Part shown: positions 1 to 64,000 of the stretch, one piece after another | Layout: each line of letters starts with the position of its first letter | Numbering within the stretch: position 1 is the first letter of the stretch | The notes under the pieces: generated by a model | Databases searched by the model: none | What the model saw: only the letters and a program-made list of their open reading frames with translations | Told to the model about the DNA's origin: nothing | DNA from: a virus | Taxonomy: Duplodnaviria; Heunggongvirae; Uroviricota; Caudoviricetes | Length of the DNA stretch: 64,000 nt | Direction: 5' to 3' (one strand) | Virus record (IMG/VR): IMGVR_UViG_3300045988_155182 | Made by a program: the position numbers and the translations under genes

Positions 1-87
1 AGTGACTCTTCGCCGCAATCAAAACCGTTTAGATCATAATCTTTCTCTCCAGAGAAAATCTCTATCGTTGTATTGCTCACGAGTAAA

Positions 88-357
88 CTACTCCATGCTT
101 TTCAGACGATCAGCAGCTCGTTTCAGCTTGTCGTTCGGTGCCGGAGGATTGCTTATAGCGTCCATAACCAGATTCCAGGATTCTTCATTCAGAACTAGTC
201 TACGGTGTTGCTCTATAACTTTCACGGCACGTTCAGATGCACTGCTAACCATAAACTGAGTAATGCTCTGGTTAGACATTGCGGCAGCTTCCTCGATGAT
301 GCTTTTATCGTCATCGGTTAATCTCAAATCGATGCGCTGCTTTTTTAGTGCTGACAT
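88..357 (-). CDS. RHH antitoxin of the DUF1778/TacA type; the cognate GNAT toxin would lie downstream, off the left edge
   Basis: Protein MSALKKQRIDLRLTDDDKSIIEEAAAMSNQSITQF... fits the TacA-like antitoxin pattern; ATG at 355-357 preceded by a GGAGGA RBS; the ORF-track start at 396 is an upstream extension. Confidence 0.6.
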   Translation of the reverse strand: MSALKKQRIDLRLTDDDKSIIEEAAAMSNQSITQFMVSSASERAVKVIEQHRRLVLNEESWNLVMDAISNPPAPNDKLKRAADRLKSME

Positions 358-675
358 GTATTCCTCCTGATGGCCGTGATGTAGGAAGGCCATCAATCTC
401 CTCTGTTCAAACTGAGTTTTCGACTCAAAAATTACTTTAAAAGGCTATAGCCCATTACGTGTGCATTATCAAATTGTGTACGGCATAACACCGTACTTGT
501 AATATAGAGGTCATTGTTACTTTTTTCAACAGACAAATACAAGCTATGATTGCCAATTGTTAATCACAACCTACCATTTAACCTTTACACCGCAGCCGTA
601 GGCATTTAGGCTATATCACATATAAGAAAACAAGTTGTTTCAGACGATAATTATATACGCAAAGGGAACTCTCCA

Positions 676-1344
676 ATGACCAAGATCTTTGTGGTTGGCG
701 GCACAAAGGGCGGGCCTGGCAAATCCACCGTTGCCCAGCAAATTGCCGTTTGCCTGAAAGTCAAAAAGAAGAAGAAGGTTTATATTACCGATATAGATAT
801 TCAGCGCACGACAACGAGCTGGTGTGAAGACCGTCGACAGAACGAAGACCTTGAGCTGATTCCTTTTGCATACGTTCAGGATGACATCATTAAGCACCTA
901 AAATCGCTTCAGGGTAGAGCTGAGTTTGTAGTGGTAGATGCTGGTGGCTTCGACTCCGAAATTCAGCGACAAGCGATGCTGATGGCCGACGTTATCATTA
1001 TCCCGCTTCGTCCTAAGCGTCGTGATTTGAAATCTCTGCGTGATATCGATCCTATTATCGACAATGTTCGTAATGTAAACGATAAAGTGAAGGTCCGCGC
1101 GGTCATGAACCAGTGTCCGGCTTTGCCATCACAAGTGTCTCGCATTCTGGCGGCTAAAGAGATTGTTGAGACGTTTGGCATCGAGTCTGCGCCAGTCAAT
1201 CTATATAACCGCAACGTCTATGATGATGCGGAAGAGTCTGGTCGTTCTATCTTTGAAATGACCGGTAGCGAGCGCGACAAAAAGGCGGAAGCCGAGTTTG
1301 AAGAATTTGTAGATTATCTGTTGAGTCTGGAGGAAAAAGAATAA
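676..1344 (+). CDS. parA: ParA/Soj-family partition ATPase (small type Ib)
   Basis: Deviant Walker A KGGPGKST near the N-terminus (VVGGTKGGPGKSTVAQ); 222 aa; followed by a translationally coupled small gene. Confidence 0.85.
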   Translation: MTKIFVVGGTKGGPGKSTVAQQIAVCLKVKKKKKVYITDIDIQRTTTSWCEDRRQNEDLELIPFAYVQDDIIKHLKSLQGRAEFVVVDAGGFDSEIQRQAMLMADVIIIPLRPKRRDLKSLRDIDPIIDNVRNVNDKVKVRAVMNQCPALPSQVSRILAAKEIVETFGIESAPVNLYNRNVYDDAEESGRSIFEMTGSERDKKAEAEFEEFVDYLLSLEEKE

Positions 1345-1703
1345 TGTCCATGAAAATGGGTGACCTAGCAAAGCGCAAAGAGCCTGATGCACCGGCTAAG
1401 AACACAACTCCTTTGCGCCAACCAGTCAGACCACAGGGACGCCCGACTCGTGGCAAAGAGAAAATTAAAAGCCGCACAATGTCACTGGAGGACGAATACT
1501 TCGAACTGCTGGAGATGATGAAGTTCATCCCTCGCTTCGAGAAGTTCACTCGTTCTGACGTGATTCGTGCTGCTATTTTCCATCTTGCGGAGAAGACACC
1601 GCAGGAAATCGAGGACATCGTGAAACTTAACGAGGCGATCACCGCTGCCGATGTCACGATGCGTACCGATGAAATCAAACGCGAGTTGATGAAGAAAGGT
1701 TAA
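1344..1703 (+). CDS. Small ParG-like RHH DNA-binding partner of ParA (putative centromere-binding protein)
   Basis: Start overlaps the parA stop (TAATG); basic disordered N-terminus and an RHH-like C-terminal segment (FTRSDVIRAAIFHLAEK). Confidence 0.45.
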   Translation: MSMKMGDLAKRKEPDAPAKNTTPLRQPVRPQGRPTRGKEKIKSRTMSLEDEYFELLEMMKFIPRFEKFTRSDVIRAAIFHLAEKTPQEIEDIVKLNEAITAADVTMRTDEIKRELMKKG

Positions 1704-1710
1704 TTTTATT

Positions 1711-1735
1711 GAGGTGCTGCTTGGCACCTCTTTCT
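1711..1735 (+). terminator. Hairpin terminator after the par operon
   Basis: gaggtgctgc/ttggcacctc inverted repeat followed by tttct. Confidence 0.45.
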
Positions 1736-1747
1736 ATAGGTTCCCTA

Positions 1748-2467
1748 ATGCTCTACAAATATATTGGAAGTGAAGATTCGCAAAAAGTGTTACGTAACCT
1801 CAAACGGTTTGTAGAGGACGGCACTATCTCTGCTAGCGCACCTTCTTCATTCAACGACCCATCAGAGTTCAAAGTTTCGATAACGATGGGAGGTACAGAA
1901 GTGGAGCGCCGGAAACACTTTGAAGACAATGGATGTAAGGATTTTTCCTTTGAAGACTGGGATGCTGTAGCTCCTGAAGCTGCAAAATCGTTGGCTGTGG
2001 ATTTGCGGAAAGAATCATTAGGGGCTTTTGGTGTGGTGTGCTTGTCACCAAACGAAGATAACATCTTGATGTGGTCACATTACTCAGTGTCGCATAAAGG
2101 TTTCTGCATAGGCTTTGATGATGATTTTGTTACCTCTATTGAGGGGTATCACAGCTTTGATAATGTGAAATATATACCTTCTGTTCCCGTGTTCGATGAA
2201 GTTACAGATGAGTTTAAGGTACTTTTTGATAAGCTCTTTTTCTACAAGCACGAATGCTGGAAATATGAGGAAGAACAAAGGGTTATTACTAAAAAAATAG
2301 GCGCTCAGGCATTTGATAAGAAATATATTAGAGAGATCATTCTTGGACATAACGTTTCTCCTGAAGTAGAAGAATATGCCCGGACACAGCTAGACACGAG
2401 CATCGAGGTTTACAAAATGAGTACACCTGATGATGGTTATCTTCTTGTCAAAGAAAAGCTGAAGTAG
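1748..2467 (+). CDS. Hypothetical protein, possibly DUF2971-like; AT-rich cargo
   Basis: ATG at 1748 lies after the terminator hairpin (track start 1709 is TTG inside the hairpin); motif LMWSHYSVSHKGFCIGF recalls the DUF2971 signature; visibly lower GC than neighbours. Confidence 0.4.
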   Translation: MLYKYIGSEDSQKVLRNLKRFVEDGTISASAPSSFNDPSEFKVSITMGGTEVERRKHFEDNGCKDFSFEDWDAVAPEAAKSLAVDLRKESLGAFGVVCLSPNEDNILMWSHYSVSHKGFCIGFDDDFVTSIEGYHSFDNVKYIPSVPVFDEVTDEFKVLFDKLFFYKHECWKYEEEQRVITKKIGAQAFDKKYIREIILGHNVSPEVEEYARTQLDTSIEVYKMSTPDDGYLLVKEKLK

Positions 2468-2533
2468 CTCCAGACTTTCCTCAAATGATTATGTTGGGCG
2501 CTTTTCTTATTGAACTGGTTAGTGAGGCTAATA

Positions 2534-3706
2534 ATGGATTTGTTCTCAACCAAAATAGCAAAAAACAAGCTGCACGAATCTTTTAAACAGATTTATCAAG
2601 ATAATACATATGCTCCAGTAAGAGAAGTGATACAGTCGTGGGGGCGTGGGTTACTGGAGCGTAGCGGTGAGCAGACTAAATTCGTTAAAGAGTTTCAGAC
2701 AACCTTCAATTCCGCCTTATGGGAATTGTATCTGAACGAAATGTTTATTCGTCTCGATTATTCTGTCGACTACACAAAAGACAGTCCCGATTTCTGTGTT
2801 ACTACACCGTCAGGCTACCAGTTTAACGTCGAAGCTGTGATATCAGATCGGCCACATAATCCACCTGCAGGTGTTCTTTTTAGCGAATCAAAATTCAAAC
2901 ATCAATCAACGCTAAAATTAATCGGAAAAATCAAAGACAAACATGATCTTTTTACAGGAGTTAATGGCAAAAAATTCCCGTACTCTACGATGTCTCATGT
3001 AGTTAATAAGCCGTTTGTTCTGGCGCTTGCACCCTTTGACTCCGATTTATCATTGTCTCAAAATAACACAATCATCAATCGAGTGTTGTTTGGCATTGAG
3101 GAACCTACCACCAGAAATTTGGTGACTGGCAGCCAAACTAAAGTTACCTCAATCAAAAAGAATGAAGACGTTGAAATTCCATTAGGTATATTTACTAACG
3201 ACTCATATAAAGAAATAAGTGCGGTTATTTTCTCCACCACCGGCACTTTTGGAAAAGCCGTGGTTCAAAGCGGTATCGGTAGATATGTAAGGTCAACACG
3301 ATATCGAGCCATTGATGTGAATGATTTTATCGCCAATGAAGGGATGAAAAACGAGGGAAAGCACACACAAAGGATAGGACCTGATCATTTCATCACTACA
3401 TATCGGCATTTTTTAAATAACGAAGTCACTGGTGCGGATATTGTAGTTTGTCATTCCACTGCTCATGAAGAGACGCACTTTGACGGCCTTCATATTTACT
3501 ACAATCCTTTTGCGACAGTGCCACTGGACAGAAATATTTTCTTCCCCCCAGAGATAACTCATAATTTTTACGATATGGAAAAAGAACAGTCTGTTCAGAA
3601 TCATCCTGATGGAGCGCTGGTATCTAGACAGGTTTTTGAACCAACTAGAGCACATTTTAGGTATATCATGAAACATTGGTTTCCAGGCTTTCTAAAAGAT
3701 GTTTAA
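2534..3706 (+). CDS. Hypothetical protein, AT-rich cargo, no recognised domain
   Basis: ORF track 2510..3706 begins with TTG; ATG at 2534 is preceded by GAGG; 390 aa; same strand and close spacing to the upstream gene. Confidence 0.4.
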   Translation: MDLFSTKIAKNKLHESFKQIYQDNTYAPVREVIQSWGRGLLERSGEQTKFVKEFQTTFNSALWELYLNEMFIRLDYSVDYTKDSPDFCVTTPSGYQFNVEAVISDRPHNPPAGVLFSESKFKHQSTLKLIGKIKDKHDLFTGVNGKKFPYSTMSHVVNKPFVLALAPFDSDLSLSQNNTIINRVLFGIEEPTTRNLVTGSQTKVTSIKKNEDVEIPLGIFTNDSYKEISAVIFSTTGTFGKAVVQSGIGRYVRSTRYRAIDVNDFIANEGMKNEGKHTQRIGPDHFITTYRHFLNNEVTGADIVVCHSTAHEETHFDGLHIYYNPFATVPLDRNIFFPPEITHNFYDMEKEQSVQNHPDGALVSRQVFEPTRAHFRYIMKHWFPGFLKDV

Positions 3707-3729
3707 GCATCCTGCTGGTTGAATTTGGA

Positions 3730-3791
3730 ACCTGCTTCTGTATATAAATACTAAGTTACTTATTATTATTTATACGGAAGCAGGTCTTTTT
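3730..3791 (+). repeat. Conserved long hairpin element, copy 1 (also acts as a terminator after 2534..3706)
   Basis: cctgcttctgtatataaata ... tatacggaagcagg followed by tcttttt; near-identical arms recur at 49346..49408. Confidence 0.6.
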
Positions 3792-3903
3792 CTATGCCAA
3801 CTTCCCAGACACATTCCCTTCCGTTTCCACTTCCAAAAACTGCCACCAGTCGCTATCATCCGCTCATTGCAATAAGTAAGTAACTACCTATCTGGTGAGC
3901 CAC

Positions 3904-4644
3904 ATGAGCCAAATCTTTTTTGATACCATTGACAACGACCAGTACGACTTCATGACAGAGTGGAATACCGCTGTTATGGACAAGTGGGTCGCTGAAAACA
4001 TTGGTTTGTCGCGCTGCAAAGACGAGGCTGAACTCTTCGAGACGAAGTGGTTTGATTACCGCGATATGCATCCTCTCATGGCCACCTGTCTGTTTACGGA
4101 GGCGTACAAACGTCAGTACTCAAATATCATGCTGACGCACGGTCGCGAACACTTTGAAACAGCTCCGTTCACCACCGGGTTAAAACGCCTGCCTTATCAG
4201 GAGTTGTCGACTGCCAATAAAACGTCGCTATGGAAAGCACGCCAGTTTGCTGATCGCTATTGCTGTTCATACGACTACTTTATCTCCACGGTTCTTTCCG
4301 CAGCTGCACGGCGTCTGTGGGACAAGTTGCCGCGCCCACAGCATTTATGGCAGCCAGAACTGATTGAGATATTCGAAGAGAAATTATCCAGACGCGCAAC
4401 AACCCGTCTGGATGACTCTCTGGTTAGCTTTAAGCATATGGGAGACATGCAGTTCAACCCGATTCAGGAAAGCTATTTTGAGTGGATTCTGGAGCGTTTG
4501 CGCACCATCCCTCGCAGCAAGCGCATACGCGCAATTTTCTCCGCTATCTGGCTAATGGAAATCGTTCCAGAGCGCCTTATTTCCGCCCACTTTCCAGAAG
4601 AACTGGAAGAAGCACGGCGGTTTATTGATCCCCTATCTAATTAA
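3904..4644 (+). CDS. Hypothetical protein upstream of the helicase (helicase-loader role is only a guess)
   Basis: Track ORF starts with GTG at 3895; ATG at 3904; 246 aa; no recognisable motif. Confidence 0.4.
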   Translation: MSQIFFDTIDNDQYDFMTEWNTAVMDKWVAENIGLSRCKDEAELFETKWFDYRDMHPLMATCLFTEAYKRQYSNIMLTHGREHFETAPFTTGLKRLPYQELSTANKTSLWKARQFADRYCCSYDYFISTVLSAAARRLWDKLPRPQHLWQPELIEIFEEKLSRRATTRLDDSLVSFKHMGDMQFNPIQESYFEWILERLRTIPRSKRIRAIFSAIWLMEIVPERLISAHFPEELEEARRFIDPLSN

Positions 4645-4687
4645 CTAATACTAGAAAACAATTTGTTTAAAAAACAAAGGAAAGCAC

Positions 4688-6028
4688 ATGACCGAACTTT
4701 GCCATACAGGACGCGGGCTGTCCGAAGAGTTTGATGAAGATTTTCAGAACAGATTGACGGCCTATTTTTGTCGTGATCACGAGTTTCTTACTCGTGCTGG
4801 AGATCTGGTTGTACCTAGCCAATTTGCCAATGCGGCCAATGCCATATTGGTTAATATGGTTTCGGGCTATTACCGTATGTACAAGAGCGCGCCCTCTTCA
4901 TCTGCGATTCTGGATATGCTTAAGCGTGCGAAACGCGATAAGACTATCCGTGAGGAACTATTCGCCGATGTTGTTGCTGCGTTTAAGCGCATCCTTGCAG
5001 AAAAATTGTCTGATACCTCGTACATGGTTGACCAGGTATCAACCTTCGCAAAAAGCGTAGCGTTTGATGATGCTCTGATTAAGGCTGCTGAACTGAAAGA
5101 GAAGGGCGACTTTCAGGGGGCGATGGCAATCATGGCCAAGGTTCAGCAGATTGGATCGAACGAAGCGACCGGAATCTATGACTACTACACCTCCGCAAGT
5201 GAGCGATTGAAAGCGCGTGAATATGAGGCTTCAGAGGAGTATGTGCCAAACAGCATTACAACTGGACTCCCTCTGCTCGATAGGTTGCTGTACCAAAAAG
5301 GCTGGGCGAAGCGTGAAATGGTGCTCTTCATGGGGTTCGCTAAATCCGGTAAATCGACCGCAATGGGTGAGTTTTCCATAAACGCAACGCTTGCTGGCTA
5401 CAATGTTCTGTATCTCTCGCTGGAGGTTCACACCAACATTTTGTCCGACCGCTTTGATGCAAGATTGTCGGAGACGGAAATGTCCAAGCTGGTGGAACGG
5501 CGCGATGAAGTTCATCGTAAGTTGGCAGAGTTGGGAGCCACTAAGGGGATTGGTAGTTTGTGGGTTGTTGAGCGTCCGTCAGGAAGTATGTCACCTGCAG
5601 ATCTGGACCGTATGCTTAACAGTATGAAAGCCAATGGCATGGTGCCTGACATGGTTGTTGTCGACTACGCAGATTTGATGCGTGCCAGTTATGACCTTCG
5701 TGATGATCGCGCCAATATTCGTAGTATCTACACCGATTTACGTGCTCTTTATGACAAGCATAACGTTGCTGGGATCACGGCATCGCAGACAAACCGTGAA
5801 GGTGGCGCGTCAGAAGTTGCCACAATGATGCACGCCGCCGATAACATCGAAAAAGTACGTATTGCTGACCTGGTAATAACGATCAACAAAACCGAAGAAG
5901 AAGAAGCGAAAGGAGAGGCTCGTCTCTACTTTGCTGGTTCACGTAACCAGCAGGGTGGGATCAGCATTCGCGTTAAACAAAACCTCGAACAAATGCGTTT
6001 CATTGAGCGAATCTTAGACGTTACCTAA
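4688..6028 (+). CDS. Replicative DNA helicase, DnaB/gp41 family
   Basis: Walker A GFAKSGKST, RecA-fold C-terminal domain with VVVDYADLM; conserved AGGAAAGCACATG start context. Confidence 0.8.
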   Translation: MTELCHTGRGLSEEFDEDFQNRLTAYFCRDHEFLTRAGDLVVPSQFANAANAILVNMVSGYYRMYKSAPSSSAILDMLKRAKRDKTIREELFADVVAAFKRILAEKLSDTSYMVDQVSTFAKSVAFDDALIKAAELKEKGDFQGAMAIMAKVQQIGSNEATGIYDYYTSASERLKAREYEASEEYVPNSITTGLPLLDRLLYQKGWAKREMVLFMGFAKSGKSTAMGEFSINATLAGYNVLYLSLEVHTNILSDRFDARLSETEMSKLVERRDEVHRKLAELGATKGIGSLWVVERPSGSMSPADLDRMLNSMKANGMVPDMVVVDYADLMRASYDLRDDRANIRSIYTDLRALYDKHNVAGITASQTNREGGASEVATMMHAADNIEKVRIADLVITINKTEEEEAKGEARLYFAGSRNQQGGISIRVKQNLEQMRFIERILDVT

Positions 6029-6034
6029 AAAATA

Positions 6035-6058
6035 AGCGTGGAGAACACCTCCACGCTT
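6035..6058 (+). terminator. Hairpin after the helicase gene (weak T-tract)
   Basis: agcgtggag aacacc tccacgct. Confidence 0.35.
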
Positions 6059-6109
6059 GATTCATTTGTGAAACAACTTTTCTTTTGCCAAACCACAAAA
6101 GAAAAACAC

Positions 6110-7288
6110 ATGAGCCTTTATGTTATATCAACATTTAGGTTGGTCACAATATTGCCTGTTAAAAGTGGAATTATCGTGAGCGAGCTGAAAGAGCTAATTG
6201 CCGAATTAGATTTTGAACAATGGTTGGATACTGAAGGTATCGTTTATCGACGTGGAGGCGTGAGTGCTCGCGGTCGTGAAGTGAATATCAAGGAATGTCC
6301 GGTATGCGGCAGCTCCAACTGGAAGGTATATTTCAATCTGACCAGTGGCGTCGGCAAATGCTTTGCTGGTGATCATCCCGAAGAGATTCAGTTCAATAAG
6401 CTGGTCTTCCTCAAGCACTACAGCGGCAAATCACGACGACAGTTCGAGGAATATGTGCAGAACGCCCTTCTTTCCCAGGGGTGGGCACCAAAGAAAGAAG
6501 AGATAGTGCTTGCAAGCACAGTCGAGTTAGAGGGACCACTTGCACTCCCTCGTCATTACGAACTTCCTATAGATGGCCGTCTTCCAGACTATCTGGTTGA
6601 ACGAAACATATCGCCTGAAATGGCAAAGTATTTTGACCTACGATACTGCGTCGAAGGTAAGCACGCTTATGTAGATCCGTATACAGATCAGGTTAAAGGA
6701 CAGATATTCGATATGCGAATACTGATACCGGTTTACGATCTGGATGGGGTAATGAAGACATTTCAGGGACGAGACATTACCGGTACAGCAGAACGCCGCT
6801 ACCTCTTTCCTATGCAGCTTCCAGCTTCAGGTAAATTTCTCTACAACGGCCATAATGCAGTCGGCAAACAGACTGTAGTTGTCTGTGAGGGTGCGTTCGA
6901 TGTTATGGGGGTCAAACGAGCTATTTTCGACGAAGAAACATTACGTGATTACGTGGAGCCAATAGGAACGTTCGGGATGCATCTATCTGGCAACACCACT
7001 CAGGATGCAGAAGATCAGTTGGGCGCGTTCCTGACGCTCAAAGCGCGTGGATTACGTAATGTGATCATGATGTGGGATAGTGAAAAGCAAGCTATACGTA
7101 ATACGATGGCCGCAGCCAGGCGACTGACCAGTATTGGTCTTAATGTCAAAGTGGCGTGTTTGGGCGAGGAAGGACTCGACCCGGGCGATGCAACGCCAGA
7201 GCAAATCATCAAAGCCTATTATCGGGCAAAACCGTATACCAAGCAGTTGGAGTTACAAAGCAAGGTTTTGGGCATTAAGGCTCTATGA
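6110..7288 (+). CDS. DNA primase (zinc-ribbon plus TOPRIM)
   Basis: CPVCGSSNW...CFAGDH zinc-binding motif and a TOPRIM-like VVVCEGAFDVMG; start set at the ATG at 6110 that carries the conserved aaaaacacATG context (track start 6038 is GTG inside the upstream hairpin). Confidence 0.75.
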   Translation: MSLYVISTFRLVTILPVKSGIIVSELKELIAELDFEQWLDTEGIVYRRGGVSARGREVNIKECPVCGSSNWKVYFNLTSGVGKCFAGDHPEEIQFNKLVFLKHYSGKSRRQFEEYVQNALLSQGWAPKKEEIVLASTVELEGPLALPRHYELPIDGRLPDYLVERNISPEMAKYFDLRYCVEGKHAYVDPYTDQVKGQIFDMRILIPVYDLDGVMKTFQGRDITGTAERRYLFPMQLPASGKFLYNGHNAVGKQTVVVCEGAFDVMGVKRAIFDEETLRDYVEPIGTFGMHLSGNTTQDAEDQLGAFLTLKARGLRNVIMMWDSEKQAIRNTMAAARRLTSIGLNVKVACLGEEGLDPGDATPEQIIKAYYRAKPYTKQLELQSKVLGIKAL

Positions 7289-7366
7289 TAACAATCACCT
7301 TTAAAATAAGTAGATGATTACTTATCTTTCTGTGAGAATACTTTCATCTGTTAGCTAGGAGTTGGT

Positions 7367-8143
7367 ATGAAAGACGAAATTCAGAAATTAGCCTGCGACA
7401 TCATTGATAAAACTGGTTTAGAAATCAGCGAGAGCAATCGGCTAGACATCATTGAAAAAGCCGTAAAAACAGCAATGGATCATATCGCCACTCGTTTGGT
7501 CGAGATCCCGCTACCAGGGCTACCTTATCTGAAAGTTGAGTTACACGTATGGGGTGAACCTTCTTGTTCACGGCGTTCTGCATTAGTTGTTTTTATTAGC
7601 AAAGAAAACCCGCTCAGTCTTAAAGTGCAGGTTGGTGCATGGATGGATGGAAAAGTGATCTACACAAATACCGTTTTTTGTCTTTCAAACGACGAAACTA
7701 TTGAAGCGGCCATTCAAGAAGCAGTTCTAGCAATGCGCAGCAGCGGTTTGATGAAGAATAACTACGAAGAGTACTTGCGTTCGATAAGTGGTGAAAAGAC
7801 ATTATCTCTGAAAGCAGATTTCGTTACCCCGAAAAATCTGTTGGAAGTCTTGCTTAATAAAGGGGCTAATGATGCCGTAAATGTAATCAGAGAGAGTGAG
7901 TATGCGTCTCTTTGCGACATGTGCAAAAGCCAGTTGGATCTGGTGCATATCGTTATTGATGCTGGGAAGGCATGTGATGGCGTAATGGCGGAATTTGCTT
8001 GGAAGGTGGTCAGGATTGCTAACGAATTACCGATGATAGAGCAAGAGGCCAAATCATACGCCACCAATCATGTCACAGAGCTTCTTGTCCCCTATCGCTT
8101 AGAAAGCAATCAGCGCAAGATGGTTAGCTGGGGAAGTTGGTAA
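7367..8143 (+). CDS. Hypothetical protein
   Basis: 258 aa ORF with ATG start and GGAG RBS, in the operon orientation; no recognised motif. Confidence 0.4.
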   Translation: MKDEIQKLACDIIDKTGLEISESNRLDIIEKAVKTAMDHIATRLVEIPLPGLPYLKVELHVWGEPSCSRRSALVVFISKENPLSLKVQVGAWMDGKVIYTNTVFCLSNDETIEAAIQEAVLAMRSSGLMKNNYEEYLRSISGEKTLSLKADFVTPKNLLEVLLNKGANDAVNVIRESEYASLCDMCKSQLDLVHIVIDAGKACDGVMAEFAWKVVRIANELPMIEQEAKSYATNHVTELLVPYRLESNQRKMVSWGSW

Positions 8144-8198
8144 TCTCTCCGCGCGTCGTTTTTTACGCAAATAACGATAGGTAAGTACAAGATTATTT

Positions 8199-8681
8199 AT
8201 GGCGGTAGTTGTGAAAGCTGATTTGTCAAAAATCCCTTCTATTTCAGGAAATAACGGTTATTCACTTCGTTGTGAGGAAGTAAAGATAAACGGTGAGTCG
8301 GCATATTGCAGCTACTCCGTATGCCAGCACACCATTCTTGCCTTCAAAGAAAACCGTCTTCCTCGAACGTCTTTCCAGTCGTGCGCAACCGCTATTAAAG
8401 CAGGCAAATGCAAGGCGTTAAAAATGATGGTTGAAGAGATTCGTAAAGGAGAATCTCTGTATTTCGAAGATATGACCGCACTCATTAAGGAGGTTGAAGA
8501 ACGGAATAAACAAGCCAGAACTATAAAACGAAAACGTGACAGTGTAACGATTAATAGCATGGTTAAGAAGAGCGCCACATCACAAACAGCGATCACTGAC
8601 GTGTATGCGGCGTTGATTGAAGAAACAACAAAAGAAACACATGAGCAAATCGATCAACATATGGAGGCAAAACAACAATGA
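8199..8681 (+). CDS. Hypothetical protein
   Basis: 160 aa ORF; its stop overlaps the start of the ligase gene. Confidence 0.35.
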   Translation: MAVVVKADLSKIPSISGNNGYSLRCEEVKINGESAYCSYSVCQHTILAFKENRLPRTSFQSCATAIKAGKCKALKMMVEEIRKGESLYFEDMTALIKEVEERNKQARTIKRKRDSVTINSMVKKSATSQTAITDVYAALIEETTKETHEQIDQHMEAKQQ

Positions 8682-10000
8682 AAAAGTTGATCGCACTTAA
8701 GCATAAGCTGGACGAAATGAAAGCTATGGGAACCAATGCAAAAAAAGAGGCATTGGCCAACATGGATGACTTCGAGCAAAGCATGGTTTCATTGATGCTC
8801 AACCCTTTCATCCGTTTTGGGGTAAAGAAATACAAAGTGGCAGAGCCGCTTAGTGAGTCCGTCCCAAGTGACGAAAAAGCCATTGATATACTGAATAAGC
8901 TGGCCTCTCGCGAGCTGACGGGGAACGCAGCAATAGCTGCTGTTGAGTCTATCGTGGCGTCAATGTGCGCCGATGGGCAGGACGTGTTCCGTCGTTTCCT
9001 CTTAAAAGATCCGAAAGCTGGCGTTGGGATTAGCCTATGCAACAAGGTTTTTGAAAATCCCATTCCGAAATTTGAGGTGCAGCTGGCGTCACCGTATAAA
9101 GAAAAAGGCGACAAATACCCCTTCAAGCCAAATCCTAAAGCCAAATGGCCGATGATTGGCAGCCTTAAGCTCGATGGTTTGCGAGTAATTTGTGAGGTTA
9201 TTGTTGACGAGGAAGAGGTGAACTTCCTTTCTCGTACTGGTAATCCAATCACGTCTCTCGATCACCTAAAGCCAGCCATGCTCGAATTAGGCAAACTTTC
9301 AGGCCACAAACACATCTTCTTCGATGGTGAAGGAACAGCCGGTTCATTTAACCAGTCCGTATCTGCATTGCGCAAAAAGAACGTGCAGGCAATTGGCGCT
9401 ATTTATCATGTTTTCGACTTCTTCCTACCGGAATGGCGGGCACAGGCTAAATCCAAAGAGTATGCAAAGACAGGTATAAAGCTGAAAGAGCGCCTGGCTA
9501 TGCTCGTGGCGTTGTTCAAAAACGATCGCAGTGAAGGCTACGCACAAGACATTCACCTGCATCCGTTCTACATCATCCATAGCCACGAAGACTTCATCGA
9601 ACGCTTCATGAAACGCCTGGACGATAACGAAGAAGGGGAGATGGGCAAAGATCCGAACTCTGTTTACGAGTTTAAACGTACCCGCAGCTGGTGGAAGTTA
9701 AAAGACGAAGATTCAGAAGATGGTGAAATTATCGATTTTGAGCCTGGCGACCCGGACTCTGGTTTTGCCAACACGCTTGGAAAAATTGTTATTCGTCTTG
9801 AAAACGGCGTCATCGTTCGTGCGAGTGGCATTAAGCATAAATATCTGGACGAGATCTGGAACAACAAAGAGAAGTACCGTGGTCGTATTGTCGAGGTTCA
9901 TTGTCACGAGAAAACACCTGATGGCAGCTTACGCCACCCACGACTGAAATGGCCGCGTTGCTTACGCGATACCGAAGATCGAATCGGAGATAAAGAATGA
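8678..10000 (+). CDS. ATP-dependent DNA ligase
   Basis: Adenylation motif I KLDGLR (GSLKLDGLRVICEV); 440 aa. Confidence 0.7.
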   Translation: MKKLIALKHKLDEMKAMGTNAKKEALANMDDFEQSMVSLMLNPFIRFGVKKYKVAEPLSESVPSDEKAIDILNKLASRELTGNAAIAAVESIVASMCADGQDVFRRFLLKDPKAGVGISLCNKVFENPIPKFEVQLASPYKEKGDKYPFKPNPKAKWPMIGSLKLDGLRVICEVIVDEEEVNFLSRTGNPITSLDHLKPAMLELGKLSGHKHIFFDGEGTAGSFNQSVSALRKKNVQAIGAIYHVFDFFLPEWRAQAKSKEYAKTGIKLKERLAMLVALFKNDRSEGYAQDIHLHPFYIIHSHEDFIERFMKRLDDNEEGEMGKDPNSVYEFKRTRSWWKLKDEDSEDGEIIDFEPGDPDSGFANTLGKIVIRLENGVIVRASGIKHKYLDEIWNNKEKYRGRIVEVHCHEKTPDGSLRHPRLKWPRCLRDTEDRIGDKE

Positions 10001-10212
10001 TCGTATTAAGTAAAAGGGAGAAAGAAACGCTTCATGAAATCAGTAAGTGGCCGGAGTTCCCTGAGTACTGGAAGCCTAAAACGCGAGCTAAGTTAGAGCG
10101 TTTAGGGTTGGTTGCAAACGTTTCTGAAACGTGGTGCTCGGCCAACTACCAGTTAACTGATAAAGGGAAAGTATTGCTACAGCAATTAGTAGAATCAGGA
10201 GTGTTAAAATGA
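9997..10212 (+). CDS. Hypothetical small protein
   Basis: 71 aa; start overlaps the ligase stop (ATGA). Confidence 0.3.
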   Translation: MIVLSKREKETLHEISKWPEFPEYWKPKTRAKLERLGLVANVSETWCSANYQLTDKGKVLLQQLVESGVLK

Positions 10213-10361
10213 TTCCATACATCTCATTAGCTTTTATGGGTGGCTTCCTTGTCGGCTTCGGCATCTGTCGTGATTTAATTAAGCAGGAACTTAAAACCAA
10301 AACACTGTGCATCGGAAAGCGTGTGTATCGGGTAGTTCATGAAACAAAGGTTAGAAAATGA
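10209..10361 (+). CDS. Hypothetical small membrane protein (50 aa, below the ORF-track cutoff)
   Basis: ATGATTCCATAC... encodes MIPYISLAFMGGFLVGFGICRDL...; coupled to neighbours by overlapping start/stop codons. Confidence 0.25.
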   Translation: MIPYISLAFMGGFLVGFGICRDLIKQELKTKTLCIGKRVYRVVHETKVRK

Positions 10362-10648
10362 GCAATTTAACTTCTTGGGACTGGTGGTTGGCCACCTATT
10401 TCTTAGCGGCCGGAGTCGCATTCGCCTTTTACGTAGGTCAGTTAGTCGTAAAACTGCTGCTGATTAAATTTGCCAGTCATAAACGTATCGATGATGGTCT
10501 GTGGCGTCTTGGCACCCTGGTGGAAACTCGCTACGGGCAACTTAAGGAGAACGAAACCATTACTATCCAAGCGAAACGATTCACTGCCACCATCACAAGA
10601 ACACCTAGTCGTAGAGTGGCCTTGATCAAAAAAGTCACAACCGAATAA
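10358..10648 (+). CDS. Hypothetical membrane protein
   Basis: 96 aa with a hydrophobic N-terminal segment (WDWWLATYFLAAGVAFAFYVGQLVV). Confidence 0.3.
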   Translation: MSNLTSWDWWLATYFLAAGVAFAFYVGQLVVKLLLIKFASHKRIDDGLWRLGTLVETRYGQLKENETITIQAKRFTATITRTPSRRVALIKKVTTE

Positions 10649-10649
10649 A

Positions 10650-11426
10650 ATTACAATGATAAGTATTTACTTACTTATCTTTTATGTATAAGATGACTTT
10701 GTTTTCGTTGAGACGCGACTGTTTGAACTTAAATACAAGTGCAAACGAAGAAGTCTATCTGGCAGTAGCCTAATAAGCCAAACACCAGCGAGGTCAGTTT
10801 CCAGCCTCGTTACCGAAATGGGATACACTGAGCGAGTGTGATTACAGAACGCAGGAGGGAACATGAATGTTCCCTCCGATGAAGTAACAGAATGGGCGGT
10901 TGGTATATTTTCAACTCCATATGACTCCCGGATTCTTAGCCACTGACCGCCCATCCTGTTACGTCATTTTGTTCAATTATGTCGTTTATACTGGGTTAAA
11001 AAGCGGCGACGTAGCCCGGCTGGTATGGTTAGCCAGCACACAACGTTGAGGCCATTACATTTTTATCAATTCTAAGGTTCTATTCACAGAGATACCGGCG
11101 AGCGTTGATATGTAACATGTTGGGCAAACATTCAATCGGAGTAGTGGCCTCAACGTTGTGAAGACAGGATTGTTGTGTAGGTTTAACCACTGTTGCCATT
11201 GGTGCCTGTTTTCACAACAAATGATTCCATACATCACATTGTATAAATTACAAAGTAGGTGCTGTCCTCAGAAACATCATCTACTTAAAGAGTTTGCCTT
11301 CTACTATTGAGCGAAGTCGAAAGCGTCTGGCACTAACGAAAAGTGCAAGTAGCGGTGCGTTTCCTGGCAGAAACTAAACCGTCGCGATTGGCACTGTTGA
11401 GTAATGAATACAGGCAGTGCTGAATT
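10650..11426. other. ORF-poor structured region upstream of the tRNA cluster (candidate ncRNA or processing region)
   Basis: No convincing ORF in ~780 bp; several long inverted repeats including a 20-bp pair at 11037-11056 / 11141-11160. Confidence 0.3.
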
Positions 11427-11501
11427 GATGGTGTAGCTCAGCGGTAGAGCAGTTGGCTGTTAACCAACTGGTCGGTGGTTCGAATCCACCCACCATCGCC
11501 A
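11427..11501 (+). tRNA. tRNA-Asn (anticodon GTT)
   Basis: Cloverleaf by eye: acceptor gatggtg/caccatc, D-arm gctc...gagc, anticodon loop ctGTTaa, T-arm ggtggTTCGAATccacc, encoded CCA. Confidence 0.85.
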
Positions 11502-11503
11502 AT

Positions 11504-11579
11504 GCCGGTTTAGCTCAGTTGGTAGAGCGCCTGCCTTGTAAGCAGGATGTCAGCGGTTCGAGTCCGTTAACCGGCACCA
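11504..11579 (+). tRNA. tRNA-Thr (anticodon TGT)
   Basis: Acceptor gccggtt/aaccggc, anticodon stem-loop cctgc-cttGTaa-gcagg (anticodon TGT), T-arm agcggTTCGAGTccgtt, encoded CCA. Confidence 0.85.
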
Positions 11580-11803
11580 ATACAACGATAAGATCATTAC
11601 GGTTAATCGTCGTTCATGTGCACAATGACTGGTCGAAAGGTAGTGATCTTACCGTTGTGGTGGATTCGCAGACTGATGCGATAGCTTTCTTGGATGTTAG
11701 GGAAATGCGGCCGCAAATCTTCCCTTTCGCGAGCGGTGATCGTCCGTAGTCCTAATTGGCTGCACCGTATGCCGGAGATTCAGTACCGGCCACCACAACG
11801 GCC

Positions 11804-11890
11804 GGAGAGTAGGGAGCATGGTGCTCAAGCGGTCTTGAAAACCGTCCCATTGCGCAAGCGATGATGGTTCGATTCCATTACTCTCCGCCA
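11804..11890 (+). tRNA. tRNA-Ser (anticodon TGA), type II with long variable arm
   Basis: Acceptor ggagagt/actctcc, anticodon loop cTTGAaa, long extra arm, T-loop GGTTCGATTCC, encoded CCA. Confidence 0.75.
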
Positions 11891-12045
11891 GACACAGCGT
11901 TGAGCGGTTTGGCCTTTTAATCAACTCGATTAAGACTCCGCTAACATAAACCAGACCGCTCAACGCTGTGATAGACAATTACGGCAGACGTTCTTAACCA
12001 TAGCTTGCTAACATCCTAGCAACACTTTTTTAAGCGCAAAATCCA

Positions 12046-12068
12046 AAGGGGCTTCGGCCCCTTTTTTG
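12046..12068 (+). terminator. Rho-independent terminator after the tRNA cluster
   Basis: aaaggggc ttcg gcccc followed by ttttttg. Confidence 0.6.
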
Positions 12069-12977
12069 TTAATGATTGCCTAGATATGATTTTAGTTCTT
12101 CTTTAATGATTAGTGAGTATTCTAAAATATCACTTAGTAAAAATTTTGCTCTGTTAAAATACCCACCAAAAGAACCTAAAATTTCAGATGGTCTTTCTAA
12201 GAGCATCACAATATCATCTTCTTGCACTTTAGTAATGTAACTTCTAACAGCTCTTTCTCCAATAACTCTTTTCTTACCGTTTATTTCAGATTCATCTAAA
12301 ACCTTATTTATAAATTTTTCTGTATCATTGAATCGTCCACTATTGTGTACTATTGTATGTCTTAGTAGTTCAATTAGCTTGATGTTAAAGCGATAGTTTT
12401 TGCCAATCTTGTTGTTTGTTTCTATCTCTTTGAAGCCAGGTATTTTATTTCTGAAAATTTTAGTTATTTTTTTCGATGGGTTACTTTTTGCTTTTAATAA
12501 TCTGTAATAAACTTCCCTTTTCCCAATTTCATCATCTTCAACCTTACCAAAATCACTTGAGGACCATAAATCATTTCGAACACATACAGTATAGACATAT
12601 ATTGCCTCAATATAGTCTTCCAGTAACTCATAGGCTTCAGTAATAACCCACTGATATTGTTTATTTTTCAAAGTATTACACAATCTTATCTTTTCTTCTA
12701 AATCAATGGCGCTGTTACCTATCTCTAATGTTGAACCTGTATATGGGTTTGAACATAAATGGCGAGCTAACGTTGTGCCACACTTAATCTTAATAGTTTC
12801 ATTAATATTAATAATAGTATCTGGATTCTGTGCATACTCCACTTCTTTAAGAAGACGTTTTATATTTTTCTTTGTTGTATCATTTATCTGATTTAAATAG
12901 TCAAAAAGTAAAGATATTTCTTCTCTAAATTCGTTGTATTTATTTTCAATCAAAGAATCAGACAACTTACCAATCAT
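12069..12977 (-). CDS. Hypothetical AT-rich protein; possible HEPN-type Abi-like protein
   Basis: 302 aa; the only sizeable minus-strand gene in this segment; strongly AT-rich codon usage; Rx4H motif (RHTIVH) near the C-terminal third; AT-rich upstream region at 12978-13150. Confidence 0.4.
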   Translation of the reverse strand: MIGKLSDSLIENKYNEFREEISLLFDYLNQINDTTKKNIKRLLKEVEYAQNPDTIININETIKIKCGTTLARHLCSNPYTGSTLEIGNSAIDLEEKIRLCNTLKNKQYQWVITEAYELLEDYIEAIYVYTVCVRNDLWSSSDFGKVEDDEIGKREVYYRLLKAKSNPSKKITKIFRNKIPGFKEIETNNKIGKNYRFNIKLIELLRHTIVHNSGRFNDTEKFINKVLDESEINGKKRVIGERAVRSYITKVQEDDIVMLLERPSEILGSFGGYFNRAKFLLSDILEYSLIIKEELKSYLGNH

Positions 12978-13150
12978 TAAAACCTCTATAAAATGTACAT
13001 TTCAAGGCAATCCTTACTGTAATCTATTGTCGTAATCACTTCAATTGTTTACTAGTCAATCAATAAGTTACTACATACTTATCAAAAAAATCTGTTTGTA
13101 GTATAGTCTGATATGTTCGAATCAATATTTATAAAGGTATTTGTTAAGTT

Positions 13151-13396
13151 ATGACGATCACTATCTACGGACGAGATAACTGCTCATACTGCAAACGTGC
13201 GGTCGAGCTGGCGAAGCAACTAAAGGGACATGGCTACGGTGATTATGAGTACATCGACATCACCACTGCCGGTATCGACAAGGAAAAACTAAGTGAAATT
13301 GTTGGTAAACCGGTAGAGACTATCCCCCAGGTGCTGATCGATGGCCAGCCGATTGGCGGATACACAGAACTGGCTGCATACGTCAGCACCCTCTGA
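13151..13396 (+). CDS. Glutaredoxin (Grx1/NrdC-like reductant for ribonucleotide reductase)
   Basis: CSYC active site (CxxC), KPVETIPQVLIDGQPIGGYTEL closely resembles E. coli glutaredoxin 1. Confidence 0.85.
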   Translation: MTITIYGRDNCSYCKRAVELAKQLKGHGYGDYEYIDITTAGIDKEKLSEIVGKPVETIPQVLIDGQPIGGYTELAAYVSTL

Positions 13397-13401
13397 TTTT
13401 A

Positions 13402-13427
13402 ACGGCTCACAGGAGCCGTTTTTATTC
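13402..13427 (+). terminator. Rho-independent terminator after the glutaredoxin gene
   Basis: acggctc acag gagccgt followed by ttttatt. Confidence 0.6.
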
Positions 13428-13606
13428 CCACCAAACTCACTCCCATTTCCCTTAAAATTCAAAAAACAACGTCAAAATGATTCCATACCTACTATGTATG
13501 GAATCATTGCTGAAAATGAGTTACTTTTACTCTTGATCCTATAAGAATCTATGCCTAATATACTGTTTACTTATACAGTGCATCGGCGTAACTCGGTGAT
13601 TGTCAT

Positions 13607-14710
13607 ATGAAAAATAGCTTTGACAGAGCACGCGCTGCGGAGAACACCTCAAAAGAGGCGATAGAGTATCTCGAAAGAGCATCTCAAATGCAGGCCGTTA
13701 TGATCTCCCAGGTCAGCAATGACATGAGATTCTCGGACGCATTCATGTTATTCACTCGCTTATCTCTGCTGATAACCAGACGTCGGCCAGAGATCGCTGT
13801 TCATTGTATTTTGATACATGTTTTGCCGCACATTGCCGATGTAAAAGTAAGTGACATTAATAGGTTCATGGTGAACCAACTGGTCAACCCACTAATACTG
13901 GATGGCAAAATTGTTATGGGCCGCCGCGTTTTCTCTCTGATGAAGCAGTTCCTTAGCTGGTGCGCCTTCCAGGGGATGATAGACGTGTCACCGTTGAACG
14001 ATATGTCACTTAACAAAGTTGCCGGTGGCGCAAAGCCCACACCTCGCGAGCGGAAGCTGACCGACGCAGAGGTATGGGTGTTCTGGAATATATGGGACTA
14101 CTTCAATGTGTGTGCTGGTACAAAATGGGCGGCCAGGCTATGTCTTGTATCCGCAAGACGACCTGACGAAGTACTGCGGGCTAAAAAAAGTGAGTTCAAT
14201 CTTAAGCGTGGGGTTTGGAATCAAGGCAAGAGGAACAAATCTGCCCGTGAGCATTCTCTGCCTTTAAGCTCATTAATGCGCACTTGTATTGAAGAGTTGT
14301 TCGAATATGGTAAAGACAGCCAGTGGCTCGTGCCTTCGAATAAAAAAATCGGGAAAGACCTTCCTATGTCTAAAGTGGCAATAGCCCAGGCATTACGTCG
14401 TATTCTGGAACGACCAGAACTGATGGAGCTTGAGCCATTTACACCCCGAGATTTGCGCCGTACTGCGCGTAGTTACTTCCCAGCATTAGGCATAAGCCAG
14501 GAGGTATCACGTAAAATCATGAACCACAGTCTTGAGGGGATAGATCGGGTCTACGACCGGCACGATTATATGGACGAGATGCGAGACGCCTTAGAAAGTT
14601 TCTCGACGTACATCGCATCAATCGTAGAGCAACCGGATTTAGACGAAATTGACCACAAATTTAAGGGAGATCGTCTATCAACAGAGCTTATTCGTGTAAA
14701 TTTTTCATAG
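13607..14710 (+). CDS. Tyrosine recombinase (integrase or Cre-like resolvase family), divergent
   Basis: C-terminal catalytic region with RRPDEV..., TPRDLRRTARSYF (R in place of the usual H of HxxR) and NHSLEGIDRVYDRHDY (box II with the tyrosine); N-terminal third not recognisable. Confidence 0.6.
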   Translation: MKNSFDRARAAENTSKEAIEYLERASQMQAVMISQVSNDMRFSDAFMLFTRLSLLITRRRPEIAVHCILIHVLPHIADVKVSDINRFMVNQLVNPLILDGKIVMGRRVFSLMKQFLSWCAFQGMIDVSPLNDMSLNKVAGGAKPTPRERKLTDAEVWVFWNIWDYFNVCAGTKWAARLCLVSARRPDEVLRAKKSEFNLKRGVWNQGKRNKSAREHSLPLSSLMRTCIEELFEYGKDSQWLVPSNKKIGKDLPMSKVAIAQALRRILERPELMELEPFTPRDLRRTARSYFPALGISQEVSRKIMNHSLEGIDRVYDRHDYMDEMRDALESFSTYIASIVEQPDLDEIDHKFKGDRLSTELIRVNFS

Positions 14711-15091
14711 AGACTTTATGGCCTCAACAACCTTTTGTGATGCGCCTTTCTCTTTACCGAATCGCTCGTTATATGCAGCAAGAACCTGTTTTTCGTCCTC
14801 GTTAAGAGGAGCAGTGCCTTCTTTGTATAAAAATGCTGCGAGTTCGGGTTGGCGTTCTTCCAGCACCATCATCATAAGACGACTTGGCTCAATGCCCAGT
14901 GCCAGCGCCAGCGGACGAACCTTATCGATAGGCAAAGGAATTTTGCCGCTTTTAATTAAAGAAAGGTTGTTGGCGTTTTTATACCCAATTGTTTTGGCTA
15001 TCTGGGCCTGGCTCATAGGTGAGGATTCAATCAACCCTGCGATAAAAGCAGCGTAGCGACTTTCTATAAATTCAATCTTGTTATCAGACAT
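14705..15091 (-). CDS. HTH (XRE/Cro-CI-like) transcriptional regulator
   Basis: N-terminal helix-turn-helix MSQAQIAKTIGYKNANNLSLIKSG; convergent with and overlapping the 3' end of the recombinase gene. Confidence 0.6.
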   Translation of the reverse strand: MSDNKIEFIESRYAAFIAGLIESSPMSQAQIAKTIGYKNANNLSLIKSGKIPLPIDKVRPLALALGIEPSRLMMMVLEERQPELAAFLYKEGTAPLNEDEKQVLAAYNERFGKEKGASQKVVEAIKSL

Positions 15092-15342
15092 GGTTACAAC
15101 CTTTGCGCGTTCAATTCTCTCTGGTAAGTGCTTACCGATATTACATCAAAGGTTAGGGTTGTAAAGCTATTATCATTTTTTTCGATAGGCACTTAAAAGA
15201 CCGGTTAAAGGCCATTGCACGGAGAAAAATTAGCCCAAAACAGGTAAGAAAATCAACTTGCATATGATATGAATGTATTCAGTATTGATACAAATTTTAG
15301 TAGTATTCCTTACCATAGTATAAGTTAGAATGGATTGATTGA

Positions 15343-15555
15343 ATGAACACCACTATTTCCAGCCTAATCGCTCTTGAGATCGGACACGTACAGAAATTAG
15401 CTGATGAGTGTGTAGCTGACATCCTCACCGATCTACCGAATGAGCAGATTCAGGTTGGTGTGAATGACACAACTGGATTTATATTCGAACTTAACAACAA
15501 ACGCTTCACGCTTCTCAATACCGGCTCCGGGTCTTTAGCCGTCAGAATCTGTTAA
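15343..15555 (+). CDS. Hypothetical small protein
   Basis: 70 aa ORF with ATG start between the regulator and the vWA gene. Confidence 0.25.
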   Translation: MNTTISSLIALEIGHVQKLADECVADILTDLPNEQIQVGVNDTTGFIFELNNKRFTLLNTGSGSLAVRIC

Positions 15556-15653
15556 CCCCTCTTCTCCCTGCGCGAATGGCTTAGTTCCCTGTTCGCGCAG
15601 TGCTACATTAAACACACTAGTAAATAATTTGTTTTCATAACAAAGGATTAGCC

Positions 15654-17762
15654 ATGTCTAAAAAACGTTCCATCAAAGAGGTTCAGGACTTCCGTGACAG
15701 TGTAAAACGAGTAGTCGCTCTCCTTTCAGGTAAAAACATCCCTGTTGCAGAACGAGGGGACGACGCTTATGTACGCTATAACGATGATGGAGAGCCAATT
15801 CTCGTAAACATCCCATCAATCCCGGATAACGCAACACCGGCATTGATGAATGCTGTGCGCGGATTTCTCGATCATGAGGTTGCTCACATTTTGTTTACCG
15901 ATATTCGTGTGTCCAACAAAATGAGAGAAAAAGGACGCGTTCCTTCCTGGTCGCTATGGAATGCCTTAGAAGACGTGTTCATCGAGCGAAAAATGGGTCA
16001 GGTCTTTAACGGAACAAGACGTAATCTGATGGCAACTCAGCGCCTTATAATCGAAAAAGTCTTTAAACCAAAGGCTTCAGAGGCTATTGCTTATTGTGGC
16101 AAAGATCAGCGCGCGCTTTTTCTAAACTTCTTTCTCTGTCCGGTTGTAAGAGCCTGGGATGGCCAAGCACCGTTCGTAGACTTCATGGATGAATATTGGC
16201 CTGTCATTGAGAAACCAATTTCATTATTAAAAGAACATGGTATCGATGTGGCCGTGCGTAACATGTCTTGCACCGAGGATTGTGTAAAGGTGGCTGCGAC
16301 CATAGCTAAGATCCTCAAAGACACTGAAAGTGAAAGCAAAGGTAAGGAGTCAGCTCCGGGAAAAACTTCCGATCCTTCAGACGCTGACCAGACGGATGCC
16401 TCTGGAGAAAACAATGAAGACAACGAAGATCATGAGACACCCTCATCGTTAGATAATCACAAATCTATTAAATCAGAGTCACATAGTAAGTACAAACATG
16501 ATAATAACGACAGTGATGACTCAGATAATCCTGAATCATCAGAAACAATATTCGATGATACAGAAAATGATAAAGCGGTATCAGATTCTGATGCTTCTGA
16601 TAACGCGGCGTCAGAATCATTAACCGCTGACCACGAAAAAAGAAAAACGACAGAAGACGGCTCTTCAGACATTCCAACTCCGTCAAAAATGAGTCTGGAA
16701 GAGGCTTTAGAGGAGTTGGATAGCATGGAAGATGAAGTCGGAGGCATGACAGAAGATGCGCTATCCGAAACGATTAAAAGCGAGTTAACAGAAAGCTCGA
16801 AAAGCGAATACAGGCCATACAATCGCTCATACGACTTCATCGGCTCGATTGATCAGGCAGAAGCCCATATCAAACGGCTTATTAAAACATTCTCCGATAT
16901 TGATTTAGGTGGATATCCAATCAGCCGTTATCGCATCGTTCCTGAAGGCAACCAACTCTTCGACAAATATATTGAAAAGCACCTTTCGTCAGGTGTTTCG
17001 TCGACGCTGGCAAAAGACCTGGAACGTGCAATAGCAAGCAGAAACAGAGTTCAGTTTATACCTGGCCAGCGTCGGGGGCGCATTCATGGTTCAAGTATCT
17101 ACAGATTAACAATGAATGATGATCGCGTGTTTCGTAAAAAAGAAGAATCTAAAGCCGTTAACGCCTGTGTTCAACAAGTGATTGATTTATCGGGTTCAAT
17201 GAGTGGCGAAACGATAAAACTAGCTCTTGCAAGTGCATATACCATCGCCGATGCACTTGATCGAATAAATGTTCCCAACATTATCACCGGCTTCACTACA
17301 TTTGGCAGTCATATGGCAGCAGGAGAACTTAAGGCTATCAAATATGAGTTCTCTCGCTTTGAATCTTTAATGCTACCTATCATCAAAAATTGGAATGAAA
17401 AAGCAAATTCTCGCGAAGTTCGCTCACGTATGGGGTGCGTAGGCTACACATTCCCACTTCTTAATAACGTGGATGGTGAAAGCATAGCCAGCCTTGCATC
17501 GTTATTTTCCGGTCGCTTGGAGGACAGGAAGATCATGCTTGTTCTGAGCGATGGCGCGCCGTGGGCTGTTGGGAGAGGTTTTGACGCCCATTTGCGGTCG
17601 GTTACGAAGCAAATTGAAACGCAGACTGACATTGATTTGATGGCAATTGGCATCATGACTGATGCACCGGAGAGATTTTACGCAAATCATGCCCTGGTAA
17701 CTAGTGTTGATAGTCTTGGTTCATCTGTAGTTACTGAACTATCTCGTATCATTTTGAAATAA
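15654..17762 (+). CDS. vWA-domain protein (CobT-like) with a long acidic S/D/E-rich disordered insert
   Basis: MIDAS-type DxSGS motif (VIDLSGSMSG) in the C-terminal half; ~150 aa low-complexity acidic region (DSDDSDNPESSE...); paired with the downstream AAA+ gene. Confidence 0.65.
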   Translation: MSKKRSIKEVQDFRDSVKRVVALLSGKNIPVAERGDDAYVRYNDDGEPILVNIPSIPDNATPALMNAVRGFLDHEVAHILFTDIRVSNKMREKGRVPSWSLWNALEDVFIERKMGQVFNGTRRNLMATQRLIIEKVFKPKASEAIAYCGKDQRALFLNFFLCPVVRAWDGQAPFVDFMDEYWPVIEKPISLLKEHGIDVAVRNMSCTEDCVKVAATIAKILKDTESESKGKESAPGKTSDPSDADQTDASGENNEDNEDHETPSSLDNHKSIKSESHSKYKHDNNDSDDSDNPESSETIFDDTENDKAVSDSDASDNAASESLTADHEKRKTTEDGSSDIPTPSKMSLEEALEELDSMEDEVGGMTEDALSETIKSELTESSKSEYRPYNRSYDFIGSIDQAEAHIKRLIKTFSDIDLGGYPISRYRIVPEGNQLFDKYIEKHLSSGVSSTLAKDLERAIASRNRVQFIPGQRRGRIHGSSIYRLTMNDDRVFRKKEESKAVNACVQQVIDLSGSMSGETIKLALASAYTIADALDRINVPNIITGFTTFGSHMAAGELKAIKYEFSRFESLMLPIIKNWNEKANSREVRSRMGCVGYTFPLLNNVDGESIASLASLFSGRLEDRKIMLVLSDGAPWAVGRGFDAHLRSVTKQIETQTDIDLMAIGIMTDAPERFYANHALVTSVDSLGSSVVTELSRIILK

Positions 17763-17857
17763 TTAAAACAGCCTTAATGATAAGTAACTACTTATCATAG
17801 TTAATGGTATATTTATATAAGAACTTGAACGCTCATTAGAGAACAAAGGAAAAGCGC

Positions 17858-19093
17858 ATGACTACTACTGCACTGCAAAATGATAAAAATCCTTCTGATT
17901 ACCTTGTTTGCAAGTGGTGCGGCAAATCATTTCACTATTTTAAGTCCCATGTAGCCAATGGTAATTGCGAGGGCATTCCTGAGTCAGTAAAAAATGCCGA
18001 TCCTGACACCGTACTGAAAATGTACACAACGCAGTTTCCAGATGAACCAACGCTATCGAAAAAGGCACTTGATGCAATTCAAGCTAAACGTGCCGAGCAA
18101 AAAAGCGAAATGGCGAAATCTTCTGGCTTGACCAGTAGCCCAGGCTACACAGGCACAGTTGAGTACAAGACAGATCTGGTCGCAGCTCACGAACTGCTAA
18201 ACGTAACGGTGGAAGAACTCGGAACAAAACGTGGGACGCCGCTCATGGTTAGCGTCAACGTCAATACGCCGTATCCAGAGTTCGTTCCAGAAGTGAAGAA
18301 GGGCTACGTATATGGCGACTTCGAACTGATCAAAGATATTTTCATGATGCTTGAACTTGGCATACCTGGCTATTTGTGGGGTCATGCAGGAACAGGCAAA
18401 TCGTCATTGCCTACACAGCTATGTGCTTTGCTCAATCGTCCGTTGATCCGTGCCCAACATACAGCATCAATGGAAGAGGCACATGTTACGGGGCAAATTC
18501 TGGCGCGTGATGGCTCTACGTATTTCGAGCCTGGCTTGCTTGCGCTCGCAATGAAGCATGGCTGGGTTTACCTCGCGGATGAATACGACTTTGCGTTTCC
18601 ACAAATTCTTGGCGTGTATCAGCCAGTGCTGGAAGGTGAGGCGTTGGTCATCAAAGAGGCAACTCCAGAATGGCGTCGCATTACTCCGCATGAACGGTTT
18701 GCTTTCATTGGCACTGGCAACACAAACGGTTCTGGTGATGAAACCGGCTTGTACCAGGGTACAAACATCCAGAACGCCGCGAACTTTTCGCGTTTTGGCA
18801 TCGTTTCGAATGTGAAATACATGAGCAAAGAGGCAGAGATCAACATGTTGATAAATGCCGGTATCGTGGATGAATACGCAGAAAAGATGGTTAAGTTTGC
18901 CGGTATCGTTCGCGATGGATACGAAGAACACCTTATCAGTCAGCCAATTGGCCCTCGTGAACTTTTGTTGTCGGCCAAGATTGGAATGATGCGAGGCGAC
19001 TTTGTGACAGGTATTGAGCGTTCTTTCATTAACAAACTCCCTTCAGCTTCTGCACAAGCGGCTCGTGAAGTTGTTCAAAAAATATTTGGTTAA
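17858..19093 (+). CDS. AAA+ ATPase (CobS/MoxR-like)
   Basis: Walker A GHAGTGKSS, Walker B VYLADEYDFA; gene pairing with the vWA protein is typical of CobS/CobT-like phage pairs. Confidence 0.7.
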   Translation: MTTTALQNDKNPSDYLVCKWCGKSFHYFKSHVANGNCEGIPESVKNADPDTVLKMYTTQFPDEPTLSKKALDAIQAKRAEQKSEMAKSSGLTSSPGYTGTVEYKTDLVAAHELLNVTVEELGTKRGTPLMVSVNVNTPYPEFVPEVKKGYVYGDFELIKDIFMMLELGIPGYLWGHAGTGKSSLPTQLCALLNRPLIRAQHTASMEEAHVTGQILARDGSTYFEPGLLALAMKHGWVYLADEYDFAFPQILGVYQPVLEGEALVIKEATPEWRRITPHERFAFIGTGNTNGSGDETGLYQGTNIQNAANFSRFGIVSNVKYMSKEAEINMLINAGIVDEYAEKMVKFAGIVRDGYEEHLISQPIGPRELLLSAKIGMMRGDFVTGIERSFINKLPSASAQAAREVVQKIFG

Positions 19094-19273
19094 TCGTGCG
19101 TAAAGGATGTTTCGGCTCTCTTATCGCTGCTTCTGAAACTGGCAAGGCTTGTCTGGGGTGTCCAGACAAGCCCGATTGTCACCAATCAGCAAAAGAAGTT
19201 GCGATTTCGATGTATGGGAAGTTCGTAGGCTTCCCCAATGACAAAATCAAAAAAACCAGAAAGGTAAAAACAC

Positions 19274-22200
19274 ATGAAGGCACTGATGGTTCGAACTGAC
19301 TTCTCACTTGGGGAGTCGGCTCTAAAAGCAGAAAACGCGGTGAAGATTGCCAGAGAAGCTGGCTACACCGCTGTAATTTCAGCAGATAGCATGAATATTG
19401 CAAGTGTTATTCCACTACAACGTGCCGCTGGTGACGACATGGCGGTTATTTGTGGTGTGAAACTAAACATTGTTGATGATCCCACATACGAGCACCGGGC
19501 TAAACTTGCTAAAGAATCTATGAGATGTATGGAATCATTAGAGCGGGGACGTAACTACTCGTTTACCGCTCTAATTAAAAATGAGCAAGGATATCGCGAC
19601 ATCTGCGAACTAATGACGGCGGCCAACACACGAGAACAGTTCTACTTTGTACCGCGTCTCTCGCTCGAACAGTTGGTTTCTACATATGCCAAAGGCAACA
19701 TCATCCTGCTTACTTCCGACATCGGTAGCGTGTTCCAACGCAACGATTTTGCAAAAATCATAAGCACACTGATTACAGCGGGTGGAAAAGACAACTTCTA
19801 TAGTGTGGTTTATCCGCATCCTACCCCATTCTACGACCAGATTAACGTCCGGGCGATGAAAGTCGCCAGCGCATTGAAAATAGAGCCAGTGGCGTTCTAT
19901 CCCGCTTATTACGAATCGATCGACGATGCAGACATTAAAGACATTGCGCACATGGTTACGAACAACATCAAAATCGACCAGCCGCATCGTCTGCGTATCC
20001 CCCACCAGCGAGATAACGCCGTCAATGGTCGCCGCCATCTCCTTGAGGCGCTTAAAGCCTTCTCCGTTCGCATGGATGTGCCGGTAACAGCTGCAATGGC
20101 CTCAACAACGCAGGATACCATTATCGATGCCTGCACATGGCGCTGGCATGAATTGCCGCCAGCACTGCCAAAGATGGCAGACGACGAGCCTGCAACGCTT
20201 ATGAAACTGGCTGTTGCAGGGCTGCGTAAACGTCTTACCACAAAAGAGTTTGGATACACACCACCTGCTTCAGAGAACAGGGTTTATGTTGAGCGGCTAA
20301 AGTACGAAATGGACACGCTGACTCGCCTGGGATTTTGTGGTTACTTCCTGATGGTACGCGATCTGATGAATCATAGTCGTGAAACTGGCATTCCCGTTGG
20401 GCCTGGTCGTGGTTCCTCTGCCGGTTCTCTGGTGGCGTGGTGCATAGGCATAACCAACGTCGACCCAATCCGTCACGGTCTTCTGTTTGAGCGTTTCATC
20501 AACCCTGAGCGTCTCGACTTGCCGGATGCGGACTTGGACTTCAGCCAGGCACGTCGCCATGAGGTGATCGAGTATCTGAATGAACGCTACGGCGAAGATT
20601 ACGTTGCGGGTATTCCGAACTTCACCTACCTGGGCGCAGCCTCTGCACTACGTGATACCGCTCGTATTTATGGTGTGGAGTCCGCAGATATGGCGGTATC
20701 AAAAGAACTGAAGAACGCTGAGGATGATAGCCTTCCATTGGAAGAACTGCGCGAACAACTGGCAAGTCTCGACAAATACGCAACAAAATATCCTGATGCA
20801 TTCAATGCAGCCTGCAAGTTACAAAGCCTTATGCGTGGCTTTGGTAGACATGCGGCAGGGATGATCGTAGCAGGTGTTCCTCTGACAGAACGTACACCGG
20901 TTGAGCGCCGTGGTGACGCGCGTTGTATCGCATTTGACAAGCGTTACTGCGAGGCTATGGGCCTAATTAAGCTGGACGTGCTTGGCCTGGCAACTCTCGA
21001 TTTGCTCGATAGTGCAAAACGCTACATAAAAGAGAACACAGGTGAAGATATCAATCTTGATGCCATTTCTCTTGAAGATCGCAAGGTGCTGGATGGTTTT
21101 GCTGCTGGGTACACTCAAGGTGTTTTCCAGCTTGAATCAGGCCCAATGCGCAAGCTGCTTAAAGATTTAGGTGGTGGAATTGAGCCAATGAGCTTTAAAA
21201 CGGTCGTCGCTACAACTGCGCTCTTCCGGCCGGGGCCAATTCAATCAGGCATGTTGGATGACTATGTTTCTGTCGCCAAAGGCTTTATGACGCCGGAATC
21301 ATTACACCCCGTTCTTGATGAACTTACCGCGGAAACAAATGGCGTGATTCTCTATCAGGAACAGACGATGAACGCGACTCGATTGCTTGCCGGCTTCACA
21401 ATGGCTGAAGCTGACGCTGTGCGTTCCGCAATCGGTAAGAAGAACATGGAAAAAATGAAGAGCATGGGCGAGAAGTTCATCGTTCAGGCTCAAGCTGGCT
21501 GGATAGACGTTGAGCTGGAAGATGGCACTACACAGCGCATTCACCGTGCGGAACATTTTAAATGCGAAGACGGAACTCTGAAAACTGTCGAAGAGGCACT
21601 TGAGCACGGCGCAAAACTACCTATAAACGCAGTACGCGTTACAGCGTCACATCCAGGGCTATCAGAGATGAAAGCGAAGGAGATCTGGACCGCATTTGAG
21701 AAAAACGGAGCCTATCAGTTCAATAAATCACACTCCGTTGCTTATTCTTTAATCAGTTATCAGTCTATGTGGCTAAAGACGCACTACCCTGCTGAGTTCT
21801 TCGCAGCTGCGCTCACCATTCTGGGCGAGGATAAGCATCAGGGGCTGGTGAAGGATGCGCTGACCTATGGCATTCGCGTATTGCCACCAGACGTTAATGT
21901 GTCATCTAACCGAATTGAGATCCGCACACTCGAAGACGGCAGTCAGGCACTGTATGCGCCATTCTCTGCTGTGAAAGGCTGTTCTGAAAATGGTTGTCAG
22001 GCAATTATGCGTGCGCGTGAGAAAGTTGGTGGCAAATTCGAGTCAGTGGCACAATTCGATGAAGCGGTCGAGAAGCGTGCATGTAACAGTCGTGTACGCG
22101 AGTCGCTTCATAAAGTAGGGGCTTTTGCGTCAATTGAGCCAGGCAGTCTGCCAGCAACTGATCCTGAACGACTGCGCGACCAGGCTGAGCTGATGGGCAA

Positions 22201-22792
22201 TCTCATCATTGACGCTGTTAAAGCATCACGTCCGTTCGAAATGAATCCTAAGCGTTCTGCCGAAATCAACGTACTCATGACACGTATGGCGGCTGAAATG
22301 GGCTTGGGTGAGGAGTTGATACGCCCGACTATTGGTATTAAACCCAAAATCATGATCATTCTGGACAATGCGAACGGCAATGACGCTCGTACCGGCTACT
22401 TCATGGAGAACGGATACGACGACTTTAAGGCAAAACTACTGACAGTTGGAGATCTGCGCATGGGCGATCTTTATGTCACGGGTGTTTGTAAGAAGGTTAA
22501 GGACAAAGAGAAAGACTATACCAAAGACGAGATAGGCCAGTTCACAGACTTTATGCGGGAAGAAATTAATCTTGTACGACCAACCTACATTTTGACGTGT
22601 GGTAGTCGTTCAACCGCACTATTTAACAATAAGAGTAAACCATCAGATCTGATTGGTCGTAAGGAGTACTTCCCAGAGCTTGATGCAACCGTCTTCTACG
22701 GATTTAACCCGAATATCCTGTACTTCCGACCGGAAGAAGGAGAGCGACTGGAGGCCATTCTGGCTGATATCGCGGAGACAATGAATAAGTAA
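19274..22792 (+). CDS. dnaE: DNA polymerase III alpha subunit (DnaE-type, PHP domain plus polymerase core)
   Basis: 1172 aa; GFCGYFLMVRDL...IPVGPGRGSSAGSLVAWCIGIT...LLFERFINPER and YQFNKSHSVAYSLISYQSMWLKTHYPAEF closely parallel E. coli DnaE motifs. Confidence 0.92.
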   Translation: MKALMVRTDFSLGESALKAENAVKIAREAGYTAVISADSMNIASVIPLQRAAGDDMAVICGVKLNIVDDPTYEHRAKLAKESMRCMESLERGRNYSFTALIKNEQGYRDICELMTAANTREQFYFVPRLSLEQLVSTYAKGNIILLTSDIGSVFQRNDFAKIISTLITAGGKDNFYSVVYPHPTPFYDQINVRAMKVASALKIEPVAFYPAYYESIDDADIKDIAHMVTNNIKIDQPHRLRIPHQRDNAVNGRRHLLEALKAFSVRMDVPVTAAMASTTQDTIIDACTWRWHELPPALPKMADDEPATLMKLAVAGLRKRLTTKEFGYTPPASENRVYVERLKYEMDTLTRLGFCGYFLMVRDLMNHSRETGIPVGPGRGSSAGSLVAWCIGITNVDPIRHGLLFERFINPERLDLPDADLDFSQARRHEVIEYLNERYGEDYVAGIPNFTYLGAASALRDTARIYGVESADMAVSKELKNAEDDSLPLEELREQLASLDKYATKYPDAFNAACKLQSLMRGFGRHAAGMIVAGVPLTERTPVERRGDARCIAFDKRYCEAMGLIKLDVLGLATLDLLDSAKRYIKENTGEDINLDAISLEDRKVLDGFAAGYTQGVFQLESGPMRKLLKDLGGGIEPMSFKTVVATTALFRPGPIQSGMLDDYVSVAKGFMTPESLHPVLDELTAETNGVILYQEQTMNATRLLAGFTMAEADAVRSAIGKKNMEKMKSMGEKFIVQAQAGWIDVELEDGTTQRIHRAEHFKCEDGTLKTVEEALEHGAKLPINAVRVTASHPGLSEMKAKEIWTAFEKNGAYQFNKSHSVAYSLISYQSMWLKTHYPAEFFAAALTILGEDKHQGLVKDALTYGIRVLPPDVNVSSNRIEIRTLEDGSQALYAPFSAVKGCSENGCQAIMRAREKVGGKFESVAQFDEAVEKRACNSRVRESLHKVGAFASIEPGSLPATDPERLRDQAELMGNLIIDAVKASRPFEMNPKRSAEINVLMTRMAAEMGLGEELIRPTIGIKPKIMIILDNANGNDARTGYFMENGYDDFKAKLLTVGDLRMGDLYVTGVCKKVKDKEKDYTKDEIGQFTDFMREEINLVRPTYILTCGSRSTALFNNKSKPSDLIGRKEYFPELDATVFYGFNPNILYFRPEEGERLEAILADIAETMNK

Positions 22793-22796
22793 TAAA

Positions 22797-22822
22797 GAAA
22801 ACCCGCCTGTTGGCGGGTTTAT
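22797..22822 (+). terminator. Hairpin terminator after the polymerase gene
   Basis: aaacccgcc tgtt ggcgggttt. Confidence 0.55.
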
Positions 22823-23095
22823 AAAGAATTATGGCGCTTGTTGAGGAAGTCACTCCTCTTACGCACTTTGTTTTGCCATGCCGGCAGTTAGCTTCTGCCT
22901 TTGACTATTCATGCGGCAACCCCGCATTTCGCCACAATGGGCAATTCACTTTTATGGAATAAACTGGCCGTTGTGTCGATTTAATTAGCATGGCCTTACC
23001 ATGCTAATTTATTCAACTTGTACAATCCTACAAATCTATCCACTCAGGCTTACACCGTCTTCGTTATTGTAGAAATGAGGATCATCAGCGTTGAA

Positions 23096-23311
23096 TCAGC
23101 TTAGAGCAACGACATTTGCTGCTGCTGGGCCTTTAGCACCATTCTCGATAGAGAATTCGACCTGCTGGCCTTCTTCCAAAGTGCGGAAATTATTACTCTG
23201 AATTGCCGAAAAATGTACAAAAACATCTTTACTGCCATCAGCAGGAGAAATAAAGCCAAAGCCTTTATCAGAGTTAAACCATTTTACTAAACCAGTCATT
23301 TTATTAGACAT
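23096..23311 (-). CDS. Cold-shock protein, CspA family
   Basis: [38 protein letters not shown]... with RNP motifs; start reassigned to the internal ATG at 23309-23311. Confidence 0.85.
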
Positions 23312-23640
23312 AGATATTACCTTCTTAATTTTGTGAGCCACATAGTGCGGCGAGAATTTGATCTGTATAGATTGGGACTTACTTAGGCACTTAAGGAGGA
23401 GACTCACGAAGAAGGGAAATCAGAAGATAACACTGAACTGAGACTGCTTTACTAAAACTGCTTACATAAGGTCTGTCTTGCAAACCAACGATGCTATTAA
23501 CGCATACCCCTTCTTTTCATGCAACCTTTATTTTTCAAAGATAACTAATTTTTGTCACCATTGGTTTAGTAAACGTTAACGAACCAGACGATGCCAGACA
23601 CCTTTACAGAGAACAGATGCCCGCCAATTGGCGGGCATCA

Positions 23641-24204
23641 TTATGCGCATTTCGCAATATCTTTGCGGCGTTTAATCAGTTTCTCCGCAATTTGCTCTAT
23701 TTCGTTGAAATCTTTCGAGACGCTGTTTCGAAGCGCCAGATTCCATTTACTCAAAGTTCGGGCATTTTGGACAATTTGATCGCCCTCTTTAAGTCGTCCG
23801 TTATTCATGAGCCATTCAGCCACATCAGCCCAATCCCAGAGAGGAGACTGGCCTTTTATGCGTTGTACAGGGCAAGGGAAGTCGCCGCTTCCGCGCTTAC
23901 CGTCTTTGAGCAACGCCACTGCCTGGCGAGACAGGTCTGTCAGTTCCGCGATATCACTTAAGCCCACAAGAGCCGAGTCGACGGATTCAACAATTGCACC
24001 GATACCGGCTGATTCAATATTGTCGACCGCAGATGCGATAGCTGCATCAAGTGATTGTGCTTCGCGGTCAAATTCTACATAGACGGAGTTTCCATATGCG
24101 CAAATTAGCGCATCGTCACAGCCGTTTTGGTACAGCGCGTCTTCCAGTCCTTCCGTCTCATACGATACGCCTGAGAGCGTCAGAGTGAAGTTATAAAGCG
24201 CCAT
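23641..24204 (-). CDS. Hypothetical protein; possible antitoxin partner of the upstream HicA-like gene
   Basis: 187 aa from MALYNFTLTL...; ATG at 24202-24204 preceded by an AGGAAAA RBS; immediately downstream of 24265..24489 on the same strand. Confidence 0.35.
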   Translation of the reverse strand: MALYNFTLTLSGVSYETEGLEDALYQNGCDDALICAYGNSVYVEFDREAQSLDAAIASAVDNIESAGIGAIVESVDSALVGLSDIAELTDLSRQAVALLKDGKRGSGDFPCPVQRIKGQSPLWDWADVAEWLMNNGRLKEGDQIVQNARTLSKWNLALRNSVSKDFNEIEQIAEKLIKRRKDIAKCA

Positions 24205-24264
24205 AGTTTTCCTTTGAAGATAGTTGGACAGTTTCTGCAAAAGGCGGCTAATGCCGCCTTGAAA

Positions 24265-24489
24265 TCATTTACAACGATCAACCATTCGTTTGATCTGTTT
24301 GGCATGGTTTTCGGGATTACCCGGAGTCGACCATACGCTCATTTGGTGAGTTTTGTGTTCACCTTCTGGATTACCGCATCGCAGTCTGCAAAAACAATGT
24401 GCAGCACCACCAGCAGCTACCCAGATCCAGCCTTTACTTAATGCATAGTCAATGGCTGCTTGAATATGCTTATTCGGATGTTGCTTCAT
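24265..24489 (-). CDS. Small HicA-like (YcfA-fold) protein, putative toxin
   Basis: 74 aa; LSKGWIWVAAGGAAH resembles the HicA KxGW...GSHH region. Confidence 0.3.
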   Translation of the reverse strand: MKQHPNKHIQAAIDYALSKGWIWVAAGGAAHCFCRLRCGNPEGEHKTHQMSVWSTPGNPENHAKQIKRMVDRCK

Positions 24490-24770
24490 TCGCCTCCGAT
24501 AATAGTATTCTATTCACAGTGTTGACATCTGTCAACGGCGACTGAATTTCATCCGTTCATGCCACACCCCCATCCATCTCATGTATGTGACCTAAAGATG
24601 GTCAGCACAGCTTACCAAAATAAGACAACTAATTATCTTCGGTGATCTCAATATTTTCCCCTGAACAAAGTTGACATGACGCCATAAACCCGTTCTCTGT
24701 TTGATATAATTGATACAGATTTTATAAGTAGGAACCTATTAGAGTGAACACTGATATTTTTTCTAAAATC

Positions 24771-25175
24771 ATGGCCGATCTGGAGTTCGACCGCGACAAC
24801 CTTGAGGAAGTATGGCGTAAACAGCCACGGCTTTTAATGGAGTATGGGTCAAAACTAGCGCAGGCAGATCGAGATGTCGCAGAGGCAAAACTTAACCTTG
24901 AAGCTGTTGAAGCAAAGCTATACGACACAGAGCGTAAGAACTTGAGTATGAACGGCATTAAGTTCAACGAGTCTGTACTGGACGCTAAGGTTAAAACAAA
25001 CCCACAGTATCTGTCTAAACGGCAGAAGTTGGATGAAGCACGGCACATCGCAGACATATACAAACATGCTGTCGCCGCCTTTTCGCATCGCCGAGACATG
25101 ATCGTTCAGGCGTCAAAGATGGCCATCGTTGAATTAGAGCGATTAGGCTCTGAACGCTTTATTACTCCCCGTTGA
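24771..25175 (+). CDS. Hypothetical coiled-coil protein
   Basis: Track ORF 24744..25175 starts with GTG; first ATG at 24771; start uncertain. Confidence 0.3.
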   Translation: MADLEFDRDNLEEVWRKQPRLLMEYGSKLAQADRDVAEAKLNLEAVEAKLYDTERKNLSMNGIKFNESVLDAKVKTNPQYLSKRQKLDEARHIADIYKHAVAAFSHRRDMIVQASKMAIVELERLGSERFITPR

Positions 25176-25292
25176 TTTTTGATAGATAATAAGTAAGTAC
25201 TGATCTATCATTTAACAGCTCGAAAGAGCCACGAATGAACGAAAGCCCAACGCGCATAGCGCCATCGGCCAAATCACAACAAGGAGAAACAC

Positions 25293-26321
25293 ATGTCTAA
25301 GACATTACTTGATTTGCTTAACAAAACTCGTGAAGACATTGCCGCCAAACGTGGTAACAACGTTGATCTGACTCGCTTAAAAGATGGCGTCAACTATATC
25401 CGTATCTTCCCGAATAAGGACGACCCAAACGGTAAGTTCTTCCAGACTTTCGGTATGCACTACGTTAAGTATCAGAACGAGGACGGTAAAGAAGCCACCA
25501 ACGCTTATATTTGTGAGCAACATACTCACGGTCGCGCTTGTCAGCTATGCGAAATGGTGATGGAAGGTCGCGCTCGTCACAAGGGTAACAAAGCAATGGA
25601 AGAGCGCATCGGCCAAATGCGCGCCACTCCTCGCTACCTGGTCAATGGCATTCTTTCTGCTCGTGAGGATTTCGCAGATGCTGAGAAATGCCAGTTAATC
25701 GAGCTGCCGTCTACTGTATTCGATGATATCTGCAAAGCAATCACCGAAGACATCGCTGATGATATCGGCAATCCACTGAGCAAAGAGGAAGGCTACGCAT
25801 TCCTGATTAAACGTACTGGCTCTGGTCGCGATACCAAATATGACGTCTCGCCTAAGCGTAAAGTCTACAAAGGCGATATCGAAGATAAATTCTGGAACAC
25901 CCAGCATGATCTGATCGCATACGCAAATCAGGCTGATGAAACTCGTCTTCTGTCGACAGTTCGCACTATGGGTCGTCTGATTGGCATCGCTGCACCAACT
26001 GCCGCAGCATCTGCACCAGCAATTTCCTCAACCGCGAAAACATCGGCTGCGGCACTACCTGGATTTGGCTCTGTCACTGGTCATACAGAAGGAGCGACGG
26101 CTGTAGCAACCGCGCACACACCGGCTTCTGAACCAACCAGTCTGGTTGATGAAGAAATCCTCCGTGCCGTTGAAACTGAATTTAAACCAGAGGCAAGTTC
26201 CGCTGCCGTTGCCGTATCAGTCAAAGAGTCTGAAGCAGTCGCAGCGACATCTGTAGCAACCGCATCTGCGACGGAAGATGAAGGTCTGGATGACCTACTG
26301 AGAGAGCTGGACTCTCTGTAA
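25293..26321 (+). CDS. Single-stranded DNA-binding protein, T4 gp32-like
   Basis: N-terminal basic region, Cys/His cluster (CEQHTHGRACQLC) resembling the gp32 zinc subdomain, long A/S/T-rich linker and acidic C-terminal tail (EDEGLDDLLRELDSL). Confidence 0.55.
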   Translation: MSKTLLDLLNKTREDIAAKRGNNVDLTRLKDGVNYIRIFPNKDDPNGKFFQTFGMHYVKYQNEDGKEATNAYICEQHTHGRACQLCEMVMEGRARHKGNKAMEERIGQMRATPRYLVNGILSAREDFADAEKCQLIELPSTVFDDICKAITEDIADDIGNPLSKEEGYAFLIKRTGSGRDTKYDVSPKRKVYKGDIEDKFWNTQHDLIAYANQADETRLLSTVRTMGRLIGIAAPTAAASAPAISSTAKTSAAALPGFGSVTGHTEGATAVATAHTPASEPTSLVDEEILRAVETEFKPEASSAAVAVSVKESEAVAATSVATASATEDEGLDDLLRELDSL

Positions 26322-26337
26322 TCCCATTACGTGACCA

Positions 26338-26367
26338 GTAAGGCGTCTACGGACGCCTTACTTTTTG
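26338..26367 (+). terminator. Hairpin terminator after the SSB gene
   Basis: taaggcgtc tacg gacgcctta followed by ctttttgg. Confidence 0.5.
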
Positions 26368-26381
26368 GAAGGAATGTACCG

Positions 26382-27326
26382 GTGAATTATCTCTTCGTAG
26401 ATGGCAATAGCCTGGGTTATTACCACCAACAATCTGACAAATTGCACAACGGCGAAATGGAAGTACAGGCTGCTTTCGGCTTTGTTAAGAACGTCCGTCG
26501 TTATGCCTCCATCCTCCATGCCCGACCTATGATTCTTTGGGATGGATTTAGTGACAAGCGTCGCGACTTTTACCCGGACTACAAGGCAAATCGCGACGAC
26601 GATCCTGATATGAAAAAGATGAAGGAAGGCTTTGCTATCCAGAAGCCATACATCCTCAAAATGATGACCGCGCTTGGAGTTACCCAACTCATTGCAAAAG
26701 ATGCAGAAGCGGATGATCTGGCCGGGCTGCTGGTATCCCGCATGGCACCGCAGCCAACCGTTGAACACATCTATCTGTTAACAGGCGATAGCGACTGGCT
26801 TCAGTTAGTTCGCGAAAACGTAAGCTGGGTAAGCCTGCGTGAAGAAGCCAAAAACAAGCAGGTTAATTTTGAGCAATTTGCGGAGCTGACAGGATTCGCC
26901 ACGCCTCGCGCATTTTTGGAAGCAAAAGCATTACAAGGCGATAACTCGGACAACATTAGCGGTGTTGGTGGCATTGGTGCTGGCGGTGCGAAAGAGCTGC
27001 TGCATGAATGGGGAAGTGTCGCAACGATGGTACGCGGCATCAACGACGGCTCAATCGTGGTTAATAAAGGGCGTCATAAGACCGCCTTCAACAAACTAGC
27101 GAAGAATGCCTTCAACGAGAAAACAGGCTGTCGAATGCTCGAAGCGTTCAAGAGAAACATCACGCTAATGAACCTGATTGAGACGAAGTTTCCGCCTACC
27201 GAAATCGAAACAATCAAAGGCAATCGTGACGTGAAAGCATTCGAGCAACTGTGCTACGAGCTGAATTTCCGTTCGTTCCTTGAAGACCTTGAAGTGTTTG
27301 TTCTTCCATTCGAAAGGTATTGCTAA
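26382..27326 (+). CDS. Flap endonuclease / 5'-3' exonuclease (T4 RNase H, Pol I 5'-exo family)
   Basis: Motifs YKANRDDDPD, LIAKDAEADDLAG, LLTGDSDWLQL, QGDNSDNISGVGGIGAGGAKEL; start set to the GTG at 26382 after a GGAAGGA RBS because the track start lies inside the upstream terminator. Confidence 0.8.
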   Translation: MNYLFVDGNSLGYYHQQSDKLHNGEMEVQAAFGFVKNVRRYASILHARPMILWDGFSDKRRDFYPDYKANRDDDPDMKKMKEGFAIQKPYILKMMTALGVTQLIAKDAEADDLAGLLVSRMAPQPTVEHIYLLTGDSDWLQLVRENVSWVSLREEAKNKQVNFEQFAELTGFATPRAFLEAKALQGDNSDNISGVGGIGAGGAKELLHEWGSVATMVRGINDGSIVVNKGRHKTAFNKLAKNAFNEKTGCRMLEAFKRNITLMNLIETKFPPTEIETIKGNRDVKAFEQLCYELNFRSFLEDLEVFVLPFERYC

Positions 27327-27592
27327 TGCTTAAATCGATTATCAATGGCGCTACAACCACCCCTGCCCAACTGGCAAAAGAGATTGTCTTTTATCACGGT
27401 GAGTACGCTGTCATCGCACTGCCGTCAATTCTAGGCGCTGCCGGAATGAAAGCGACAGATCGCGAGTTTGGATTAGTCAGCGAGCAGGTCGTAAAAATCC
27501 TCGCTCGTGTATCCAGACTCCTTAACCACGATGCGATTGTATTCGATGAATCCGCCGCTTTAAAACGAATCAACGAAACAAAAGGAGCCTGA
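27326..27592 (+). CDS. Hypothetical protein
   Basis: ATG at 27326 overlapping the upstream stop (TAATG); 88 aa. Confidence 0.3.
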   Translation: MLKSIINGATTTPAQLAKEIVFYHGEYAVIALPSILGAAGMKATDREFGLVSEQVVKILARVSRLLNHDAIVFDESAALKRINETKGA

Positions 27593-27594
27593 TC

Positions 27595-28668
27595 ATGGCA
27601 AAAGGAAAATCCGCACTGGCACTTGCTCTGAAAAAGAAAATCGGTAGCAACGACGAAATTCAGAAAGTAACTCATTGGATTGATACAGGCTTTCCACCGT
27701 TAAACAAAGCTATTTCTGGTCGTTACGATGGCGGCTTCCCATGTGGTCGTATCGTCGAAGTATTCGGTCCTCCAAGTGCAGGGAAAACGTTCCTTGCAAC
27801 AGCAGCGATGATCTCCGCTCAAAAACAAGATGGTCTGGCGGTATTCCTCGATCATGAAAACAGTTTTGACGTTGGCCTGGCTGTCGCCAATGGCCTGAAC
27901 GCAGATGAGGATGACGGTCAGTGGGTATACAAGCAGCCAGATACCTTCGAAGACTCTGTAGAGTTGATCGGCACAATACTTAAATTGGTTCGTGATGAAG
28001 AGCTTATCCCTGAATCAGCACCTATCTGTATCGTGGCTGACTCTCTTGCGTCTATGGTTCCGAACTCCAAAGCCGAGAAGTTCGAAAAGATGGCTGAAGG
28101 CACTGCCAAAGACAAAGATCAGCTAAACATGAACGACAATACGGCACTGGCTCGTGCGACGAGTGCGAACTTCCCTACTCTGGCTTTGTGGGCACGCAAA
28201 TACAACGCCTGCATCATCTTCTTGAATCAGGTTCGCACAAAAATCGGTGTAATGTTTGGCGACCCTACTACGTCGCCAGGTGGAGATTCACCGAAGTTCT
28301 ACGCTTCTGTACGTATCCGTCTTGGTGCATCGGTGATGAAGGATGGTAAAGAGAAGATCGGCCAGGACGTAGGCGCAGAATGCATCAAAAACAAAGTTGC
28401 ACCACCGTATGGCAAATGCACCTGGAAATTCTACTTCGATCCTACTCGTGGCCTCGACGTTATCGAATCGCTCGTCGAGTACATGCTGGAAGAAGGATAC
28501 CTGCCAAAGAACGCCAGCGGGCGAGTTGAAATTGGTGACAAGAAATACACCAAATCGCAGATCGTTGAGATGTATCGGGAGAAGCCACTGGCTGAAATCA
28601 TTGCGGCTTTGCAGGCAATCGACGACCGAAGAGCAAAAGACAACCCCACCGAGTCAGTAGAAGAGTAA
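27595..28668 (+). CDS. RecA-superfamily recombinase (RecA/UvsX-like)
   Basis: Walker A GPPSAGKT in a RecA-like core (EVFGPPSAGKTFLA); 357 aa. Confidence 0.8.
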   Translation: MAKGKSALALALKKKIGSNDEIQKVTHWIDTGFPPLNKAISGRYDGGFPCGRIVEVFGPPSAGKTFLATAAMISAQKQDGLAVFLDHENSFDVGLAVANGLNADEDDGQWVYKQPDTFEDSVELIGTILKLVRDEELIPESAPICIVADSLASMVPNSKAEKFEKMAEGTAKDKDQLNMNDNTALARATSANFPTLALWARKYNACIIFLNQVRTKIGVMFGDPTTSPGGDSPKFYASVRIRLGASVMKDGKEKIGQDVGAECIKNKVAPPYGKCTWKFYFDPTRGLDVIESLVEYMLEEGYLPKNASGRVEIGDKKYTKSQIVEMYREKPLAEIIAALQAIDDRRAKDNPTESVEE

Positions 28669-28675
28669 ACACAAG

Positions 28676-28700
28676 GCGTCCACAGGACGCCTTTTTTATC
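28676..28700 (+). terminator. Rho-independent terminator after the recombinase gene
   Basis: ggcgtcc acag gacgcc followed by ttttttat. Confidence 0.65.
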
Positions 28701-28760
28701 TCTTGAAAATATATAAGTACTTACTTATTATTTTCGCATAACAACCACATAGGAAAACAC

Positions 28761-28961
28761 ATGATCAAAATCTATCTATTGGCAGTAGCCACAGGCCTTT
28801 CAGTGGCTCTCATCTACGGTTTACTGGTTCCGTCGCTGATTTCTACCAAGAGTGATTTAGCCGTCATGTTTGGAGTTATCGTTGGTTTTGGTGCTCCTGT
28901 AATCGGTCTTATTGCTGGTCGTAAGTTTATCAACTCATTAATCAAAGCAAAGGGGAAATAA
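28761..28961 (+). CDS. Small membrane protein
   Basis: 66 aa, two predicted hydrophobic helices; conserved aaaacacATG start context. Confidence 0.35.
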   Translation: MIKIYLLAVATGLSVALIYGLLVPSLISTKSDLAVMFGVIVGFGAPVIGLIAGRKFINSLIKAKGK

Positions 28962-28964
28962 GTA

Positions 28965-29795
28965 ATGAAGAAAGGTTTACTTGCAGTTGCTCTGGCGGCT
29001 ATTTGCACAATGGGTCTTACTGGCTGCGATCGCGTGGAGCCTGGATACGTTGGCATCAAAGTAAACAAATTAGGTGAAGACAAAGGGATTGGTGAAGTGG
29101 TTGGCGTTGGTCGCCAATGGACAGGTCTTAACACCGAACTTTACGTATTCCCGACCTTCAAACAAATGAAGACCTACGACGAGCCGTTCACATTCCAGAT
29201 GAGTGACGGTACTGCTATTGGTCACAAAATTGGCGTTGCGTATCTGGTTAATCGTGACAAGGTAACGACGGTGTTCCAGACCTATCGCAAAGGCGTAGAC
29301 GATATCACCGAATCAGATCTGCGTCAGAAAATTGCCGACTCTCTAAACCGTTTGGCCAGCCGTATGACCACTGACTCATTTATCGACGGTGGTAAGGCAC
29401 AATTGCTGGACAACGCACTGAAAGATATTCAGAAAGAGATGTCTCCGGTTGGTATTGAGGTACTGAGCCTGTCATGGGTTGGAAAGCCTGATTACCCAAA
29501 AACTGTCATTGAATCTATTAACGCCAAAGTAACGGCTAACCAGCGTACTCTGCAACGTCAGCAGGAAGTTGAACAACGTAAAGCTGAGGCGAATATGCTA
29601 CGTGAACAGGCTAATGGTGAAGCTGATGCTATCCGTGCTCGTGCGCAAGCAGAAGCAGACGCCATTCGTCTGCGCGGTGAAGCTCTGCGTCAAAACCCGA
29701 ACGTTATGGAACTGGAAGCCATCAATAAATGGAATGGCCAGTTACCGCAGTACATGACTCAAGGGGCTAACACTCCTTTCATTACAGTGAAATAA
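28965..29795 (+). CDS. SPFH/band-7 (prohibitin-like) lipoprotein
   Basis: Signal peptide with lipobox LTGC; A/E/R-rich coiled region (EADAIRARAQAEADAIRLRGEALRQNP) typical of HflK/C-like SPFH proteins. Confidence 0.55.
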   Translation: MKKGLLAVALAAICTMGLTGCDRVEPGYVGIKVNKLGEDKGIGEVVGVGRQWTGLNTELYVFPTFKQMKTYDEPFTFQMSDGTAIGHKIGVAYLVNRDKVTTVFQTYRKGVDDITESDLRQKIADSLNRLASRMTTDSFIDGGKAQLLDNALKDIQKEMSPVGIEVLSLSWVGKPDYPKTVIESINAKVTANQRTLQRQQEVEQRKAEANMLREQANGEADAIRARAQAEADAIRLRGEALRQNPNVMELEAINKWNGQLPQYMTQGANTPFITVK

Positions 29796-29811
29796 CTCCC
29801 CTTAAAAGTTC

Positions 29812-29838
29812 AGGCGTCCAGTTGGACGCCTTTTTTAT
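29812..29838 (+). terminator. Rho-independent terminator
   Basis: aggcgtcc agtt ggacgcc followed by ttttttat. Confidence 0.65.
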
Positions 29839-29886
29839 CGCAATTATCTTATTAAGAAAACAATTTGTTTAAAGGGTTAAGAAAAT

Positions 29887-30312
29887 ATGACAGCTATTAA
29901 GAAACTCTACGATGCCGCAAACGCGGCTCTGGATGTTATTGATGATGAAGTATCAAAAGGCTTTCCTGAACCTGATTGGGCGCATCAGCTACGAAACGCT
30001 ATCGCCGAAATGAATCCACCAGATCCGACCACCGAGGAGACAGACTGGCAGCGATTCATCCGTATGTACGCTCAGGAAATAGGTCCAACGCCAACGGCAG
30101 AGCAGGCAATGCTGCTGAAATACTTCAAAGAGGCGGGAGAGGATTTACCAATTGATGACTCAGCATATTGGTTCCACTGCGCATGGCGTAAGTATGACGT
30201 GATATTCACACAAGGCATGGGAAGCAAAGATATGGTTGTGTGGCATCTACTCCATATAGACACAGCCGTTGACAGAGTTATTGAACAGTTTTTCCCTAAA
30301 CAAGAAGATTGA
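29887..30312 (+). CDS. Hypothetical protein
   Basis: 141 aa; AAACAATTTGTTTAAA motif about 30 bp upstream. Confidence 0.4.
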   Translation: MTAIKKLYDAANAALDVIDDEVSKGFPEPDWAHQLRNAIAEMNPPDPTTEETDWQRFIRMYAQEIGPTPTAEQAMLLKYFKEAGEDLPIDDSAYWFHCAWRKYDVIFTQGMGSKDMVVWHLLHIDTAVDRVIEQFFPKQED

Positions 30313-30367
30313 TCGCCTATTCATAACTAACAAAATAAGTAAACACTAACCACAAAAGGAAAAACAC

Positions 30368-30643
30368 ATGAGAGTTTTAGTTCGAATCGTTACCAGCACT
30401 GTCTATGACGTGTTTCCGGTTTTTATGGTCAAAGCCGATGGCCTTAACGACGAAGAAACTGACGCGCTGATCCAGCGTATTCTCGTTGAATATACAGGTC
30501 ATGACGCTGATTCAGTGATGGTTGATGATGATGGTGTTTGTTGGCATAACGGCAACTGTTGGTACGTAGAAGAGACTCAACAAATCAGTGATGAAGATGC
30601 CGAACATCTTGAGCGTATTTTAAGCATCAGCACTTTTGAGTGA
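30368..30643 (+). CDS. Hypothetical acidic protein
   Basis: 91 aa; conserved aaaaacacATG start context. Confidence 0.35.
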   Translation: MRVLVRIVTSTVYDVFPVFMVKADGLNDEETDALIQRILVEYTGHDADSVMVDDDGVCWHNGNCWYVEETQQISDEDAEHLERILSISTFE

Positions 30644-30858
30644 GTTTACAGTAAAATTTATATAAGTTAGTATCTACCTATCATGAAGATTTTTATTGAA
30701 TACTTGTTACTCATCGTTTCAATAGCTTTTGTCATCGACTGCATTTTCACTGGTGTCATTCGTAAAGTCTTTTCCCCGGTGCACGACGTAGTCATAAACG
30801 CTTTGGCTATCGTGCTCGTATTTAATTCAGCATTTGATGTAATCAAAGAGGTGGCAGC

Positions 30859-31194
30859 ATGAAGGCCATCCCATTCGCGCTGTTGTTCCTTTCTTCGATC
30901 GTTGTGGCCGACACCACTGTTTATCAGTGTGAAATGTCTGTAGCCGACGTTAAGAATGGCGCTCTTACCGACGTCATAAAAGCACCATATGGAGCGATGG
31001 TCGTAGACAGCGGCGACCAGTTCTATGTTGTGCGTGACGATCGAGTGTTGTCATCCCCATATCTCACAAATCGTAATGGCAAATTAACCGGCGTCGGAGA
31101 AGACCACTTCGTATACAACAAATACAAGGGCTTCTATGGCGTTCACGCTTCTCAGCAAAGCTACCTTTTCGATGACTGCAAGGAGGTTGGATAA
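30859..31194 (+). CDS. Hypothetical secreted protein
   Basis: N-terminal signal-peptide-like segment MKAIPFALLFLSSIVVA. Confidence 0.35.
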   Translation: MKAIPFALLFLSSIVVADTTVYQCEMSVADVKNGALTDVIKAPYGAMVVDSGDQFYVVRDDRVLSSPYLTNRNGKLTGVGEDHFVYNKYKGFYGVHASQQSYLFDDCKEVG

Positions 31195-31406
31195 TGGCAT
31201 TAACACTGGCAGGTCTGGAAATCGAGAAAACAAGCGGCTACTGGCGTGCTAAGGGTTTCAAGCAGCCTGGCATTCTTGAGCGTCTGGAACGTGAAGATGG
31301 GTATATCGTCCACCAGCGGCGTGAATGGCGTATGTACGATCCAGAAACAGGAAAACTGACTACAAAAGCCGGAACACTTTGGGGTCTGTTGAAGAAAATA
31401 CACTAA
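31194..31406 (+). CDS. Hypothetical small protein
   Basis: 70 aa; start overlaps the upstream stop. Confidence 0.3.
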   Translation: MALTLAGLEIEKTSGYWRAKGFKQPGILERLEREDGYIVHQRREWRMYDPETGKLTTKAGTLWGLLKKIH

Positions 31407-31413
31407 TAGCACC

Positions 31414-31895
31414 AACCACTGCGGTGAGTAGTCTGCTCACCGCATTCGTATCCAGCTCATTATCCACTGTAGTCAGTAACAAAACCTTCCTACATATCTG
31501 CTAACCACTGTAGCGAGTAGACAGCCTTTCATTCGCATCAAACAACCACTATGGTGAGTATTGGAGTGAGATGTCCAGCGGGTATCCACTATGGTGAGTA
31601 AGCCTTTGCTGTTTTCAGTGGATATCCACTCGCCACAGTGGATACGCTCAAAGATGAGGGCGACAACAACCACTATAGACAGTAAATTTTCCAAGATACC
31701 CAGTGACCACTAACCTCGCAGCCCTTGTTTCATCAGTGTTAGTGATCACTAACATTTAATTCAGTATTTGCATTCTACTGCCTACAGTGGTTATCAACAG
31801 ATAACGATACTCACTATAGTGGATAGCGAATTACAGATATAAGTAAGGCTCACTACAGTGGATAGTGAGCCTTACTACTAACTACAGTGGTTGGG
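31414..31895. repeat. Iteron array downstream of repA (copy-control/inc-like), about 12 units in mixed orientation
   Basis: Repeated CCACTATAGTG / CACTATAGTGGATA-type units, e.g. aaccactgcggtgagtag, atccactatggtgagta, ctcactatagtggatag. Confidence 0.75.
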
Positions 31896-32951
31896 CTATT
31901 TGCGAGTCTTTGCCTTGCGCAACTCTTCGAGAAGCGCCAGTTCTTCTTTACTCAACATGACCATTTTGCCTTCTTTTTCGTCAGGCACAACGTCGATAAT
32001 GTCATCTTGATTCTCATCTGGGAGGCTATATTCCGTCTCATCATTATCGATTTTTGTTGATATTTGTGCCTGGCGTAACTTTGGCCGCCTATAGTGGATG
32101 ACGAAGTAGACCGAGTTTCCGCGCTTAACTTCCGTGTAATCGAGATATCCTATCTCTCGCAGCTGTTCCATAGCCTTTCTTACCGTCGCATTCTGAGTAA
32201 TAGTGCGACTTGTCAGATTAAGTCTGGCGCGTAAACGGGCTAGTGATATTGGTGCCGGATCAGGCGGCAAACTTTCAATAAAAGTATAAAGCGCCTGAGC
32301 GGATTCTTTTCTTGAGAGTTCGTTTATAGCCCGGAGTTGCAGAAGAACCTTTTTGTCGAACTGGTAGAGTTCGAAAATCTTGGGATCTGCTTTCAGTTCG
32401 ACCGTATCGTGCTTGACACTATATTTTGCCGTTTGCACAAGATGCGTTACGTAAAACTCATCAGAGCCTTTGCTACGGAACGAGATGGTATTTGTGGCAA
32501 TACGGCTTAGCGAACTGTCCAGGCGTTTGCGTAACTTCGCTGATGACCTGGCGGTCGGAATGCCACACAGCCTTACAAACTCAACGAACGGCAACGTGAC
32601 AGTATCGCCAACGACCTTGTGTTTGGCAAACGCGTGGATTATTCCCACCCACGTTTTAAAGTCGTTATCCATATCAAGCCGAAGGCCAGAGATCCTTATG
32701 TCTTCGTACCCTTCGGCTTTTGCCAGAGACAGCTGTTTGAGTTCAGCAGAGGCATCCATAGAGACCATTTGCCCCTTTCTTCCTCTGGATGTCGATTTCA
32801 GCGTCGGAACGAAGAGGCCCAGACGCATCAAAGCAACAGGCTGAACAGTGTTATTAGTGTTAGGAACCAACGTAACAACTTCGCCTGTCTTTTTATCTGT
32901 TTCTGAAAATGCTTCAACGATCGCTATGTTTTTATTGCCGTTTTCGCTCAT
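31896..32951 (-). CDS. repA: Iteron-binding plasmid replication initiator (RepA, P1/IncFIB-like architecture)
   Basis: 351 aa gene flanked on both sides by arrays of 21-22 bp iterons, with DnaA boxes and GATC clusters upstream of its 5' end; protein reads as RepA-like ([18 protein letters not shown]) from memory. Confidence 0.75.
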
Positions 32952-32995
32952 TCCAAATGTCTCTTGTTATTCGACGGCTTTGGTGGCCTTTGCTG

Positions 32996-33115
32996 ATTAC
33001 AGTGGATAGTAGCACTCATCACAGCGGTTATCCTACCGTCTATAGTGGTTTTTCTCCTCTCTATAGTGGTTGCTTTGCTCCCTATAGTGGATTATTCGCT
33101 CTCTATAGTGGATAT
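32996..33115. repeat. Origin iterons: six direct repeats of about 21 bp upstream of repA
   Basis: Units ending in ctatagtggWT spaced 20-22 bp apart (ctctctatagtggttgc, ccctatagtggatta, ctctctatagtggatatc). Confidence 0.8.
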
Positions 33116-33149
33116 CGATCATGTCTGAAGGCAGATGGCACAACGGTTT

Positions 33150-33285
33150 GAGGTGGGCGGGGATCTTATTGGGTCTTTATGGGTCTCTTTGGTTCTCTTT
33201 GTGATCTGAATTACTGGATCGGGCCTGTGGATAAAAATCAGAGGATTTCAAGAACAGGTAACTCTACTCTTCTGTGGATATTTAA
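33150..33285. promoter_or_regulatory. Origin accessory region: GATC sites plus DnaA boxes
   Basis: GATC at 33163, 33204, 33217; perfect DnaA box tgtggataa at 33227-33235 and an 8/9 box at 33274-33282. Confidence 0.65.
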
Positions 33286-33392
33286 GGACATAAGAATCAT
33301 GACTAAGAGTAGAGTTTAAAATATATCTATGTATATCAGTATGTTAATGAAGAATTAAGTCATTAAGTTATCCATAAAAGACAATGTGCTCT

Positions 33393-33610
33393 ACTCTCTA
33401 CAGTGGATATATACAGCTCTCCAGAGTGGTTGTTTTACTCTTCATAGCGGTTATTCAGCTCTCTACAGAGGTTTCTTTGCTCTCCATAGTGGATGGCAAC
33501 ACCCTTTCAGACCAGTAACCGCAACGGCTAGAGGCGATCGGGGATCTCTTTGGATCTTCTATTTGATCTTACTTGGGATCTCTTATTTGGATCTATCCAG
33601 TGGATAACTG
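33393..33610. repeat. Second origin-like module: five iterons, five phased GATC sites and a DnaA-box-like site
   Basis: Iterons at 33393-33496 (ctctctacagtggatat, ctctccatagtggatgg); GATC at 33543, 33553, 33565, 33577, 33590 at 10-13 bp spacing; agtggataa at 33598-33606. Confidence 0.65.
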
Positions 33611-33694
33611 GGATAAGTAAAACAGGCAAATGCAGATTAAGGTATGCCTAATGAGTTATCGTAGCATCGGCCAATAACTACTGAAAAAACGATT

Positions 33695-34339
33695 ATGGAT
33701 CTAAAACGCACGCGCTGGGTTCGTCGTCTTGAGGACGGCTCCTACACTATCGAATCAAATTCCAACCTGAATAAGCAGAAGTTACTTTGTGATATCTGCG
33801 GTATAGCGGCGAAGTGCCCGATCTACGAAACCAGAATTAAACTTGATAAGGCTGGTGTGAACTTTCATTTGAATAGTTGTATCAGGTACGTTCCATTGCT
33901 CGCATTTCGTAAACCGATCATCGGATTGGATGCGCCCTACTTCAACACACTCCGTTCAGGAGTAACGTGGCGAGATCGTTTATCACCAGACAAACTGATT
34001 TGCCTTGTATCCGCAGATACAGGAAAAATCATTCGTTTTGGGAAAGTAGACAAGGTTTACTCAGGCCCAGTTGACGAGATGTTGCGGAAACACAGCCGGT
34101 TTAATCACCTCTGCATGGGTGGTGAGAAAATCGAGAAGGTTGAAGAAGTGATCCGCAAATCCTACGGACACTTCCTGACCAAAGATAGCCTGCTCACTGC
34201 AATCTACATCAGACATGTAAAACGTGAGTTCGACCTTGAATACCATAGCGAAGAAGAACTGAACCTTGTCGATCCACGTCCTAAAGCTGGCGTCATAAGC
34301 ATAAATGCAGCGCGTAAAAAGCCCACTGACGCGCTGTAA
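33695..34339 (+). CDS. Hypothetical protein adjacent to the origin
   Basis: 214 aa ORF with ATG start. Confidence 0.35.
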   Translation: MDLKRTRWVRRLEDGSYTIESNSNLNKQKLLCDICGIAAKCPIYETRIKLDKAGVNFHLNSCIRYVPLLAFRKPIIGLDAPYFNTLRSGVTWRDRLSPDKLICLVSADTGKIIRFGKVDKVYSGPVDEMLRKHSRFNHLCMGGEKIEKVEEVIRKSYGHFLTKDSLLTAIYIRHVKREFDLEYHSEEELNLVDPRPKAGVISINAARKKPTDAL

Positions 34340-34593
34340 CCCTCCAGATCGTATATTGGCGTAGATAGAATCTACGCCCCCTCAAAATAGCTCTCATAGC
34401 GTTCTACAGTGATCCTGTCTTATTTTTAGTCATACAGACAAGCAAAGTTGCGCCACGATAAATAGGTATATACTTACTTATAAATTTTGTATATTAAGGC
34501 GCTCGTTTCATTCCTAACATACCGTTATGCATAGTTGTTTACCTCCTCATTGCTCTTAGAATTTGTATCAAAATAACCACAAAGGAAAAACAC

Positions 34594-35679
34594 ATGACTT
34601 TGCCATACGGCGTCATTTCTGACTGCCACTACCACAAATGGGATGCGTTCTCCACGACGAACGCTGAGGGGCTTAACTCCAGACTTGAAATACAGTTGGA
34701 AGCAACGAAAGAAGCAGCCATCGCCATGAAGAAGGCCGGTTGTAAGTACATGTTGGTTGCCGGTGATACATTTCACGTCCGAGGAACTGTGTCCCCTTCT
34801 GTTTTGCATTACGTAACTGAAACGTACAAGTGGATTATCAACGAGCTTGATCTGACAGTAGTAATGCTGGCCGGTAATCACGATCTTGAAACCAACGATT
34901 CAGTATATAGCGCCAACGCAGCAGCATCGCTGAGTTCTATCGGCGTGGTAATCGTATGTGGCAAGCGCCCACACTCAATAAAAATTGGCGATGTGACTGT
35001 CCACCTGATTAGCTGGCGTAACAATCATGCGGAGCTTATCAGCGATCTGAAAGCATTACGTAAGAGCGTAGAAGGTGATAATCATGACGTTGTTATCCAT
35101 ACATCCATTAACAAAGCCATTCCAACAATGCCTGACGTCGGTATCGATGCGCAGGAGTTAAAGGATATCGGCTTTCGTCTCGTGCTTAGTGGGCATTACC
35201 ACAACCACAAAGAGGTCATTCCTGGAGTTATCAGTGTCGGTGCACTGACTCATCAAAATTGGGGAGATGTTGGATCTCTGGCTGGCTACATGATCGTAAA
35301 CCCGGACGGCAGTTTCAGTCACTACGAAACCAGTGCGCCTAAATTCATTAACCTGGAAGATGATGTTGCTGATGACCAAATTCGCGGCAACTACGTGCGT
35401 TTCCGCGCCGTAATTGAGAACGATGAAGAAGGCATTAAGTACCAGAACATCCTCAAAACAATGGGTGCAAAAGGTGTCGTGTGCAACTTCATCCGTAAGT
35501 CATCAATGATGGAAGGTACAGCCAGCACAACTGAAACCAGCAAAATCGATAGCCTGGGAGAGTCGGTATCTGCTTATTGCAAGATTGTCCACGATACTGA
35601 CGGCGGATTTGATCTGAGCAAATTGGATATTTTGTGTCAGGAAATCCTCACCGAAGCGGAGAGTTCGGAGGCTGTGTGA
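34594..35679 (+). CDS. SbcD/Mre11/T4 gp47-like nuclease (calcineurin-like phosphoesterase)
   Basis: Phosphoesterase motifs DCHYH, GDTFHV, GNHDLE, SGHYHNH; conserved aaaaacacATG start. Confidence 0.75.
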   Translation: MTLPYGVISDCHYHKWDAFSTTNAEGLNSRLEIQLEATKEAAIAMKKAGCKYMLVAGDTFHVRGTVSPSVLHYVTETYKWIINELDLTVVMLAGNHDLETNDSVYSANAAASLSSIGVVIVCGKRPHSIKIGDVTVHLISWRNNHAELISDLKALRKSVEGDNHDVVIHTSINKAIPTMPDVGIDAQELKDIGFRLVLSGHYHNHKEVIPGVISVGALTHQNWGDVGSLAGYMIVNPDGSFSHYETSAPKFINLEDDVADDQIRGNYVRFRAVIENDEEGIKYQNILKTMGAKGVVCNFIRKSSMMEGTASTTETSKIDSLGESVSAYCKIVHDTDGGFDLSKLDILCQEILTEAESSEAV

Positions 35680-35908
35680 AGCAAAGTCGTTATGGGAGCT
35701 TTCGAGACTTTGCCATCACGATGAAAAGACTTGAACGAGGCCAGACGGTGATGTTTCACAAGCCCTACCCGCCACAAGGAAATCCCGTAGCGTTTTATCT
35801 TGGAAGGTTAACAAGAAAAGGCGTATTGAGGCGCAGATCCTTCCCGGCGCATACGGAGTTCAGATTGAAAGAAGGCCAAAAGCTAACACACGGTATCAGA
35901 GGTGTTAT

Positions 35909-37825
35909 ATGAAGTTTTTAAAGCTCCAGGTTGAGAATTTTATGGCTATCGCCAGCGCGGAGGTCGAGTTAGATCAGCGTGGTTTAGTGCTTATTCAGGG
36001 TGTTAATAGTGATGATAGTTCCGCATCAAGTAATGGCTCTGGAAAGTCAACTCTAATGAATAGCCTGATGTGGTGTCTTTATGGCGAAACAGCTCATGGT
36101 GTGAAGGGTGACGATGTGTTGTCTACCGACCATGAAAAGAACTGTCGTGTTGCAGTAACCATCGAGGATGAAGGCAAGAGATACGCAATCATTCGTCACC
36201 GTAAACACAAAGAGTTCAAAAATCGTCTTATCGTTCGTGGTGAAGATGGCGATATGACGAAAGGCAAAGATGCGCTGACGCAGGAGTTCGTCGAGCGTCT
36301 GATCGGTGCATCTAAAGAGGTTTTCATGGCTTCCATCTATGCGAGCCAAGAAGCTATGCCAGATTTACCTGGAATGTCCGACAAAAACCTCAAAACCATC
36401 GTAGAAGAAGCCGCTGGCGTTGACAGACTGACACGCGCCTACGCTATTGCTCGTGAGCGAGCTAATGCAGCTGCCGCACGTATGGATGTGGTTAAAACCA
36501 AATTGGAGTCGACAATCTCGACCATTGAGGCAACACAGTCAGAAATTGAGTCAGCGAAAGCCTCCTCTGAATCATGGGAGCAAGAGCGTTCTAAACGTTA
36601 TGACGATGCCCTGGCTGGGCTGGCCAGTGCCGAAGTTGAGTTAACGGAAGTTGAACTTGAGATCCGCACTCTTCCCGAACAGATACGTGATACCGAGAAG
36701 GCAATCGAAAGTGAGCGCAAAAAGTTAGCCTCAAAAGAAGAACATGACGCCAAGTTGCTCAAAGTTCGTGGTGCGATAACTGATATTCGGGCAAGCATCA
36801 AAGCTACAGAAAATAGTCAGGCTGATGCAATGAACCGCGCGCGTAATTTTAAGACCAAAGCAGAAGAGGTTGGTACTAAAGTGGGATCACCATGCCCTAC
36901 TTGTGGCAAAGCCTACTGCGAAGAAGATCTATCAACGGTGAAGGAGAGTTTCATTGAACAAGCACGTCAGGAAATTGGTCAGGCGAAGACACTTGCAGAG
37001 GCAATGGCTAAACACAAAACGAATCTTGAGAAAGCGTTAAGCATTGAGTCTGCCCTTGTTAAAACGACACCTGATGTAACGGCTATCATTGCCCGGATTG
37101 AAGAGCTTACGAAACAACTCTCATCTTTGCGTCATCGTGAGAAGGAGGTTGTTGCTATTGAGTCTCTTGTGACTCGTGCTCGTACTGAGGTCGATCGTAT
37201 ATCAAAAGAGATTAATCCGTTTATTGCTCTTATCGCCAGACACGAAGATAACTTGGTATCCAGTAAGTCTACCTTCAAGTCCTTAAAAGATGAGTTGAAG
37301 GCTATTCAGGAACAAACGTTGCTATTGGAAAAAGCTCGTCAGGTCTACTCTCCTGCCGGGGTGCGTTCTCATATTTTGACGTCTGTTACGCCTTTCCTGA
37401 ATACACGCACTGCCGAGTATCTCAATACGTTGTCTGACGGGAATATTACTGCTGAGTGGTCGACGATGGATGTCACTAAAAAAGGTGAGTATCGCGACAA
37501 ATTCAACATTAGTGTGCAGAAGAAAGGTTCAAGTAAGTCGTTCCAGACCCTCTCTGGTGGTGAGAAGCGGAAGGTTCGCATTGCGTGTTCTTTGGCATTG
37601 CAGGATCTGGTTAGTAACCGGGCTAGTAAAAACATCGATTTGTTTATCGGCGACGAAATTGACGATGCACTCGATACAGCCGGTCTTGAACGCCTCATGG
37701 GTATTCTGGAGTCCAAAGCTCGCGAGCGAGGTACTGTGCTGATTATCTCCCATAAAGAGATGAAGTCATGGTTCAGGGAAACTATTACGCTGGAAGTTAA
37801 AGAGGGGCGCAGCTATGTCGTTTAA
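35909..37825 (+). CDS. SbcC/Rad50/T4 gp46-like ATPase
   Basis: N-terminal Walker A NGSGKSTLMNSL, central coiled coil with CxxC zinc hook (CPTCGKAYC), C-terminal ABC signature LSGGEKRK and Walker B LFIGDEIDDALD. Confidence 0.8.
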   Translation: MKFLKLQVENFMAIASAEVELDQRGLVLIQGVNSDDSSASSNGSGKSTLMNSLMWCLYGETAHGVKGDDVLSTDHEKNCRVAVTIEDEGKRYAIIRHRKHKEFKNRLIVRGEDGDMTKGKDALTQEFVERLIGASKEVFMASIYASQEAMPDLPGMSDKNLKTIVEEAAGVDRLTRAYAIARERANAAAARMDVVKTKLESTISTIEATQSEIESAKASSESWEQERSKRYDDALAGLASAEVELTEVELEIRTLPEQIRDTEKAIESERKKLASKEEHDAKLLKVRGAITDIRASIKATENSQADAMNRARNFKTKAEEVGTKVGSPCPTCGKAYCEEDLSTVKESFIEQARQEIGQAKTLAEAMAKHKTNLEKALSIESALVKTTPDVTAIIARIEELTKQLSSLRHREKEVVAIESLVTRARTEVDRISKEINPFIALIARHEDNLVSSKSTFKSLKDELKAIQEQTLLLEKARQVYSPAGVRSHILTSVTPFLNTRTAEYLNTLSDGNITAEWSTMDVTKKGEYRDKFNISVQKKGSSKSFQTLSGGEKRKVRIACSLALQDLVSNRASKNIDLFIGDEIDDALDTAGLERLMGILESKARERGTVLIISHKEMKSWFRETITLEVKEGRSYVV

Positions 37826-38558
37826 ATTAAGCCGCTCGCAGTTTTTGCAGGTATTTGCAGTGATGCAGTCGATAAAACTGATCAATGGGCATACTTCCAA
37901 TGGTGCGGCTCCACGTATTCTGTGGGGCAGCAACAATATTGACGGAGTACAATTCGCCGCGTTGCTTGGTCTAATATCCGAGACGCCATTGATGCAAAGT
38001 TTGAAATCACTACCACCTGGATGTATTGCGCCGATCCTGATTAATCCTTTTGTTGAGGGGGGATATCTTCCCAACGTCGGGCCTGGGTTTATTGCATCCC
38101 ATGAAACTGAAGATCTTAACATTAATAGCGAAGGGTTCTTTGGGGGAATGGGTGCGCATCACTGTATGGCTTTCACGAACCTTATTCGACTTGCCAATAA
38201 GCGGGTGGATAGTTTGGCATCGCCAGGTGATGCTTTTACTGGTTTCCTTATCCAAAGGAGGGATAAAAAGTACAGTGCGGACAAACTACAGTTTGTTGGT
38301 AAGTATGGAGAAATGGTAGAAATCGAACTTCAGCTCCCTCATGTTTTAGCAAACGATAGTGCAGACAGTCGGAGGCTATTGGGCATCATGCGTCATTTCA
38401 TAGCAAGTGGTGTTAAACATGCCGCAGATAAACGTGTCACGCAGGAAAATGAGTATTCAGACTTTGCAAACTATCCCCAACCAACGTTGCAAACGGCAAT
38501 AGTAGCCAATTCGTTGGAGGCGAGATTATTGGAAAACCCTATATGGGGAACATGGTAA
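37815..38558 (+). CDS. Hypothetical protein
   Basis: 247 aa; start overlaps the upstream gene's 3' end. Confidence 0.35.
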   Translation: MSFKLSRSQFLQVFAVMQSIKLINGHTSNGAAPRILWGSNNIDGVQFAALLGLISETPLMQSLKSLPPGCIAPILINPFVEGGYLPNVGPGFIASHETEDLNINSEGFFGGMGAHHCMAFTNLIRLANKRVDSLASPGDAFTGFLIQRRDKKYSADKLQFVGKYGEMVEIELQLPHVLANDSADSRRLLGIMRHFIASGVKHAADKRVTQENEYSDFANYPQPTLQTAIVANSLEARLLENPIWGTW

Positions 38559-38567
38559 GGAGACTAT

Positions 38568-39137
38568 ATGAGTAAAAAAATCAGCGTAGTTGGTGTTGAT
38601 CCCTCAATGAGCAACTTTGGGCTTGCTGTGGGCACTTTAGACCTTGAGACGGACGAACTTGAGATTCACGGCCTTACTCTTGTTGAGACTAAAGCGGGGA
38701 GTAACAAAAAGACCGTTCGTGTGAACAGTGACGATCTGCGCCGCGCCAGTGAAATATGGCGTGTTGCGAAGCCAATCATTGATAAGGCAAATATGGTTTT
38801 TTGTGAGCTACCGGTTGGGAGCCAAAACTCTCGTTCGCAGACGTCTTACGGTATTTGTATAGGTGTACTTGCGTGTGTGGATAAGCCATTGATCCAGGTT
38901 ACTCCAAACGAAATCAAGCATTTTGTCGGCAATAAACTTACTACATCGAAAGAAGAGATTATCCAGTGGGCTACGAAAAAACACCCTAAAGCACCGTGGC
39001 TGCGTCGTAAGCAATCTGGACAGGATGTTCTCGTGAACAAAAACGAACATTTGGCTGATGCGGTGGCTGCCATCCATACCGGTATGCAAACAGATCAGTT
39101 CCGCCAGGTGCGCGATGTTCTTAAGTCTCTCATTTGA
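38568..39137 (+). CDS. RuvC-like Holliday-junction resolvase (tentative)
   Basis: N-terminal VVGVDPSMSNFGLAV resembles the RuvC GIDPG start; position after the SbcCD-like genes fits a recombination module. Confidence 0.45.
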   Translation: MSKKISVVGVDPSMSNFGLAVGTLDLETDELEIHGLTLVETKAGSNKKTVRVNSDDLRRASEIWRVAKPIIDKANMVFCELPVGSQNSRSQTSYGICIGVLACVDKPLIQVTPNEIKHFVGNKLTTSKEEIIQWATKKHPKAPWLRRKQSGQDVLVNKNEHLADAVAAIHTGMQTDQFRQVRDVLKSLI

Positions 39138-39171
39138 TTTCATTGATAGGTAAGTGCTTATCTATTAACAT

Positions 39172-39202
39172 GGGCCACTATATTTAGTGGCCCTCTTTAT
39201 TT
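39172..39202 (+). terminator. Hairpin terminator before nrdA
   Basis: gggccacta tattt agtggccc followed by tctttattt. Confidence 0.55.
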
Positions 39203-39210
39203 GGTGATAC

Positions 39211-41526
39211 ATGATAAGCATCGTAAAACGTAACGGCCAAACAGAGCCGTTATCCGAAGAAAAATACAACCGCGTCGTAATGTATGGCGTAGAAGGCATT
39301 CGTGGTGTAAGCGCATCCGCTGTAGCAATGGGAGCTGCGGCCAGCATTTTTGATGGGATTACCACCAGCCAGTTGCATGAGGCTTTGGTTAAATCTGCCG
39401 CTGATTTGATCTCACCAGAAGCACCAAATTACTCACAGGTGGCTGCCCGCCTGAACATTTTTAAAATCCGCAAAGATGCCTTCGGTCGTTACGACTATCC
39501 GAACTTCTACCAACACATTGTCAAGAACGTTAACAAGGGCGTTTATGACAAGGATTTGCTGACACATTATTCGTTTGAAGAGATCGAAGAACTCGGCAAT
39601 TACATTAAGCCGAAACGTGACGATCTTTTTGGCTATGCAGCTACGGTGCAGTTGCAAAGCAAATACCTCGTTCAAAACCGTGTTACTGGTGAGATTCATG
39701 AGGGGCCGCAACATATCTATATGCTGGTAGGCATGTGTCTGTTCCAGAATTGGGAAGACGACTGCGCTGGCAAAACACGTATGGAGATGGTCAAAGGTTT
39801 CTATGACGTTACAAGTACGTTCAAACTGTCTCTGCCCACACCAATCATGGCCGGCGTCCGTACTCCAACCCGTCAGTTCTCCAGTTGTGTGCTGATTGAG
39901 TCTGGCGATAGTCTGAAAGGGATTAGTGCAGCTTCAGCCGCAATTATCGACTACGTTTCACGTCGTGCTGGAATTGGTATTGGTTTTGGCCGTATCCGTG
40001 CGCTGGGCAGCGAGATCCGCAATGGTGAAGCCACCCATACCGGAGTTATTCCATTCCTGAAGCATTTCCAGACGGCTGTTAAATCTTGTTCGCAAGGTGG
40101 TGTTCGTGGTGGCGCAGCAACAGCGTTTTACCCGATCTGGCATCTTGAAGTTGAAAGTCTGCTGGTGGTGAAAAATAACCGTGGTATTGATGAAAACCGC
40201 GTTCGCCATCTTGATTACGGCGTCATGAGTAACCGTCTAATGTACCGTCGACTCGTCAGAAGCGAGAACATCACTCTGTTCAGCCCGCATGATGTGCCTG
40301 ATATGTACGAAGCCTTCTTCACAGACCAGGAGCTGTTTGAAAAGCTGTACCATAAATACGAAGCCGATGATTCAATTCGCAAGAAGTCAGTACCTGCCAT
40401 TGAGCTGTTCTCATCTCTGATGCAGGAACGAGCGTCCACGGGCCGAATTTATATTGCGAACGTCGATCATATTAACGAGCATGGCGCTTTCATTCCTGCT
40501 CTTGCACCTGTTCGCCAGTCAAACCTGTGCATGGAGATCACTCTACCCACTCGTCCACTGGCATTTACCGACGACCCGAACGGTGAGATCGCGCTATGCA
40601 CTTTATCCGCTTTTAACCTCGGAGCCATCCGTTCACTGGAGTCTCTTAAAGAGGTGGCGTTCTATGCCGTTGCTGCACTGGATTCGTTACTGGATTATCA
40701 AGACTATCCGATGGAGGCAGCCGAAGTGCCTGCCAAAGCTCGTCGTAGCTTGGGAATTGGTGTAACCAACTTTGCTTATTACCTGGCAAAGAATGGCGTT
40801 CGTTATTCTGATACCGCTGGCAATAAACTGGTGCATGAAACGTTCGAAGCTATCCAGTATTACCTTCTTGATGCCAGCTGCCGACTTGCTGAAGCAAAAG
40901 GTGAGTGTGACTGGTTTGAGCAGACCAAGTACGCAATTGGTCAGTTGCCGATCGACCATTACCGTTCTTCATTAGACGAAAGTGGCGAAACCAACTTTGA
41001 GTTAAAGATGCCGTGGGAAGAACTGCGTGAACGTATTGCAAAATACGGCCTTCGCAACTCCACACTGACGGCACAAATGCCATGCGAGACTTCCAGCCAG
41101 ATCACTAATTCCACCAACGGCATCGAACCGCCTCGTGGCCCGGTGTCGGTGAAATCTTCTAAGGACGGCATCGTTAAGATGGTCGTGCCTGAGTTTGAAA
41201 AACTGAAGGAACAGTATGAATACCTGTGGGATATGCCGGACAACCGCGGCTATCTGACAAAGGTGGCGATCATCCAGAAGTTCTTTGACCAGGCTATTTC
41301 AGCCAATACCAACTATGACCCTTCTCGCTTTGAAGGCGATAAAGTCCCAATGATGACGCTACTGTCAGATTTGCTTCTCGCCTACAAGATGGGAGTTAAA
41401 ACGCTTTACTACCACAACACCAGAGATGGGGCAGGAAAGCGTGATGACGACGAACCGCAGAATCCACTGACGCAAGCTGTAGCCGTCGAGCCAGAAGATG
41501 AGTGCGACGGAGCCTGCAAAATCTGA
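39211..41526 (+). CDS. nrdA: Ribonucleotide reductase class Ia alpha subunit
   Basis: 771 aa; active-site region NLCMEITLP and C-terminal Cys pair (CDGACKI); adjacent nrdB. Confidence 0.9.
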   Translation: MISIVKRNGQTEPLSEEKYNRVVMYGVEGIRGVSASAVAMGAAASIFDGITTSQLHEALVKSAADLISPEAPNYSQVAARLNIFKIRKDAFGRYDYPNFYQHIVKNVNKGVYDKDLLTHYSFEEIEELGNYIKPKRDDLFGYAATVQLQSKYLVQNRVTGEIHEGPQHIYMLVGMCLFQNWEDDCAGKTRMEMVKGFYDVTSTFKLSLPTPIMAGVRTPTRQFSSCVLIESGDSLKGISAASAAIIDYVSRRAGIGIGFGRIRALGSEIRNGEATHTGVIPFLKHFQTAVKSCSQGGVRGGAATAFYPIWHLEVESLLVVKNNRGIDENRVRHLDYGVMSNRLMYRRLVRSENITLFSPHDVPDMYEAFFTDQELFEKLYHKYEADDSIRKKSVPAIELFSSLMQERASTGRIYIANVDHINEHGAFIPALAPVRQSNLCMEITLPTRPLAFTDDPNGEIALCTLSAFNLGAIRSLESLKEVAFYAVAALDSLLDYQDYPMEAAEVPAKARRSLGIGVTNFAYYLAKNGVRYSDTAGNKLVHETFEAIQYYLLDASCRLAEAKGECDWFEQTKYAIGQLPIDHYRSSLDESGETNFELKMPWEELRERIAKYGLRNSTLTAQMPCETSSQITNSTNGIEPPRGPVSVKSSKDGIVKMVVPEFEKLKEQYEYLWDMPDNRGYLTKVAIIQKFFDQAISANTNYDPSRFEGDKVPMMTLLSDLLLAYKMGVKTLYYHNTRDGAGKRDDDEPQNPLTQAVAVEPEDECDGACKI

Positions 41527-41632
41527 CATATGGTGGGGGATATCCCCACCTTCTCTTTGATTTGTAAGCCTTGTTTAAACACATAAGATAACAACTTGTT
41601 TAAACGCACCAAAAAAGAAAAAGGAAAAACAC

Positions 41633-42775
41633 ATGTCATATTCAACGTTCCGTTTGGGTGCTAATGATGCAACCAAAGAGCCTATGTTCCTCGGACAATC
41701 TGTCAACGTGGCACGTTACGATCAGCAAAAATACCGTGATTTTGAAAAGTTGATTGAACGTCAATTGTCTTTCTTCTGGCGGCCGGAAGAAGTTGATATT
41801 TCGAGCGATCGTATCGACTTCAACACGAAGCTGCGGGACCACGAACGTCACATTTTTCTGAGCAATCTCCGTTATCAAACGTTACTCGATTCAGTTCAGG
41901 GACGTAGTCCAAATGCAACGCTGCTGCCGCTTATCTCTATTCCTGAACTGGAAACGTGGGTTGAAACGTGGTCTTTCTCTGAGACTATCCATAGCCGCAG
42001 CTACACCCACATTATTCGTGGCATGGTGGACGATCCGAGCATTGTTTTTGACGGTATTGTTACGGATGAAGAAATCATCAACCGAGCGATCAGTATCTCT
42101 GCTGAATATGACAGGCTTTATGGGATGACCTGCGAGCGCCAGTCGTTAGGTGAGAAGGAGTTTGAACGTCTGTACGTAAATGAATATGGCTGGGAGCCAT
42201 ACCCTTTGCACCGTCAGCTTTTCCGCACGTTGGTGTCCATTAATGCGCTTGAGGCGATCCGTTTCTATGTAAGTTTTGCATGTACGTTTGCCTTTGGCGA
42301 ACGGAAGTTGCTTGAGGGTAACACCAAAATTATGCGCTTTATTGCCCGTGATGAAGCTCTGCATTGCGAAGGAACTGAACGCATGATCCGCTTCATGCGT
42401 ACCGGTCGCGAAGGTTTATTGTGGAAAGAGATTGCTGCTGATGAAGAAAACGTCATTTACGACACCATGAAATCAGTCGCCGAACAAGAAATGAACTGGG
42501 CAGACTATCTCTTCAAAGACGGTTCGATGATTGGTTTAAACGCGGATATTCTCAAAACCTATGTAAAATACCGCACCAATCTGGCTATGAATCGTCTTGG
42601 CCTGAAGGCTTTATTTCCAGAGGTTACCACCGATCCGCTGGTCTGGATGAACAAGTGGTTGTTAACCGACACACTGCAAATTGCACCACAAGAGGCAGAG
42701 CAAAGCACATATCTGGTAGGTCAGATCGATTCTACCGTGGATAAGGCTTCTCTAAGCCAGTTTGCTGACCTGTAA
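41633..42775 (+). CDS. nrdB: Ribonucleotide reductase class Ia beta subunit
   Basis: 380 aa; near-colinear with E. coli NrdB ([53 protein letters not shown]). Confidence 0.9.
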
Positions 42776-42852
42776 ACCGATACAAAGCATTATGTGGCCT
42801 GGCAACGCTGGGCCACAATGGATCACAAGAATTAAGAAGGAACAAAACTAGC

Positions 42853-43722
42853 ATGAACTTTACCAAACTGACTGACCACCTGAAACTTGCCACCGATCGA
42901 CTCATTGGATTTAAGCCAGAACCATATGAGTTGCATGAAGGTCATGGTGTAGCTACTGAAAGTATTTACAAGATGGTCGATCAGTTTCATGAACTCTTCC
43001 AGCATCCGAGACGCGTTATGCCGACACCAGAGCTGCTTCGTCTCCGTGCAAGCCTGATTCATGAAGAAGCTGTAGTGGAAGGTATTCCAGCCGCAATGAA
43101 TGGGGATATTGAGCAACTGCTGGATGCAATGGCCGACTTTTTATACGTTGGTGTTGGTACGATGGTCGCCATCAAAGGTGGTATTTCTACCGGCATGACC
43201 TATTACACGCAGGAACAGAGCATTGATCGCTTTATGCAGACAATTTTTGTGCCTGGTAACACTGTTTTCGATGATATGGCAATGCCATTTCAGGAAGCTC
43301 GTGAGGCGTCATGTATGCTCGAAGAGCTGGCAGATAAACTTGAGAACAAGACTGTTAAGGATTCTGAGCTGATTCAGGAACTGCGCCGTGTCATGAACAA
43401 AATCTATGTGGCGTGCATGATGACCTATCGACTGGCTGATTTCCTCGGTATCAATGTAGTCGAGCTGGTTGGCGAAATTCATCGGTCTAACATGACAAAA
43501 TTATGGCCTGCTGATGTTGAGGAACGTCGCCAGGCTGTGGCCAACTGCAAATACGACTCTTCAGATCTGGGATTCCGCCATGCTGATGGCACCGATAAGA
43601 TGATCGGTTTTCGAATTTCCGATGGAAAGATTCTGAAGTCTCCAACCTATAGTGATGTCGATTTATCCTCCTTTGTTGAGCAAGCTAAAGCCTCAGCAAT
43701 GTACGGAATGATCAAAAAATAA
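42853..43722 (+). CDS. Hypothetical protein, possibly a MazG-like all-alpha NTP pyrophosphohydrolase
   Basis: EE..VEG.......EQLLDAMADFLYV resembles MazG/HisE helices; weak. Confidence 0.3.
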   Translation: MNFTKLTDHLKLATDRLIGFKPEPYELHEGHGVATESIYKMVDQFHELFQHPRRVMPTPELLRLRASLIHEEAVVEGIPAAMNGDIEQLLDAMADFLYVGVGTMVAIKGGISTGMTYYTQEQSIDRFMQTIFVPGNTVFDDMAMPFQEAREASCMLEELADKLENKTVKDSELIQELRRVMNKIYVACMMTYRLADFLGINVVELVGEIHRSNMTKLWPADVEERRQAVANCKYDSSDLGFRHADGTDKMIGFRISDGKILKSPTYSDVDLSSFVEQAKASAMYGMIKK

Positions 43723-43791
43723 TTGTAGGTAGTTATCTATCTGTGTATATTGCGTTGGCGCGTTAAATTTCTGAAACAACTATTCGTTTTT

Positions 43792-43818
43792 GGTGGCCTA
43801 TGGCCACCATTTTTTTAT
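43792..43818 (+). terminator. Rho-independent terminator
   Basis: ggtggcc tat ggccacc followed by atttttttat. Confidence 0.65.
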
Positions 43819-43893
43819 CTGTCTGGTCTTGTTCTCTCAATAAATGTAAACTCACGCAATGAATAAGTGGTTACTTATCTTTGTGAGGTTTTT

Positions 43894-44997
43894 GTGTCAC
43901 TCCTTTTGAATCGTGAGCATACGAACGGTCAGGTAACAAACGCATCGTATGCAAAAGTTATTGAGACGGTGCTTAAAAGCGGCGTGCAGGCTGATGATCG
44001 CACAGGCACTGGTACTTTAAGCACCTGCTACGTTCCCTCTTACTACATGCTTACTGGTGGGACTGTGCCGCTTATTTCTGGAAAGGCGGTAAATCTTAAG
44101 CCACTGCTTGTCGAACTTGAGTGGTATCTGAAAGGCACGGGCAACATCCAATTTCTCAAGGATAACGGCGTTAAGATTTGGGATGCATGGGCCGATGAGA
44201 ATGGCGATTTGGGGCCGGTTTACGGTAAGCAGTGGCGTCGATGGGAAGATACCCGCATCGTGAGCCATAGTGAATATCTGAGCAAGATCGCTACTTTCCG
44301 TGAACGCGGGTACAAAGTCGAGGGATACCTGGGTATCAGTGAAGATCGCGTAGTGCTGTCCCGTGAAATCGATCAGCTACAGCGTATTGTCGATACACTG
44401 CGCACGAACCCTACCGATCGTCGCATCATGCTTAACGCATGGAACGTAGGCGAGCTTGAGGATATGAAACTGCCACCTTGCCACTTTGTCTTCTCTTTGT
44501 GGAGTCGTGAGCTGGATTTTGAAACCCGTTTAACGATGGCAACTGACATTGGTCTTCAACACAGTCGCCTCGGTTACGAGTCTATCTACACCAAGATGCT
44601 ATACGATCTGGAGATGGACGGCAGTGTTACTGAAGCTGAACTGGATGAACTTGGAATCCCCAAACGCATCCTCAACTCCTGCCTCGTACAGCGTAGCGTA
44701 GACACTTTTGTTGGTATGCCATTCAATATTGCTGGCTATGGCATTCTCACTCATTTTCTCGCGAAGATTACGGGTCACATGGCCGGTGCATTTGTGCATT
44801 TTGGCTTTGACGTGCATTTGTACAACAACCACATGGAAGGTGTGTGTGAGCTAATGAAACGACAGGCTCCAGAGCATTCAGATCCGGTCGTTATTTTCCC
44901 TCATGAATGGTCAGAGTTGGATGATTTCAAATGGGACGAGGTTTTAATTCTTGGCTATGACCCTCTATCGTGGATCAAGGTTCCAGTGGCGGTGTGA
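43894..44997 (+). CDS. Thymidylate synthase (ThyA) family enzyme with two internal insertions
   Basis: DRTGTGT, WADENGDLGPVYGKQWRRW, RRIMLNAWNVGELEDMKLPPCH and QRSVD...GMPFNIAGY match ThyA motifs; about 50-aa inserts interrupt the alignment; start uncertain (GTG at 43894 after GAGG; track start 43867 is also GTG). Confidence 0.8.
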   Translation: MSLLLNREHTNGQVTNASYAKVIETVLKSGVQADDRTGTGTLSTCYVPSYYMLTGGTVPLISGKAVNLKPLLVELEWYLKGTGNIQFLKDNGVKIWDAWADENGDLGPVYGKQWRRWEDTRIVSHSEYLSKIATFRERGYKVEGYLGISEDRVVLSREIDQLQRIVDTLRTNPTDRRIMLNAWNVGELEDMKLPPCHFVFSLWSRELDFETRLTMATDIGLQHSRLGYESIYTKMLYDLEMDGSVTEAELDELGIPKRILNSCLVQRSVDTFVGMPFNIAGYGILTHFLAKITGHMAGAFVHFGFDVHLYNNHMEGVCELMKRQAPEHSDPVVIFPHEWSELDDFKWDEVLILGYDPLSWIKVPVAV

Positions 44998-44998
44998 T

Positions 44999-45412
44999 AT
45001 GGCAAGAGGTATGTATGTCTTATGCGAAATTGAAGGTGTGCTGGCAAATGCCAGCCATCGTAAATCAGTATCTGACGCGGATGCAGGCCAGCTCATTGCC
45101 GGTGATGAACTCATTTTCCCCACCAGCCGTATGTTGCGTGGTTTTGCTCGCTCAGGGGCTGAAGTGGTGCTTATCAGTAGCCGCTCTGAAACTCTTGAAG
45201 CGCCAACTAAACGATGGCTGAAAGATTTTGGCGTTGATTATGACTGGCTTCATCTCGTACCGAATGGCACCAGTTATGAGAAGCATATTAAGCGCACATT
45301 AGCGGAGCATAAAGGCGATCTGCTTATCGCTGCGCTGGTGCACGATCCTCGACTCCGTGCCGCTTTAGCCGACTCTCACCATCGACCGGTCATCTATGAG
45401 GTGAGCAAATGA
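44999..45412 (+). CDS. Hypothetical protein (possible HAD-like nucleotidase; weak)
   Basis: ATG immediately after the ThyA stop; 137 aa. Confidence 0.3.
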   Translation: MARGMYVLCEIEGVLANASHRKSVSDADAGQLIAGDELIFPTSRMLRGFARSGAEVVLISSRSETLEAPTKRWLKDFGVDYDWLHLVPNGTSYEKHIKRTLAEHKGDLLIAALVHDPRLRAALADSHHRPVIYEVSK

Positions 45413-45885
45413 AGATGATCGCTGCTGTTGGCCGTAACTATGAGATCGGCATAGCGAATGAACTCCCCTGGCGTTGTTCTACCGATCTGAAGCTATTTAA
45501 GAGACTCACCAAAAACGCCACTGTCGTTATGGGGCGTAAAACGATGGAAAGTCTCAAACGCCCTCTTCCAGAGCGTCATAACCTCGTTTTGACGCGCTCT
45601 CATGGCTTTGTACCAAATGGATTCTACCCTGCTGGTGTGGATGATGTGTTGCGATTACCAGAGCCTGTGTGGGTGATTGGCGGGGAACAAATTTACTCGC
45701 TATTCATGCCGCATGTTGAAGAGATTTGGCTCTCCCACATCGGCGTTGATGTGCCAAACGCCGATGCATTCTTCCCGGCAAGCATGATGCGTAATTTAGG
45801 CTTTGTGCCTGTTGAAACAGCTTATACCCAACGAGCCAGCGAGGAAGAGCCTGGCTTTTCGCAGATCGTATACAGAAGGTCGTAA
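45409..45885 (+). CDS. Dihydrofolate reductase
   Basis: IAAVGRNYEIGIANELPW...VVMGRKTMESLKRPLPER...VIGGEQIY pattern of FolA/T4 Frd. Confidence 0.8.
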   Translation: MKMIAAVGRNYEIGIANELPWRCSTDLKLFKRLTKNATVVMGRKTMESLKRPLPERHNLVLTRSHGFVPNGFYPAGVDDVLRLPEPVWVIGGEQIYSLFMPHVEEIWLSHIGVDVPNADAFFPASMMRNLGFVPVETAYTQRASEEEPGFSQIVYRRS

Positions 45886-46529
45886 TGGATTACCGGATTG
45901 GGATCACTGGTGCTCAGGGCAGTGGGAAAACAACCCTGGCTAAATATATCGACAAACATTACGGAATCCCTTACGTGGATGCTGGTGTCGGAAGTTTGAT
46001 GAGCCGCCTCGGTGTTCGAGTAGGTGATTCTATGCCTCTATATGAGCGGCTTCAGATTCAAATGGAAATAGCAAAGCATATAGAGCTACTTACGCGTGGT
46101 GTTGAAGGCTTTGTTATCGATCGCACACCTGCTGATGTTATGGCCTACACGTTGGATTTGGTCGGCCATACAAATGAAGATCGGTGTATTGAGTTAGCCC
46201 TCGATATCGAAAAGTTTTGCCACAAAACTGCTATTTCAAACTTTAACGCCATTGCTGGCTTACGCCCGGGAGTCGCTCTCTCAGAGCGAGATTACTTGCG
46301 ATCACAACGAGCATCATTAGACCGTCTGTATGTCGCTCGTATTGATGCGTTGATGTGCGGGGAACTGACAAAAATTCACCTGCATCCGCAAAGGGGAGAT
46401 CTGCAAACCTTCGTCGTTTCCAACCGATATCGCACGGTTGAAGCAAGAGCCAGATCAGTAATGAGAATGCTAGATAACGCTGTAGAAAAGATAGAAAACC
46501 GGTTCTGTGGCCGAGTGACCGTTCATTAG
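45885..46529 (+). CDS. P-loop nucleotide/nucleoside kinase (dNMP-kinase-like)
   Basis: Walker A GITGAQGSGKTT at the N-terminus; sits in the nucleotide-metabolism block. Confidence 0.5.
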   Translation: MDYRIGITGAQGSGKTTLAKYIDKHYGIPYVDAGVGSLMSRLGVRVGDSMPLYERLQIQMEIAKHIELLTRGVEGFVIDRTPADVMAYTLDLVGHTNEDRCIELALDIEKFCHKTAISNFNAIAGLRPGVALSERDYLRSQRASLDRLYVARIDALMCGELTKIHLHPQRGDLQTFVVSNRYRTVEARARSVMRMLDNAVEKIENRFCGRVTVH

Positions 46530-46590
46530 AAATTGTTCGCCTCTTCGACATTGCGACAATAAAACTCTCAAAATGGGTTAAGGATAAAAA

Positions 46591-47010
46591 ATGTTTAGTG
46601 AAATGTTGCTTGAAGATGAACTGGATCGGAAAACAACAGAGGCTTTGATTCGTGTAGCGGACGAACATTCCCGGTCGCTTATGAGCGATCGAGAGGCTCG
46701 TCTGGCTATTCGTGCCATATTCGAAACTGCGCAGGGGCTTGTTGGTACACAAGTGGGTGAAGCCATTAACATCGCCATGTCTCAGTTCAGTGAAGGCAGT
46801 AAAAAGCCTCTGTTTCCTATGCATTTGATGCTGGCTGGTGGCACGGTGCTTTATATCTCTGTTTGTCTGGATAGCAACCAAATCAATATTCTCAACACTG
46901 TGTCAGGTAAGTGGAAAGATCCGATTGTCTGTGAAACCAGTGAAGAAACTTTGAAAAAAGCGGCTCAATTTGTACGTAGCGCACTACTTAAGGGCGCTAA
47001 GAAGTTGTAA
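46591..47010 (+). CDS. Hypothetical protein
   Basis: 139 aa ORF. Confidence 0.35.
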   Translation: MFSEMLLEDELDRKTTEALIRVADEHSRSLMSDREARLAIRAIFETAQGLVGTQVGEAINIAMSQFSEGSKKPLFPMHLMLAGGTVLYISVCLDSNQINILNTVSGKWKDPIVCETSEETLKKAAQFVRSALLKGAKKL

Positions 47011-47019
47011 GGAGTTCTG

Positions 47020-47577
47020 ATGACAACGATTGTTGCAGGCATCGATATCGAGTCTACGGGACTGGATTTCCTTGCTGGTCATAAAATTATTGAAATCGCA
47101 ATTACCCGCTATGAACTGGAGACACAGAGACATATTGATAGTCTGGAGATGCGTTTTAACCCTCGCAGAAACATAGATCCGAAAGCTCAAGCCGTTCATG
47201 GCATTTCATTGGAACAGCTCGCAGCTGAACCTTTGTTGTCAAATCATGCCAGCGAAATTGGCGCTTATATGGGGGCATGTAGTGTGTGGGTTGCTCATAA
47301 CGGCGAAGCATTTGATATACCATTTATTCGACACGAGTTTTCAGGGTATGGAGTAAGACTGCCAGAAGTTCCTGTTATAGATACTATGTTATCGGGATTG
47401 TGGGCCACAGAAGACGGTAAACGTCCCCGCCTTGAAGAGTTGGCCTTCTCTCTTGGCTTTATATACGATCATGCCAAAGCACATAGTGCCTTATATGACA
47501 CAAACTTAATGATGCAATGCTTCTTTAAGGCACGTAATAAGTACGGATTTTTTAAATTACCCTCTGAAATTGTGTAA
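47020..47577 (+). CDS. DnaQ-like 3'-5' proofreading exonuclease (DEDDh)
   Basis: Exo I IDIESTG, GHKIIEIA, Exo II VAHNGEAFDIPF, Exo III HSALYDTNL; closely parallels E. coli Pol III epsilon. Confidence 0.8.
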   Translation: MTTIVAGIDIESTGLDFLAGHKIIEIAITRYELETQRHIDSLEMRFNPRRNIDPKAQAVHGISLEQLAAEPLLSNHASEIGAYMGACSVWVAHNGEAFDIPFIRHEFSGYGVRLPEVPVIDTMLSGLWATEDGKRPRLEELAFSLGFIYDHAKAHSALYDTNLMMQCFFKARNKYGFFKLPSEIV

Positions 47578-47581
47578 AACA

Positions 47582-47620
47582 AAAGCCTACTTTAAAAAGT
47601 TTAAAGTAGGCTTTCTTTTA
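47582..47620 (+). terminator. Rho-independent terminator
   Basis: aaagcctactttaaa aagt ttaaagtaggcttt followed by ctttta. Confidence 0.65.
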
Positions 47621-47735
47621 AAGAACAGTCGCCTTTTAATCATTTCCTGCCTGTATTTAATACTTTTCCGCCTGATAGGTTTAGTCAAAATGTAGCCATC
47701 GAAACGCAAATGTAACCAAACAGAAGGAGACTTAC

Positions 47736-48545
47736 ATGAGTTCGGTTGAAAATGTAATGACAAATGATGATCTGGACGAGCTGACAGCCATGTTGCAATC
47801 ACTTGATGAACCAGTAAAAAAAGCTGCACAGGTTGAAAATACTGATGATATTGACGATCTGCTGCTCGGCCTAGATGCTGGCGTAGCCATGAGTTCTGAT
47901 GATGTTGCCGAAGAACTGTTCAATGAAGAAAAAGCAGGTGATTTCAGCTCTGCTTTAAATGAGTTGGAGTTAGCGCATGAGCCTATAAACGTAATTAACG
48001 CTGAAAGTGTTGAAGCTGCCGAAAACGAGCCAGAACAATTGGGATTTATTGAGGTTGAAGAGTGTGTTGAGGTTAATGATGAATTAAAAGTTCAACAGTC
48101 AAATGATAGCAATACAAATAAAAAAGCTCGTACTGCAAGAGGTCCTCGTTTTACTTTAAGTGATAAAGATGATTCGTTTTTCAATAAAGCGGGCTTAGAA
48201 AAAGATATTTTCTTAGACGCTTACGATAACGCGCCTGTCAAAGCAAAGGATAAGATATTAAACCTTCTTAATTGGTTTAGCGGAGGTCCAGATATTAGTG
48301 TTTACACGGTAATTTCCATGAGACACCTTCTCACAGAAAAGAAGGCTACAAGTAATAGTATTAAGATTGCTTTAATGAGCAATCCAGAAAAACCGTATCC
48401 GCTTAACACTGCGTCAACTCAGGCTGGGCAAATGATGGCTGTATTTCCAGCGACAGGAATTGCCGTTAGAGACGGTGGAAATCTAACATTGAACGAAGAA
48501 TCACCGATCGTTAAGAAGTTTGTCGCGGAGTACACTATTGGATGA
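47736..48545 (+). CDS. Hypothetical acidic protein
   Basis: 269 aa, D/E-rich N-terminal half. Confidence 0.35.
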   Translation: MSSVENVMTNDDLDELTAMLQSLDEPVKKAAQVENTDDIDDLLLGLDAGVAMSSDDVAEELFNEEKAGDFSSALNELELAHEPINVINAESVEAAENEPEQLGFIEVEECVEVNDELKVQQSNDSNTNKKARTARGPRFTLSDKDDSFFNKAGLEKDIFLDAYDNAPVKAKDKILNLLNWFSGGPDISVYTVISMRHLLTEKKATSNSIKIALMSNPEKPYPLNTASTQAGQMMAVFPATGIAVRDGGNLTLNEESPIVKKFVAEYTIG

Positions 48546-48728
48546 CGTTCCCCTACTGAAAATAAAGCCCATAGAGAGCTTTATAGTGCTGGGCAAGCCA
48601 ATCACATACCCAGCACCACAAAAACGCGCCAGAGAGCTTCTCGTTTGCATTTCTGGCGTGTTTTATTTGATTGCCAGACATAAAATCAAATGCAAAAATA
48701 GGTATTTACTTACCTATCGAGAAAGAAG

Positions 48729-49322
48729 ATGATTGCAGCCGAAAAAATCAAACAGCGAAAGCGCGACAACTCTCTTCGTGACCTCTGGAGAACACCTGAC
48801 TGGCTGTTTTCTGCCATTCAACGTTATCTTGGGGTGACATTTGATGTTGACGTTGCCTGCAACAAGGACAATGCAAAGCTGCCTAATTTCATAGGCGTTG
48901 AGCGTGATGCTTTGAAATCTGAATGGGGACAGCCAGGTACAATTGCCTTCCTCAATCCCCCCTACTCCAAAATCTCCCCCTGGATTGATGCGGCTATACG
49001 TGAGCAGGCTCGCGGAGTTACAACAGTGATGCTAATTCCTCAATCCCTAGATACAAAGTGGTATGAGCGTGCAACAGAGTGTGCGAATGAGACGATTATT
49101 CTGTCTGGTGGCCGCGTAGCGTTTGTCGAGCCTGACGTCAATCTGGGTCAGGTAGAAGTAAACATCAACCCAGGTGGCAGTATGCTCGTTGTTTTTCGAG
49201 GATTCTGTCAGGACGCTGGGCACTCTATAAGCAAGATCCCTTTGGACGTCATGAAAAGTCTGGGAGGGTATGATCCTGCGAATGTGATCAGGAAAAAAAG
49301 ACCATCAAAGAAGGCTGCTTAG
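48729..49322 (+). CDS. Phage-type DNA N6-adenine methyltransferase (Dam_N6 family)
   Basis: WRTPDWLF, FDVDVACN and catalytic NPPYS motifs. Confidence 0.7.
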   Translation: MIAAEKIKQRKRDNSLRDLWRTPDWLFSAIQRYLGVTFDVDVACNKDNAKLPNFIGVERDALKSEWGQPGTIAFLNPPYSKISPWIDAAIREQARGVTTVMLIPQSLDTKWYERATECANETIILSGGRVAFVEPDVNLGQVEVNINPGGSMLVVFRGFCQDAGHSISKIPLDVMKSLGGYDPANVIRKKRPSKKAA

Positions 49323-49345
49323 TTTGTTCTGGCGTCTGTAATTAG

Positions 49346-49408
49346 CCTGCTTCTGTATATATAAATAACTACATATTAATTATTAATATACGGAAGCAGG
49401 CTGTTTTG
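49346..49408 (+). repeat. Conserved long hairpin element, copy 2 (terminator-like, after the methyltransferase)
   Basis: cctgcttctgtatatataaata ... tatacggaagcagg followed by ctgtttt; arms match 3730..3791. Confidence 0.6.
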
Positions 49409-49507
49409 TATCAGAGACTCCAGACCTGAACATCACTACAGAATCCACTAGAACCCCTTCCCAGACGCTTTAAAATCGATTTTATGAATCACTTTAAGGA
49501 AACTAAC

Positions 49508-49738
49508 ATGTCATACCCGACTAATGTCGTTGCGCTCGTAGAGAGCGATTTTCTGGCCCAGGCCCGTGAAATGATGAAAGATCGCGAGCAGGCTTTCAAC
49601 TTGTACGAATGGGCAATTAAGTGCTTGCATCTTGGGGAGCATCGCGAACTTGTTGAACAGCTTTTAGGTGAGTTGATCAACGAGGTGTTTGCCTTGAATG
49701 TTCAACTACATGGTCGAGAAAATAATCAATCGAAATGA
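49508..49738 (+). CDS. Hypothetical small protein
   Basis: ATG at 49508 with AAGGA RBS 7 nt upstream. Confidence 0.3.
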   Translation: MSYPTNVVALVESDFLAQAREMMKDREQAFNLYEWAIKCLHLGEHRELVEQLLGELINEVFALNVQLHGRENNQSK

Positions 49739-49744
49739 TAGATA

Positions 49745-50290
49745 AGTACAAACTATTCATAAAGTGAATTGTAAGTGCTAAGATCTGATAGTTTCCAGTC
49801 GTAGACTGGAGACTCGACCTGATGGGTGGGGGTAAGCGTCACTGGCGTCAGGTTTAAAAAAGCTCACTACCAGCGTAGAACCGGTGCCGTTTAGGTGTCG
49901 GGGAAGGGGGAACCAAAGTGAGCGGAGACAAGGGTCACTTTATGATTGTCGAGTCTGGGGTGTTTCGAGAGGTTGAATCCAGTACTCCCCTTCATAAAGT
50001 GTGGGAAGATCTCGGTTCTGGGGTGCTGTCATCCATAACTTCCCAAGTCTAAGCTGGCAGTAGACTTAGGCCATAACTTTTTCAGGTTATGAAACGACCA
50101 GGTTGGTGAGGGATTTTTATACTCACCTCCCTGGGAGAGTATTACCTGAAAAGACAACCTCTCACTTCGTTCGAGGTGAACTTCACTCACTTCGTTCGTT
50201 CAGTTCAGGTTTATAAAAACCTGTTCTGGGAAGTAATTTGTTTATTTTAATAATTATTAACACGCACGCGTGTGCGCACGCGCGAGGAAA
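49745..50290. other. ORF-free, GC-rich structured region with an alternating purine-pyrimidine tract (candidate ncRNA or origin)
   Basis: About 540 bp with no ORF in a gene-dense element; multiple hairpins; cacgcacgcgtgtgcgcacgcgcg at ~50261-50284; short direct repeats ctcacttcgttcg. Confidence 0.3.
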
Positions 50291-50322
50291 AAATCGGCGC
50301 GGCGCTTGATTCAGGAGTTTAT

Positions 50323-50913
50323 ATGACGACGAAGACACCAGCCCGATCGCAAGAAAAAACTCGCAAAAAAGCCAAAAACAAAAATTCTCCCCGCACCAAT
50401 TCCACAACGCCTGTCGTAGAGTTCAATCCCCAGCTTAAAACCGTGAAAATCTTCAGTGATGGCTCTTGCCTTAAAAATCCGGGTGGCCCGGGCGGTTACG
50501 GTATAGTTCTCCAGTATCGTGGTGAGGAACGCGAGTTCTCAGATGGTTTTCATAGCACCACCAATAACCGCATGGAGATGATGGGGGCACTTATCGGGCT
50601 GGAGCGTTTGAAATATCCATGCAACGTTATTTTGCACTCTGATAGCCAGTATCTGAAAAACGGCATGACACAGTGGATGAAATGGTGGAAACGCAATGGA
50701 TGGGTGACTTCTGACAAAAAACCGGTAAAGAATGTTGATCTGTGGAAGCGTCTGGATGAGGCCGCAAGTCGACATAATGTTCGCTGGAAGTGGGTTAAAG
50801 GCCACGCCGGGCATCGTGAAAATGAAATATGTGATCGACTCGCGAAGATCGCAGCTTTTTCCGCAGCAGATATGCCTCACAAGAAAGATATTGGTTTTGT
50901 TTATAACAAATAG
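50323..50913 (+). CDS. rnhA: Ribonuclease HI
   Basis: [18 protein letters not shown]...[10 protein letters not shown]...[21 protein letters not shown]...[13 protein letters not shown]...KGHAGH closely matches E. coli RNase HI; start at the ATG with AGGAG RBS (track start 50272 is GTG). Confidence 0.85.
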
Positions 50914-51061
50914 TAAGTAAGTGTTTACCTATCATTTTAAATCATGTATCTTATCGGCGTCAGGATGACAATGTGTCGGTAAGACACAGTTCCAGGATGG
51001 AACGAGAAAGGCGGCTGGCAATCGCCAGCCGCAACTCTTTCTGACACTGGATGGAGTCCAC

Positions 51062-51556
51062 ATGGCACGTCAAACCTATTTCACTTCTGCAACTAAACGT
51101 CCTCGTTCTTTACGTCAAATTTTGGCCGAATTGTTTAGCGGTCGTGTTATGTCACGTCTTGATGAACTAGAGACTACCGTTCGGTTGCTGAATGAACGTT
51201 TAGATAATCAAGCGTCAGTTGTTGCGAACGTGGGGGCGATTGTTGCCTCTGGTTCTTCACGCGAAGCGAAAAGTACACGGCCTTTAGTGAAGGAGAAAAA
51301 CAACAAGGACAGTTCGAATGGAAAATTTTCAAAGAAAGAGGCTGAAACCAATGGCCTACGTTCTCATTATAGTTTCACTGGCGACGGTAGCCGTTCCAGC
51401 CGGCCAGAGCCTTTTGATGCCGGGTTCATCCATCACCACACCTCCGTCGACGACAATTACCACCACTACAGTAGAGCGTCCTGTCACTCTGGATGGGATG
51501 ACGGTGGATGCGATACCTCAAGTTCATCCAGTTACTCAGGATCATGCTGTGACTAA
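51062..51556 (+). CDS. Hypothetical protein with S/C-rich C-terminus
   Basis: 164 aa ORF. Confidence 0.3.
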   Translation: MARQTYFTSATKRPRSLRQILAELFSGRVMSRLDELETTVRLLNERLDNQASVVANVGAIVASGSSREAKSTRPLVKEKNNKDSSNGKFSKKEAETNGLRSHYSFTGDGSRSSRPEPFDAGFIHHHTSVDDNYHHYSRASCHSGWDDGGCDTSSSSSYSGSCCD

Positions 51557-51565
51557 GGCGGTTGT

Positions 51566-51754
51566 ATGAACTGGTTTTCAAATCACTTTGGAAAAATTTG
51601 GCTGGCAATTCTTGCCCTCATGGCCGCCGGTTGGGTATCGAACATTATAAAACTTGTTTGCTCTGGCGATCTCCAGTTTCAGGCTGGTATGACCTTGGCT
51701 CGTGTTGTTGGGATTTTTGTTTTTCCAGTTGGTTCGGTACTTGGTTATTTCTGA
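51566..51754 (+). CDS. Small membrane protein
   Basis: 62 aa, hydrophobic. Confidence 0.3.
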   Translation: MNWFSNHFGKIWLAILALMAAGWVSNIIKLVCSGDLQFQAGMTLARVVGIFVFPVGSVLGYF

Positions 51755-51847
51755 CGGCTGTTAGTGCATATGCATTGACCATCTCTGCGTAAGCAATTTA
51801 TGTAATTAGAAAACAACTTGTTTTGACAAATAATAAAAGGAAAACAC

Positions 51848-52273
51848 ATGTTAGGTTTCTTCAAAAAGAAAACTCGTAAAGCTGTTATCGAAGTCAAAAA
51901 AATGGAGAACCGTGATGCGGTTGAGGCCACCGTGTGGGGCGCGTACATGATCTCCTATGCCGACGGCACATGTGACGCAAAAGAAATTGCCATTCTTGAG
52001 AAGACAATTGCAGCTCTGCCTGCGTTTTCTCCGTTTGCTGGTGAAATTGCCCAAATGAGCGCCAATATCCGTGCTCGTTACGAAGCGTCCCCTCGTTCTG
52101 CTAATGCACAGGCTATTCGTGAGCTGTCTGATATTGCGGGTACTCCAGAGGCGGTCGATGTTCTGTGTCTGTGCCTTGATATTGCCGATCAGGACGGCAT
52201 TGGTGAACAAGAAGAGCAGGCACTTAAAAAGATCGCCCAGGCGCTTCAGTTGTCACTGGATGCTTATCTCTAA
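51848..52273 (+). CDS. TerB-like domain protein
   Basis: YADGTCDAKEIAILEKTIAALP and later EQEEQALKKIAQALQL resemble the tellurite-resistance TerB fold. Confidence 0.45.
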   Translation: MLGFFKKKTRKAVIEVKKMENRDAVEATVWGAYMISYADGTCDAKEIAILEKTIAALPAFSPFAGEIAQMSANIRARYEASPRSANAQAIRELSDIAGTPEAVDVLCLCLDIADQDGIGEQEEQALKKIAQALQLSLDAYL

Positions 52274-52431
52274 TGCTTGAGAGATTCCGGCTTGTGATCG
52301 TCATTGCTCTTCTGGTGATGGCGGTGTTGGTGGATTTTACGGGAAAGATGATGTCTGTCATTTCTGATGGCGTCCTCATTGGTCTGGCGATCTACTTCGC
52401 TTATCCGCTAGTCCGTAAAGCAACGTGTTAA
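52273..52431 (+). CDS. Small membrane protein (52 aa, below the ORF-track cutoff)
   Basis: ATG overlaps the upstream stop (TAATG); MLERFRLVIVIALLVMAVLV...; terminator follows. Confidence 0.25.
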   Translation: MLERFRLVIVIALLVMAVLVDFTGKMMSVISDGVLIGLAIYFAYPLVRKATC

Positions 52432-52433
52432 TG

Positions 52434-52464
52434 ACAAGGGCCATTTGGCCCTTGTGTTTCGTTG
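52434..52464 (+). terminator. Hairpin terminator
   Basis: acaagggcc attt ggcccttgt followed by gtttcgtt. Confidence 0.5.
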
Positions 52465-52570
52465 ACCGAAATAGAGAGTTTGCACCTTTACGTTTAGCTT
52501 GCTCCCCTTTTATGCCACATCACAATAAAGCCAATAAGAAAACAACTTGTTTAAGCATTAGGAAAAACAC

Positions 52571-53140
52571 ATGTGCAAGAAATGCAAAGCAATAGCTGAT
52601 GAACAAAACGCCTTATTCGAAGAAATGGATGCTAATGAACTGGTCAAAATGTTAGCCATTCTTCGAGGAATAGAAGACGTTTCCATATTTGAGAGAGTGG
52701 TTACAGCACTTAATTTTGAGTCCACCTTTGAAGAGCCAACTCAGGTTGTAGCTTTAGCACATCATTTCGGTGTTCATTATCTTGCTGAAAAAGAGCGCGC
52801 TGATAAGTTGCAGGCGACTTTGGATATGGTGAGCGAGACTCAACGAACTGATGACACTAACAAGAGTGAGGCGATTATTGCCAGCAAAGATCGTGAAATT
52901 GCTGGGCTTAAATCCTCTCTAACGATGTTGATGTCTGCGTTCAATCTTATGTCTTCTCAGGCGGGTTATAAAATGCCATCACTAAACAGCGATGATCCGA
53001 TGGCCGTTCGTCAGCTTTTGGGAGCAATGGCCGACCAACTCGACGACACAAAGAGTCGGCTTGAAGACATGATGCGTGAGTTAAGCCATCGACATAACCT
53101 CGCAACACAGCCACACAAAGCCTTTCAAAGCTCTAATTGA
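52571..53140 (+). CDS. Hypothetical protein
   Basis: 189 aa; AAACAACTTGTTTAA motif and conserved start context upstream. Confidence 0.35.
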   Translation: MCKKCKAIADEQNALFEEMDANELVKMLAILRGIEDVSIFERVVTALNFESTFEEPTQVVALAHHFGVHYLAEKERADKLQATLDMVSETQRTDDTNKSEAIIASKDREIAGLKSSLTMLMSAFNLMSSQAGYKMPSLNSDDPMAVRQLLGAMADQLDDTKSRLEDMMRELSHRHNLATQPHKAFQSSN

Positions 53141-53195
53141 TCTGATATGGCCGCATGATCGGCCATATTGTGTTGATAAAAAACAAGGATGAAAA

Positions 53196-53477
53196 ATGGC
53201 ATACGGTACAGGGATTTACAACAATAAAGGAATTAACGTTACTGGCTTCCTTACTCCTATTTTTTTTCTTGATCGATTTACTGCGTCATCAGGCTCTAAG
53301 ACGTACTCCAATCCGCCACCGGGTAAATCGCTACATGCCGTGTGGTCATTGATGCCTCTTAACAACGACAACTACATTAATTTACCTGTTCCAACAGTTA
53401 CTATTAATGGAAATACGGTTAGTTGGTCAAATTTATATACGGGGCTTGGTTCTTACATATACACATACTGGGGATAA
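53196..53477 (+). CDS. Hypothetical protein (AT-rich cargo)
   Basis: 93 aa, N/T/G/Y-rich. Confidence 0.3.
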   Translation: MAYGTGIYNNKGINVTGFLTPIFFLDRFTASSGSKTYSNPPPGKSLHAVWSLMPLNNDNYINLPVPTVTINGNTVSWSNLYTGLGSYIYTYWG

Positions 53478-53479
53478 TT

Positions 53480-54094
53480 ATGTTCGGGATGTCAATTACT
53501 CAATCAGATGGAAGTTTGTGGATGAGTCCAGAATTTACTCCGCAAAATCTGATTAATAAAGGGACAATGTCTACATCTAAAGGTTCTGTTTTTCAAACAT
53601 CAATCCCATCAAACAAATCATGCTTTTTCTTCATAAAAAGCAGTAATAAGGCGAACATGATGTTTATTCATGAGCATAGTAACGGATACAATGCTCTCAG
53701 ATTGCATCAGGTAAATGGTAGCCCCGGAACAATAACAGTTTATGCTTTTTCTGATATGGTGTTACCACATTCTGGCTATGGCATTGCCATGTATAACAGC
53801 GCAGGCGCAATGGTGTATCACGGTGAGATGATGCCCCTTGATGCGAAACTTATCACTATTTCTGACCCTCAATTTACAATAGATATGGGGTATCCATGTG
53901 CGGTAATGCCTGCTATGGTTGGGGTATATAACTATAGACGAACCGATTACGACAGACCTGTCTATGTAACAATGACAGGTGCAACTGGAAACCAAGTATA
54001 TAACGGTCAATGGTATTCCGGTAATGTCACATGGGATATTAAGAAGATTTATACAAACAAAATTCTGGTGATAAATACCTCCAAGTATGATTAG
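53480..54094 (+). CDS. Hypothetical protein (AT-rich cargo)
   Basis: ATG at 53480 just after the upstream stop; 204 aa. Confidence 0.35.
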   Translation: MFGMSITQSDGSLWMSPEFTPQNLINKGTMSTSKGSVFQTSIPSNKSCFFFIKSSNKANMMFIHEHSNGYNALRLHQVNGSPGTITVYAFSDMVLPHSGYGIAMYNSAGAMVYHGEMMPLDAKLITISDPQFTIDMGYPCAVMPAMVGVYNYRRTDYDRPVYVTMTGATGNQVYNGQWYSGNVTWDIKKIYTNKILVINTSKYD

Positions 54095-54197
54095 CCAATG
54101 CCTTTATTTGAAGGATTGCCTGTTTATTTCTATTTAGTACCTTTTCATTTTTGAAATAATTGCACCATTAAACAAATCACTTCTTAATGGTGCAATT

Positions 54198-55883
54198 ATG
54201 AATACAGCCCTTTCCATCATCGACGATGCCAACTCAAACACTGCTATCGACTATCGGAAGGAAATGAACGTCATCCACGAAATTGTGGCCGAGTGCGAGA
54301 AAGAGATCGCCTTCATGTATCAGGTTCACGACTTCGTTTATGGCGACGAACGCCACAACATGATTAATCGCCTGCTGAGACTAAACCATCGACCAGATGA
54401 AGATCGCTCGCGTTTAAATCGAGGTTGGTTGGATAAAGTCGATCTGGAATGGGTGAAACAGAATATTTGGGCCGAGTACTGGAGGAAGGTCACGGACATG
54501 ACTAACGTTTTGCTGATCATGCCAGCTTCCCGTCGAGATGAGTGGCGCGAGCAGTTTATAGAGGGCAAACAGGAAGTCATCAAAACTGACAGAACCGGCT
54601 ACCAGATGAAGGTTAAAGAGTTCGTTGGTGTACCGGAGTTCAAAGCAGAAACGGTCATACCCACGATGCTTAATTTGCTGAATGACAGGCACAAATATCT
54701 CTCTGAGCGCGTGTATGGCTTGTTTAAGGCGCTGAGTCCTGCGCACAAGACAAATAAGACAAACGGTTTCAGCGAGCGTCTGATAATCGCTGACTGCATT
54801 TCTGATTTCTGGCGGGACAGCGTTAGCGTGAACTATCGCAAAGAGGACTACATCGACGATCTGCGTGTCTTGCTTCATTTCTTCGCGCACAAAGAATTTA
54901 TTACCATCAACCGCACTGCTGAGGTGCTATCAGCTGCGTATCGAGCAAACGACTGCCAGACCGGTGACTGGATGAACGTCGATGGAAATCTGATGCGCGT
55001 GAAGATGTTCAAGAACGGCAACGTTCACTTTGAAATACATCCTGACGTGGCCTGGAAGTTGAATGAGGTGCTGGCTTACAGTATGCCTGCTGCAATCCCC
55101 GCGCCATGCCGAACTGCGCCAAAAACACGGGCACCAAAGCAGTTCGGGTTAATCCAGAAGACGATCTCCGTGCCGGTTCGCACTGCGCTTCGTGACGGGC
55201 GATTGAGCAAAGACAAAGGCGTATGGTACTTCTCTGATTCAGCTCTCCAGAAGTCGCAGGTGGAAGAGCTTGAGCGCACACTGAGCTTCATTGGCGGCGT
55301 GCAGGAGAAAAAGCACTGGCAGTTCCCGTATGACATCGGCCATACGCTAAATACGATTGTGGCTACCGGTTTAATACCGGATACAAAATCACACCAGTTC
55401 TACCCTACCCCACGCTTGATTGCTGAGTACGTTGCCAGAGCCACTGAATTGAAGCCTGGTGAGAAGCTGCTGGAGCCTCAAGCCGGACGTGGGGATCTTC
55501 TGGCCTATATTAACGCCGATCTGGAAGATGTTACCTGCATAGAAATCGCACCTCTCTTCGCTGATATCCTGCGTGGAAAAGGGTATACGAACACGATTTG
55601 CTGCGACTTCATAAAGTGGTCTGAGGACAACGCAGGTTATCAGTTCGACAAAATCGTTATGAACCCGCCGTACTCGCTTGGTCGTCATAGAGAGCACACG
55701 CTGGCTGCGCTGGGGCATCTGAAAGTCGGCGGGCGTCTTGTAGCAGTATTGCCGGGCACTGCGCCAATACTGGACTGGATGACGATGGATAATTACGTTT
55801 ATGCCAGAGGGAAGTCGTTTACCAACGAGTTTGAAGACACAGGGATCACAGTCAGCGTATACGTTTTCAAACGCGTTAAATGA
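54198..55883 (+). CDS. Putative SAM-dependent N6-adenine DNA methyltransferase with a large N-terminal domain
   Basis: C-terminal motif I-like LEPQAGRGDL and catalytic NPPYS; 561 aa. Confidence 0.55.
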   Translation: MNTALSIIDDANSNTAIDYRKEMNVIHEIVAECEKEIAFMYQVHDFVYGDERHNMINRLLRLNHRPDEDRSRLNRGWLDKVDLEWVKQNIWAEYWRKVTDMTNVLLIMPASRRDEWREQFIEGKQEVIKTDRTGYQMKVKEFVGVPEFKAETVIPTMLNLLNDRHKYLSERVYGLFKALSPAHKTNKTNGFSERLIIADCISDFWRDSVSVNYRKEDYIDDLRVLLHFFAHKEFITINRTAEVLSAAYRANDCQTGDWMNVDGNLMRVKMFKNGNVHFEIHPDVAWKLNEVLAYSMPAAIPAPCRTAPKTRAPKQFGLIQKTISVPVRTALRDGRLSKDKGVWYFSDSALQKSQVEELERTLSFIGGVQEKKHWQFPYDIGHTLNTIVATGLIPDTKSHQFYPTPRLIAEYVARATELKPGEKLLEPQAGRGDLLAYINADLEDVTCIEIAPLFADILRGKGYTNTICCDFIKWSEDNAGYQFDKIVMNPPYSLGRHREHTLAALGHLKVGGRLVAVLPGTAPILDWMTMDNYVYARGKSFTNEFEDTGITVSVYVFKRVK

Positions 55884-55944
55884 TAGGTAAATACTTACTT
55901 AATTTGTGTAAGAATGTAATAACTAAACGATAAGAGAAAAACAC

Positions 55945-56649
55945 ATGAACAACCTCCAGTTAGAGCATTTTAACGTCACAGGCCATTCTGATTTTCCTTT
56001 CAAGTTTACATTGAAAGGTTATGCAGAGGATGCGGTAGGCCAGATCATTATTGATAAAGGCATCGTTAAGTTTGAGGGGGATTTTGATGAATCCGCGAAA
56101 ACATTCATAGACTTCGTTGCCAAACGTTGGAGCGAGCAATGGAAAGACCTGGAAAAGCGCGCTAGTGAGTTTGATCGGTTCATGGATGCAATGAATACAG
56201 CAAAAGAGGCTCTTGCTGCCGGGACTCCGTTAGATCTGGAGTCACTTTTCAACGGCGAAGTGGCCTCTGCGATGTTCGCCACCATGTTCGCGGGTGAGTT
56301 CGTCCGCAGCGGTGCCAAAAACTACCTTGAGCTGGATTACAACGTCCCTGCAATTGGCGATTTCGTCGTTACCATCCAACGCAAAGAAGGTAAGACGCCA
56401 GGTGAACGCGTCGCAGAGCTTGAGGCCGTTGTGGATCAGCGTAACGGAGAGTGTGACCGTTTGATCAACGAGCTTCATGCACTTCGGGAAGAAAGAATAT
56501 GCGCGGGTAGCAATACACGTAATGCAGCGGATATCTACTTCCAGTTAGTTGAGGAATGCCAGATTCCACCAGGCGGCTCTCTTGTCGATTACGTCAGACA
56601 TTTAATGACGGAAGTTAACTCCAGCCATAAAGATGGTGAGGTGCGCTGA
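55945..56649 (+). CDS. Hypothetical protein
   Basis: 234 aa; conserved aaaaacacATG start. Confidence 0.35.
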   Translation: MNNLQLEHFNVTGHSDFPFKFTLKGYAEDAVGQIIIDKGIVKFEGDFDESAKTFIDFVAKRWSEQWKDLEKRASEFDRFMDAMNTAKEALAAGTPLDLESLFNGEVASAMFATMFAGEFVRSGAKNYLELDYNVPAIGDFVVTIQRKEGKTPGERVAELEAVVDQRNGECDRLINELHALREERICAGSNTRNAADIYFQLVEECQIPPGGSLVDYVRHLMTEVNSSHKDGEVR

Positions 56650-57029
56650 TGTTTGGCATTGACGCACAGCGTGTAGCCGCTTTTGCAAAAAGCCCTCTTG
56701 ATAATCCCTTGTCTCGTAGTGAGCAAATGGAGCTGGCAAGGCTTTTTCTTCACATTCAAAAACAGGCAGACATTTTCAATAACATGCCTAATCAACCTAT
56801 TCTGGATGGTCACATCCAGATGGTCATTAACAGTCATGAGAAAGGCTGGGCTGCAATCGTCCCCTGCACAATTACATACAAGTTGGCGAAAGAGGTTCAA
56901 GAGTTTCGAAAAGCCAGTGTCGAATCGGAGTCTACCAAAGCCGCAATAAACACTCTTATTCGCATGGGGTTCACATGGACCGGTGGAGCCTACTGGCAAG
57001 CACCTCAACCCATTTTATCCGGCAATTAG
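56649..57029 (+). CDS. Hypothetical protein
   Basis: 126 aa; coupled start. Confidence 0.3.
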   Translation: MFGIDAQRVAAFAKSPLDNPLSRSEQMELARLFLHIQKQADIFNNMPNQPILDGHIQMVINSHEKGWAAIVPCTITYKLAKEVQEFRKASVESESTKAAINTLIRMGFTWTGGAYWQAPQPILSGN

Positions 57030-57167
57030 GCGCTACAAATCCTTCTGCATGAATAAATAAAGGCCATAACTTATGGCCTTAAATAAATTGTTTTCTACCT
57101 TTTCTTATTTGTGAAAATAAACCAGCACTTGGTAGTGCTTATGTAACAGCAAAGAAGAGAAAAACAC

Positions 57168-57668
57168 ATGAGTAACAAAATCGAAAATCCCGTAGTTCTC
57201 ATTCACAAGCGCGAGAACCACGACTCCTATGCGGTGGCGATCACCAATGGGAGTCACGATTTTTACGATGGCCTGCTAATGGCCTCAGTGTCGCCTGATG
57301 AGGCAGATAACTCTTTTGCCGTCTTCGCTATGGTTGGTTACTACATGGCTGCCGAAATTGAGAAGTTGCTGGCGCAAAGAGACGCATTAGCGGCGGAGAA
57401 TGCAGCCCTGAAAGAATCTGAGCGAGCATTCGATGCGATGTGTGCCGAGGAACACGGAGATAATTGGGTTAGCGAATTGACGGAGACTCCAGCCACCGAT
57501 GCTTTTCTGGCTGAAGTACGTGCGCAGGGCGTGGATATGGCTCGTAACGCGATGATTGATTTTGTTGATGGTGAAGTTGGGCCAAACAAGAACGTTCCGG
57601 GGCTGATTAGAGGCGCAGAGATATGCGTAAGTATTGCTGAACAGCTTCGTAAAGGAGTCATCCAGTGA
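57168..57668 (+). CDS. Hypothetical protein
   Basis: 166 aa; conserved aaaaacacATG start. Confidence 0.35.
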   Translation: MSNKIENPVVLIHKRENHDSYAVAITNGSHDFYDGLLMASVSPDEADNSFAVFAMVGYYMAAEIEKLLAQRDALAAENAALKESERAFDAMCAEEHGDNWVSELTETPATDAFLAEVRAQGVDMARNAMIDFVDGEVGPNKNVPGLIRGAEICVSIAEQLRKGVIQ

Positions 57669-58066
57669 GCAAGATTGACTATCAGGCACTGCGTGAGGCG
57701 GCAGAGCGTGCAATTCCGGCAATGGAACGCCTGTTAATGTTGCCAGTTGATGATGATCTGATATGCGAACAGGAACTTAAAGATAGCGGTGTTGATATTG
57801 ATGCCCTCAACGCCTTCAAATTTCTGGCCGGACCAGAAACCGTGCTGGCACTACTGGATGAGATCAACGCATTAGAGGAAACGCGTATCAACGATGTTTG
57901 CCGTATTGCGGAACTAACAAAACAACTGGAGTTGGCAAAATCAAAACTCAACGAGCAGCGTGAGTATTACGAGGGCGTTATCTCGGATGGAAGTAAGCGC
58001 ATAGCCGCTCTTCTTCGCAAGGACAATCTTGCCAGCGCCACGAACATTGAAGGTGAAAGAAAATGA
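57665..58066 (+). CDS. Hypothetical protein
   Basis: GTG start overlapping the upstream stop (GTGA); 133 aa. Confidence 0.3.
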
Positions 58067-58386
58067 CCACATCGCACTCTGCTATTACCCAAGAAAAAGT
58101 CTTCAACATACTCGAACGACTAGAGACGCTCGCTACGGAGGAGGATATATCCCCGGAGAAACTGGTTGAGTTCAGCCGTGTGATATTGCGTCGCAAGAAC
58201 GATATGGAGCGGCTGACATCTGGCGCTCCATCCTTATCAGTCAGGCGAACACTTTGTTGCAGCTTCTGCAACAAATCCCAGTACGCCGTCAAAAAGTTAA
58301 TTGCTGGGGACGCCGTTTTCATCTGCGACGAGTGTGTGGATGTGTGCAACAGAATTATCCGGGGAGAGAAAGAGGGATCAGCATGA
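58063..58386 (+). CDS. Small protein with a C-terminal ClpX-type zinc-binding domain
   Basis: C-terminal 45 aa [39 protein letters not shown] are nearly colinear with the E. coli ClpX N-terminal ZBD ([36 protein letters not shown]). Confidence 0.6.
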
Positions 58387-58913
58387 AATTTTCCAAATTT
58401 TCTGAGTTGGTGAATCGTATTTTGTCCAACAACCACAGCCATCGTCGCGATATGGATGTAACGATCGTTGTTCATTCGCCTGGTCGCATCGGTTCAACAC
58501 CATCAGTTGAGGTTCAGTCAATTCAGGCGGGTTTTGATTGGGATGCCGGGCAAGTGATGATTTTTCCAGCACAGCCACTGACCACGCTAACACCAGAGCA
58601 GGTTGCTGATATCACTGATAGTGTGCGCAAAGGTCAGTCTTGGCACGCGTATCAGGAATACAAGAAGCATAAAGAGCAGTTGGAAAAATTGTCGATGGAG
58701 TTGGAAGGCGCTAAACAGCGGGAAAAAGATCTGTTTATGGAAAATGTTCGACTTAAGTCAGGTATAGCCGGTCTGATACACCTCGGTATTCGATATGCGG
58801 ATGTTGAGGTCATGAAAATTGCTGGAGATGCCCAGCTTTCTACTCCATGCACTGACAGCATCATAAACAGCATTGCAGCAGGCATTTTCACCAAAGAGGG
58901 GGCAGCACGATGA
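58383..58913 (+). CDS. Hypothetical protein
   Basis: ATG overlapping the upstream stop (ATGA); the track ORF 58254..58913 extends upstream in the same frame. Confidence 0.3.
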
Positions 58914-59095
58914 GAACACTAGAGGTTCGCGCTGAAGACGTAATCCCTGGTGATGTGCTCATAACATCTAAAGGTCAACAATGTGCGGTTAAATCTTTTT
59001 GGATGGAAAATGACAAAGTGACTCTGTTCGGTACGGATGGTTCCGAAACTGATTATGACTACGACGAATTGCTTGTTGTTGAGAGAGCTGCCTAA
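58910..59095 (+). CDS. Hypothetical small protein
   Basis: 61 aa, coupled. Confidence 0.3.
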   Translation: MRTLEVRAEDVIPGDVLITSKGQQCAVKSFWMENDKVTLFGTDGSETDYDYDELLVVERAA

Positions 59096-59748
59096 TGACC
59101 ACCGTTAACAATAAGAAATGCTACCCAAGCGAGAAATATCTTAATGAGCTGATCACCAACATTGAGTTTGCTGCAAGAGCACCAGTTGAAGTCGTGAGAG
59201 CGATTGCAGCAGAGCTACAGAAGCACCGTAAGGCCTATGCCAATACAGCCGCATCTAAGGATGGTTGGATAAGCTGTAGTGAGCGAATGCCTGTAATTGG
59301 CGAGCTAAATTGGAGAACTAGTTTTCCTTTACTGGTTACGTGTGAGATCGGCGTTATACCTGCTTATTACGGCTTTGTGAGCGTTAATGGTGATAGGCAT
59401 TATGGCTTTATGGAGAGTCTTAAATACGGAGACGCTAACGGCAACCATCCTCAAACTAATGAATATGGTCTGATTAGCAATGTCACACACTGGATGTCAC
59501 TACCAGAACGCCGCAGGAGTCGAACAGTGAATAATGCAGAGTTATTTCAGAAAATATCGGCTCTCGCGACTGAATGCCACGCTATAGCATCTGAGCTTGA
59601 TGTTGGCGATGAACGAACCGAGATGTTCGAAATATACAGTGTGCTGCGCAATCTCTGTCGGCGTGGCTACGCCACTCAAGTAGGGCGAATGACTAACCCA
59701 CTACTCTCATCCTGTGATGAGGATGACTCGGATGAGGATGACGAATGA
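59095..59748 (+). CDS. Hypothetical protein with acidic C-terminal tail
   Basis: 217 aa ending DEDDSDEDDE. Confidence 0.35.
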   Translation: MTTVNNKKCYPSEKYLNELITNIEFAARAPVEVVRAIAAELQKHRKAYANTAASKDGWISCSERMPVIGELNWRTSFPLLVTCEIGVIPAYYGFVSVNGDRHYGFMESLKYGDANGNHPQTNEYGLISNVTHWMSLPERRRSRTVNNAELFQKISALATECHAIASELDVGDERTEMFEIYSVLRNLCRRGYATQVGRMTNPLLSSCDEDDSDEDDE

Positions 59749-60128
59749 TGCATAAATCAGTAGCCGGTGAGTTTCAGAAGGAAGTCGATAATACTACCGT
59801 TCTATTGGACGATATTTTAAGCATTCTCGCGCTGCTTGAGGCTGGCGATTGGTCAGAACATTGCACTAAAACAGAGCTAGGCGGTCGGCTTGAAAGAGAG
59901 ATTACACGACTGATTAGCGATGCCCAAAATGATTTGTCACCTGAGCATCTCCCCTGCGATGTAGTTCTTGTGCCAGGGATGAGGATACACGAAGGCGTCA
60001 GAACGAAAACATTATTAACCGCATTACAGAGAAGAGCCGAACTAAGCTCGCGGATAAAGTTGATGCCATCCAAAATATTTGATGTCGTCAAATTTACGCC
60101 ATCGCAACATACTGAGAGAGATAAATGA
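59745..60128 (+). CDS. Hypothetical protein
   Basis: 127 aa, coupled. Confidence 0.3.
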   Translation: MMHKSVAGEFQKEVDNTTVLLDDILSILALLEAGDWSEHCTKTELGGRLEREITRLISDAQNDLSPEHLPCDVVLVPGMRIHEGVRTKTLLTALQRRAELSSRIKLMPSKIFDVVKFTPSQHTERDK

Positions 60129-60751
60129 GCACGGTAGCGAAAGATCTCACAGAAGATATTCTCAATGAAATTATTGCTGGTGCAAATACCTCGCTTGAGC
60201 AACTTCTTGCGTTAGCACTGATAGCCGAACGTCGAGACAGAAATCGTTTTTATGAGCGATTACCAGGGAAGCGACCAGATAGATCGGATGAAGAAGGTTG
60301 CGATATAGACTACATGGAGCCTTCAGAGATTTATCAACTTGGTAAAGATGACGGCTGGAACGCTTATCACGATGCTGTGATGAAGTTGGATGAAAAAGTT
60401 AAACCTCTTTCTCGACCGGTAGATCACGGTTTCCGCGATAACTGCGAATGCTCTAGTTGCCAGACCACGGCCCGTATTTGTTCCGAATTGACAGATAAGT
60501 CCAGCCTAATCTACGAAGTTAATGTAGGCGGTAATACATGGGTCGAATGCACAAGAGCTGCATACGTAAGAGCAAAAGACAAGGGTGAATTAACCAGAGT
60601 TGTTGCCCATCACCCAAATAATGAGCTTAAAGATCACCAGATTAGAGAACTGGTGAACGAGTTGCGGGATATTGCGGTTCAGTACCACGGAACGCAGCAA
60701 TTGCGGGAGAAAATTGCCAGAGCAGTGAACAACTCAGTCCGTAAAAAATAA
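60125..60751 (+). CDS. Hypothetical protein
   Basis: 208 aa; last gene of the long plus-strand block. Confidence 0.35.
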   Translation: MSTVAKDLTEDILNEIIAGANTSLEQLLALALIAERRDRNRFYERLPGKRPDRSDEEGCDIDYMEPSEIYQLGKDDGWNAYHDAVMKLDEKVKPLSRPVDHGFRDNCECSSCQTTARICSELTDKSSLIYEVNVGGNTWVECTRAAYVRAKDKGELTRVVAHHPNNELKDHQIRELVNELRDIAVQYHGTQQLREKIARAVNNSVRKK

Positions 60752-60964
60752 GCAATAGTACGATAAAGAGGCCCCATGCTCTTGATGGGGCCTGTAGCAA
60801 CTAGCGTTATGGACGCTGGTTTACGTACTCAATGATCGCTTTGATAATCGCGAACATCGGCGGCACGATTTTGAACAGTAAGTTAACCATAACAGGCCTC
60901 ACTTAGTTTTATCGCGCCTAGCTGCAAATACCTTTGGGCTTGCCTTTGCAGTTGCAATATCTGT

Positions 60965-61153
60965 AGTCGCCAGATACTTACGGCACGATTTCGAGTTAAG
61001 GTAAGGTTTTAGAGTCACCAAAAACCTGGACTTAAATCTTCTTTGAGAACAACGATGTTTAGTAAATGGTCATTATTACCTGGTATGACCACTCAACCTT
61101 TCTTGATGAATCCAGTACATTCGGTTAATCTTAATTCAGTCGCCAGATACTTA
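60965..61153. repeat. Pair of 16-bp direct repeats (AGTCGCCAGATACTTA) 173 bp apart in the ORF-free junction region
   Basis: Exact copies at 60965-60980 and 61138-61153; the second is followed by two tandem hairpin plus T-tract terminators (61161-61190, 61192-61222). Confidence 0.5.
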
Positions 61154-61516
61154 TGGCTCAGGAACAGAGCCGCAAACTCTGTTTCCTTTTAAAAAGCCCA
61201 GCCTAGTCAACTGGGCTTTTTAATGTCTATTTTTAACCCAACATACCCTCAATACTGCAACATCAGTGTCTTGCGAATTAAGATAGTGTGAATAGATTTT
61301 TCATGCAAGTGCATAAGCCTGTGGATAACTCAGGAAGGAAAAAGTGACTTCTGCGCACTTTAGACCGGACAAGGCGTTCGAAAAAGTCAATGGGAAGAAA
61401 AAATTTGTTAAAAATAACGTTTGTTTGAATTGTATATATTTATGCCTTTCAATAGTTAGCATCTTATTAACATCTTTTTTAAGAGATAGAGTTCAAAAAT
61501 ATATAGCTTCAATATA

Positions 61517-61536
61517 TACTGTATGTGTATACAGTA
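61517..61536 (+). promoter_or_regulatory. LexA (SOS) box upstream of the UmuD'-like gene
   Basis: tactgtatgtgtatacagta = CTGT-N8-ACAG palindrome, 16 bp upstream of the ATG, with AAGAGG RBS between. Confidence 0.65.
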
Positions 61537-61552
61537 TTAAGAGGCGAGTATT

Positions 61553-61942
61553 ATGGGCTTCCCTTCTCCTGCGGCGGATTATGCTGAGAGCCGTATTTCT
61601 CTTGATCAGCAGATAATTAGACATCCTTCAGCGACCTACTTCATGAGGGCAGCTGATAGTCATCATCGTGAGGGAATATTACAGGGTGCATTGCTGGTGG
61701 TCGATTCCTCACTTACCCCGGTTGATGGTTCTCTGCTTGTATGCGCTCTGGATGGGGAATATCGCGTAAAAAGATACCGGAAGTACCCACGTCAGCATCT
61801 GGAGGATTTAAGAACCGGTAAGAAGGAAGCATTGCCAAAGGATGACGATGGATGCACGGGCAGCAATGCCGTGTTTGGTGTGATCACTCACATTATCAAC
61901 GACGCAAGAAGTGGCGAGTTTGATGATTGTCCCGTGATGTAG
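61553..61942 (+). CDS. UmuD'-like protein (S24 peptidase fold, HumD-type, encoded already in the processed form)
   Basis: Begins MGFPSPAADYAE, which corresponds to UmuD immediately after its Cys-Gly self-cleavage site; conserved Ser (ADSHH) and Lys (GEYRVKRYR) positions present; no umuC follows. Confidence 0.8.
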   Translation: MGFPSPAADYAESRISLDQQIIRHPSATYFMRAADSHHREGILQGALLVVDSSLTPVDGSLLVCALDGEYRVKRYRKYPRQHLEDLRTGKKEALPKDDDGCTGSNAVFGVITHIINDARSGEFDDCPVM

Positions 61943-61953
61943 GAGAACTGATT

Positions 61954-61979
61954 AGGCGGTGCAATGCACCGCCTTTTTA
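61954..61979. terminator. Hairpin terminator between the UmuD'-like gene and the convergent mrp gene
   Basis: aggcggtgc aa tgcaccgcct followed by ttttat; abuts the mrp stop codon. Confidence 0.6.
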
Positions 61980-63080
61980 TCACACTGCGCGGAATGCGAT
62001 TTCGCTAGGTATTACTTCACCTTGCCAATACATTTGGGCAGCAACGCGATCTGCGAGGTCACGATAAATAGCTGTAAATTCGCTATCTGGACGACTAATA
62101 ACGGTTGGTGTTCCGTTATCCAGATCTTCACGAAGAGAGATATGAAGTGGCATTTGGCCTAACAACTGCGTGTTGTATTTCTCGGCCAGTTTCTGTGCGC
62201 CACCGGTGCCAAAAATTGGCTCGTGATGACCGCAGTTACTGCAAATATGCACACTCATGTTTTCGACGATACCCAGTACCGGCACTTCGACTTTTTCGAA
62301 CATCACAATGCCTTTCTTCGCATCGATCAGCGCGATGTCTTGCGGCGTAGTTACCACAACCGCACCAGTTACAGGAATGTTCTGCGCCAGCGTCAACTGA
62401 ATATCACCAGTGCCCGGCGGCATATCGAGAACGAGATAGTCCAGATCAGGCCATAGAGTTTCCTGCAACATCTGCATCAGCGCCTTGCTGGCCATCGGTC
62501 CACGCCACACCATTGCATTGTCGTCGGTGACCAGATAACCAATAGAGTTGGTTGCCAGGCCATGAGACATGATAGGTGCCATGTGAGTACCGTCAGGTGA
62601 GGTTGGACGTTGGTTTTCCGCGCCCAGCATGGTTGGAATTGATGGCCCATAGATATCGGCATCCAAAATACCAACTTTCGCACCTTCAGCAGCCAACGCC
62701 AGTGCCAGGTTTACCGCCGTTGAGGATTTACCCACGCCGCCCTTGCCTGAGCTGACGGCGATAATGTTCTTAACGCCATTAATGCCTGGTTGGTTTTTGA
62801 CGCGCTTAAGCGTGGCAATGTTGTACGACAGCTTCCAGTCAATAGCCTTTGCGCCAGTGATACGGAGCAGATCACCACTACATTGCTCTTTCAGGTCTTC
62901 AAAAGGCTTATTCCACACGAAAGGCATGATTAGTTCGACATGCAGTGTGTCATCCATCAACGCAACATGGTGTAACGCTTTAAGCGTAGTCAGGTTGTGT
63001 TTCAGGGTTTGGTGCTGAAAATTAGCCAGCGTACCGGCTACCATTGCTCTCAGGGCATCCGGCGATTTGGACTCGCTCAT
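61980..63080 (-). CDS. apbC: Fe-S cluster carrier ATPase Mrp/ApbC (chromosomal housekeeping gene)
   Basis: 366 aa; deviant Walker A SGKGGVGKSST, C-terminal CSNCGH motif; typical divergent arrangement with metG. Confidence 0.9.
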   Translation of the reverse strand: MSESKSPDALRAMVAGTLANFQHQTLKHNLTTLKALHHVALMDDTLHVELIMPFVWNKPFEDLKEQCSGDLLRITGAKAIDWKLSYNIATLKRVKNQPGINGVKNIIAVSSGKGGVGKSSTAVNLALALAAEGAKVGILDADIYGPSIPTMLGAENQRPTSPDGTHMAPIMSHGLATNSIGYLVTDDNAMVWRGPMASKALMQMLQETLWPDLDYLVLDMPPGTGDIQLTLAQNIPVTGAVVVTTPQDIALIDAKKGIVMFEKVEVPVLGIVENMSVHICSNCGHHEPIFGTGGAQKLAEKYNTQLLGQMPLHISLREDLDNGTPTVISRPDSEFTAIYRDLADRVAAQMYWQGEVIPSEIAFRAV

Positions 63081-63237
63081 CCCGTCTCCTTTATTTTAAT
63101 TTGCGCAATTGTCGCCTTGTAGTGTACTCCAGCTACGACATTTAATCATTTATGAGAAATGCTGTTATCACATGGCAGACATAAGGCCATTTTGTTACTA
63201 TCAAGCCCCTTTTCACTACAAAGAAGTAATGCCTACT

Positions 63238-64000
63238 ATGACCCAAGTCGCGAAGAAAATTCTGGTGACGTGCGCGCTGCCGTACGCTAACGGCTCAATC
63301 CACCTCGGCCATATGCTGGAGCACATCCAGGCTGATGTCTGGGTTCGTTACCAGCGAATGCGCGGCCACGAGGTTAATTTCATCTGTGCCGACGATGCCC
63401 ACGGTACGCCGATCATGCTGAAAGCGCAGCAGCTTGGTATCACACCGGAGCAGATGATTGGCGAAATGAGTCAGGAACACCAGACTGATTTCGCAGGCTT
63501 TAACATCAGCTATGACAACTATCACTCGACGCACAGCGAAGAGAACCGTCAGTTGTCTGAGCTTATCTATACTCGCCTGAAAGAGAACGGTTTTATTAAA
63601 AACCGCACTATCTCTCAGTTGTACGACCCGGAAAAAGGCATGTTCCTGCCGGATCGTTTTGTAAAAGGCACCTGCCCGAAATGTAAAGCGCCAGATCAAT
63701 ACGGCGATAACTGTGAAGTCTGCGGCGCGACCTACAGCCCGACTGAACTGATCGAGCCGAAATCGGTGGTTTCTGGCGCTACCCCGGTAATGCGTGATTC
63801 CGAACACTTCTTCTTTGATCTGCCTTCTTTCAGCGAAATGTTGCAGGCATGGACCCGCAGCGGCGCGTTGCAGGAGCAGGTGGCGAACAAAATGCAGGAA
63901 TGGTTTGAATCCGGCCTGCAACAGTGGGATATCTCCCGAGATGCGCCTTACTTCGGTTTTGAAATTCCGAACGCGCCGGGCAAATATTTCTACGTCTGGC
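63238..64000 (+). CDS. metG: Methionyl-tRNA synthetase, 5' portion (gene continues beyond the window)
   Basis: [46 protein letters not shown]... with HIGH-type motif (SIHLGH) and zinc knuckle CPKC...C..CG; no stop before the window end. Confidence 0.9.

Follow-up and report, generated by a model that had tools for sequence, protein, structure and literature searches.

Introduction

The Dam enzymes of the phages T1 (M.EcoT1Dam), VT2-Sa (M.EcoVT2Dam) and HP1 are members of family PF05869/TIGR01712. They are small proteins (about 170-240 aa) with the motif NPPY, are phage-borne and possess neither a separate recognition domain nor a restriction partner. Methylation of GATC was reported for the tested enzymes M.EcoVT2Dam (PMC6602927) and M.EcoT1Dam and its 35%-identical relative M.Btr190III (PMC4996451). 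Other methyltransferases of mobile elements are M.EcoGIX and M.BceJIII, single-strand-specific leading-region enzymes of conjugative plasmids, M.EcoGIX being of the beta class with the motif DPPY (PMC7736820). Anti-defence regions such as the IncF leading region are enriched in orphan methyltransferases (PMC11541004).

Results and discussion

The window, i.e. the whole analysed stretch of 64,000 nucleotides, is part of an E. coli phage-plasmid of the well-known SSU5/pHCM2 family, as seen from near-identity and synteny. Over a query of 8.5 kb the phages Cyrano and CMS-2020a showed 98.4-99.0% identity and SSU5 83%; the two former phages together with over 100 plasmids of E. coli gave a range of 98-99.6%. 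The gene order is kept in the named members, and 133 plasmid records span at least 80% of the query. A preliminary description had placed two N6-adenine methyltransferase genes in this region; both ORFs were found on the plus strand at the positions given there (Table 1), within a long series of co-directional genes of replication, nucleotide metabolism and early type. Both are ordinary genes, already catalogued in public records: SSU5_088 and SSU5_095 of the SSU5 records are annotated as 'DNA methyltransferase', and the names in RefSeq are 'phage N-6-adenine-methyltransferase' and 'DUF4942 domain-containing protein'. A match to PD-T7-5 at 2510-3706 indicates another defence gene of the element.

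We regard both proteins, encoded by a temperate phage-plasmid, as solitary DNA adenine methyltransferases, which probably methylate the element's own DNA against host restriction. The target sequences of both enzymes, as well as protection as the selective benefit, are what we infer from the comparisons described here.

Table 1 Features of the methyltransferase genes and of the origin-like module (positions in the window)
Feature	Position	Strand	Basis and remarks
Phage Dam-type (T1/VT2/HP1-type) N6-adenine DNA methyltransferase, orphan	48729..49322	+	197 aa; PF05869, TIGR01712, PHROG 111, PADLOC
Catalytic motif IV NPPY of the Dam-type enzyme, residues 76-79	48954..48965	+	From translation; aligned with NPPY of T1 Dam
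DUF4942-methyltransferase fusion protein, orphan	54198..55883	+	561 aa; exact-sequence cluster, PHROG 6263, dN/dS, AlphaFold2 model
N-terminal region, residues 1-392	54198..55373	+	Without function assignment; includes DUF4942 match, residues 140-295 (54615-55082)
C-terminal minimal Rossmann-fold amino-methyltransferase domain, residues ~397-561	55386..55880	+	Motifs X, I, IV; profile and Foldseek matches; PADLOC
Duplicated origin-like module upstream of repA, putative	33015..33607	.	Direct reading; repeat families D1-D5; outside 48729-55883
repA	31896-32951	-	Correspondence with Cyrano annotation

The classification of the smaller gene product as a Dam-type N6-adenine methyltransferase was confirmed by two curated models, PF05869 'Dam' (E 2.5e-38; 131.8 bits, cut-off 28.1; Pfam) and TIGR01712 'phage N-6-adenine-methyltransferase' (113.9 bits, cut-off 97.05; NCBIfam). 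PHROG 111 (E 1.6e-65) and the orphan-MTase models of PADLOC matched as well. The 197-aa enzyme thus shares family, size range and motif with the Dam enzymes of T1, VT2-Sa and HP1, and like them it is phage-borne and has no separate recognition domain or restriction partner. The identity to T1 Dam is 25% (E 1e-18), that to the homologues of Stx phages and HK140 about 39%. By analogy to T1 Dam and VT2 Dam, GATC is most likely the target, a specificity that is predicted only and could differ, because the identity to the tested GATC enzymes is no higher than 25-39%. In a dam+ E. coli host the action of such an enzyme would be redundant. When replication outpaces the host Dam, or in hosts with low Dam levels, it would keep the DNA of the element fully Dam-methylated, and this would shield the element from enzymes cutting unmethylated GATC.

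The larger gene product had been described as an NPPY methyltransferase with a large N-terminal domain, and this architecture was found again. Its exact-sequence cluster comprises 1384 members named 'DUF4942 domain-containing protein', and PHROG 6263 'DNA methyltransferase' matched with E 2e-299. The AlphaFold2 model has a mean pLDDT of 82.4. The catalytic part shows a Rossmann fold and intact motifs in the order X (QFYPTP, residues 400-405), I (LEPQAGRG, residues 425-432, window 55470-55493) and IV (NPPY, residues 489-492, window 55662-55673), which is the gamma type. The protein stops 69 residues past NPPY; they make up the final strands of the Rossmann fold, and no target-recognition domain was found C-terminal to the catalytic domain. 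Comparison with the SSU5 orthologue gave a dN/dS of 0.089, so the gene is under purifying selection.

Motifs and fold are common to M.TaqI and the gamma-class N6-adenine enzymes (N6_Mtase/Eco57I type). The profile of M.TaqI matched with E 3.5e-4 in an alignment spanning motif X, motif I and NPPY, and in the PDB M.TaqI and another DNA adenine methylase were nearest by sequence and profile. In contrast to M.TaqI, the 561-aa protein lacks the C-terminal recognition domain and carries an N-terminal module of 390 residues without counterpart in the PDB. Moreover, DUF4942 is its only Pfam match above cut-off; the catalytic domain remains under all Pfam gathering scores (N6_Mtase 18.5 vs 20.4, Eco57I 12.1 vs 25.3).

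This sub-threshold position of every Pfam DNA-methylase match leads to the question whether the substrate is instead an RNA, protein or small molecule (a host factor, for instance), to which the DUF4942 region would bind. Weak matches to Erm, KsgA and MTS-type RNA enzyme models point in the same direction. With Foldseek, TaqI, HsdM and CamA were found at E of about 1e-7 to 1e-6, and RNA, protein and lipid methyltransferases fit the catalytic domain about equally, PmtA, TrmN and rRNA/tRNA methyltransferases being among the top matches. We nevertheless consider a non-DNA substrate improbable, as the best PDB sequence and profile matches are the DNA enzymes named above, PADLOC assigns the domain to mad2 (1e-15) and the DNA methyltransferase model MTase_II (2e-10), and in prophages the gene lies together with bona fide DNA methyltransferases. 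In addition, the catalytic module recurs in large phage proteins. It matches PHROGs of phage proteins of 1200-3900 residues, the 'DarB-like antirestriction protein' of Serratia phage Parlo and some 'virion structural' proteins; phage P1 was not among the matches at E 1e-5. The module is similar to the methyltransferase module of these DarB-like antirestriction and giant phage/plasmid proteins, but the 561-aa protein is without helicase or other large domains. DNA is therefore presumably the substrate. The enzyme would most likely place a second, different methylation pattern on the element's own DNA against host restriction. This proposed role, early protection of entering DNA, and the orphan state on a mobile element are shared with M.EcoGIX and M.BceJIII (PMC7736820). 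Assignment to the M.EcoGIX type itself is ruled out by NPPY, the gamma order and the DUF4942 region.

The N-terminal domain had been called uncharacterised, and our searches agree with this. DUF4942 (PF13708) was matched by residues 140-295 with 74 bits (cut-off 25), a family to which Pfam assigns no function. Residues 1-392, modelled separately, gave a confident fold (pLDDT 83.3). The fold search against the PDB yielded no match for this region (best E 0.55, TM <0.15), the sequence-profile search against the PDB found nothing, and uncharacterised viral proteins were the only matches. Because a recognition domain is missing from the catalytic part, DNA binding or the choice of target is presumably a task of the N-terminal module of about 390 residues. 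The invariant residues of the region include S180, H183, T185, N186, D221, R223, W258, D262, H277, H281 and N289, of which H277, H281 and N289 sit on a two-strand-plus-helix element of the DUF4942 region. Many of the invariant residues are polar (H, D, N, S, T) and might just as well mark a catalytic site of a new kind.

With the N-terminal query 612 cluster representatives were obtained. Nearly all of the 150 listed have 500-580 aa, so the two-domain build of the enzyme is fixed. The family is confined to mobile elements; homologues were located in early regions of prophages, on IncHI2 plasmids and in genomic islands. In lambdoid prophages of Enterobacterales and Variovorax the gene is located shortly downstream of those for repressor and replication and adjoins other orphan methyltransferases of the families PF01555 and PF00145. 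On IncHI2 plasmids it is found 2 kb from a Dam-family gene, and the IncF leading region contains a stand-alone relative of the catalytic module, surrounded by ssb, psiB and an antirestriction gene.

It is conceivable, although rather doubtful, that the DUF4942-methyltransferases form a distinct class of mobile-element DNA methyltransferases with a novel-fold N-terminal module and an unusual mode of action. Examples of such a mode are low-specificity methylation, methylation coupled to replication or entry (cf. M.EcoGIX, which belongs to a different family) or a second catalytic activity. Such a class would account for the strong conservation of the N-terminal region across distant hosts, whereas recognition domains usually vary, and for the frequent stacking of the gene with other orphan methyltransferases.

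The preliminary description reported no endonuclease-like gene adjacent to either methyltransferase gene. Accordingly, we detected no nuclease match among the neighbours of both genes with Pfam, NCBIfam, PADLOC and PDB. The same applies to the remaining element: no restriction-enzyme family was among the 25 listed of 31 families matched by PADLOC in the window (65 ORFs matched), and the annotation of the complete phage Cyrano genome and the RefSeq plasmid stretch examined contain no restriction enzyme. Furthermore, no conserved neighbour of the DUF4942 enzyme was observed across 73 loci from other species. The earlier view of orphans instead of classical R-M systems is thereby sustained, and at the level of sequence recognition both methyltransferases have orphan status.

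Several known systems were compared with the locus and rejected. A classical Type II R-M system does not agree with the lack of a recognised cognate endonuclease, adjacent or elsewhere in the element, and of a conserved neighbour. A Type IIG fusion is contradicted by residues 1-392, which match no nuclease family or fold, and by the missing C-terminal recognition domain; the PADLOC match to REase_MTase_IIG is weak (E 0.0012) and lies wholly within the catalytic domain of the larger enzyme. For MADS, the mad2 model covers just residues 394-523 of the 561-aa protein, and the other mad genes are not supported. All matches to mad3 and mad8 fall on an SbcC-like ATPase (35909-37825) and are generic, because the same ATPase also matches LmuB, PbeC and DndD.

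An unrecognised nuclease may still be present among the neighbours, since several of these genes are without known function (47736-48545, 52571-53140 and 55945-56649). One of the methyltransferases would then belong to a restriction or defence system, with the nuclease encoded by such a hypothetical gene or fused as the DUF4942 region in the manner of Type IIG. The invariant His, Asp and Asn of this region and the presence of other defence genes, e.g. the PD-T7-5 match, are in line with this. We judge it highly improbable: the 73 loci show no neighbour conserved alongside the DUF4942 enzyme, the N-terminal region resembles no nuclease family or fold, no PD-(D/E)XK pattern was seen in the alignment by eye, and a recognition domain after the catalytic domain, as in Type IIG, is missing. 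The ORF that lies upstream of the 197-aa gene shows no relationship to the 'endonuclease' preceding the Dam homologue in Stx phages.

Besides self-protection, epigenetic control of a GATC-rich origin had been proposed. An origin-like module of this kind does exist, upstream of repA and outside the region originally described (Table 1). It contains two arrays of iterons spaced by 21 bp, at about 33015-33115 and at 33396-33515, after each of which come a GATC run and a DnaA-box-like sequence, TGTGGATAA or AGTGGATAA. Six GATC lie within 58 bp (33536-33593); in 300 shuffles a count of six per 70 bp was never attained. This cluster is located 15 kb upstream of the Dam-type gene. The replicon was typed as IncFIB (PLSDB).

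The oriR of P1 is a Dam-dependent iteron origin. Both have iterons, short repeats with GATC arranged in a run, and a DnaA-box-like site upstream of repA. Unlike P1 oriR, the module is present in duplicate, and most GATC sites are lost from the repA-proximal copy; dependence on methylation is putative. The Dam-type enzyme would hold the six-GATC cluster of this P1-like origin in the methylated state.

The enzymes could chiefly be epigenetic regulators of the element, acting on the start of replication at the GATC-rich origin, on packaging or on the choice between lysis and lysogeny, and would then not mainly serve as a shield against restriction. The P1-like layout around the GATC cluster, the IncFIB type and the position of both genes among replication and early genes agree with such a function. 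However, GATC is methylated by the host Dam in E. coli, so that the origin needs no enzyme encoded by the element. Homologues of the larger enzyme also occur in elements with different origins (lambdoid prophages, IncHI2 plasmids, genomic islands), and a general role fits this occurrence in very different elements better than a replicon-specific one. Regulation as the chief function therefore appears unlikely to us, and self-methylation against host restriction is preferred; protection and epigenetic regulation are not mutually exclusive and can coexist. Over the whole window 273 GATC sites were counted, compared with 245 expected from mononucleotide composition and 331 from a Markov model, i.e. 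the sequence is neither avoided nor enriched.

Identity of the element and gene order

The 8.5-kb region 48000-56500, which contains both methyltransferase genes, showed 99.0% identity to Escherichia phage CMS-2020a, 98.4% to phage Cyrano and 83% to Salmonella phage SSU5. Identities of 99.0-99.6% were also found to many non-mobilizable plasmids of E. coli and E. albertii of ~107-126 kb, and 133 plasmid records covered at least 80% of the query. Based on these identities, the window is assigned to an SSU5/pHCM2-family phage-plasmid, of which it evidently forms a part. The curated annotation of Cyrano has the same gene order. In a long block on the plus strand, genes for ribonucleotide reductase, MazG, ThyX, polynucleotide kinase, DHFR and a 3'-5' exonuclease are followed by the Dam-type methyltransferase gene, RNase H, TciA/TciB-like genes, two membrane proteins, the DUF4942 methyltransferase gene and Ead/Ea22/Eaa-like early genes. 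Scanning 47.5-57.2 kb for promoters and terminators gave nothing usable, promoter-like sites being fewer than in shuffled sequences.

Orphan methyltransferases, i.e. those with no recognisable restriction partner, are common on temperate phages and plasmids. According to the best-supported reading, which we regard as probable, both enzymes are orphan DNA adenine methyltransferases marking the element's own DNA, with protection against host restriction as the main benefit. They would be expressed together with the replication and early genes of the element, the small enzyme most likely marking GATC and the large enzyme another target; regulation, of the origin or otherwise, could be an additional effect. 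As an observation the finding is already known, since public databases contain the element and, in hundreds of SSU5-family entries, both genes with their annotations. It is routine for the two genes, and the DUF4942 family is the one point worth bench work.

Immediately 5' of the DUF4942 gene lie two ORFs similar to a gene pair of phages JenP1/JenP2 and T1, termed 'outer membrane protein' and 'membrane associated protein' (PHROG 425; 78-79% DNA identity to the JenP phages at ~53250-54050). An exclusion function is hinted at for them by analogy, because the T1 pair adjoins the cor superinfection-exclusion gene.

Coordinates of the genes and other features discussed (+, plus strand; -, minus strand)
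Feature	Record	Coordinates	Remarks
Candidate defence ORF, 252 aa	window	1709-2467 (+)	PDC-S31, 4e-38
Candidate defence ORF, 398 aa	window	2510-3706 (+)	PADLOC PD-T7-5 (anti-phage defence), E 2e-139; PD-T7-1, 1.9e-42
Three tRNA genes	window	11427-11890 (+)	Asn-GTT, Thr-TGT, Ser-TGA
Low-GC stretch	window	12001-14000	36% GC
ORF, 302 aa	window	12069-12977 (-)	no PADLOC match
HicB-like antitoxin	window	23641-24240 (-)	PADLOC PDC-M06B, 1.6e-32
repA	window	31896-32951 (-)	
Duplicated origin-like module	window	33015-33607	period ~375 bp; each copy with 21-bp-spaced iterons, short-repeat run, DnaA-box-like site
Metallophosphoesterase	window	34594-35679	
SbcC-like ATPase	window	35909-37825 (+)	
Dam-type methyltransferase	window	48729-49322 (+)	197 aa
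Membrane-protein pair	window	53196-54094 (+)	
DUF4942 methyltransferase	window	54198-55883 (+)	561 aa
Locus with stand-alone catalytic-module relative, 187 aa	IncF plasmid NZ_CP070113.1 (L088)	5506-7477	leading region; 31% identity, E 8e-16; MNPPFS motif
DUF4942 gene 2 kb from Dam-family gene	IncHI2 plasmid NZ_CP047116.1 (L089)	3560-7844	
DUF4942 gene near other orphan methyltransferases	prophage locus L091	4948-12320	
DUF4942 gene near other orphan methyltransferases	prophage locus L092	8001-10936	

Dam-type methyltransferase

The preliminary description had placed two N6-adenine methyltransferase genes in the window, and both ORFs were borne out. The assignment of the first as a Dam-type enzyme is confirmed by scores above the curated cut-offs for Pfam PF05869 (E 2.5e-38) and for 'phage N-6-adenine-methyltransferase' of NCBIfam (TIGR01712); NPPY is located at residues 76-79. 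Identity to phage T1 Dam is 25% over 185 residues (E 1e-18), ~28-33% to T1-like phages and ~39% to a homologue of Stx-converting/HK140-type lambdoid phages, which we take to be of the VT2 Dam type. The enzyme belongs to the phage Dam family of T1, VT2 and HP1. Non-specific enzymes of the Hia5 type were rejected as relatives: the motif of Hia5 is DPPY, and its recognition region of ~90 residues (residues ~80-170) is separate, in contrast to the small Dam-type enzyme with NPPY.

GATC is reported as the target of M.EcoVT2Dam (PMC6602927) and also of M.EcoT1Dam. M.Btr190III, which is 35% identical to T1 Dam, also methylates GATC, with off-target activity (PMC4996451). Because these relatives methylate GATC, this sequence is the best guess for the target of the Dam-type enzyme, at only 25-39% identity to its homologues.

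In the whole window GATC is neither avoided nor enriched (273 sites vs 245 or 331 expected). The GATC-rich origin proposed earlier is real. Upstream of repA, two iteron arrays with 21 bp spacing are each followed by a related ~95-bp module, ending in the DnaA-box-like TGTGGATAA or AGTGGATAA. The distal module carries six GATC within 58 bp (33536-33593), a density reached by 0 of 300 shuffles; the proximal, repA-side copy has GGTCT at most of the corresponding places and only four scattered GATC. The replicon type is IncFIB (PLSDB). In layout, the region recalls P1 oriR. A mainly regulatory role of the methyltransferases overlaps with marking for protection and is considered rather unlikely.

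Catalytic domain of the DUF4942 methyltransferase

For the large enzyme, DUF4942 (residues 140-295) was the sole Pfam match. The C-terminal amino-methyltransferase domain contains QFYPTP (400-405), LEPQAGRG (425-432) and NPPY (489-492). Its description as an NPPY methyltransferase with a large N-terminal domain is corroborated by PHROG 6263 'DNA methyltransferase' (E 2e-299), by the PADLOC mad2 and Type II methyltransferase models, which recognise the catalytic domain, and by the family profile, whose best match among PDB sequences was M.TaqI (E 3.5e-4). The model of the protein is confident (mean pLDDT 82.4), and structure comparison also recognises the methyltransferase domain; Rossmann-fold matches swamp the whole-protein fold search.

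The protein probably works like a gamma-type N6-adenine enzyme. It differs from the TaqI/N6_Mtase type in two respects: the catalytic domain scores under the Pfam gathering threshold, and a C-terminal recognition domain is missing. It is neither part of a MADS system nor a Type IIG enzyme nor a DarB-type giant protein. No published target sequence was found for the DUF4942 family, and that its methyltransferases form a mechanistically distinct class on mobile elements seems doubtful. A relationship to M.EcoGIX, an SAY-specific single-strand enzyme, was suspected because one homologue bears the plasmid-style name 'YdiA'; it was rejected, M.EcoGIX being of the beta class with DPPY (PMC7736820).

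N-terminal region

Residues 1-392, two-thirds of the protein, were modelled separately and gave a confident model (pLDDT 83.3). The model runs from long N-terminal helices through parts of mixed alpha/beta structure to a basic, conserved linker (~296-324); a small subdomain of alpha/beta type separates this linker from the catalytic domain. The region is indeed uncharacterised, as had been stated: neither a significant fold match (best E 0.55, TM <0.15) nor a sequence-profile match was obtained in the PDB, and the BFVD matches are uncharacterised viral proteins only. Action of the large enzyme on a non-DNA substrate appears improbable beside the DNA methyltransferase matches of the protein.

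Among homologues just 30-35% identical, S180, H183, T185, N186, G190, F191, D221, L222 and R223 are invariant, as are W258, D262, G263, G274, H277, H281, P282 and N289. A recognition domain with drifting specificity is seldom conserved to this degree; the invariance fits either one conserved target or binding mode or a so far unseen catalytic site. A PD-(D/E)XK pattern was not seen in the region. The strand-helix element with H277, H281 and N289 is only loosely reminiscent of His-Me fingers; we do not claim a nuclease, and a hidden or fused one is regarded as highly improbable. DUF4942 occurs in only four papers, in those examined as an annotation-table or gene-list entry, and no functional study was found; nothing relevant was found on an SSU5 methyltransferase or the pHCM2 methylome.

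Distribution of the DUF4942 family

The exact 561-aa sequence belongs to a cluster of 1384 members, and phage-plasmid orthologues occur in Salmonella, Klebsiella, Citrobacter, Cronobacter, Enterobacter, Xenorhabdus, Providencia and Morganella. The enzyme is under strong purifying selection (dN/dS 0.089 against the SSU5 orthologue). When residues 1-395 by themselves were used as query against 1.8 billion cluster representatives, 612 matches were obtained; of the 150 listed, nearly all have lengths of 500-580 residues, thus the fusion of two domains is typical of the family. Full-length relatives with 30-38% identity are encoded on beta- and gammaproteobacterial chromosomes. At a coverage of at least 80% of the protein, matches were found in >2000 plasmid records, IncHI2 among them, and in Aeromonas and Pseudomonas phages; the family also occurs in prophages and in islands of enteric pathogens. 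The IncHI2 plasmids concerned are resistance plasmids. Knowledge of the motif would help to read methylomes of clinical Enterobacteriaceae and to explain how such elements cross restriction barriers.

No neighbouring gene family was common to more than seven of 73 DUF4942-methyltransferase loci. The recurrent neighbours, with functions assigned by reading sequences and not by domain scan, are prophage or island genes (YqaJ exonuclease, DUF932-like protein, integrase, CI/Cro-type regulators). In two lambdoid prophages, one from an Enterobacterales isolate and one from Variovorax, the DUF4942 gene lies right after repressor and replication genes and beside orphan methyltransferases of PF01555, in one also of PF00145. 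The repeated proximity to other orphan methyltransferases points to mobile elements with stacked sets of methyltransferases.

The same catalytic module was found inside giant phage proteins and one DarB-like antirestriction protein, and alone on an IncF plasmid. There, the gene directly follows a 453-aa DUF3560 gene and precedes ssb, with psiB, an antirestriction gene and a second 'DNA methylase' nearby. In anti-defence regions of this kind, orphan methyltransferases are reported to be prominent (PMC11541004). That IncF plasmids carry the fusion in split form, the DUF3560 protein taking the place of the DUF4942 region, was rejected (hhalign probability 0.4%).

Search for a restriction partner

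The reported lack of an adjacent endonuclease-like gene held: no nuclease or restriction family was recognised among the immediate neighbours of either gene in Pfam, NCBIfam, PHROGs, PADLOC and PDB sequence searches. Nor was a cognate enzyme recognised elsewhere: PADLOC matched 31 families with 65 ORFs of the window, no restriction enzyme being among the 25 listed, and none is annotated in the complete Cyrano genome or in a 43.5-kb RefSeq plasmid stretch. Lack of a partner here means that none is recognisable from sequence; several neighbours have no assigned function. The 'endonuclease' preceding the Stx-phage Dam homologue was rejected as a relative of the ORF that precedes the Dam gene here, to which it has no similarity.

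Other features of the window

Strong PADLOC matches fall away from the methyltransferase genes. A MADS system was rejected, the mad3 and mad8 matches belonging to an SbcC-like ATPase. This protein also gave generic matches to LmuB, PbeC and DndD, like mad3 and mad8 models of defence-system SMC/ABC ATPases, and could be mislabelled by automated defence annotation; with the metallophosphoesterase upstream it looks like an SbcCD pair. The two candidate defence ORFs sit just after parA/parE-like genes. Because their counterpart in Cyrano is a single hypothetical gene of 741 bp, the position appears to be a variable slot for defence cargo. The tRNA genes, named after the Cyrano annotation, border the low-GC stretch with the 302-aa ORF, next to integrase and repressor genes. 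For the HicB-like antitoxin, a HicA toxin is annotated alongside in Cyrano.

Follow-up and report, generated by a model that had tools for sequence, protein, structure and literature searches.

What occupies the gap between a small gene and the RNase HI gene (rnhA) in the replication module of a phage-plasmid? The window analysed here, a stretch of viral DNA of 64,000 nucleotides, is an SSU5-type phage-plasmid, and the original prediction had singled out positions 49745-50290 as a GC-rich, hairpin-filled region without reading frames that might hold a structured non-coding RNA, a lytic-type origin or a recombination site. Between the upstream stop at 49738 and the rnhA ATG at 50323, ORFs do not exceed 53 aa. 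When ORFs of at least 55-60 aa are masked, which leaves 9-10% of the window uncovered in all, 49739-50182 ranks second in size among the ORF-free gaps. The abundance of hairpins is borne out by a fold far better than that of shuffled sequences (z = -5.4 on the + strand, -6.3 on the - strand); the description as GC-rich is not, the GC content being 0.46 for 49745-50290 against 0.455 for the window, and 0.48 for the RNA core. The predicted span combines three different things, a conserved core, an A/T-rich spacer, and an alternating purine-pyrimidine tract with the rnhA leader, and among these strong conservation is limited to the core at ~49790-50240. The best explanation of the core, which we consider reasonably probable, is a + strand gene for a ~450-nt, complexly folded, trans-acting phage-plasmid non-coding RNA, here called type A. 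The parts of the locus are as follows.

49508-49738, + strand: small upstream gene (phrog_5343) for a three-helix protein of 76-84 aa; stop codon directly next to the putative operator of the RNA promoter
49790-50240, + strand: putative type A phage-plasmid non-coding RNA, whole structured core of ~450 nt, the most conserved segment of the locus
50238-50259, unstranded: A/T-rich spacer of 22 nt, 4.5% GC; sequence and length vary across lineages, A/T-richness is constant
50260-50284, unstranded: alternating purine-pyrimidine (Z-DNA-prone) tract ACACGCACGCGTGTGCGCACGCGCG, the longest such run in the window
50285-50322, + strand: rnhA leader, read from the sequence as AGG, poly-A, GC-rich CGGCGCGGCGC and SD AGGAG
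50323-50913, + strand: RNase HI gene, encoding 196 aa, of which ~37 form a basic N-terminal extension (Pfam RNase_H, 1.6e-44)

The surrounding replication and recombination module encodes a helicase, a primase, Pol III alpha, UvsY, a gp32-like SSB, RecA and an epsilon exonuclease.

No frameshifted or unusual-start protein gene was found across the region: all candidate ORFs are broken in some lineages. The one ORF that has entered annotation is the following.

49918-50052, + strand: spurious 44-aa ORF inside the RNA, annotated CYRAN_81 'hypothetical protein' in phage Cyrano; frame broken in relatives

The supposition that the core encodes one or more small proteins can draw on this annotated CDS and on the integrity of its frame in the E. 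coli, SSU5 and Enterobacter clades. The ORF, however, has a GTG start and no Pfam or PHROG match, and its frame is lost to frameshifts or stops in L032, the Klebsiella clade, L070 and L066-68 despite nearly identical downstream nucleotides. The 44-aa, 53-aa and 37-aa ORFs of the core are each frameshifted or stopped in several lineages, and a protein-coding function is exceedingly improbable.

Substitutions in the core follow a common secondary structure. Among 48 close sequences 99.8% of cells are paired, and double-change cells number 65 against 16.8±3.3 in shuffles (0/500). Across 12 lineages with identity down to 67%, the paired fraction is still 96%, and the covariation analysis proposed in the original prediction finds 32 compensatory pairs, distributed over 11 helices, where shuffles give 10.9±2.4 (0/500) and slid controls 3-8. 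The fold belongs to the + strand. Its alifold energy is -133.8, against -100.3 on the - strand, and the proportion of canonical pairs in these helices is 99.6% when they are read on the + strand and 87.5% on the other; the 14 G-U pairs of the consensus fold fit the + strand only, and compensatory changes pass via G-U intermediates. A profile of type A has its sole match in the window at 49813-50242. The elements of the predicted fold are these.

49816-49854, + strand: H1 hairpin GACCUGAUGGGUGGGG / CGUCACUGGCGUCAGGUU (helix 1), holding the invariant GGGUGGRGG
49862-49923, + strand: H2 domain GCUCAC ... GUGAGC (helices 2-5), with 3 and 1 compensatory pairs
49925-50163, + strand: central multi-helix domain closed by GAGA..GGU / ACCUCUC, with covariation assessed per helix
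49936-45 with 49992-50001, + strand: H4, inside the central domain
50002-08 with 50039-45, + strand: H5, UGGGAAG/CUUCCCA, enclosing the invariant internal loop GAUCUCGGUUCUGGGGU
50047-71, + strand: H6, inside the central domain
50072-91, + strand: hairpin CAUAAC/GUUAUG, inside the central domain
50098-50134, + strand: CCAGG-GGUGAG/CUCACC-CCUGG, inside the central domain
50161-50198, + strand: CTCACTTCGTTCG twice, as 13-nt direct repeats at 50161-73 and 50186-98 separated by CGAGGTGA, from a repeat search
50199-50230, + strand: 3' hairpin UUCAG-UU-CAGGUUU...AAACCUG-UU-CUGGG (helix 19), with 2 compensatory pairs

In H1, 5 of the 15 pairs show compensatory changes across the 12 lineages, and 96.7% of cells are paired. 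The H2 domain contains a hairpin at 49881-49901 and the invariant, mostly unpaired G-rich GGGGAAGGGGGAACCAAAG (49898-49916). Complementarity of this G-rich loop to CCCCTTCCCAGAC upstream of the small gene shows no covariation in other clades and is therefore treated as chance. Compensatory pairs in the central domain are found in helices 8 (seven), 9 (two), 12 (three), 13 (one), 14 (five), 15 (one) and 17 (two). No covariation across the 12 lineages was seen in the closing helix of the domain (6/7), in a possible pseudoknot UUUUCAG/CUGAAAA (helix 16, 50079-85 with 50146-52), or in the predicted hairpin formed by the second repeat copy with CGAGGUGA (helix 18); helices 6, 7, 16 and 18 in the 3' third are candidates only, because they are invariant or poorly aligned.

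The direct repeats that had been noted, at 50161 and at 50186, are real and invariant in the 48 close relatives. The most conserved block of the RNA, CCUCUCACUYCGUUCGAGG, is invariant down to relatives at 67% identity, in which the second copy of the repeat is shorter. No tandem array is detected by TRF in 49300-51100, where there are just the two 13-nt repeats 25 nt apart; this sets the locus apart from type III toxin-antitoxin RNAs with their array of ~34-36-nt repeats by a toxin gene.

Could these repeats act purely as DNA, as protein-binding sites, cruciforms or a recombination site, with no functional RNA? Several inverted repeats here have CAGGT/ACCTG in common, the direct repeats are invariant, five of the 11 TCTGGG sites of the window are clustered within 1.1 kb, and deletions and cargo junctions fall at the 3' flank. 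Such an element is nevertheless very improbable in the face of the 14 G-U pairs, the passage of changes via G-U intermediates, the merely 87.5% canonical helices of the - strand, a promoter conserved at a fixed distance, and documented accumulation of a transcript. As a DNA-binding motif, TCTGGG/CCCAGA was rejected, showing no window-wide enrichment. What is left of the recombination site first proposed is a weak and indirect sign, the deletions and cargo insertions that occur at the 3' flank and the purine-pyrimidine tract.

The putative RNA gene is preceded by transcription signals of its own.

49736-49757 (core 49741-49753), unstranded: operator-like palindrome GATAGATAAGTACAAACTATTC, present in all lineages
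49756-49784, + strand: predicted sigma-70-type promoter of the RNA; -35 TTCATA at 49756-61, 17-bp spacer, extended -10 TGcTAAGAT at 49776-84
49790-49814, + strand: P0, predicted 5'-terminal hairpin AGTTTCCAGTC-GTA-GACTGGAGACT, MFE -15.3 kcal/mol, z = -5.0

The palindrome is centred ~43 bp upstream of the predicted RNA start (~49790-49792). Other clades have it in perfect form (GGTAAGTACTTACC); the form in the E. coli clade of this window is degenerate. In the window GTAAGTNNTTACC is found 33 times, where 12.2±3.4 occurrences would be expected, and at least 12 of the sites are intergenic, one of them adjoining an HTH repressor gene at 15124. From this sequence pattern, a repressor would be expected to bind the palindrome at the RNA promoter. 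The promoter, with its 17-bp spacing, has an identical architecture and position in every lineage. A scan tool calls it independently in L060 (TTTACG-17-TAGAAT) and L066 (TTTACT-17-TAGAAT with TG), and also calls a promoter (TTTACT-17-TATCAT) at L164, a locus with an unrelated RNA of type B; the window's own promoter, 8/12 by manual count, is under the cut-off of the tool. Hairpins of unrelated sequence are predicted at the position of P0 in 9/9 lineages tested, weakly in L066 (z -1.6) and L281 (z -0.7). Just one promoter-like site occurs on the - strand nearby, at 49797-49768, and it is directed away from the RNA; an antisense promoter conserved across lineages was not seen.

Published RNA-seq of Cyrano bears out transcription, the CYRAN_81 fragment within the RNA lying 12-fold above the background of the Cyrano prophage (PMC9928086, Table 1, S1 Table). 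Its log2 fpkm of 6.8-10.4 in 10/10 samples, against 2.6-5.8 for CYRAN_80 and rnhA, is near that of the repressor mRNA (6.4-10.4), these counts representing a 135-nt sub-segment of the RNA from a library that may not be strand-specific (PMC9928086). With an operator by its promoter, the RNA could also be an early lytic transcript that looks abundant in lysogens through its stability. The locus displays what is generally expected of a structured non-coding RNA gene, namely compensatory changes beyond controls, strand asymmetry, its own promoter and a transcript. Among the candidates of the original prediction, the structured RNA is strongly supported by the promoter, the compensatory changes, the + strand G-U pairs, the broken ORFs and the published RNA-seq.

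The RNA gene is previously undescribed, with no matching Rfam family or paper. At gathering score, Rfam 15 finds only cspA and two tRNAs in the whole window, all elsewhere; at E<=10 all matches in 49300-51100 are far under gathering scores and none covers the conserved core, so the proposed Rfam scan names no family. Literature searches on SSU5, pHCM2 and phage-plasmid RNA retrieved no description of the type A RNA, the one informative paper being that on the LF82/Cyrano transcriptome. Matches to the region number 12 phage records and 687 plasmids. Of 5,426 complete E. coli genomes 232 contain the RNA, and 232 of the 234 matching places in them are on plasmids (106-115 kb among the plasmids listed). 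The carriers are phage-plasmids of the SSU5/pHCM2 type in E. coli, Salmonella, Klebsiella and Enterobacter; among them are pHCM2 itself, from S. Typhi CT18, and a plasmid of 122.8 kb (NC_016838.1) from K. pneumoniae HS11286. Identity to 14 divergent relatives is 88-98% over 49823-50222, against 65-83% in flanking coding DNA. Recent exchange of the module could partly account for the near-total invariance of the 3' half among close relatives. A seemingly divergent homologue, L285, was left out as a bisulfite-converted read assembly (all C -> T).

In ~30 Klebsiella plasmids the same slot is occupied by an unrelated structured RNA of ~450 nt, type B, with z = -6.65, compensatory changes at 18 predicted pairs and a promoter layout as in type A. 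The type B locus gives no credible Rfam match either. Homology of the two types was rejected: nhmmer detects none, and the type A profile does not match type B. A ~27-nt block shared with type B is peculiar to the window, where it has an extra T, and varies by covariation among divergent type A RNAs; scanning the collection with it retrieves 4 type B loci and 34 others without detectable similarity to either RNA. In a protein-anchored search, all loci found via the upstream small protein have an RNA of one of the two types directly after it. The possibility that this protein has an RNA-binding fold, Rop-like or otherwise, was considered and rejected, its three-helix model (pLDDT 78) having no PDB match at E <8.

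The downstream gene is far less constant. RNase HI is a neighbour of the RNA and not its conserved partner: the gene that follows is not RNase H in L281/L284/L289, L288, pEH4236 and L166. L281, L284 and L289 have a non-RNase-H protein, with a sub-threshold DUF7557 match in the first two and no match in L289; L288 has an opposite-strand helicase and pEH4236 has betT cargo, and the RNA is retained where the downstream gene is replaced. An RNase HI-based search of genome contigs returned chromosomal rnhA only. At distant phage loci rnhA is not accompanied by an ORF-free gap, and phage RNase H is therefore not generally associated with this RNA.

This variety of downstream genes bears on whether the transcript is instead a cis-acting leader or attenuator of the rnhA operon, in which alternative folds would decide between termination or processing and read-through, the abundant RNA of lysogens being the terminated leader. 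The RNA does lie on the rnhA strand and ends ~85 nt before the rnhA ATG, no promoter-like site occurs on the + strand between the two, and the RNA-seq signal falls 10- to 35-fold from CYRAN_81 to rnhA. Alternative pairings are offered by the repeats, by UGGGAAG and CUCACUUCGUUCG, each present twice, and by CAGGU, present four times. The 3' hairpin of type A ends in the invariant UUCUGGGAA, followed by a U-rich tail; the U-rich tract begins 6-7 nt after the hairpin, and the scan tool calls no canonical intrinsic terminator. At the 3' end of type B, a stem UUCGGCC/GGCCGAA with an 18-nt loop, extended by a covarying long stem, and U7 stand before rnhA, again with no terminator call. Besides the exchange of the downstream gene for a non-RNase-H protein, an opposite-strand helicase or betT cargo, the leader is opposed by the fate of the terminator switch tried here: the pairing of CUUCCCA with the 3' UGGGAAG is not kept in L281/L289, whereas its 5' pairing covaries. 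With 450 nt and at least 15 helices, the RNA is also far above known leaders, and it matches no riboswitch or leader family. We consider a leader unlikely, though worth keeping in view beside the trans-acting RNA.

The remaining part of the region, the 3' flank, contains the alternating purine-pyrimidine run of the original prediction, which is real and measures 25 bp (50260-50284). The next longest run in the window is 15 bp, and 24 bp was reached in 0/300 first-order Markov simulations. Runs of 18-29 bp occur in 48/48 close relatives, where substitutions keep the alternation, and a run is also found in L283; it is down to CGCGCG in L281/L289 and of reduced length in pEH4236 and L041, and type B loci lack it. 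In pEH4236 the similarity stops at the A/T-rich spacer or just past it. The poly-A run of the rnhA leader numbers 6 here and 5-10 in relatives. By its long unbroken CG/CA-rich alternation the tract has the sequence of a potential Z-DNA former; like Z-DNA-forming (CG/CA)n tracts, it is a perfect alternation over 25 bp with CG and CA/TG steps, kept by substitutions in relatives. Since it is polymorphic in length, cut down to 6 bp in one divergent lineage and missing from type B, the tract looks like a slippage-prone spacer or leader and not an essential partner of the RNA. As read from these comparisons, the tract is real, conserved in close relatives, outside the RNA and apparently dispensable.

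The same flank bears on the R-loop-primed lytic origin suggested by the position before RNase HI: the transcript would hybridize in the A/T-rich and purine-pyrimidine region, be trimmed by RNase HI and prime the leading strand. The element adjoins RNase HI in a replication and recombination module, the RNA is G-rich with a local GC skew of +0.14, and downstream of it lie the A/T-rich spacer, the Z-prone tract and a GC-A(n)-GC motif. In ColE1 RNA II, the distance from promoter to poly-A is ~500 nt, and the same distance here is ~500 nt. In general layout the locus of this window resembles ColE1 RNA II and the T4 R-loop origins, with a G-rich, structured RNA of ~500 nt transcribed from its own promoter, then a GC-flanked A-run and RNase HI. 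Divergent carriers, however, lack RNase HI downstream, and because this adjacency is not conserved the R-loop idea is unsupported. The purine-pyrimidine tract is CGCGCG in L281/L289 and missing from type B, the type B stem with U7 would release a free RNA, and the cumulative GC skew runs through 50 kb without an inflection. Rfam, which lists an RNAI family, yields no match, and unlike ColE1 RNA II the type A locus is without a conserved antisense promoter or RNA (RNA I). Unlike a primer of the ColE1 or T4 kind, the RNA accumulates stably in lysogens at a repressor-like level; plasmid replication is expected from a RepA replicon ~17 kb away, and a primer needs no conserved multi-domain fold with a 5' protective hairpin. 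An origin is accordingly a distinctly improbable reading of the locus.

The RNA gene that we favour has its own predicted sigma-70 promoter directly after the operator-like palindrome. Its RNA begins with the predicted 5' hairpin, folds into at least 15 helices around the large central multi-helix domain, and accumulates in lysogens well above its neighbours; reading frames, models of DNA palindromes and known RNA families all fail to explain it. We infer that it acts in trans as a free RNA in the plasmid-prophage state, probably wired to the prophage repressor via the promoter operator. Its likeliest mode would be that of a protein-binding, scaffold or ribozyme-like RNA recognised via its invariant unpaired motifs GGGUGGRGG, GGGGARRGGGRGAAYCAAAG, GAUCUYGRUUCUGGGGU, CGUUCGAGG and UUCUGGGAA. 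The tract, the poly-A run and the GC-rich segment (50260-50322) would form a separate slippage-prone leader or spacer of the downstream gene.

GOLLD and ROOL are large, complex-folded non-coding RNAs of phages and prophages, several hundred nucleotides long, with covarying helices and their own transcription unit. The type A RNA is like them in its length, its many covarying helices, its invariant unpaired motifs, its temperate mobile element and its own unit. Unlike them it has no Rfam match at gathering score or at E<=10, lies away from the tRNA cluster (38 kb distant), has a narrow host range (phage-plasmids of Enterobacteriaceae) and occupies a fixed slot in the replication module. The c4 RNAs of P1 and P7, CB of N15 and CI of P4 are ~70-80 nt long, processed from leaders, and act on complementary sites just downstream. 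Type A shares with these immunity RNAs its production in the prophage state of a plasmid-prophage; it differs in its length of ~450 nt, the lack of an Rfam match, the absence of an antirepressor operon after it and the absence of a complementary target in the 64 kb, where the best antisense complementarity is 11-12 nt at E>=1.4, the level of chance. As with specificity determinants, sister lineages carry types A and B, unrelated in sequence, at one and the same locus.

Clinical Enterobacteriaceae commonly harbour SSU5/pHCM2-type phage-plasmids, which can carry resistance genes; to our knowledge, their lysogeny and replication control are essentially unstudied. The type A RNA is the most conserved sequence of their replication module and has a repressor-mRNA-like abundance in lysogens, and annotation pipelines leave its locus blank or enter a spurious protein of 44 aa there. 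Bacterial RNAs that are large and fold in a complex way are rare, and earlier examples proved to be ribozymes or RNP machines. Tractable hosts are available in the E. coli K-12 phage PhiR41_1, LF82/Cyrano and Salmonella SSU5, and the second, unrelated RNA in the same slot amounts to a natural swap experiment. A broader and more tentative possibility is that SSU5-type phage-plasmids keep a dedicated RNA slot, always filled by one of at least two unrelated large RNAs of a new RNP-scaffold or ribozyme class that controls the plasmid-prophage lifestyle, the RNA type defining the compatibility of co-resident elements. If so, the RNAs may have roles in the maintenance of lysogeny, in the specificity of immunity or incompatibility, or in the switch to lytic replication.

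The gap between the small upstream gene and the RNase HI gene (rnhA) is the second-largest ORF-free gap of the window. The original prediction described it as ORF-free, GC-rich and full of hairpins, with short direct repeats and an alternating purine-pyrimidine (Pu-Py) run. The longest ORFs indeed reach only 53, 44 and 37 aa, folding is strong (-198.6 kcal/mol, z = -5.4, on the + strand; -163.1 kcal/mol, z = -6.3, on the - strand), a 13-nt direct repeat is present, and the Pu-Py run, at 25 bp, surpasses the window's next longest by 10 bp and all of 300 simulations. The GC content does not set the region apart (0.46 against 0.455 in the window).

Elements of the locus
49738: stop of the small gene
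about 49790-50240, + strand: non-coding RNA of the window (type A)
49918-50052: 44-aa ORF, annotated as CYRAN_81 in phage Cyrano
50260-50284: Pu-Py tract
50323: ATG of rnhA

The core region is not coding. A protein-coding gene at the locus, as the annotation of CYRAN_81 implies, is next to impossible: the 44-aa ORF is frameshifted or stopped in the Klebsiella clade and in the relatives' loci L032, L070 and L066-68, with nearly identical DNA 3' of the breaks, the 53-aa and 37-aa ORFs are also broken across lineages, and none of the three has a Pfam or PHROG match. The LF82 study, which re-analysed RNA-seq of the Cyrano lysogen, lists CYRAN_81 among the genes that exceed the prophage background by 5-fold or more, at 12-fold (PMC9928086). 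Its log2 fpkm in 10 samples is 6.8-10.4, with 2.6-5.8 for CYRAN_80 and rnhA and 6.4-10.4 for the repressor CYRAN_45 (PMC9928086, S1 Table). The authors interpreted CYRAN_81 as a moron protein (PMC9928086), a reading we reject on account of the broken ORF. For the same reason the signal is assigned to the RNA.

The core encodes a structured RNA on the + strand. Among 48 distinct close relatives (RNAalifold), 99.8% of cells are paired, and 65 cells have double changes (shuffles: 16.8±3.3, 0/500). Divergent copies, reached via homologues of the small upstream protein, have identities of 90% (L288), 82% (L283) and 67-69% (L289 and L281/282/284). Across 12 lineages 96% of cells are paired, and the covariation suggested as a check is evident: compensatory changes occur at 32 pairs, against 10.9±2.4 in shuffled (0/500) and 3-8 in slid controls. 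They are present in 11 helices, including 7/10 pairs of H4, 5/10 of H6, 5/15 of H1 and 3/7 of H5. The consensus fold is better on the + strand by 33 kcal/mol, and its helices are 99.6% canonical there versus 87.5% on the - strand, a drop caused by 14 G-U pairs. A DNA-only element is very improbable beside this strand preference. Three predicted elements of the fold are unproven, and are invariant or poorly aligned: the helix that closes the central domain, the hairpin involving direct repeat 2, and a putative pseudoknot (UUUUCAG/CUGAAAA). Even where overall identity drops to 67%, several unpaired motifs stay invariant, namely GGGUGGRGG, the G-rich GGGGARRGGGRGAAYCAAAG, GAUCUYGRUUCUGGGGU, CCUCUCACUYCGUUCGAGG and the terminal UUCUGGGAA. 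In one further record, L285 (Logan SRR8137545), essentially every C reads as T relative to relatives, which shows that it was assembled from bisulfite-converted reads; records of this kind can pass for divergent homologues and inflate G-U 'covariation'.

Alignment of 5.6 kb of the locus to 14 divergent relatives gave identities of 88-98% for 49823-50222, 65-83% for the neighbouring genes of Dam, the small protein and RNase HI, and about 74-75% for the spacer, Pu-Py tract and rnhA leader. This limits the functional unit to a core of some 400-450 nt, which ends before the Z-DNA-like tract. An alternating run of 18-29 bp is found in 48/48 close relatives, where substitutions maintain the alternation, and in L283; the tract varies in length, is partly deleted in L041 and plasmid pEH4236, and is cut down to CGCGCG in L281/L289. 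The conserved kernel is CGCGCGAG(G/A)AAA. The tract is followed by a poly-A run (50288-50293 in the window), which has 5 to 10 A among near-identical relatives; this homopolymer-slippage site precedes the rnhA start codon by 30 nt. The tract is read as a slippage-prone, Z-prone spacer or leader element belonging to the downstream gene, and as a hotspot of local rearrangement, neither part of the RNA nor necessary for it.

Upstream of the core, the same elements follow in the same order in all lineages.

Elements upstream of the core, 5' to 3'
Palindrome: 49741-53, degenerate in the window; GGTAAGTACTTACC in other lineages
-35-like hexamer: TTCATA in the window; TTTACN or TTTAAA in other lineages
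Spacer to the -10: exactly 17 bp in all lineages
Extended -10: TGnTAAGAT, TAAAAT or TAGAAT
5' hairpin: 6-8 bases after the extended -10; sequence completely different between lineages

A promoter scan independently detects the RNA promoter in L060, L066 and the equivalent position of L164, a locus with an unrelated RNA (type B); the window's promoter, 8/12 by our count, falls under the scan threshold. The 5' hairpin is predicted in 9/9 lineages, weakly in 2 (z from -5.0 to -0.7). The window has more copies of the palindrome GTAAGTNNTTACC than expected (33 versus 12.2±3.4); it lies in at least 12 intergenic regions and in one case directly adjoins an HTH repressor gene, and is therefore probably the operator of the prophage repressor. 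The dispersed palindrome (GATAG)GTAAGTNNTTAC(CTATC), at 3876, 10659, 15124, 17784, 25193, 28713, 34465, 39150, 43863, 48702, 49741, 50917 and 55887, lies between genes and often overlaps -35/-10 elements; one copy is beside the HTH repressor gene (14705-15091), and the set resembles a P1-style multi-operator regulon. We show that the locus is an autonomous transcription unit making a stable, complex-folded RNA.

Matches to the region occur in Salmonella phage SSU5, in Escherichia phages Cyrano, PhiR41_1 and CMS-2020a, in several Klebsiella phages and in 687 plasmids, mostly non-mobilizable and, among the matches listed, mostly of about 105-125 kb; the plasmid hosts are Klebsiella, Escherichia, Enterobacter, Salmonella, Citrobacter, Cronobacter and Shigella. 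These matches identify the window as an SSU5/pHCM2-type phage-plasmid. By the Cyrano annotation, the region lies in a replication and nucleotide-metabolism module ordered helicase, primase, ligase, Pol III alpha, UvsY, gp32-like SSB, RecA, RepA, SbcCD, RuvC, RNR, ThyX, Pnkp, DHFR, epsilon exonuclease, Dam, small protein, ORF-free region, RNase HI and TerB-like genes. Directly 3' of dam, a hairpin at 49344-49402 (17-bp arms, A/T-rich 25-nt loop, then a T-run) is kept in all lineages with compensatory changes and is probably the dam terminator; an arm similar to its own (ACGGAAGCAGG) recurs near 3790. Repeated (C)TCCAGAC/CCCAGAC motifs at 49418-49468 (two in the window, three in other clades), which closely precede the small gene's -10-like TAAAAT, may be activator sites. 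Elsewhere in the window, a full-length Rfam cspA thermoregulator match (23071-23489, - strand, 187.6 bits) means that a cspA-like gene, together with the thermosensor in its 5' UTR, is present on the phage-plasmid. A cluster of tRNA genes (Asn-GTT, Thr-TGT, Ser-TGA; 11427-11890) is followed by a low-GC island (0.30; 12001-13000) with a 302-aa ORF on the - strand. The largest ORF-free gap (60752-61343, 592 nt, fold z = -3.96) has terminator-like hairpins at each end and two 19-nt direct repeats, AGTCGCCAGATACTTAYGGC, at 60966 and 61138, 172 nt apart.

The proposed link to RNase HI and R-loop-primed replication found no support, RNase HI not being a conserved partner. Other genes follow the same RNA in several lineages: in pEH4236 betT cargo, joined on at the shortened Pu-Py tract; in L281/L284/L289 a protein of roughly 200 aa that is not an RNase H and matches DUF7557 below threshold at best; and in a Buttiauxella plasmid a UvrD-like helicase on the opposite strand. 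Distant phages with a related rnhA have no gap upstream of it. An R-loop origin, which the surrounding replication genes would suit, is improbable; a cis-acting leader, which the position before rnhA would suit, is unlikely. An RNA, type A or type B, occupies the slot at every locus found via the small upstream protein, on which the search was anchored; that protein has a predicted three-helix fold and no informative match. On its 3' side, the RNA is flanked by a hotspot of cargo and replacement (L163 2950-5435; L281 4105-4416; L288 2395-3231; L166 2084-2530), with betT and DUF2254 in pEH4236, an unrelated - strand gene in pKqq_SB1124_3 and, in L281/L282, the second gene downstream, whose Tad2-like Pfam match is weak. 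The 145-nt leader of the gene after rnhA (50940-51060; ATG 51062) has two hairpins with AGGAU loops (GUCAGGAUGAC, GUUCCAGGAUGGAAC) and GGAUGGAG at the RBS, which look like candidate CsrA-binding sites, a weak CsrB match (E=0.048) and a strong GC hairpin at 51011-51032.

In about 30 Klebsiella plasmids, mostly of 108-118 kb, with flanking proteins about 50% identical to those of the window, the slot between small gene and rnhA holds the type B element, ORF-free and of about 490 nt (fold z = -6.65), with compensatory changes at 18 predicted pairs over several helices. It has the same layout of operator, promoter and 5' hairpin, a different palindrome (TAAGTAA-N4-TTACTTA), a 3' stem plus U7 and no Pu-Py tract. 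The type A profile does not detect it, and Rfam has no match for the type B locus. In L286 an A-like small protein (70% identity) is paired with a B-like RNA, so the RNA module is exchanged independently of the small protein.

The proposed Rfam scan matched no family to the type A RNA, no paper in the literature searched describes it, and annotation pipelines left it blank in 12/12 E. coli records listed. Conservation extends to nearly every nucleotide, those of the loops as well; the RNA persists regardless of the downstream gene; its abundance in lysogens resembles that of the repressor mRNA; and in a sister lineage an unrelated RNA, equal in size and layout, has taken its place. From this we infer that the type A RNA of the plasmid-prophage would act in trans, by binding protein, as a scaffold or as a catalyst, and that its promoter is probably tied to the repressor regulon. 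Type A is a new family, and type B a second, within a known kind, the large structured non-coding RNAs of mobile elements.

Follow-up and report, generated by a model that had tools for sequence, protein, structure and literature searches.

Genes and features of the locus

In the window, by which we mean the whole 64-kb stretch of DNA that was analysed, a gene on the plus strand encodes a small protein that ends in a zinc-binding domain (ZBD) of the type carried by the unfoldase ClpX. The gene and its surroundings comprise the following features.

57060-57080 and 60769-60793: GC-rich hairpins that bracket the eight-gene block
57168..60751, plus strand: context block of eight co-directional genes with overlaps of 1-4 nt
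57665-58066, plus strand: Ead/Ea22-like gene, directly upstream of the ZBD-protein gene
58050..58066, plus strand: translation initiation region, read from the sequence and the ORF table
58063..58386, plus strand: the whole gene, an intact ORF of 107 aa (orphan helical N-part, flexible linker, C-terminal ClpX-type ZBD)
58084..58221, plus strand: N-part, residues 8-53, a predicted helical hairpin (helices 10-25 and 31-52)
58222..58251, plus strand: linker, residues 54-63, of low model confidence and varying in length and sequence between branches
58252..58368, plus strand: ClpX-type C4 ZBD, residues 64-102, from profile, PDB and model matches
58258-60, 58267-69, 58324-26 and 58333-35, plus strand: zinc ligands C66, C69, C88 and C91
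59095-59748, plus strand: DUF551 gene, further downstream in the block

The immediate downstream neighbour encodes a PHROG-6026/368 protein. Within the ZBD, the peptide-binding strand KKLIAG corresponds to residues 77-82 and the C-terminal helix to residues 89-99, and a pattern scan found no other C..C-x(15-22)-C..C module in the 64-kb window. A Shine-Dalgarno-like motif, AAGGTGA, can be read at 58050-58056, 6 nt 5' of the ATG (58063-58065). Because this ATG overlaps the TGA stop of the Ead/Ea22-like gene in the sequence ATGA (58063-58066), translational coupling to the upstream gene is indicated; a second ATGA (58383-58386) joins the stop of the ZBD-protein gene to the downstream start. No convincing promoter was found near the gene, and a 165-aa antisense ORF (57978-58475) that overlaps it is unsupported, having no family match.

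The first-pass annotation had placed the gene on a mobile element, and the wider context agrees. The window region shares 99-100% identity with E. coli plasmids of ~108 kb and with 'Escherichia phage CMS-2020a'; with PhiR41_1 the figure is 96%. A near-identical annotated plasmid, pAVS0223-B, carries RepA, DnaE, a DnaB-like helicase, NrdAB, ThyA, a ligase and ParB, as well as a DUF1778/GNAT toxin-antitoxin pair, tRNAs and siphovirus structural genes. As this plasmid pairs plasmid and replication genes with siphovirus structural genes, we assign the window to a phage-plasmid of the SSU5/pHCM2 type. The eight-gene block, which sits in a longer co-directional run of small accessory genes, is a mosaic early/accessory array of that phage-plasmid.

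Several other readings of the neighbourhood were tried and set aside. A type II toxin-antitoxin pair found no support, there being no conserved adjacent partner in the window, D6, P88/UTI89, L121 or L124; more generally, no neighbour is conserved across phage types, and the flanks differ in the window, D6, P88/UTI89 and L121-L125. PADLOC-DB 2.0 returned no families for the window protein, its two neighbours or a P2-type homologue, so that a known anti-phage defence system has no support. The element's UmuD-like protein was considered as a tethered ZBD ligand and rejected, since its sequence begins beyond the point at which UmuD is cleaved and has no N-terminal arm.

Identity and fold of the zinc-binding domain

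Residues 65-100 of the protein match the Pfam family zf-C4_ClpX (PF06689) with E=1.3e-15 and 57.4 bits, well past the gathering cut-off of 27, and the four cysteines have the CxxC-x18-CxxC spacing. In a phmmer search against all PDB chains only ClpX was matched, the best hits being the E. coli ZBD structures 2ds5 and 1ovx (E=1e-14, residues 62-102). The NCBIfam ClpX equivalogs TIGR00382 and NF003745 scored 39-42 bits, against cut-offs of 359-371, and their match covers the ZBD alone (profile positions 4-48). No AAA+ ATPase module, whether Walker motifs, pore loops or an IGF loop, is present in the 107-aa protein. We therefore place it in the zf-C4_ClpX domain family as a protein that is not a ClpX and has no motor, as the first-pass annotation had proposed for both its C-terminus and its missing AAA+ module.

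An AlphaFold2 model was built from a 29-sequence alignment (mean pLDDT 74.8). It has three parts, namely helices 10-25 and 31-52, the linker 54-63, and a beta-hairpin plus helix 79-99. The modelled ZBD superimposes on 2ds5/2ds6 with 0.9 Å over 38 residues at 71% identity, and over the set 2ds5, 2ds6, 2ds8 and 1ovx the rmsd is 0.9-1.6 Å with a probability of 1.00; the predicted fold is thus a treble clef like that of the solved ZBD. The four zinc ligands, C66, C69, C88 and C91 in the window protein, are invariant in every intact family member examined, and the cysteines are kept in 27 of 27 family ZBDs. An isolated ClpX ZBD folds and dimerises by itself (PMC9035409), and by analogy the ZBD of this family probably homodimerises.

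The domain had been described as a near copy of the ClpX ZBD. It is a genuine ClpX-type domain, but that wording overstates the likeness: 28 of 40 residues (70%) are identical to those of E. coli ClpX, identity at the DNA level is 63%, and synonymous sites are saturated.

The helical N-terminal part and the linker

The N-part is modelled with fair confidence (pLDDT 80-85 across the hairpin), whereas confidence falls below 50 at linker residues 56-61; the linker also carries an indel of 3-5 residues in the P2-type branch. Searches for relatives of the N-part came up empty in Pfam, in the PDB by sequence profile (best E 0.22-2) and in the PDB by Foldseek, bearing out the earlier view that it is unrelated to ClpX. 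An exhaustive phmmer search with residues 1-62 against 1.84 billion representatives gave eight matches: apart from a repetitive protein of 650 aa (P0123), judged spurious, all are fusions with a ZBD or truncated pieces of such fusions. Among IMG/VR copies found through the N-part alone, all 29 intact ones bear the ZBD, and in two further copies a deletion fuses the gene to its neighbour. The N-part is thus a dedicated orphan module, found only in fusion with the ZBD.

Identity of the N-part between the phage-plasmid and P2-type branches is only 37-44%, and within it E11, E18, R19, E21, E26, E27, K33, E36, R43, R44 and D47 are invariant across all branches in our alignments. Both helices bear broad hydrophobic stripes, and a 45-residue hairpin of such a make-up should need a partner, either a second copy of itself, giving a four-helix bundle, or another protein. 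The conservation of charged residues points to a function that the decoy model described below leaves unspecified.

Distribution of the family

The window protein matches PHROG 6797 ('unknown function') with E=1.4e-57 over residues 1-106 of 107, and a P2-type homologue matches the same PHROG at E=6.8e-58. Its RefSeq homologue, WP_024187529.1, bears the PGAP/RefSeq name 'ClpX C4-type zinc finger protein', and in older records the protein goes by the misnomer 'carboxylate--amine ligase'. The complete two-part architecture is found in about 25 clusters at 90% identity, drawn from Escherichia, Shigella and Salmonella; individual alleles are present on 1000 contigs or more. By DNA search, 220 of the 5,426 complete E. 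coli genomes (~4%) carry the gene, at 106 plasmid and 127 chromosomal places. The ZBDs of the family fall into 27 distinct alleles and its genes into 17 at the DNA level, free of frameshifts except for the two fusion variants.

The carriers are three types of temperate phage: SSU5-type phage-plasmids, P1-type phage-plasmids such as D6, where the gene lies among Ea22-like genes, and P2-family phages and prophages (P88, PhiR44_2, UTI89, Salmonella). They include elements in uropathogenic E. coli UTI89 and elements with resistance genes. In the P2 family the gene is always found between replication gene A and the portal gene, usually just after ParM/Plasmid_stab_B, although a Salmonella P2-type context (L124) has no ParM. 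The position coincides with the gpA-gpQ hotspot described by Rousset et al. 2022; their Table S5 lists 'StbA + Plasmid_stab_B + zf-C4_ClpX + hypothetical...', untested there (PMC9122126). The first-pass annotation knew of no described factor of this architecture. That is true of its function, as no functional study of a free-standing phage or plasmid ZBD was found in the full-text literature searched, most subscription journals lying outside it, but the protein is catalogued under its PGAP name, in PHROG 6797 and in the table of Rousset et al. The family is both abundant in clinically relevant enterobacteria and uncharacterised.

Free-standing ClpX-type ZBDs are also encoded by other phages. 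Caulobacter phage Cr30 has a bare ZBD of ~70 aa, in an ORF that is mis-annotated, and Pseudomonas phage PP9W2 has one of 65 aa (phrog_12435). Like the window protein, these are uncharacterised phage-encoded ZBDs outside ClpX; unlike it, they lack the helical N-part, share only ~39-44% identity with it and belong to phages of other hosts and lifestyles. Because bare ZBDs occur in Cr30 and PP9W2 as well, a free ZBD has been acquired by phages at least three times, and such independent cases suggest that phages repeatedly find one useful. Non-ClpX architectures of other kinds were also seen, with a ZBD joined to a second CxxC..CxxC module or to a helical tail.

Not every short match is of this nature. 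Short proteins consisting only of a ZBD look widespread in metagenomes, but this is mostly artefact: of those on long contigs, the majority are frameshifted clpX genes that continue into the AAA+ N-terminus. Gut-virome matches labelled 'Bacteriophage sp.' proved to be full clpX, and phage G encodes a complete ClpX/ClpP pair. When species-representative genomes were searched with an alignment of the whole protein, true clpX genes swamped the result; the loci L015, L041 and L046 are all full-length clpX.

Selection and origin

Pairwise dN/dS over 17 distinct alleles has a median of 0.24 in the N-part and 0.60 in the ZBD; the segments are short and the pairs not independent, which makes these estimates rough. 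With omega below 1 in each, both halves of the gene are under purifying selection, which is stronger on the N-part.

Compared with E. coli clpX, family ZBDs are identical at 27-30 of 40 residues in protein and at 62-64% in DNA, and synonymous differences are saturated, with pS 0.76-0.87 (~0.84 for the window); by direct count the UTI89 ZBD has 31 of 40 residues in common with ClpX. A DNA identity of 62-64% with pS ~0.8 excludes a recent capture of the host clpX. Since amino-acid identity is high though synonymous sites are saturated, the gene is an old one whose ClpX-like ZBD has been maintained by selection.

The domain surface compared with ClpX

For a comparison of surfaces, proteobacterial ClpX ZBDs from 81 loci were reduced to 11 distinct sequences and set against the 27 distinct family ZBDs, with ClpX numbered from Met1. 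Among the 11 genuine ClpX sequences 30 of 40 positions are invariant. The family keeps the four cysteines together with L13, S16, F17, K20, Q22, V25, K27, L28, I29, A30 and G31, and also V34, I36, D38, E39, V41, C44, N45 and I48.

Many of the residues known to touch ligands are among them. In ClpX, L13, K27, I29 and A30 contact ligand by NMR, and L12, L13 and H23 do so by mutagenesis, in work on the MqsA degron; the H23 contact is common to that degron and the SspB tail (PMC8808172). The family equivalents are L at position 13 in 25 of 27 ZBDs, K at 27 in 22, I at 29 in 26 and A at 30 in 23, while position 23 is His in 16 of 27 and Tyr in 7 (Tyr74 in the window allele). Phe16 and Ile46 of the older numbering serve trigger factor, in a hydrophobic patch overlapping the site where lambda O binds (PMC7804408); their family equivalents are F in 27 of 27 and I or V in 24 of 27, I47 often being V. 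The helix face V41-C44-I48 is conserved as well, which is compatible with packing or with a ClpX-like dimer interface.

At five positions that are invariant or nearly so in ClpX (G19, E24, P32, L43 and D46), at least 23 of the 27 family ZBDs carry another residue. Because of these replacements at the surface, ligand specificity may differ from that of ClpX. The family domain has thus kept the fold, the V41-C44-I48 face and the KLIAG strand, and is unfaithful as a copy of the surface.

A possible decoy of the ClpX receptor domain

Of the readings considered, the one with most support, which we tentatively put forward by analogy with the free ClpX domain, is that phages encode the protein as a decoy of the ClpX receptor domain, acting in trans and competing for adaptors and substrates that depend on the ZBD. 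In such a scheme the C-terminal ZBD would fold and bind zinc as the ClpX N-domain does, and would probably be homodimeric, retaining the beta-strand and hydrophobic groove for docking. Ligands of the groove would be the tail of the adaptor SspB, the adaptor RssB, and the ZBD-dependent substrates lambda O, MuA, UmuD/D' and unfolded MqsA. Made from an early/accessory operon of the phage, the decoy would take such ligands in competition with the ClpX hexamer, so that ZBD-dependent proteolysis or remodelling would be slowed while ZBD-independent degradation, for example of bare ssrA tags, would be spared. For the N-part we infer one or both of two roles: as a four-helix bundle it could stabilise the homodimer, with higher avidity and no mixing with ClpX as the result, or it could bind a specific conserved partner and so give the decoy its selectivity. 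The data establish which domain this is, its modelled fold, the zinc ligands, purifying selection on both modules, the kept ligand-binding residues and the distribution in temperate phages; that the protein dimerises, binds these ligands, affects ClpXP or protects a particular client is inferred.

There is a biochemical precedent. Purified ClpX ZBD supplied in trans at 5-20 uM inhibits RssB-mediated breakdown of sigma-S by 0.6 uM ClpXP, and purified free ZBD binds RssB directly, crosslinking to its C-domain (PMC7226468). Clients of ClpXP also matter to plasmid prophages, Phd of P1 being one (PMC10286901). In favour of a decoy are the retention of most of the mapped ligand-binding residues, the omega below 1 in both modules, and the position of the gene, translationally coupled in early/accessory arrays of three temperate phage types.

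Other observations speak against it. The ZBD, with omega ~0.6, is less constrained than the N-part at ~0.24, and the reverse might be expected for a decoy of conserved host ligands; the five ClpX-invariant surface positions are replaced. A window-wide scan of C-termini for XB-type tails gave one observed against 0.87 expected, the one lying in an unrelated ORF, so that the element's proteins show no enrichment of such tails. Moreover, competition in vitro took a ~10-30-fold molar excess of free ZBD over ClpXP, and a decoy would for that reason need high expression or added avidity.

Alternative explanations

Several of the same observations would suit a protein whose ZBD now serves merely as a general-purpose module, stabilised by zinc, for dimerisation and peptide clamping, with the conserved N-part acting on a target unrelated to ClpX. 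A regulator of the phage or the host, or a plasmid-prophage function, is a candidate target, and any effect on ClpXP would then be incidental or absent. Such re-use would account for the tighter constraint on the N-part (omega 0.24 as against 0.60), for its eleven charged residues that are invariant across branches and for the five replaced surface residues of the ZBD, and there are ZBDs in other non-ClpX architectures, among them reported fusions to sigma factors (PMC11119718). Every carrier phage type has partition functions, and in the P2-type elements the gene adjoins ParM/Plasmid_stab_B. This link is not universal, however, for ParM is absent from the Salmonella P2-type context and the gene is far from the par genes in both the window and D6. 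Mere dimerisation, furthermore, would not require the KLIAG strand, L13, F17 and, for the most part, H23, all of which are kept, and the N-part has no detectable relative or fold match that hints at an activity. On this evidence we regard re-use as unlikely.

The protein might instead act on ClpX itself, through mixed ZBD dimers or through docking of the N-part on the ClpX ring, and so poison the receptor or retarget ClpXP; as a surrogate receptor or adaptor it could send new substrates to the protease, for example a repressor or a defence protein. The invariance of the V41-C44-I48 face and the ZBD core is compatible with a ClpX-like dimer interface, and strong conservation of the N-part would be in keeping with a host target that is itself highly conserved, as ClpX is. 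Adaptors of the SspB type work by a tethered-module logic, which the two modules on a flexible linker resemble. Direct reading of the window protein nevertheless finds neither an XB peptide (such as LRVVK) nor an IGF-type motif, and the ZBDs of the hexamer, paired at very high local concentration, should disfavour exchange. The isolated ZBD is a constitutive dimer (PMC9035409, PMC7226468). The first-pass annotation had offered two ideas, heterodimerisation with the ZBDs of host ClpX and titration of adaptors; the latter is plausible in the light of the in vitro competition by free ZBD, and the former is the weaker half and less likely, because the ZBD dimer of ClpX would be favoured intramolecularly and the present protein probably has a second self-association module of its own. 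Action on ClpX as a whole strikes us as distinctly improbable.

Transposable phages of the Mu type need ClpX to remodel the transpososome, and the same decoy biochemistry could benefit a lysogen by excluding superinfecting phages that need ZBD-dependent ClpX. Anti-phage systems are indeed concentrated in the gpA-gpQ hotspot where the P2-family gene lies, but this hotspot also houses cargo other than defence, such as partition systems (PMC9122126). The gene has no PADLOC match; it is co-directional and coupled with early lytic or accessory genes, with no convincing promoter nearby, rather than forming its own cassette, and its phage-plasmid copies sit in Ea22-type arrays. We consider an exclusion role very unlikely.

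Finally, the notion of a functionless dead fragment of a captured clpX, to which the many short metagenomic 'ZBD proteins' that are frameshifted clpX and the two IMG/VR copies with a fusing deletion might lend colour, is effectively refuted by the selection analysis (omega <1 in both halves over 17 alleles) and sits ill with the invariance of the four cysteines, the dedicated and conserved N-part, the occurrence in at least three phage types with single alleles on at least 1000 contigs, and the protein identity kept despite saturated synonymous sites relative to clpX.

Relation to known systems and significance

Compared with ClpX itself, the window domain has the same fold (0.9 Å over 38 residues), the four cysteines, the KLIAG strand, 28 of 40 identical residues and most of the ligand-contact residues, but it lacks the AAA+ motor, is C-terminal rather than N-terminal, follows an unrelated helical module, and in its family has G19, E24, P32, L43 and D46 replaced. 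The closest parallel to the decoy proposed here is the laboratory competitor, a motor-free ZBD that competes for RssB and blocks the delivery of sigma-S (PMC7226468); that protein is a fragment of ClpX, whereas the window protein is natural, with a diverged ZBD and an extra conserved module. The anti-adaptors IraD, IraM and IraP are likewise small proteins that stabilise sigma-S by occupying RssB, and the IraD site on RssB has been proposed to overlap the ZBD docking site (PMC7226468). They contain no ZBD, however, and the decoy would be broader, reaching any ZBD ligand; the likeness is functional only, a kinship in sequence not being expected. Phages are also known to blunt host proteolysis with small proteins, in part to keep antitoxins stable: PinA of T4 and gp4.5 of T7 inhibit Lon, and RexB of lambda inhibits ClpP-dependent proteolysis (PMC10286901). 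Their target is the protease rather than its clients, and none uses a receptor domain of the protease as its building block; here too the likeness is one of function only.

It is possible, though on balance doubtful, that enterobacterial temperate phages and, independently, at least two other phage lineages turn the host unfoldase's receptor domain into a soluble decoy, the enterobacterial form being coupled to a partner-binding module. If so, ClpXP would be reprogrammed selectively, and sigma-S, antitoxins, replication initiators or SOS proteins would be stabilised without a shutdown of the protease. Viral anti-proteolysis or anti-adaptor proteins of a new class, working by receptor-domain mimicry, would then be present in thousands of clinical isolates of E. 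coli, Shigella and Salmonella. What is already known of the family is a domain-based name and a PHROG entry; what would be new, conditional on the mechanism, is the proposal of a phage modulator of host proteolysis, and the proposed function can be tested with the standard ClpXP assays and reagents of ClpX laboratories. If the N-part has a partner of its own, that partner would reveal a client or pathway important to these phages. ClpXP controls sigma-S, the proteins of SOS mutagenesis, several antitoxins, FtsZ and replication proteins of phages and plasmids, and the ZBD is the hub at which most ClpX adaptors dock. A mobile ZBD decoy, if real, would give prophages and phage-plasmids a simple route to rewiring stress responses, persistence and plasmid addiction.

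The window allele and its misnamed homologues

In many GenBank records, including those of phages P88 and D6, homologues of the window protein are named 'carboxylate--amine ligase', a name for the zinc-binding domain (ZBD) protein that was unsupported by every profile tested. At two positions the window allele departs from most family members, which keep the Tyr and His found in ClpX: it has Cys in place of ClpX Tyr14, creating a CC doublet (C65-C66, window 58255-58260), and Tyr in place of ClpX His23.

Two copies of the ZBD gene on IMG/VR contigs (n=2) carry an internal deletion and a fusion:

L087 6001-6849, deletion-fusion copy
L102 6001-6822, deletion-fusion copy

In both, the deletion lies directly past CDEC, so that the fourth Cys and the helix are lost, and the ZBD gene is fused in frame with a 176-aa gene downstream. 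The presence of 176-aa 'EA22-like' proteins in the window protein's 90% cluster probably results from fusions of this kind.

Neighboring genes and plasmid partition

A translationally coupled block of eight genes (window 57168-60751) is flanked by two GC-rich hairpins, each with a perfect 9-bp stem, which may mark the borders of modules in a mosaic Ea22-type array or serve it as bidirectional terminators. The hairpins, and a peptidase gene further along, are:

57060-57080, GC-rich hairpin
60769-60793, GC-rich hairpin
61553-61942 (+), S24-family peptidase, 129 aa, beginning MGFPSPAADYAESRISLDQQ...

The peptidase aligns with E. coli UmuD from Gly25, directly past the self-cleavage site, and is therefore a naturally 'pre-cleaved' UmuD'-like protein that lacks the N-terminal arm. 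No umuC adjoins its gene, which is followed by apbC and metG.

Plasmid-partition functions are present in every phage type seen carrying the ZBD gene. In P2-family phages of the P88/UTI89 type, the replication gene A is followed by a ParM (StbA) and Plasmid_stab_B cassette and then, directly adjoining, by the ZBD gene. The cassette was located in three P2-family prophages:

L003 4491-5766, ParM (StbA) + Plasmid_stab_B
L119 5665-6940, ParM (StbA) + Plasmid_stab_B
L121 6439-7714, ParM (StbA) + Plasmid_stab_B

ParM is absent from the Salmonella context L124, an exception to the partition link.

ClpX-type ZBDs outside the family

On long metagenomic contigs, many of the 'short ZBD proteins' (P0042, P0054, P0103, P0107, P0108, P0071 and P0038) are frameshifted clpX, their sequences continuing from the ZBD into the AAA+ N-terminus (…EIKKFLDEYVIGQ…) before the frame is lost; such genes will inflate database-derived counts of stand-alone ZBD proteins. 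Genuine non-ClpX architectures are found in a separate metagenomic family of about 130–160 aa (P0029, P0033, P0089, P0117), in which an N-terminal ClpX-type ZBD precedes a second CxxC...CxxC module (…C.LCG…PERG.VCG.CA..VE…), and in P0035 and P0065, where the ZBD carries a helical tail.

Bare ZBDs also occur in phages. The 65-aa A0A9E7CCK4 of Pseudomonas phage PP9W2 (BFVD), labelled 'Clp protease', is actually a bare ZBD, superposing on the AlphaFold2 model of the window protein with an rmsd of 1.2 Å at 39% identity, and the profile PHROG 12435 (phrog_12435), which carries the annotation 'protease' and spans 65 positions, is of the same kind. A further example comes from Cr30, a lytic T4-like phage of Caulobacter, a host whose cell cycle is driven by ClpXP adaptors:

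L127 2522-2761 (NC_025422.1, about 81470-81709), bare ClpX-type ZBD, ~70 aa

The NC_025422.1 annotation includes the 3′ end alone, as the short ORF gp170, and gp169 overlaps the 5′ end. The Cr30 domain is an independent case of a free ZBD carried by a phage.
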